Positions 1-32,000 of a DNA stretch of 32,000 nt are shown here, piece by piece. Made by a program: the position numbers and the translations under genes. The DNA is from Alkanindiges illinoisensis DSM 15370 (lineage in GTDB: Bacteria; Pseudomonadota; Gammaproteobacteria; Pseudomonadales; Moraxellaceae). Where the stretch lies: the NCBI RefSeq assembly GCF_000619845.1, contig NZ_JHUX01000008.1, positions 60,001 through 92,000 on the forward strand. The letters run 5' to 3'. Position 1 is the stretch's first letter. Every line of letters starts with the position of its first letter. The notes under the pieces are model-generated. The model had not been told where the DNA came from. It did not search any database and was given only the letters and a program-made list of their open reading frames with translations.

Positions 1-444
1 TCTAACAGCGTAGCTTCAATGGCTGGTAAAGCACGTCGTGGTGTAACTAGTGAAGTTTCCCTGATTGAAAACGTTGATCTGACTATTGGTGCCAGTGCAC
101 TGAACATTCAACTGGGTAATCAGCCACAAGGCGCTATGATTGCTGCTAACGGTGTAATTGGTGGCGGTATCCGTATTGCTAACCTGACTGTTAACGACAA
201 TGTTGGTGGTGGTCAAGTTGGTATTCAGAACATGGCAATTACCAGTGCTGACAGCACTAACCTGACTGTTAATACACTGATTGGTGTAAACAACCAAGGT
301 CTGTCTATCAAATCAACTGGTGCTAACGACATCTACATGGGTTCCATCAAACTGGGTGATCTTTCTACTGCTGCTTCTTTAGGTTCTATCGAAATTCAGG
401 GTATGGAAATGGTTAACTCTGAAATTCTGGTATCTGGCCACTAA
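1..444 (+). CDS. filA: FilA-like fibre/pilus subunit, paralog 1; only the 3' part is in the window (5' end lies upstream)
   Basis: Frame 1 is open from nt 1, with no stop before the ATG at 19. The 141-aa track ORF aligns only to the C-terminal half of the next ORF (NIQLGNQPQGAMIA vs NVQLGNAPQGAMIA; C-termini ILVSGH vs MTISGH). There is no signal peptide at the Met at 19, so the gene is truncated by the window edge. Codon choice (ctg, ggt, aac, atc) looks like a highly expressed gene. Confidence 0.8.
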   Translation, partial: SNSVASMAGKARRGVTSEVSLIENVDLTIGASALNIQLGNQPQGAMIAANGVIGGGIRIANLTVNDNVGGGQVGIQNMAITSADSTNLTVNTLIGVNNQGLSIKSTGANDIYMGSIKLGDLSTAASLGSIEIQGMEMVNSEILVSGH

Positions 445-454
445 TAGGCTGTGG

Positions 455-484
455 GCCGACAATAGTAATATTGTCGGCTTTCTT
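455..484 (+). terminator. Rho-independent terminator/attenuator after paralog 1
   Basis: Perfect 10-bp stem GCCGACAATA (455-464) / TATTGTCGGC (469-478) with a GTAA loop, followed by TTTCTT. It starts 11 nt after the stop codon. Confidence 0.75.
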
Positions 485-511
485 GACTTGATTTTTGGTA
501 ATCAGTCTTAT
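483..511 (+). promoter_or_regulatory. Candidate sigma70 promoter for paralog 2
   Basis: TTGACT (483-488), a 17-bp spacer, then TCTTAT (506-511), about 25 nt upstream of the ATG at 537. The -10 element is weak (4/6). Confidence 0.3.
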
Positions 512-536
512 CTTCAAGGGAACAGGGAACAATACG

Positions 537-1388
537 ATGAAAACTTTAACAAAATTAGCTTTGGTTTCTGCTATGGCAATCAGCAGCAGTGCTTTTGCTC
601 TGGAATCGCTTGATGATTCAACGCTGAGCCAAACCACAGGTCAGGATGGTATTACAATCAAGTTGGATGCACAGGCTGATGGTACAATCTTTGGTGCCGA
701 TAATATTGTTGTTCATGATAACGATGGTGTAGGTACAGCAAGCTACGGTATTGCTACCCCTTCTGCCGGTGCGATTGTACTGGGTAAAAAGTCTGATGGT
801 ACAGGTACTGGTTTTAGCATTAAAGGTGCAACAGGTGATGCGGTAGTCATTAAAGTTGATGCCGATGCGAATGGTACTTCACCTGTATTAAACGTAAATA
901 TTGGGTTGCCAACAGCTTTAACTGTAAATACTGGTGATATCTATGTAGCCAAATCTAATGGCGTTGGAGCTACTGGTGCACAGTTTGCTAATGAAGCTAA
1001 AATTTTAAATAACATCACTGTAAGTCTTGGTGGTGCACAGATGAATGTTCAGTTAGGTAATGCGCCACAAGGTGCGATGATTGCCTTAGGTGGTAGTGTA
1101 GCAGGTGGTGTAAATATCGCTAACCTGGAGCTGCAAGATAACTCAACTGGTGCTGGTGGCGTAATTCACCTTGGCAACATCAATATCCGTGATAAAGGTG
1201 CTGCTAACTTAAGTTTAGGAACTAATATCAAAGCTACTACTGATGGTTTATCAATTGTTCGTACAGCTGGTGATGTTGACGTTCGACTAACTGCAGTTCA
1301 GTTGGGTACAGCAAATGCTGCCCATCAAGTTGGTGATATCGCAATTTTGGGTATGAAAGTGCCTAACATGACTATTAGTGGCCATTAA
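537..1388 (+). CDS. filA: FilA-like secreted fibre/pilus subunit, paralog 2
   Basis: I chose the internal ATG at 537 (AGGGA Shine-Dalgarno upstream). It gives a canonical Sec signal peptide, MKTLTKLALVSAMAISSSAFA|LE. Motifs shared with the other paralogs: TGQDGIT, DADANG, NTGDIYVA, QLGNAPQG and the C-terminal ISGH. The family name is recalled from Acinetobacter annotation ('putative pilus system protein FilA'). Confidence 0.85.
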   Translation: MKTLTKLALVSAMAISSSAFALESLDDSTLSQTTGQDGITIKLDAQADGTIFGADNIVVHDNDGVGTASYGIATPSAGAIVLGKKSDGTGTGFSIKGATGDAVVIKVDADANGTSPVLNVNIGLPTALTVNTGDIYVAKSNGVGATGAQFANEAKILNNITVSLGGAQMNVQLGNAPQGAMIALGGSVAGGVNIANLELQDNSTGAGGVIHLGNINIRDKGAANLSLGTNIKATTDGLSIVRTAGDVDVRLTAVQLGTANAAHQVGDIAILGMKVPNMTISGH

Positions 1389-1415
1389 TTAATTTAGCTG
1401 CTTAAATATGTAAAG

Positions 1416-1445
1416 CAAAGCGGCACAAGATGCCGCTTTGTCATC
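1416..1445 (+). terminator. Hairpin terminator/attenuator after paralog 2
   Basis: 10-bp stem CAAAGCGGCA (1416-1425) / TGCCGCTTTG (1431-1440) with a CAAGA loop. The downstream T-tract is weak (TCATCA), so termination may be partial. Confidence 0.55.
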
Positions 1446-1452
1446 AGGAGTG

Positions 1453-1458
1453 TATAAT
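1453..1458 (+). promoter_or_regulatory. Candidate -10 element for paralog 3
   Basis: Perfect TATAAT hexamer with TG immediately upstream, 60 nt before the ATG at 1518. There is no good -35 element; that position lies inside the preceding hairpin. Confidence 0.3.
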
Positions 1459-1517
1459 AATTATAAATCTGCAGCAGCAGATGGCACTGGATGCATGAAA
1501 CTTAAAGGAAGAGTAGT

Positions 1518-2348
1518 ATGTTTAAACTTCGAAAACTGATCATCGCATCCATGCTGTTTAGTGGATTAACTTCTGCTTTTCCAGTTTTTGCAATGCAAGC
1601 TCTTAATGATGAAACTCTGAGTGATACCACGGGGCAGGATGGTATTACTTTAACTCTGGATAACTCAGGAACTTCTGGTAAAGTTATCTGGACGGATAAT
1701 GACGGCTGGTCAGGCTTGTCTCAAACTGCAGGTGCTGTAATCTTTGGTGATGGTACACCTTCAACAAATTTTCGTATTAGTGGTGGAAAGACCGTAATTA
1801 CCATGGATGCTGATGGTAATGGATCTAATGCTTTTCTTAATATCAATATTGATATGCCAGATAATTTAAAAATAAATACGGGCAATATCTATGTAGCTGG
1901 TAAAGACAGTACAGGCGTTATTAATCAGAAAAAAATTCTTGGTGATACAGAAATTGAATTAAGTGGTTTAAATCTTAATGCTCAGCTTGGGAATGCCCCT
2001 CAAGGTAATTTGCTTAATTTCTCTGGTGTTATTAATAACGGCATTCGCTTAAATAATTTTACTCTTATTGATGGATCAACCTCTTCAACTGGCAATGATT
2101 ATGGAATTGCAATTGATCAAATTATTCTTCGTGATCATGGAGCTAACGACTTAACATTGGATAATATTGGCATAAGTGTTACGTCAAATGGCTTGCTTAT
2201 AGATACAAGTCGTACTAATAACAAAGTTGATTTCTTGCTAAGTAATGTCAAGGTAGGTGGGTTATCAAGTAGTGCTCCTACGATTGGTGGAATCAGTGTG
2301 CTTGGTGTGAATCTCAACAGTTTATCTATGACAATCAGTGGACATTAA
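1518..2348 (+). CDS. filA: FilA-like secreted subunit, paralog 3
   Basis: AGGAAG Shine-Dalgarno before the ATG. Signal peptide MFKLRKLIIASMLFSGLTSAFPVFA|MQ. Same motifs as paralog 2 (TGQDGIT, DADGNG, NTGNIYVA, QLGNAPQG, MTISGH), but the rest is divergent and N/I/L-rich. Confidence 0.85.
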   Translation: MFKLRKLIIASMLFSGLTSAFPVFAMQALNDETLSDTTGQDGITLTLDNSGTSGKVIWTDNDGWSGLSQTAGAVIFGDGTPSTNFRISGGKTVITMDADGNGSNAFLNINIDMPDNLKINTGNIYVAGKDSTGVINQKKILGDTEIELSGLNLNAQLGNAPQGNLLNFSGVINNGIRLNNFTLIDGSTSSTGNDYGIAIDQIILRDHGANDLTLDNIGISVTSNGLLIDTSRTNNKVDFLLSNVKVGGLSSSAPTIGGISVLGVNLNSLSMTISGH

Positions 2349-2442
2349 ACTTCGCTTAAAATTTGTGCACCATAATCAACTCTGTTAAAATATGCTTCGT
2401 CTACGCTGTGAAGCGTCCAGTGAGAGATCAGGAAGGTCGACT

Positions 2443-3432
2443 ATGCAAAAATATAATCTTGCTTTAGCAGTTGGTCTATTGTGTTCCACGGCTAATGCTT
2501 GGGCGCTTCAGGCAATGGATGATAATGCCTTGGCTGAGCAAACTGGACAGGATGGTATTACTGTTGCACTTCAGTATGCTGACTCTACGATTAGCTTTAG
2601 TGAAGCAATAATTACAGACACCAATGGTATGACTAATGCCAGCAATAAGGCTTCGCTCGTTATTGCACCAGCTACTTATAGTTCTACGCAAGGTATTCGG
2701 TTATTCAGAAATAACAGTTCTACTACTTTGGCCACTGCTCCCATAAAAATTCAAATGGATGCTGATGCTAATACTGCCAGTCCAGTATTTAATGCTGCAA
2801 TATCCTTACCTTCTGATCTTGAACGTATACGAATTAATCCTTTATCTGTTTATTTGGCGACAGGTGATACCAGCATTTTTACAGGGCGTAAGGTGGATGG
2901 CTCAACAACCAATACTTTTCGTACAGGGGTAACTGAGTTACTTAGAGTGAACGGAGAAGGAATAGATACGGTATTTAAATCTGGTGACCCATTAACTATT
3001 AATGTCCAGTTGGGGAATACTCCGCAGGGACACATGTTTATGTTTACCGGTGGCAGTATTTTATGTGTTGGCAATAATGCTTCCTGCATGAGTACTACAG
3101 GTGCAGACGGTGCTAATCCAATTGAACTTATTTCTTCTAATAGTTCGAGTAACTCAAGCTTAAAACTCAATTTTAAACTTTCAGCAAGTAACCAGACTAC
3201 AGGTTTTCGTCTTAATGGATTCTATGGCGATATTAATGCTGACGGTTTGACCTTTGGAAAATCTGGTGCTACGGATAAAGTTGATTTAGTGCTTAGCAAT
3301 ATTACAGCAGGCTGTAGCTCAGGTTGCCAGGATGTAAATACATTCAGTAACTTAAAAAATGGTTCTATGGGTAATTTTGGTGTAATAGGCGCTAGCGTTA
3401 CGAATCTGAAAGTAAATGTTAGGGGGCTATAG
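2443..3432 (+). CDS. Divergent FilA-like secreted protein, paralog 4 (possible minor or tip subunit)
   Basis: The internal ATG at 2443 follows AGGAAGG and gives the signal peptide MQKYNLALAVGLLCSTANAWA|LQ. It keeps TGQDGIT, DADAN and QLGNTPQG but is longer, contains two Cys pairs (CVGNNASC, AGCSSGC) and ends VNVRGL instead of ISGH. Confidence 0.8.
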   Translation: MQKYNLALAVGLLCSTANAWALQAMDDNALAEQTGQDGITVALQYADSTISFSEAIITDTNGMTNASNKASLVIAPATYSSTQGIRLFRNNSSTTLATAPIKIQMDADANTASPVFNAAISLPSDLERIRINPLSVYLATGDTSIFTGRKVDGSTTNTFRTGVTELLRVNGEGIDTVFKSGDPLTINVQLGNTPQGHMFMFTGGSILCVGNNASCMSTTGADGANPIELISSNSSSNSSLKLNFKLSASNQTTGFRLNGFYGDINADGLTFGKSGATDKVDLVLSNITAGCSSGCQDVNTFSNLKNGSMGNFGVIGASVTNLKVNVRGL

Positions 3433-3609
3433 TTTTAGATTTATTTAGTTCGCTAAAGTGCAAATTAAATAAAAAAATTTAGTGTATTTGTGACAAAAAC
3501 ACGGTATCTTGTAAATTACATGGATGACGACTTATTAACCTAAAGTCGTATTCTTAACAGGACATGGTAACCCAGTGAACGGGTTATCCAAAATTAGAAA
3601 AAGTGCGCT

Positions 3610-4446
3610 ATGTTTATTATCACACTAGGGTCAGCTCTGATTTATCATTTTGCGACCGAAGCTCTGCAGGTAGCAGACAAGCCAGCGGGTTCTGTCTATT
3701 ACTCAGAGGTTGCAGATTCCCGTTACTATTCTTATGGTAAATATCACCAGAATCCGGTACAGGTTAAACCTGCTGTCGAGCAGCAGTTTCGCGGCATTGT
3801 AAAGCAAGCCTATGATTATAGTTGTGGTTCTGCTGCGCTAACGACACTACTAAATGGTTATATTGGTGAAAAGCTGACTGAGCAACAGACCATGAATGGT
3901 TTAATGCGCTATGGTGAATATGACCGTATTGTAGAGCGCCGTAGCTTTTCTCTGTTGGATATGAAGCGCTTTGTAACAGCACTTGGCTACAACAGTGGTG
4001 GTTTTAAAGGACAATTTTCTGATTTAACCAAACTGGATAAGCCAGCCATTGTGCCTATTGCTTATGCAGGATTTAAACACTTTGTTGTTTTTAAAACTTA
4101 TCGTGATGGTCGAGTATTTATTGCCGATCCCGCACTAGGTAACTTAAGTTTTAGTGCTGAGCATTTTCAGGAAATCTGGGATAACAATACCTTATTTATT
4201 ATTGACCCTCCTGTTGGGCGTGAACTTCCTGGTTTACTGGGGCTACAGGAAAGTGACATGCGCATTGTAGAAGACAGTGTGATTGATCGGTTTGCGTTTG
4301 TAGATGTGCGTTATCCAACACTAATGATGGAAAAGAATGCTGATCGCGCTGCAACCATGCGCCGTGTACTGGATGATGACCCAAAATCTGATAATTATCA
4401 GAAGCCGATTGACACCTATATGCGTCTTTATTACAAACGCAAGTAG
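3610..4446 (+). CDS. filB: Standalone C39-family cysteine peptidase with an N-terminal hydrophobic export/anchor segment (FilB-like)
   Basis: C39 catalytic arrangement: Gln66, Cys72 in YDYSCGSAAL (codon 3823-3825), His157 in FKHFVVF and Asp173 in IADPA. There is no ABC-transporter domain. An in-frame TAG at 3595-3597 fixes the 5' limit. Confidence 0.85.
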   Translation: MFIITLGSALIYHFATEALQVADKPAGSVYYSEVADSRYYSYGKYHQNPVQVKPAVEQQFRGIVKQAYDYSCGSAALTTLLNGYIGEKLTEQQTMNGLMRYGEYDRIVERRSFSLLDMKRFVTALGYNSGGFKGQFSDLTKLDKPAIVPIAYAGFKHFVVFKTYRDGRVFIADPALGNLSFSAEHFQEIWDNNTLFIIDPPVGRELPGLLGLQESDMRIVEDSVIDRFAFVDVRYPTLMMEKNADRAATMRRVLDDDPKSDNYQKPIDTYMRLYYKRK

Positions 4447-4517
4447 CACTGGCTGATAACTAATAGATTTGGGTATTTGTGTAATTTAAGATAACTGTTT
4501 CAAGGTAGATTATAGTC

Positions 4518-5798
4518 ATGCAGAAACAATGGATGAATCGGTCAATATTGTCTTTAAGTATTGGTCTGGCAATGATTGGTGTAAATGTATATGCGGCAGA
4601 GGATAATGCCACCGATGCCAATAGCCAGATCACTGCTGCACCGTCAGCTATAGAGGGGACAACCGATCCTGTCGCTGCCGAAAGCCGTGCTCAGGTAGAA
4701 GCACCATTAACCAATGACAATAATCCAAATACTGACAGTGCAGTTGTCAACACAATTAATGAACGTAGTGATAGTACTGCTGCGAGTACTGGTTCAACGC
4801 CAGCGCCTGATACAACCACAACAAATGCTGCGTCAGAAACGCCTTCTATGGTGCCTGAGAATAAAGCGGCTGGTGTCCTACAACAAAAAGCTGATGACGC
4901 CTCAACCAAAAGTAACCTTGAAGAAGTTTTTACCCGTTCTGAGCAGCAATACTCGCTTTCTAAACGTGGATCATATTCCGCTACTTATGATATTGACTAT
5001 ACTTACTATCGTGATAGTCGCCTAGATCTGGCATTAAGCGACAGCAGCTCTACGCTGACCCGTTTACGGATTGAAGAGGACGCACAACATACTATTACTA
5101 ATACCTTTACTTTCCAGTATGGTTTGCTAGATAACTTAACCTTAACAGCTTCATTACCTTTGGTTGCCAAGAGTGATAACTTAAAGGATGAAACTACTGC
5201 CGGCTTGGGCGATCTTAGTTTTGGTGCACGCTGGGAACCATTTCCGTTAAAAGCAGGTCGTTTACCTTTAATCCTGTTTGGTAGCTTGTCGACCAAAACA
5301 GGAGATAGTCCTTACGAAATTGATGCAACTCGTGGGTTATCAACCGGTAAGGGATATTACTCAATCGGCGGTGGTGCCAGTACCCGTAAATTTATTGATC
5401 CAGTCGTCCTATTTGCTTCAGGCTCAGTAAGCTATGGTTTAAAGGAATCAGGATTAGATCAGCGTAGAGGAGAGCGTACGCTAGATGAATTTGATCCAGG
5501 TATTAGCGGCGGGATTGCATTTGGTTTTGCCTATTCGTTTAACTACGATGTGTCCTTAACCATGTCCTATCAGCAAAGTTTTTCTACCAATAGTGAATTC
5601 CGTTTTACCAGTGGCGAAGTTTCAACGCCTGCTGACCAAACCAGTGCGTCTTTAGGCTTTTCCTTGGGTGTACGTGTTTCACCAAAAACGATTGTCAATG
5701 GTTCAGTGGGTTTTGGTCTGACAGAAGATGCGCCAGACGTTTCTCTGGGATTATCGTTCCCATTGGATTTCCTGGGTTTTGGTCGTGAAACCCGCTGA
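4518..5798 (+). CDS. filC: Putative outer-membrane beta-barrel protein with a low-complexity N-terminal region (FilC-like)
   Basis: Signal peptide MQKQWMNRSILSLSIGLAMIGVNVYA|AE, followed by about 120 aa rich in T/S/A/N/P. The C-terminal ~280 aa are G/S/Y/F-rich with alternating hydrophobic residues, typical of OM barrels. The family assignment comes from locus position and is recalled, not computed. Confidence 0.7.
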   Translation: MQKQWMNRSILSLSIGLAMIGVNVYAAEDNATDANSQITAAPSAIEGTTDPVAAESRAQVEAPLTNDNNPNTDSAVVNTINERSDSTAASTGSTPAPDTTTTNAASETPSMVPENKAAGVLQQKADDASTKSNLEEVFTRSEQQYSLSKRGSYSATYDIDYTYYRDSRLDLALSDSSSTLTRLRIEEDAQHTITNTFTFQYGLLDNLTLTASLPLVAKSDNLKDETTAGLGDLSFGARWEPFPLKAGRLPLILFGSLSTKTGDSPYEIDATRGLSTGKGYYSIGGGASTRKFIDPVVLFASGSVSYGLKESGLDQRRGERTLDEFDPGISGGIAFGFAYSFNYDVSLTMSYQQSFSTNSEFRFTSGEVSTPADQTSASLGFSLGVRVSPKTIVNGSVGFGLTEDAPDVSLGLSFPLDFLGFGRETR

Positions 5799-5809
5799 GG
5801 CATGCCGGT

Positions 5810-7477
5810 ATGAAGTTGAATTTGCGTTTACAGCCTTTAGCCTATGCCATCATACTTTCCAGTATGCCGGTAATAAGCCATGCCCAGCTAGGACAGAACT
5901 TATCCATTGATATCCGTGCATTGTCTATGGGAAATGCGGTGACAGCAGACCCACCAGGGATTAGTGCAATTCACTTTAACCCGGCAGGCCTGACTAAAAT
6001 TGAAGGTCTGCAAACTGATGTTCAGGGTTTACTGGTTGACTTTAATATCCGGCGTGAATTTGAAGCACCAGCGGGTTACAACGTTTTTGGCTACTCTGAC
6101 GATCCAATCATCTGTAATGATGTAGCAACTGTTGGCCAAAAAATTTGTAGTGACTTCAAGGATTATGCTGTTAGTAAGGTTGACCATCCCAGTCTTTATG
6201 TCCCTGTATTAAAAAAGATGGTGAACTGGCCTCAAGGCTTACCACTGGCTGCCCCGCTGGCAGGTGCTGCCTATAAGCCACCGGGCTCAAAAATAACTTA
6301 CGCTTCCGCATTGTATGCACCATTGGTGGCTGGTTTTGGCTCGGCTGATGGCGATCCTGGCAATTTCATGGGTCAACAGGTTGCCATTGAGCGTATTACT
6401 TATTTATCGCCTTCTGCTGCCTATAAAGTCAGTGATAATTTATCATTAGGTGCCTCTATTGGCATGTCATATCAGGCGATTGGCCTAAAAACTGACCTTC
6501 GTTTTCCTAATGAACTAATCGGCGTATTACGCCTAATTGATGAAGATGTCTGTGGTCCATTTCAAGAAAATGGCAACATTGTTAGTGATTTATTGCTATT
6601 TGGCTTGTGTAATGCAGAAGAAGGTGTTGGGCCATTCAAAAGCTTTGGTTCAATGGAAGTTGCTCTGGAGCAAACACTATCACCTTCCTACAATCTAGGC
6701 TTACTGTGGGAACCAAGTGACGATTTTGGCTTTGGTATGGTTTATCAAAGCAATAGCAAAATGAAGCTTAAGGGTGACTATGCAATTGAAAATGGTCGCG
6801 GTGGACAGGAGTTAATTCGTGCTCTGAGTTCATCGGTAACCGGTGCAATTCTACAGGCAATCTTGGGCTTTCCATCGTATGTTCCACCGAGTGAGACAGG
6901 TAAAGTCTCTATGGATCTGGAATATCCTGCGCATTTTCAGGCAGGGGTAAAATATAAAGTACTGCCTGATTTACAGTTTAATTTTGATATTGGCTGGACA
7001 GATTATGCAGCGTGGGACTACTTTAGATTCAAGTTTGACCGCCAGGTTTCTGCCTTACAGATTGCAAAATTGCTATCTAACGACGTAACGGCATCTAGCT
7101 TAAACTTGCCTCTCAAATTCCGCAGTCCATGGAGCTGGGGTGTTGGCATGGAGTATAGTGCTACAGATCGTCTCAAACTGCGTTTGGGATATGAACCTCG
7201 TAAAAGTGCAATTCCTGATGACCGCCGTAATACCCTTGTGCCAATCAATAATGCACAAATGTTTGGTGCAGGCATGGGCTATCGGTTTGATCCAGATACT
7301 GATATTGATTTAACGGTAATGCACCTGCGTAGCCGCGATAATATTCCTGCTAATACCAGTGGACTTGCTAACCAGACCGGAGTTAATAACCTGTTATTAA
7401 ATCCCTATGCTGGATTAAATGTAAAAACAAATACGAAAGTCACCATTCTTGGTATAGCCTATCGTACTAAATGGTAA
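5810..7477 (+). CDS. filD: FadL/OmpP1/TodX-family outer-membrane channel protein (FilD-like)
   Basis: Signal peptide ending VISHA|QL. An N-terminal hatch-like segment, GNAVTADPPGISAIHFNPAGL, carries the NPA motif typical of the FadL family. The C-terminal strand ILGIAYRTKW ends in an aromatic residue. Confidence 0.8.
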   Translation: MKLNLRLQPLAYAIILSSMPVISHAQLGQNLSIDIRALSMGNAVTADPPGISAIHFNPAGLTKIEGLQTDVQGLLVDFNIRREFEAPAGYNVFGYSDDPIICNDVATVGQKICSDFKDYAVSKVDHPSLYVPVLKKMVNWPQGLPLAAPLAGAAYKPPGSKITYASALYAPLVAGFGSADGDPGNFMGQQVAIERITYLSPSAAYKVSDNLSLGASIGMSYQAIGLKTDLRFPNELIGVLRLIDEDVCGPFQENGNIVSDLLLFGLCNAEEGVGPFKSFGSMEVALEQTLSPSYNLGLLWEPSDDFGFGMVYQSNSKMKLKGDYAIENGRGGQELIRALSSSVTGAILQAILGFPSYVPPSETGKVSMDLEYPAHFQAGVKYKVLPDLQFNFDIGWTDYAAWDYFRFKFDRQVSALQIAKLLSNDVTASSLNLPLKFRSPWSWGVGMEYSATDRLKLRLGYEPRKSAIPDDRRNTLVPINNAQMFGAGMGYRFDPDTDIDLTVMHLRSRDNIPANTSGLANQTGVNNLLLNPYAGLNVKTNTKVTILGIAYRTKW

Positions 7478-7489
7478 TTGGTATTTGAA

Positions 7490-8689
7490 ATGGCACGAGT
7501 AACCTGGAAACCTGTCGCCGCTGGTACACTGGCTTTATGCTGCCTTAGTGTGGTTAATGCCGCGACAGAGCGTTCCGGTTTTTATACAATTGTAGGTCCG
7601 GATGGGCAAATGATTGTAATAGACCGTAATGCTTCTAATAAAAATGACAAGAATTCGGAAGTTACAACGAATGCAAAAATTAAAAAAAAGTCGCCTTTAA
7701 CCTCAAGATGGTCTTTATTTAGCAGGCATAAGCCAGCAAAGGTAACAGAATCAGTAGCACCAATTACCTCAAATCCTCGCGCAGTTGTAGGACTGGTACC
7801 ACAAAACAATGCCTTGCCTGCTCAGCCATCAACGGTTCAGGCGCAAGTTCAGCCTATTGATACCAAGAAGCAGACTAGTCAGGCTACACCTCAGACTCAG
7901 GTTTCTTCTGGATTACCAAAAGAAACTAATCATCAGAAGGTTGTTAATGAGCCTAATTCACAAACTGTTCCTGAAGTCTTAGTAACCAAGCCTAAAACTA
8001 CTTCTCAGGTGTCTGATGCTGAGCCTGTCACTGTGATTGATGGGGAGCAATACATTGATAGTGAGTACCTAGAACAACGCGAATTTAATCTGGAAGGCAA
8101 AAAAAGATTTTATAATTTGCCTGATGGTATAGGCGGCCATGAGGTATTGGAGCGCGAAAAAGGGGTCGATATGACCGTATTTCGCAAGCAAAAAATTGAG
8201 AAGCCTCAAGTAGTTGACTTTTCTAAAAATTATCAGCGTATTCCCCAGGTACAAATTGTTGCGCTAACTGGTGCCACTTGTTTTAATGAAAAACAGCTTA
8301 AAGGTGCCAAGCTATTTAAACAGGATGAATATCTGGATTTCTGGCCCAGACCAGGATTTGAGCCAAAATTTGATTTTGTAGTTGCAAAACTTGCACAACC
8401 TATCAATGATATTCAGGTAACCTCTTATGCTAATAATATGAGTAATCCGAAGTTTTATTGGCCGCTACCTATTTTTCTGGATGAAAAAGGTTGTGTCATG
8501 GAAGGGGTAAATGCTTTTTATCAGGCAACTATAGCGCCTACTGTCACAACACATCAGGCAATTCAGGGATATTTGCATATACCGCAAAATACCCGCTATA
8601 TTTTGTTTACTCCTCTGGAAGCTGCAGCGGATTTATCAGAAACACAACTAACGAACAAAGGACAGGTTCGTTTGACGCCAATTCGTTAG
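7490..8689 (+). CDS. filE: Secreted protein with a P/Q/T-rich linker and a C-terminal globular domain (FilE-like)
   Basis: The ATG at 7490 gives the signal peptide MARVTWKPVAAGTLALCCLSVVNA|AT. The track start at 7478 is a TTG that directly abuts the filD stop codon. I recognise no catalytic motif. The name follows the conserved gene order. Confidence 0.7.
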   Translation: MARVTWKPVAAGTLALCCLSVVNAATERSGFYTIVGPDGQMIVIDRNASNKNDKNSEVTTNAKIKKKSPLTSRWSLFSRHKPAKVTESVAPITSNPRAVVGLVPQNNALPAQPSTVQAQVQPIDTKKQTSQATPQTQVSSGLPKETNHQKVVNEPNSQTVPEVLVTKPKTTSQVSDAEPVTVIDGEQYIDSEYLEQREFNLEGKKRFYNLPDGIGGHEVLEREKGVDMTVFRKQKIEKPQVVDFSKNYQRIPQVQIVALTGATCFNEKQLKGAKLFKQDEYLDFWPRPGFEPKFDFVVAKLAQPINDIQVTSYANNMSNPKFYWPLPIFLDEKGCVMEGVNAFYQATIAPTVTTHQAIQGYLHIPQNTRYILFTPLEAAADLSETQLTNKGQVRLTPIR

Positions 8690-8717
8690 CCTTATTTATT
8701 TAATTGGATATACTGTA

Positions 8718-10772
8718 ATGCGAAATCTTTATCAGGCTTCAAAACTTCCTTTTGCATTAACTAGCCTTTGCTTGATGCTAAGTGCCTGTGGTGGGGGCAG
8801 TAATACCATCAATGAAGATCCTACAGCAGGCGGGGGAAGCAATACTGTTGTTGAGTGTGCAAGCTCTGACACAACGTGCGTTGACCTTGTTTTTGATGAT
8901 ACGCCTGTGGTTAATTTGAACTATGAATGCGGCAAATATCATAGTGTGACCAGTAATACTGGTGTAGCTCGCTGTCCTATAGATTCCAATGTTACATTTT
9001 ATTTAAAAGCAGCTGAAGGGACGCGCAAAATTGTTTTTGGAACACTAGCTGTTAAGCCAGTGCGTAATACAATTTCATCTGAGGTGCAGGATACTTCTTT
9101 AATTCGCATTACCACTAAGGATTTGGCTGAAAGTGTTACTAATTCGACCATTAGCAGTTTAGATGAGAGTGCAGCTGCAAAAACAGCAACTAATATGAGT
9201 CAGTTGTTGCAATCAATCGCTCGTAGTAACCGTGGAGACTCTACTAAGGCTTATACAAGTAGTAATGAGTTTTATATTGATACAGCACCTGTGAACCGGG
9301 TTTATATTGATACAGCTGTCAAAGCTGATATTGAGAAAATGACTGAAGATGTGGCAGCTAAAGATTTTCAGGACACGACATTTATTAGCAAAACCAAGCC
9401 TTGGCTAGAAGCGCAGAAAATAACACTGATTTCTACTGCTGAAGCAAAACATCGCTTGGAAAAAGTCATTTTGGCCAAGAATTCAGGCGTCTTCTTTGCA
9501 ACACCAACACTGGATGCCGGCCTTTTTCAAACCACTGGAGTGGATTTAAAGCTTGGCGTATCAGGTAATGATGGCAGCAATACAAGCGCTACAGTTGCCA
9601 TGTTTGCTTTAACGGATCGTACAGGTGACAATACAGGTTATGGCTTACAGTGGATTGCACCGACTTCTACAGACTTAACCCGGTATGCTATTTATTTACA
9701 AAACAAATATTCAAAAATGCGTTTAGCTGATGATTCCAATGTATTCAATCCCTACACCAATCGCTTTAACAATTTCAGCTTTAATATAGGTCCTAAAGCC
9801 TATACTGCTGATAACTCGGACGCAAATAAATATAATGGCAACACATTTCGGTTCGTAAATGGTAAGTTAATCCGTGATCTTGCAGTACTAGGCTCAGCAG
9901 ATGTTTACAAGCTTTATAATGGCAGTGCAATTAAAGATAGTAGTGAGCTTGGTACATGGGAGCAAAAGAATACCATTGGCGGAACTAATTTTAGTGGTAC
10001 AGCGACAGTATTCAAGCGTGGTGCAGTAAATACTTATCTGGATCCAGCGGTATGGCGTGTTAAAGAACTGGTTTCACTAGGTCAGACCTATCAAATTCCA
10101 TTGTATGCAACGCTTACTATTAATTATCGGGATGAATATACCAAAGCTTGTGCCACCTGTGCAAAATCGGTCACGCTGCCCATTGCAATATTAGCCAATG
10201 GTGACATTGTTACTGATGGTAATAATGAAACCAACTATACTAATTCTGAAGCAGTATGTGGACAGCCTAAAAAAGACGCAAATGGAGACCCAATCAAAGA
10301 TAATGATGGCAATCCGGTTTATTTCAAACAAAAAGTCATTGGAACAATTCGAGCGGCTTATCCAAGTACAGATGGTTCCCAATTTTATCTAAGCCCCAGT
10401 ATTATTTTGGCAGGTGAACAGTTTGGTGACCTAGATGGTACGTTGATTGGTATTGGTGAGCGCGTTAAGATCAATCTGGCAGGTCTCCGTAATGTGGCTG
10501 CAGGTCAGCGTGGTTCAATTAATGCGACCAGTGCCGAATTGGGTGACAGTGATACCAATGCTGCAATCTGGGCGAATACCTATAACAGTTATACCCGTCT
10601 GCGTGTTGAGTATGCAGCATCCAATGATACAGCGACAACGAAAGATGATAAGCTAGATCCAGTTACTGCTGCTGAAAAACTTGCAGCAAACCAAGACTAT
10701 GGTACGCTACAAATCAATAGTTCAGCACAGGTAAATAATTCGCCAAGCTGTACAGTTCAACAAAGACAATAA
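8718..10772 (+). CDS. filF: Large lipoprotein (FilF-like)
   Basis: Lipobox LMLSA|C followed by GGGSN. The N-terminal module is Cys-rich (four further Cys within ~50 aa). The 684-aa size and the last position in the cluster match my recollection of Acinetobacter FilF. Confidence 0.75.
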   Translation: MRNLYQASKLPFALTSLCLMLSACGGGSNTINEDPTAGGGSNTVVECASSDTTCVDLVFDDTPVVNLNYECGKYHSVTSNTGVARCPIDSNVTFYLKAAEGTRKIVFGTLAVKPVRNTISSEVQDTSLIRITTKDLAESVTNSTISSLDESAAAKTATNMSQLLQSIARSNRGDSTKAYTSSNEFYIDTAPVNRVYIDTAVKADIEKMTEDVAAKDFQDTTFISKTKPWLEAQKITLISTAEAKHRLEKVILAKNSGVFFATPTLDAGLFQTTGVDLKLGVSGNDGSNTSATVAMFALTDRTGDNTGYGLQWIAPTSTDLTRYAIYLQNKYSKMRLADDSNVFNPYTNRFNNFSFNIGPKAYTADNSDANKYNGNTFRFVNGKLIRDLAVLGSADVYKLYNGSAIKDSSELGTWEQKNTIGGTNFSGTATVFKRGAVNTYLDPAVWRVKELVSLGQTYQIPLYATLTINYRDEYTKACATCAKSVTLPIAILANGDIVTDGNNETNYTNSEAVCGQPKKDANGDPIKDNDGNPVYFKQKVIGTIRAAYPSTDGSQFYLSPSIILAGEQFGDLDGTLIGIGERVKINLAGLRNVAAGQRGSINATSAELGDSDTNAAIWANTYNSYTRLRVEYAASNDTATTKDDKLDPVTAAEKLAANQDYGTLQINSSAQVNNSPSCTVQQRQ

Positions 10773-10780
10773 AATTATTA

Positions 10781-10807
10781 AAAAAGGGGCAAAAGCCCCT
10801 TTTTTTA
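10781..10807. terminator. Bidirectional Rho-independent terminator between the convergent filF and Nudix genes
   Basis: AAAAA-AGGGGC-AAAA-GCCCCT-TTTTTT. The stem is 10785-10790 / 10795-10800, with an A-run on one side and a T-run on the other. Confidence 0.85.
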
Positions 10808-10839
10808 TAGCTTGCTTTTATAAGTAGAAATCTTTTTAA

Positions 10840-10902
10840 AAGCATTAAGCATTAAGCATTAAGCATTAAGCATTAAGCATTAAGCATTAAGCATTAAGCA
10901 TT
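10840..10902. repeat. Perfect tandem heptanucleotide array, (AAGCATT) x 9
   Basis: Nine uninterrupted 7-nt units counted base by base. The array ends 2 nt before the TGA stop (10905-10907, minus strand) of the Nudix gene. Confidence 0.95.
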
Positions 10903-10904
10903 AG

Positions 10905-11435
10905 TCAGCTGCTAATTGTTTCCAGATGGAGGGTAAACTGGCCGTGCTGCCGGTCATGGAAATAGTGCTTAAGCGTGCGCTCGATACTGGGAAAAGCCAG
11001 TTCATTCCAGGGAATTTCATCTTCACCAAACAGGCCGCATTCCAGGCTTTCTGTCCCGGCGCCATACTGTCCATCCTGTAAACTGCCTTTAAATAGAACA
11101 TAAATCTGCCCAATACGGGGGATATTGTACATGCAGTATAGCTGCTCAATATTCACAACACCTTCTGCTTCTTCCCAGGTTTCACGTGCTGCGCCTTCTT
11201 CCATGGTCTCGTGCAGCTCCATAAACCCTGCTGGTAAGGTCCATAAACCATAGCGGGGTTCAATGGCACGTCTGCACAACAGCACTTTGTCCTGATGAAT
11301 GACCAATGCCCCACAAATGACCTTGGGATTTTCATAATGAATATGACCACAACTGGAACATACCAGACGCTCGCGTTGGTCACCTTCTGGAATAACAATC
11401 TGGCCTTGCTGGCCGCATTTTAGGCAAAAAGACAT
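10905..11435 (-). CDS. NUDIX hydrolase with an N-terminal zinc-ribbon
   Basis: Two CxxC pairs (CLKC...CSSC). Nudix box GFMELHETMEEGAARETWEEAEG, which fits GX5EX7REUXEEXGU. Confidence 0.85.
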   Translation of the reverse strand: MSFCLKCGQQGQIVIPEGDQRERLVCSSCGHIHYENPKVICGALVIHQDKVLLCRRAIEPRYGLWTLPAGFMELHETMEEGAARETWEEAEGVVNIEQLYCMYNIPRIGQIYVLFKGSLQDGQYGAGTESLECGLFGEDEIPWNELAFPSIERTLKHYFHDRQHGQFTLHLETISS

Positions 11436-11530
11436 GAATGGCAGCAGTAAAATCTTGATGAGTTGTTGAGCATAACTGAAAACTTTGTTTGTGGCATCTG
11501 GTTATCGCCAGTTTAACGCGGTAAGCTACG

Positions 11531-12157
11531 ATGATGCAGCAAAATATGATAACTCCGCGATTTAAAGCTGACTCACTGATTGATCAGTTAAGGCAGGGCA
11601 TTGGCTTTGCCCCTTCACCACGCCGTGCCGATGCTGCTGTGCTGCTGGCAATTACCCGTGAAGAGCAACCCAGAGTGTTACTCACCCTTCGTGCATCCCA
11701 CATGCGGCATCATGCAGGTGAGGTGTCTTTTCCAGGCGGACGCAGGGAAGCAGGAGACACCAGTAATATTGTGGTGGCGCTGCGTGAGGCTTTTGAAGAA
11801 ACAGGTTTAAATCCATTTCAGGTAGAGCTTTTGGGGGAATTACCCAGTCAGCGGGCCAAAAGTGGCATGTGGGTTAAACCTATTGTTGGCCTGATTCCAC
11901 CGGATGTGATCCTTATTCCACAGCCAGATGAAATCGAGCGGATTTTCTATGTGGAACTCATGCATATTATTAAGGCACAGCCGCTGCCATATCCAGTACA
12001 GTTCAACCGGCAGCAATATTATATGCCCAGTTTCCAGTTGGATAATGAAATTATCTGGGGTTTGACTGCACGTATTCTGGTGTCTTTGTTCAGGCGTGGG
12101 TTAAGGCACTCTATCGAATGGCCGTTTTTAATGAACCAGCCGCAAGACATTATTTAA
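11531..12157 (+). CDS. nudL: CoA pyrophosphatase (Nudix family, NudL/YeaB-like)
   Basis: LLTLRASHMRHHAGEVSFPGG followed by the Nudix box REAFEETGL. This combination is characteristic of CoA pyrophosphatases. Confidence 0.8.
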   Translation: MMQQNMITPRFKADSLIDQLRQGIGFAPSPRRADAAVLLAITREEQPRVLLTLRASHMRHHAGEVSFPGGRREAGDTSNIVVALREAFEETGLNPFQVELLGELPSQRAKSGMWVKPIVGLIPPDVILIPQPDEIERIFYVELMHIIKAQPLPYPVQFNRQQYYMPSFQLDNEIIWGLTARILVSLFRRGLRHSIEWPFLMNQPQDII

Positions 12158-12218
12158 AACTTTAAATCTTGTGGCTTAAGTCTGGTAATTTAAACCTTAT
12201 AAAACAGGAAGGATGTTT

Positions 12219-12752
12219 ATGCTGTATTGTCTGGATGACCATTGCCCCACTAGTCTAATAAGCCCTTGGGATGGCTGGGTGGCTGACAATGCAACAGTCA
12301 TTGGTCAGGTGCAACTGGGTCAGCAGGTCAGTATCTGGTTTGGTGCAGTTATTCGTGCCGATAACAGCCCGATTATTCTGGGCAATTACAGTAATGTACA
12401 GGAAAACGCAGTGCTGCATACGGATGCGGGTATTGCACTGACAATTGGTGAATATGTAACGATTGGACATCAGGCCATGCTGCATGGCTGTACTATTGGT
12501 GACAATACACTCATTGGCATTAACGCTGTGGTATTGAACAATGCAGTGATTGGCAAGAACTGTATTATTGGTGCCAATGCCCTTATTCCTGAAGGTAAAG
12601 TTATTCCAGACAATTCCATTGTGATGGGATCACCGGGAAAGGTAGTGAAAGAAGCCAGTGAAATGGTGGCACAAATGAACCGCATGAGTGCGCTGCATTA
12701 TGCCAGCCATTACCAGAAATTTAAAAATGGTTTGCGGCCCCATCAGTTATAA
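12219..12752 (+). CDS. Gamma-carbonic-anhydrase-family / hexapeptide-repeat protein (YrdA/PaaY-like)
   Basis: Left-handed beta-helix hexapeptide repeats and the family motifs SIWFGAVIRAD, NVQENAVLH and IGHQAMLHGC. The second ATG (12219) is better spaced from the AGGAAGG Shine-Dalgarno than the ATG at 12213. Confidence 0.85.
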   Translation: MLYCLDDHCPTSLISPWDGWVADNATVIGQVQLGQQVSIWFGAVIRADNSPIILGNYSNVQENAVLHTDAGIALTIGEYVTIGHQAMLHGCTIGDNTLIGINAVVLNNAVIGKNCIIGANALIPEGKVIPDNSIVMGSPGKVVKEASEMVAQMNRMSALHYASHYQKFKNGLRPHQL

Positions 12753-12892
12753 GTGTTAAAGCACATTGCGCGTCTAGGCAATTGTGCAGCCAGACGATTA
12801 CTGGGTAAAGATACGGATTTTGACGTCATTATTTTGATATTATAGTATTTATTAAATGATCTCTTTGCCGTGTTTGACGTAATGAGGTGTGT

Positions 12893-13375
12893 ATGGGTAG
12901 TCAGGTAAAAGCGGTAGCAAAACGCAAGCTGATTGCTGCGCTGGTTAGCGATATGGCACAAACCATCCGGGATCACCATTCCCTACAGCAAGTGATGGAT
13001 TTGCTGGAAAAACAGGTAGAGCTGGCTCAAAAGCAGCCATTTACCAATTTGAGCCGTACGCAAGCCAAGGAGTTGCTGGAGCAATTGCAATCCAAGGTGA
13101 TGCCACAATTATGCACCAGCCTATGCGCGCAAAGCCCGTGGTTTGGCAGTACAGAAAAACGTCTGACTGGGCTGGGTGCTGCATCGTTATATTTGCCTGT
13201 GAATGCCAGTAGTCTGGCCCAGAAGCATCAGCCTTTTACCGTACAGCAGCAATGGCAACGGGTAGGCCAGCAAACGGAGTTGCTCAGGGAACAACTCCAG
13301 CGCAAAATAGATCGTTTAACGGGAGTGCGGGCTAAGACTGATGAATGGGAAACTGTTTTCCCGGAAGACGAGTAA
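12893..13375 (+). CDS. Hypothetical protein, Q/L-rich and probably helical
   Basis: ORF with GAGGTG upstream of the ATG at 12893. No recognisable motif. Codon usage is similar to the neighbouring genes. Confidence 0.55.
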   Translation: MGSQVKAVAKRKLIAALVSDMAQTIRDHHSLQQVMDLLEKQVELAQKQPFTNLSRTQAKELLEQLQSKVMPQLCTSLCAQSPWFGSTEKRLTGLGAASLYLPVNASSLAQKHQPFTVQQQWQRVGQQTELLREQLQRKIDRLTGVRAKTDEWETVFPEDE

Positions 13376-13463
13376 ATCTGACCCCACACTAAGTATTTTT
13401 ATCAGTACTTATTGCGTTATGAGGCCTTTCGAGGTAAATCTTAATTGTTTGACATTATTTCCT

Positions 13464-13886
13464 TTAAGTAAAAATCAGCAGGACACACCAGATTAGTGCT
13501 GCCACCAGCAAGGTTTTGGCAATCAGGCGGATCAGTTCACTGGTCGCAGTGCTGGAACCATGATCATCAAGCGCAAAAATTTGTGCATACAGCTCACCCG
13601 CTCGTGGCCCAAAGCAAAAACCAACCAGCGCGCCTAGTCCAGTAAAAACATAGGCCAAAAACCAGATAAACTGACCATCTCCGTCCGGCTGAGTAAAAGT
13701 GCGGATCAGAGAAGTAATAAAGTCAAACAGGCCACCCAGCAATAATCCCATCACACCTGAAAAAAATGCAAACTGTAACCGGTTAACCCAGCCTTTGGTG
13801 GGTACTTTTTCCGGCTTTCTGGAAAGTCGTGCACGCTGACGTTCACGAAGCGCCTGAAACGCCCGGGTACGTGATAAAGAACGCAT
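13464..13886 (-). CDS. Hypothetical small inner-membrane protein
   Basis: Arg-rich N-terminus followed by three hydrophobic segments (FFSGVMGLLLGGLF, FIWFLAYVFTGLGALVGF, LLVAALIWCVLLIF). Confidence 0.6.
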   Translation of the reverse strand: MRSLSRTRAFQALRERQRARLSRKPEKVPTKGWVNRLQFAFFSGVMGLLLGGLFDFITSLIRTFTQPDGDGQFIWFLAYVFTGLGALVGFCFGPRAGELYAQIFALDDHGSSTATSELIRLIAKTLLVAALIWCVLLIFT

Positions 13887-14150
13887 GATTTCACCCCAAA
13901 CTATGTTCTTAATGGTATCTCACTAATTTATAGTAATTTGTTTTCTTATCTGGTGAATTGCTGTAACTATCCTGTTTGGTTTTTTTGCCAGGATTTAAAG
14001 GTATTCAAACAAAAACAACTTAAGTAATAAATGGTCAACAGTTTTTGTTAATATAGCCCGCTTTAACGATTGGCTTGCAGGCGTTGAGCAGGCGTTAAAA
14101 TCAAATGACATATCAAGAAACAATACACGGGCTAGGCTTGGGGGTACAGG

Positions 14151-14846
14151 ATGCTTTTGGCACTGGAAACAGCAAATGAGTGGTGTTCTGTGGCGTTGTT
14201 TGATGGGCAAACTGTGGTGGCTCATCGTGAGGACAACCGTAGCCGTGAGCAAACCCGCCTGATTTTACCCATGATTGATGCAGTATTGGCCGAGCAGGGA
14301 ATCCATGTGAATGCACTGGATGCCATTGCGTTTAGTCGTGGGCCGGGATCATTTAGTGGTGTGCGAATTAATGCGGCCGTGACGCAGGCTTTGGCATGGG
14401 CGCATGATCTACCGGTTGTGCCGGTATCGACCTTGCAGGCACTGGCGCAGGCTGCATATCGACAGTATCAGTTAACGCAGGTATTGGCAGTGCTGGATGC
14501 CCGGATGAATGAGGTATATGCCGCGGCTTACCAGCTGGATCAGCAGCAACTGATGCAGCCGCTAACTGATGAATCTGGCATTGAACAACTGGTTGCCTAT
14601 GATCAGGTTAGATTGCCTGATCAAACACAGTGTTATGCACTGGCCGGAAATGGTGGTCCTCTATTGACCCATGCCAGTGAACTGGCTACCTATTCAGACG
14701 TACATGCCAATAGTACAGATATTGCCCGGCTGGGCTACGCAGCATTTAAGGCCGGTAAAGCGGTGAGTGCAGATCAGGCGTTGCCGGTTTACTTGCGTGA
14801 CAATGCCTGGAAAAAAATTGCCGAGCAGGGTTCACCAAAAAATTAA
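14151..14846 (+). CDS. tsaB: tRNA N6-threonylcarbamoyladenosine modification protein TsaB (YeaZ)
   Basis: N-terminus LLALETANEWCSVAL and the motif FSRGPGSFSGVRI, both typical of TsaB. Confidence 0.85.
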   Translation: MLLALETANEWCSVALFDGQTVVAHREDNRSREQTRLILPMIDAVLAEQGIHVNALDAIAFSRGPGSFSGVRINAAVTQALAWAHDLPVVPVSTLQALAQAAYRQYQLTQVLAVLDARMNEVYAAAYQLDQQQLMQPLTDESGIEQLVAYDQVRLPDQTQCYALAGNGGPLLTHASELATYSDVHANSTDIARLGYAAFKAGKAVSADQALPVYLRDNAWKKIAEQGSPKN

Positions 14847-14900
14847 GCTTTTTTAATCATGTCAATGTAGTGTGTTGCTTTTATCACATCGGGAGTGCGT

Positions 14901-15722
14901 ATGGATATTTGGTTGCTGATTCAGGCGGCAATTATGGGACTGGTGGAAGGGATTACCGAATTTTTGCCTATTTCCAGTACCGGCCATTTAATTCTAACCG
15001 CACAGCTACTGGATTTCTGGACGCTGGAAAAGCGTGAACTGTTTGCCGTGGCCGTACAAATTGGGGCCATTGCCGCAGTAATTTATGAGTACTGGGGTAA
15101 GCTCTGGGGCGCCTTAATTGGCACATTAACGGGGAAGCGGGAAGACCAGCGCTTTAGCATGAACCTGATTGTGGCATCCATTCCCATTGTGATTATTGGC
15201 TTGAGTCTGGGTGACCAGATCAAGGCCTATTTGTTTAATGCCATAACGGTTGCCATTGCGTTAATTGTGGGCGGTATCATTATTTTATGGGCAGAAAAAC
15301 GGCCACATCAGATTGAAGCACAGGAAGTTGAAGACATCAGCTTTAAGCATGCCATCCTGATTGGCTTGATTCAGTGTCTGGCGCTAATTCCTGGCACCTC
15401 ACGTTCAGGCTCTACCATTATTGGCGGCTTACTGGTGGGCGTGTCACGTAAGGCCGCCGCCGAGTTTTCGTTTTTTCTGGGTATTCCGGTCCTGATGGGC
15501 GCAGGCTTGCTGGACATGTACAAGTCACGGCATGAACTGCACAGCAATGACATGCTGGTACTGGGCGTTGGGATGCTGGTGGCCTTTGTGTCGGCCCTTA
15601 TTGTGATTCGTGCGCTGATCCGTTATGTGTCCAAGCATGATTTTAGTGTGTTTGCCTATTACCGCATTATCTTTGGTGTGGTGATTTTAGTGACGGCGTG
15701 GACAGGCTGGATTCAGTGGTAA
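14901..15722 (+). CDS. uppP: Undecaprenyl-diphosphate phosphatase
   Basis: ITEFLPISSTGHL and PGTSRSGSTI motifs in a polytopic membrane protein. The ATG at 14901 follows GGGAG; the track start at 14895 is a GTG inside that Shine-Dalgarno sequence. Confidence 0.9.
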   Translation: MDIWLLIQAAIMGLVEGITEFLPISSTGHLILTAQLLDFWTLEKRELFAVAVQIGAIAAVIYEYWGKLWGALIGTLTGKREDQRFSMNLIVASIPIVIIGLSLGDQIKAYLFNAITVAIALIVGGIIILWAEKRPHQIEAQEVEDISFKHAILIGLIQCLALIPGTSRSGSTIIGGLLVGVSRKAAAEFSFFLGIPVLMGAGLLDMYKSRHELHSNDMLVLGVGMLVAFVSALIVIRALIRYVSKHDFSVFAYYRIIFGVVILVTAWTGWIQW

Positions 15723-16522
15723 TGCATCTGACATTATGGGCCACGCATGAGCAACAGCAGCATGCACTGGCTTGTCAGCCGCAATTTTTACAACGTGATA
15801 TACAGACGACGCTGCAAATCGTCGACAAAATAAATCCCAAGTTTTTAAGGCAGCATCCTGAGCTGGCACTAATACTGGATAACAATGGATTGCATCTGGC
15901 TGCTGCAGGCATGCAAATGCAACCAGACTGGATTGGCCAGCTGGCCCGCTTGAAGCGTGCCTCACGTAAAAATGAACTGATTGCGCGGGCCTGCCAAACC
16001 GAGCAGCAGCCATTACTGATTGATGCCACCGCAGGCTTGGGTCATGATGGTTTATTACTGGCCTGGCTGGGTGCCCGCGTGACTCTGATTGAACGCCATC
16101 CGGTGCTGTTTGCACTCCTACAGGACGCCCATCTGGCTGCGAGTCATCATGCTGAACTGGCGGAAACCATGCAGCGCATTCAACTGGTGCATGGTGAAGC
16201 CAGTGATTATTTAACGCAATGCCAGCAATCCAGTACCCGTATAGATGTGGTTTATCTGGATCCCATGTTTCCTAAAGGGGGGCATAAAGACCAGAAAAAG
16301 CAGGCACTGGTGAAAAAAGAAATGCAGATATTGCATCAGTTATTGCCTGAGAACGGTACAATGGATTTGGGCGAATATCTGCTGCCATTAGCGCAACAAA
16401 TAGCAGGCCGGGTGATTGTCAAGCGGCCACGGCATGCCCCAACCCTAACAGCAGCTATTCCCCAGCACCAATGGCTGGGAGATGCCTGCCGCTTTGATGG
16501 TTATTTCCAGGCCAGGCTATAG
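15722..16522 (+). CDS. rsmJ: 16S rRNA (guanine1516-N2)-methyltransferase RsmJ
   Basis: DATAGLGHDG SAM-binding motif and VVYLDPMFP motif. The ATG overlaps the uppP stop as TAATG. Confidence 0.85.
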   Translation: MHLTLWATHEQQQHALACQPQFLQRDIQTTLQIVDKINPKFLRQHPELALILDNNGLHLAAAGMQMQPDWIGQLARLKRASRKNELIARACQTEQQPLLIDATAGLGHDGLLLAWLGARVTLIERHPVLFALLQDAHLAASHHAELAETMQRIQLVHGEASDYLTQCQQSSTRIDVVYLDPMFPKGGHKDQKKQALVKKEMQILHQLLPENGTMDLGEYLLPLAQQIAGRVIVKRPRHAPTLTAAIPQHQWLGDACRFDGYFQARL

Positions 16523-16660
16523 TAAGCAGGACAGCGTGGTGTAATCTTGGAACTATCGCTGTTTTGCACCTCAAGCTGCACATAAAAATCAGGGTAATTG
16601 TGCCATTAACCCTTTTGCTATCGGTACATTCAGTCTTAGGCATTTAAAACGGAAGCTTCA

Positions 16661-32000: not shown

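Follow-up and report, generated by a model that had tools for sequence, protein, structure and literature searches.

Organisation and identity of the fil locus

The left end of the window (the whole stretch of 32,000 nucleotides that was analysed) holds nine open reading frames, all on the + strand between positions 1 and 10772, the first of which is cut by the window edge. They are followed by a hairpin terminator:

1..444, + strand: FilA paralogue, first copy, C-terminal 147 aa ending in VSGH (NCBIfam pilus_FilA 1.9e-41, profile positions 136-279)
537..1388, + strand: FilA, 283 aa, no Cys (NCBIfam FilA 272.8 bits, cut-off 220; Pfam DUF6160)
1518..2348, + strand: FilA paralogue, 276 aa, C-terminus ISGH, no Cys (NCBIfam FilA 3.5e-61)
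2443..3432, + strand: divergent FilA3-type paralogue, 329 aa (NCBIfam FilA 3.5e-28)
3610..4446, + strand: FilB, predicted exported stand-alone C39 cysteine peptidase (NCBIfam FilB 512 bits, cut-off 475)
4518..5798, + strand: FilC, predicted FapF-family outer-membrane barrel (NCBIfam FilC 630.7 bits; NCBIfam FapF 1e-16)
5810..7477, + strand: FilD, FadL/OmpP1-family outer-membrane barrel, 555 aa (Pfam Toluene_X 2.6e-60; NCBIfam FilD 1052.8 bits)
7490..8689, + strand: FilE, secreted protein (Pfam FilE_C 4.8e-64; NCBIfam FilE 386 bits)
8718..10772, + strand: FilF, 684-aa lipoprotein (NCBIfam FilF 445 bits)
10780..10805, no strand assigned: terminator, a palindromic G+C hairpin with A and T runs at its flanks (terminator scan)

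The gaps between these consecutive genes measure, in order, 92, 129, 94, 177, 71, 11, 0 and 28 nt, within the 0-180 nt given by the first-pass annotation. The gap between FilD and FilE is 0 nt when counted from TTG 7478, where the FilE reading frame opens, and 12 nt if FilE starts at ATG 7490, which is the likely start. Immediately 3′ of filF, the perfect hairpin AAAAAAGGGGC-AAAA-GCCCCTTTTTT (10780..10805) forms a bidirectional intrinsic terminator that closes the operon. The cluster is AT-richer than the genes to its right, as had been noted from rough counts, and the contrast is larger at third codon positions (GC3 of 0.24-0.36 across the fil genes vs 0.44-0.56 for the genes at 10.9-21 kb). 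Low GC3 is not confined to the cluster, further such genes being found at 21-24 kb.

The first-pass description of an envelope-only system also agrees with the searches. Every product carries a signal peptide, a hydrophobic anchor or a lipobox. The supposed absence of an ATPase is matched by the absence of a Walker A motif ([AG]xxxxGK[ST]) from all six frames of 1..10772; a motif scan of the same interval returned no LPXTG or prepilin motif, and neither Pfam nor NCBIfam linked any cluster product with a PapD chaperone, an usher, a secretin, CsgG or a sortase. Each of the six NCBIfam Fil models finds a match, with scores above the curated cut-off for five of them and for one FilA copy, which on sequence grounds makes the locus the filABCDEF orthologue of an Alkanindiges-like Moraxellaceae genome and upholds its initial equation with the 'putative pilus system' of Acinetobacter.

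The same six families occur in the same order in Acinetobacter filABCDEF (NCBIfam NF050077-NF050081 and NF033645; Fil fimbriae of strain Tol 5; A. baumannii A1S_0690-0695). Compared with Acinetobacter-type versions, FilB, FilC and FilD are 60-70% identical but FilF merely 25-30%; the present copy carries four FilA paralogues, and its host is a higher-GC Alkanindiges-like genome in which the cluster nonetheless has low GC3. Edman degradation identified FilA in Acinetobacter sp. Tol 5, and cells of this strain grown on triacylglycerol bore long curved fibres that were deduced to be the Fil fimbriae (PMC3498257). Further, A. baumannii up-regulates FilF when it forms pellicles (PMC3203104). A literature search found no paper describing the Fil assembly mechanism.

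The gene order is common to two Alkanindiges loci (L001 and L002, the latter from Alkanindiges hydrocarboniclasticus) and a distant metagenome locus (L003), and the number of FilA copies is four here and in L002 and two each in L001 and L003. Identity to the two Alkanindiges loci is 84-98% for FilB, FilC and FilD, 73-84% for FilF, 67-81% for FilE and 26-57% for FilA; identity to the distant locus is 60-68% for FilB, FilC and FilD and 27-36% for FilA, FilE and FilF. Slow change in the former three proteins and fast change in the latter three is the pattern expected of conserved machinery with exposed parts.

FilB and FilC are related to FapD and FapF

The Pfam and NCBIfam searches that confirmed the Fil identity also revealed a kinship with the Fap system. 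FilB, first annotated as a stand-alone C39 cysteine peptidase, indeed matches Pfam Peptidase_C39 (2.6e-16) as well as NCBIfam FapD (2e-30), and its PDB matches are the C39 domains of PCAT transporters (E about 1e-4). Residues Q66, C72, H157 and D173 are invariant in alignment A2, the Cys/His/Asp triad is intact and a C-terminal extension of ~80 aa is conserved. These matches class FilB as a FapD-like exported C39 peptidase. Two outer-membrane barrels had been recognised, one of them FadL-like; the second, FilC, proved to be Phenol_MetA_deg/FapF-like. Its barrel covers approximately residues 141-420 and is preceded by an A/T/S/N/P-rich linker of ~110 aa. FilC matches the FapF structures 5o65 and 5o67 in the PDB (E about 4e-9), and alignment of its profile with six FapF-like proteins (hhalign 99.8%, E 2.3e-28) extends over 272 columns, that is, the whole barrel, which by profile comparison belongs to the FapF family. 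The NCBIfam scores lie far below the equivalog cut-offs (FilB 105.7 vs 330 for FapD; FilC 60.7 vs 700 for FapF). In Fap-like operons of Cupriavidus and Polymorphobacter, the C39 and barrel proteins match the Fap and Fil models alike.

The Fap system of Pseudomonas (fapABCDEF; FapF structure 5O65), with its FapD peptidase and FapF channel, is an ATP-independent pathway of periplasm plus outer membrane in which secretion of FapC through FapF depends on the active-site Cys of the periplasmic FapD (Rouse et al. 2017, PMC5557850). Fap and Fil are alike in being envelope-only and ATP-independent, in the export of all parts by Sec, in the pairing of an exported stand-alone C39 peptidase with a homologous outer-membrane barrel, and in having several secreted subunit paralogues encoded upstream of the peptidase gene. 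Contrary to Fap, amyloid repeats are missing from the FilA subunits, FilC does not possess the N-terminal coiled coil by which FapF is regulated (crude coiled-coil score 0.21 vs 0.43-0.53), and filB adjoins filC, whereas fapE lies between the fap counterparts. No homologue of FapA or FapE is present at the fil locus, FilA, FilE and FilF resemble none of the ORFs in six Fap-like loci, putative subunit genes included, and three components (FadL-like FilD, FilE and FilF) have no Fap counterpart.

The first-pass annotation had proposed parts unlike those of every known fibre pathway, a proposal that, given the kinship of FilB and FilC, is right only in part. It had also named clear homology to a known usher, chaperone, secretin or ATPase as evidence that would count against it; taken as homology to a known outer-membrane export device, such evidence is present in part through FapD and FapF, and the absence of an usher, chaperone, secretin or ATPase stands. 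The principle of ATP-free assembly is not new. What is new is the cargo and the three accessory proteins.

The FilA subunits and their leader-like motif

The four paralogous secreted subunits described initially were recovered, with pairwise identities of 24-39%. The product at 1..444 shares 57% identity with the first FilA copy of A. hydrocarboniclasticus (L002 2149-3021). FilA at 537..1388, likely a major subunit, has a Sec signal peptide followed by the invariant motif LESLDDSTLSQTTGQDG (nt 600-650), carries NVQLGNAPQG as its central motif (nt 1044-1073) and ends in ISGH; the copy at 1518..2348 is 39% identical to it, with the same leader-like motif at nt 1593-1643. The FilA3-type paralogue keeps the N-terminal motif (nt 2506-2556), contains 5 Cys and ends in RGL, not GH. 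Orthologues lie in matching position in L001, L002 and L003, and because such a copy always adjoins filB it may be a minor subunit that serves as nucleator, anchor or tip. Across 83 FilA homologues T34, G35, Q36 and G38 are invariant, 77 sequences are Cys-free and about 78 end in [IV]xGH.

We hypothesise that the invariant post-signal motif, L-D-D-x-x-L-S-x-T-T-G-Q-D-G with putative cleavage between Q and D, is a FilB site resembling a double-glycine leader. Its hydrophobic spacing (-15, -12, -7) and Gly at -2 mirror the leaders of PCAT bacteriocin ABC transporters, whose C39 fold has the Q/C/H/D residues in common with FilB. In contrast to PCAT, FilB is an exported protein that stands alone, without an ABC transporter or ATPase, and the FilA segment comes after a Sec signal peptide and has Gln at -1 instead of Gly, Ala or Ser. 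We know of no C39 peptidase that cleaves after Gln. Fap-like substrates display E-L-x3-4-(R)GG or AG(R/K) at the equivalent post-signal position. An HMM of the FilA N-terminus did not detect the Fap-like subunits and hhalign of the two sets of motifs reached only E 0.2-0.4; the double-glycine reading has no statistical support. FapE appears to be the one Fap protein that undergoes processing (PMC5557850).

FilD, FilE and FilF

FilD, the FadL-like barrel of the first annotation, is the most conserved component (98% identity to Alkanindiges orthologues) and matches 3dwo (7.8e-11), TbuX, FadL and CymD in the PDB. It is of the same barrel family as the FadL/TodX channels for hydrophobic substrates, but is about 100 aa longer than FadL and is encoded inside a fibre operon. 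Its match to PorV, the FadL-like shuttle of type IX secretion, is weak (36.3 bits, short of the cut-off of 90 bits), and T9SS genes are absent. FilE, previously described as a secreted P/Q/T-rich protein, begins with a signal peptide and a short N-terminal strand that is conserved (VGPDGQMIVID), followed by a V/S/T/K/P/Q-rich linker of ~150 aa and the FilE_C domain. FilF has the expected lipobox, LSAC, at residues 21-24 (nt 8778-8789).

Function of the locus

On balance, and with fair confidence, the most likely role of filABCDEF is to build the Fil fimbriae, surface fibres held together non-covalently, via a Fap-type ATP-independent two-step route. An unlikely alternative, though the one that survives best, is that the locus serves to capture and take up hydrophobic substrates, with FilD importing lipids or alkanes and secreted FilA binding or emulsifying them. 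FilD is a clear FadL-family member, and Alkanindiges and Acinetobacter are known degraders of hydrocarbons and lipids. Foldseek gave FilA matches of non-trivial probability (0.2-0.3) only with carotenoid-binding proteins and the lipid-binding Der p 7, and none of them reaches significance (TM <= 0.25, E >= 1). Tol 5 makes FilA on triacylglycerol, but its production is accompanied by the long fibres (PMC3498257). Moreover, several subunit paralogues that evolve fast, accompanied by one that is divergent yet conserved, form a pilin-like pattern, and an uptake channel would need neither a C39 peptidase nor a FapF-type exporter.

Slightly less probable still is a true Fap-like functional amyloid, in which the locus would be a divergent fap operon and FilA would stack as a cross-beta fibril after export through FilC. 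The FapD and FapF homologues, the 11-15% N+Q of Gly/Asn/Gln-rich FilA and the Fap-repeat flavour of its invariant N-x-Q-L-G-N-x-P-Q-G speak for it. Against it, aligning the two halves of FilA with each other uncovers no internal repeats (z <= 1.2), and its AlphaFold2 monomer model (537..1388, pLDDT 81.9) confidently predicts a globular domain that is all-beta and has long hairpins, in which the leader-like segment scores low (pLDDT 51-68); Foldseek found no fold match for it in the PDB or BFVD, and no solenoid. The dissimilarity of FilA, FilE and FilF to the Fap-like loci points the same way. Fap and curli fibrils need formic acid for dissociation. FilA of Tol 5 ran as a monomer on SDS-PAGE (PMC3498257), which would be unusual for such fibrils. 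The FilA profile matched nothing at E <= 10 among PDB sequences, in copies that may lack the FapC fibril model belonging to the 3.2 A cryo-EM map of 2025 (PMC12392863). Least probable, and very doubtful, is the initial reading of an assembly principle unrelated to known pathways, with no component homologous to a known export device: usher, chaperone, secretin, ATPase, CsgG and sortase are all absent, FilE has no PDB sequence match and the predicted folds of FilA and FilF (the latter a monomer model with pLDDT 85.2 and pTM 0.84) have no PDB match (for FilF, none with Foldseek E <= 0.001), but two of the six families contradict it through FapD and FapF, and the latter has been characterised by experiment as a secretion channel of the outer membrane.

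The favoured Fap-type route may be pictured as follows. All nine products, each with its signal peptide, anchor or lipobox, are moved across the inner membrane by Sec, and the FilA subunits, mostly Cys-free, aromatic-poor and Gly/Asn/Thr/Ser-rich, would be kept unfolded in the periplasm. FilB, with its intact triad, would then engage or cleave its substrate, presumably FilA, for which the post-signal-peptide motif is the candidate site, and by analogy with FapD its activity may be required for export. FilC, a homologue of FapF, may likewise pass unfolded FilA across the outer membrane. Outside the cell, FilA would fold into its all-beta domain and polymerise, which could supply the driving force, with the divergent Cys-containing FilA3-type paralogue as a possible minor nucleator or anchor subunit. 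FilE, the lipoprotein FilF and FilD, which equals FilB in conservation, may form an outer-membrane platform or anchor and exposed accessory parts. The exact roles of these three are the least certain step, and because they have no Fap counterpart, the analogy with Fap covers the mechanism only in part. The kinship with FapD and FapF nevertheless gives the uncharacterised Fil fibre system a concrete, testable ATP-free route.

The fil locus and its relatives

The landmarks of the fil cluster in the window are the following.

1-10772, + strand: fil cluster, four filA paralogues followed by filB, filC, filD, filE and filF
537-1388, + strand: filA copy scoring above the Fil family cut-off
2443-3432, + strand: divergent filA paralogue (FilA3-type copy), adjoining filB
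10780-10805: perfect G+C hairpin with flanking A and T runs, eight bases past the filF stop

The first-pass annotation had described nine consecutive same-strand genes whose products all carry an export signal, had likened them to the filABCDEF cluster of Acinetobacter and had noted their AT-richness, and the analysis bore out each of these points. The ORF list gives nine + strand genes separated, when the most plausible starts are taken, by 92, 129, 94, 177, 71, 11, 0 (or 12) and 28 nt, and the hairpin marks the end of the fil operon. Classical signal peptides were seen in the three complete FilA genes, FilC, FilD and FilE, FilB begins with an uncharged hydrophobic stretch, and FilF has a lipobox (L-S-A-C, residues 21-24). 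Searches of the products against Pfam and NCBIfam, which had been proposed as a check, recovered all six NCBIfam 'putative pilus system Fil' models on the expected genes and in order, plus the FapD and FapF models of the Pseudomonas functional-amyloid system (Fap). The other three FilA paralogues stay below the FilA cut-off of 220 bits, yet they match no other NCBIfam model. The Pfam families found were DUF6160 at the N-terminus of each complete FilA, Peptidase_C39 (FilB), Phenol_MetA_deg (FilC), Toluene_X (FilD) and FilE_C (FilE). DUF6160 is also known outside Fil, a protein of this family being reported for P. aeruginosa PAO1 (PMC11687729).

The nearest relatives of the locus are in the Moraxellaceae (Alkanindiges, Acinetobacter). 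Two Alkanindiges loci (L001 and L002, the latter from Alkanindiges hydrocarboniclasticus) and a distant metagenome locus (L003), whose FilA is only 36% identical, show the same one-strand arrangement A(n)-B-C-D-E-F; two to four filA copies are present per locus. Upstream of the cluster, the relatives have a chorismate-binding (pabB-like) gene in divergent orientation; the window, which contains the last 147 codons of the first filA, therefore lacks no more than the first half of that gene. FilC matches place the locus in many genomes of Acinetobacter, those of the A. baumannii group among them, and one A. baumannii record carries a FilB copy with 66% identity. A scan of genome contigs with a single FilE sequence returned two Alkanindiges loci only, and a metagenome scan with a FilB alignment only 12 loci, all close.

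Comparison of the window products with the three related loci revealed two rates of divergence, which is the pattern of a putative conserved machinery (FilB, FilC, FilD) as against presumably exposed or diversifying parts (FilA, FilE, FilF). The position of FilF among the fast-evolving parts is consistent with the report that it is immunogenic and protects mice (PMC11834437).

Table. NCBIfam Fil model scores of the window products and their percent identity to three related loci

Product; score (bits); cut-off (bits); L001; L002; L003
FilA; 272.8 (copy at 537-1388); 220; 26-42; 43-57; 27-36 (FilA copies)
FilB; 512.3; 475; 96; 96; 60
FilC; 630.7; 630; 84; 92; 62
FilD; 1052.8; 970; 98; 98; 68
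FilE; 386; 100; 81; 67; 30
FilF; 445.1; 390; 73; 84; 29

The AT-richness is sharper at third codon positions, GC3 being 0.24-0.36 in the nine fil genes (1-10772) versus 0.44-0.56 in the next eleven genes (10905-20942); another low-GC3 patch lies at 21-24 kb. Low GC3 suggests that the cluster may have been acquired by recent horizontal transfer; the pabB-like flanking gene, however, is common to the Alkanindiges loci and L003. The composition would reflect either an old acquisition that was never ameliorated or a codon and amino-acid bias specific to these exported proteins.

Several other genes of the window deserve mention. A 470-aa protein with a Peptidase_C13 (legumain/gingipain-like) domain (3.2e-30) is encoded at 18342-19754, among biotin-synthesis and housekeeping genes. 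Genes of the frmA-like and fghA-like types are often adjacent. Here, the frmA-like class III alcohol dehydrogenase gene (19836-20942) and the esterase/fghA-like gene (24357-25220) have between them a low-GC3 island (21044-24034) encoding thioredoxin-like, double-rhodanese and DUF3592 proteins together with one gene without family. At 25461-27675, a DUF898 membrane protein adjoins an M48 peptidase, and this pair is recurrent.

FilB and FilC are related to the Fap export proteins

The relationship to Fap came from the NCBIfam models of FapD, the C39 peptidase of that system, which matched FilB (2e-30, 105.7 bits against a cut-off of 330), and of FapF, its outer-membrane channel or 'fibril amyloid transporter', which matched FilC (1e-16, 60.7 bits against a cut-off of 700); no other Fap model of NCBIfam matched a fil product. 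With a score so far below the cut-off, FilC is a homologue of FapF and not an equivalog. The C-terminal half of FilC matched the solved FapF structures 5o65, 5o67 and 5o68 (E about 4e-9), and hhalign of a 23-sequence FilC profile against a profile of six FapF-like proteins gave a probability of 99.8% (E 2.3e-28, 272 columns) over the whole barrel (FilC 141-420). A search for FilC homologues returned orthologues only, with no FapF among the matches listed. The exported stand-alone C39 peptidase with catalytic Cys and His that belongs to Fap is present as FilB, whose catalytic set Q66, C72, H157 and D173 is unchanged in four orthologues. A tblastn search of plasmid and chromid records brought in Fap-like operons from Cupriavidus, Polymorphobacter, Croceicoccus, Aeromonas, Indioceanicola and Photobacterium; in those of Cupriavidus and Polymorphobacter, the C39 peptidase and the barrel match Fap and Fil models alike. 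The FapD of Pseudomonas resides in the periplasm, and FapC secretion requires its active-site cysteine; unfolded subunits exit through FapF, a trimeric 12-stranded channel, with no ATPase (PMC5557850). The same study reconstituted the whole fap operon in E. coli (PMC5557850). The homology to FapD and FapF thus places two of the six Fil families in a known pathway of fibre export that is confined to the envelope and uses no ATP. The literature searched yielded no paper linking Fil with Fap; the window locus is a member of a named, annotated family whose relationship to Fap appears undescribed.

This result qualifies the earlier proposal that the cluster is built from parts unlike those of known fibre pathways, which has to be given up for FilB and FilC and stands for the lack of usher, chaperone, ATPase and sortase. 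That part agrees with Pfam, NCBIfam and motif scans of the cluster, where no usher, chaperone, ATPase, prepilin, sortase or CsgG was found. Pfam and NCBIfam gave no PapD-like chaperone or ~800-aa usher of the chaperone-usher pathway (nor does the FilF model have a PDB fold match), no CsgG or CsgA/B repeats of curli (type VIII secretion), no secretin and no sortase, and LPXTG occurs in no fil product. For type IV pili and type II secretion, there was no G|F(T/S)L(I/L)E prepilin motif and no family match to a prepilin peptidase or assembly ATPase, and the Walker A pattern is absent from all six frames of the fil region.

Fil differs from Fap in several respects. The N-terminal periplasmic coiled coil of FapF is absent from FilC, which has in its place a linker of ~110 residues (27-140) rich in A/T/S/N/P and with 8 Pro; this stretch lies outside the hhalign alignment with the FapF-like proteins and its crude heptad score is 0.21, versus 0.43-0.53 in four of them. 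FapA and FapE have no counterpart in the fil cluster, filB and filC are adjacent, and FilD, FilE and FilF are three extra, Fil-specific proteins. FilA had no match in any ORF of the six Fap-like loci (L016, L017, L019 and L021-L023), and neither had FilE or FilF by phmmer at E <= 1e-3. FilD is a 555-aa FadL-family barrel (Toluene_X over residues 36-554, 2.6e-60, 204.5 bits against a gathering score of 29.7), with 3dwo, TbuX, FadL and CymD as nearest solved relatives. In FilE, a long linker rich in V/S/T/K/P/Q joins a short N-terminal strand to the FilE_C domain, and a sequence search of the PDB found no match for this protein. Just past its signal peptide (7562-7600) it has the segment VGPDGQMIVID, which resembles TGQDGITIKLD at the start of the mature part of FilA; the two may represent a shared strand-forming or recognition element. 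The 684-aa lipoprotein FilF gave a confident model (pLDDT 85.2, pTM 0.84), for which Foldseek against the PDB returned nothing with E <= 0.001 and a sequence search of the PDB nothing meaningful.

FilA subunits and a candidate second leader

Edman degradation identified FilA in Acinetobacter sp. Tol 5, where the protein ran as a monomer on SDS-PAGE; long curved nanofibres on cells grown on triacylglycerol were deduced to be the Fil fimbriae (PMC3498257). The role of FilA as a surface-fibre subunit is taken entirely from this literature on Tol 5 (PMC3498257). AlphaFold2, run with 83 homologues, predicted FilA with confidence as an all-beta protein (pLDDT 81.9) of about 20 strands, several of them 9-11 residues long. 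Foldseek searches of the PDB and BFVD with this model found nothing with E <= 0.001 (best TM about 0.2); the Der p 7/TULIP-like matches (probability 0.2-0.3) were too weak to have evidential value. A FilA profile matched no PDB sequence at E <= 10 in copies that may or may not include the model of the FapC fibril, for which a 3.2 A cryo-EM map was published in 2025 (PMC12392863). FilA does not have the imperfect Asn/Gln-rich amyloid repeats of FapB/FapC, and half-against-half alignments detected no internal repeats (z <= 1.2), which argues against an amyloid-repeat architecture. Cysteine is absent from 77 of the 83 homologues and aromatic residues are scarce, so that, judged from its composition, FilA looks suited to translocation while unfolded. 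About 78 of the 83 end in [IV]-x-G-H, as do the window copies at 433-444, 1377-1388 and 2337-2348, and this Gly-His terminus could be a channel-recognition or subunit-docking element. The FilA3-type copy, which always adjoins filB, is longer, contains five cysteines and ends in R-G-L (3421-3432), with no C-terminal Gly-His.

The most conserved segment of FilA, [LM]-[QE]-x-[LM]-D-D-x-x-L-S-x-[TA]-T-G-Q-[DE]-G-[IV]-T, directly follows the predicted Sec cleavage site (A-x-A), and T34, G35, Q36 and G38 are invariant in the 83 sequences. Counting back from Q36, hydrophobic residues are found at -7, -12 and -15, Gly at -2 and the invariant Gln at -1. The spacing and the Gly at -2 are those of the double-glycine leaders of C39 peptidases; such leaders, however, end in GG, GA or GS, and Gln at -1 is not known as a C39 cleavage residue. 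In the AlphaFold2 model, the segment is a low-confidence helix (pLDDT 51-68) before the confident beta domain. Comparable segments were observed in the following places.

L017, 8609-9292: FapE-like gene with double-glycine motif (Polymorphobacter)
L019, 6909-7625: FapE-like gene with double-glycine motif (Croceicoccus)
L016, 7306-7887 and 8491-9771: Fap-like double-glycine genes (Cupriavidus)
L018, 4546-8600: small Sec-signal proteins (Acinetobacter sp. SAAs470, plasmid p12SAAs470, NZ_CP127894.1)

The FapE-like proteins have, in the same place as FilA, "TDYELATMRGG|IRLPDG", "LSEEVLARQRGG|IRLPGG" and "RLEESRGG", and the small Fap-like subunits "KLDDVRGG", "VSEDALQATAGREGIS" and "VSDAELGKVAGK". 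A near-canonical double-glycine motif just past the signal peptide (E-L/V-L-x3-RGG|IRLP[DG]G, KLDDVRGG or RLEESRGG) is thus seen in FapE-like proteins and small Fap-like subunits, consistent with the published suspicion that FapE is the substrate of FapD. In the small proteins of L018, a Sec signal peptide is followed by the double-glycine-type leader ELSRQEMKDTQGA and then by a bacteriocin-like tail rich in Gly; the neighbouring genes encode a stand-alone C39 peptidase with a signal peptide and 31% identity to FilB, and an outer-membrane barrel of 264 aa with remote similarity to FilC (hhalign probability 50%, E 1.7e-4). The region may represent a third variety of export by 'Sec + periplasmic C39 + small barrel'.

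On the spacing, the Fap-like segments and the L018 peptides together, we propose that the post-signal motif marks FilA as a client of FilB. An HMM of the FilA motif recovered all FilA copies in 24 sequences and none of the Fap-like subunits, so the leader similarity is a by-eye hypothesis; hhalign of the FilA profile with Fap-like subunits aligned the post-signal motif alone (E 0.2-0.4, not significant). In Pseudomonas Fap, only FapE appears to be processed (PMC5557850). It is possible that FilB recognises FilA without cleaving it, or that it cleaves another Fil protein.

Proposed mechanism and alternatives

The reading that we prefer, and regard as rather probable, is that Fil is a Fap-type two-step export system. 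What was observed comprises the genes present, their homologies, the catalytic residues, the pattern of conservation and the predicted folds; from these we infer the substrate of FilB, the direction of transport and the state of what is transported, polymerisation and every role given here to FilD, FilE and FilF. FilA would be exported by Sec across the inner membrane, undergo a FilB-dependent step and pass unfolded through the FapF-like FilC, and its folding and non-covalent polymerisation outside the cell would provide the driving force. The FilA3-type copy would act as nucleator or anchor, and FilD, FilE and FilF would form a Fil-specific platform with exposed accessories.

An improbable alternative is that the locus is a system for the capture and uptake of hydrophobic substrates centred on FilD. 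This would fit the membership of FilD in the FadL family and the induction on triacylglycerol, but the exporter module and the fibres speak against it. That Fil builds a genuine amyloid is quite improbable, since FilA has no repeats, its model is globular and FilA of Tol 5 is SDS-soluble (PMC3498257); a monomer on SDS-PAGE would be unusual for an amyloid. The fully unrelated mechanism put forward in the first-pass annotation is contradicted by the FapD and FapF homology and is very improbable.

Beyond Fap-type export, a tentative reading, which we hold to be possible though rather doubtful in all its parts jointly, is that Fil is a distinct class of Gram-negative surface fibre, combining a new-fold cargo, second-leader targeting and a FadL-type assembly platform. 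The cargo would be folded, non-amyloid, all-beta subunits of a previously unseen fold; a double-glycine-type second leader behind the Sec signal would direct them to a C39 peptidase that is itself exported and to a channel of the FapF type; and the fibre would be built or anchored on a FadL-type barrel, the lateral opening of which would serve as the platform, with FilE and FilF as exposed adaptors.

Significance

The first-pass annotation had held that the structure and mechanism of Fil have not been worked out, in line with which no mechanistic or structural Fil study was found in the literature searched. Recognition of FilB and FilC as relatives of FapD and FapF makes this orphan 'putative pilus system' experimentally approachable. 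A system with no known parts would have been more surprising, but as a fibre pathway Fil is still uncharacterised, and it occurs in a genus of priority pathogens. Induction of its products has been seen both with mucin, in the case of filA (PMC5757984), and in pellicles of A. baumannii, where FilF is up-regulated (PMC3203104; PMC7273844); work on FilF as a vaccine antigen is under way. FilA and FilF provide two confidently predicted folds without a PDB match, and a FapF/C39 module that would serve a non-amyloid subunit of unseen fold together with a FadL-type barrel is apparently undescribed. Such a module would extend beyond amyloids and widen the repertoire of ATP-independent outer-membrane secretion. 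On the tentative, rather doubtful reading of Fil as a distinct fibre class, the combination 'Sec + periplasmic C39 + small FapF-like barrel' would be of general use for two-step export across the outer membrane, its clients being amyloids (Fap), fimbriae (Fil) and bacteriocin-like peptides that depend on Sec (p12SAAs470).
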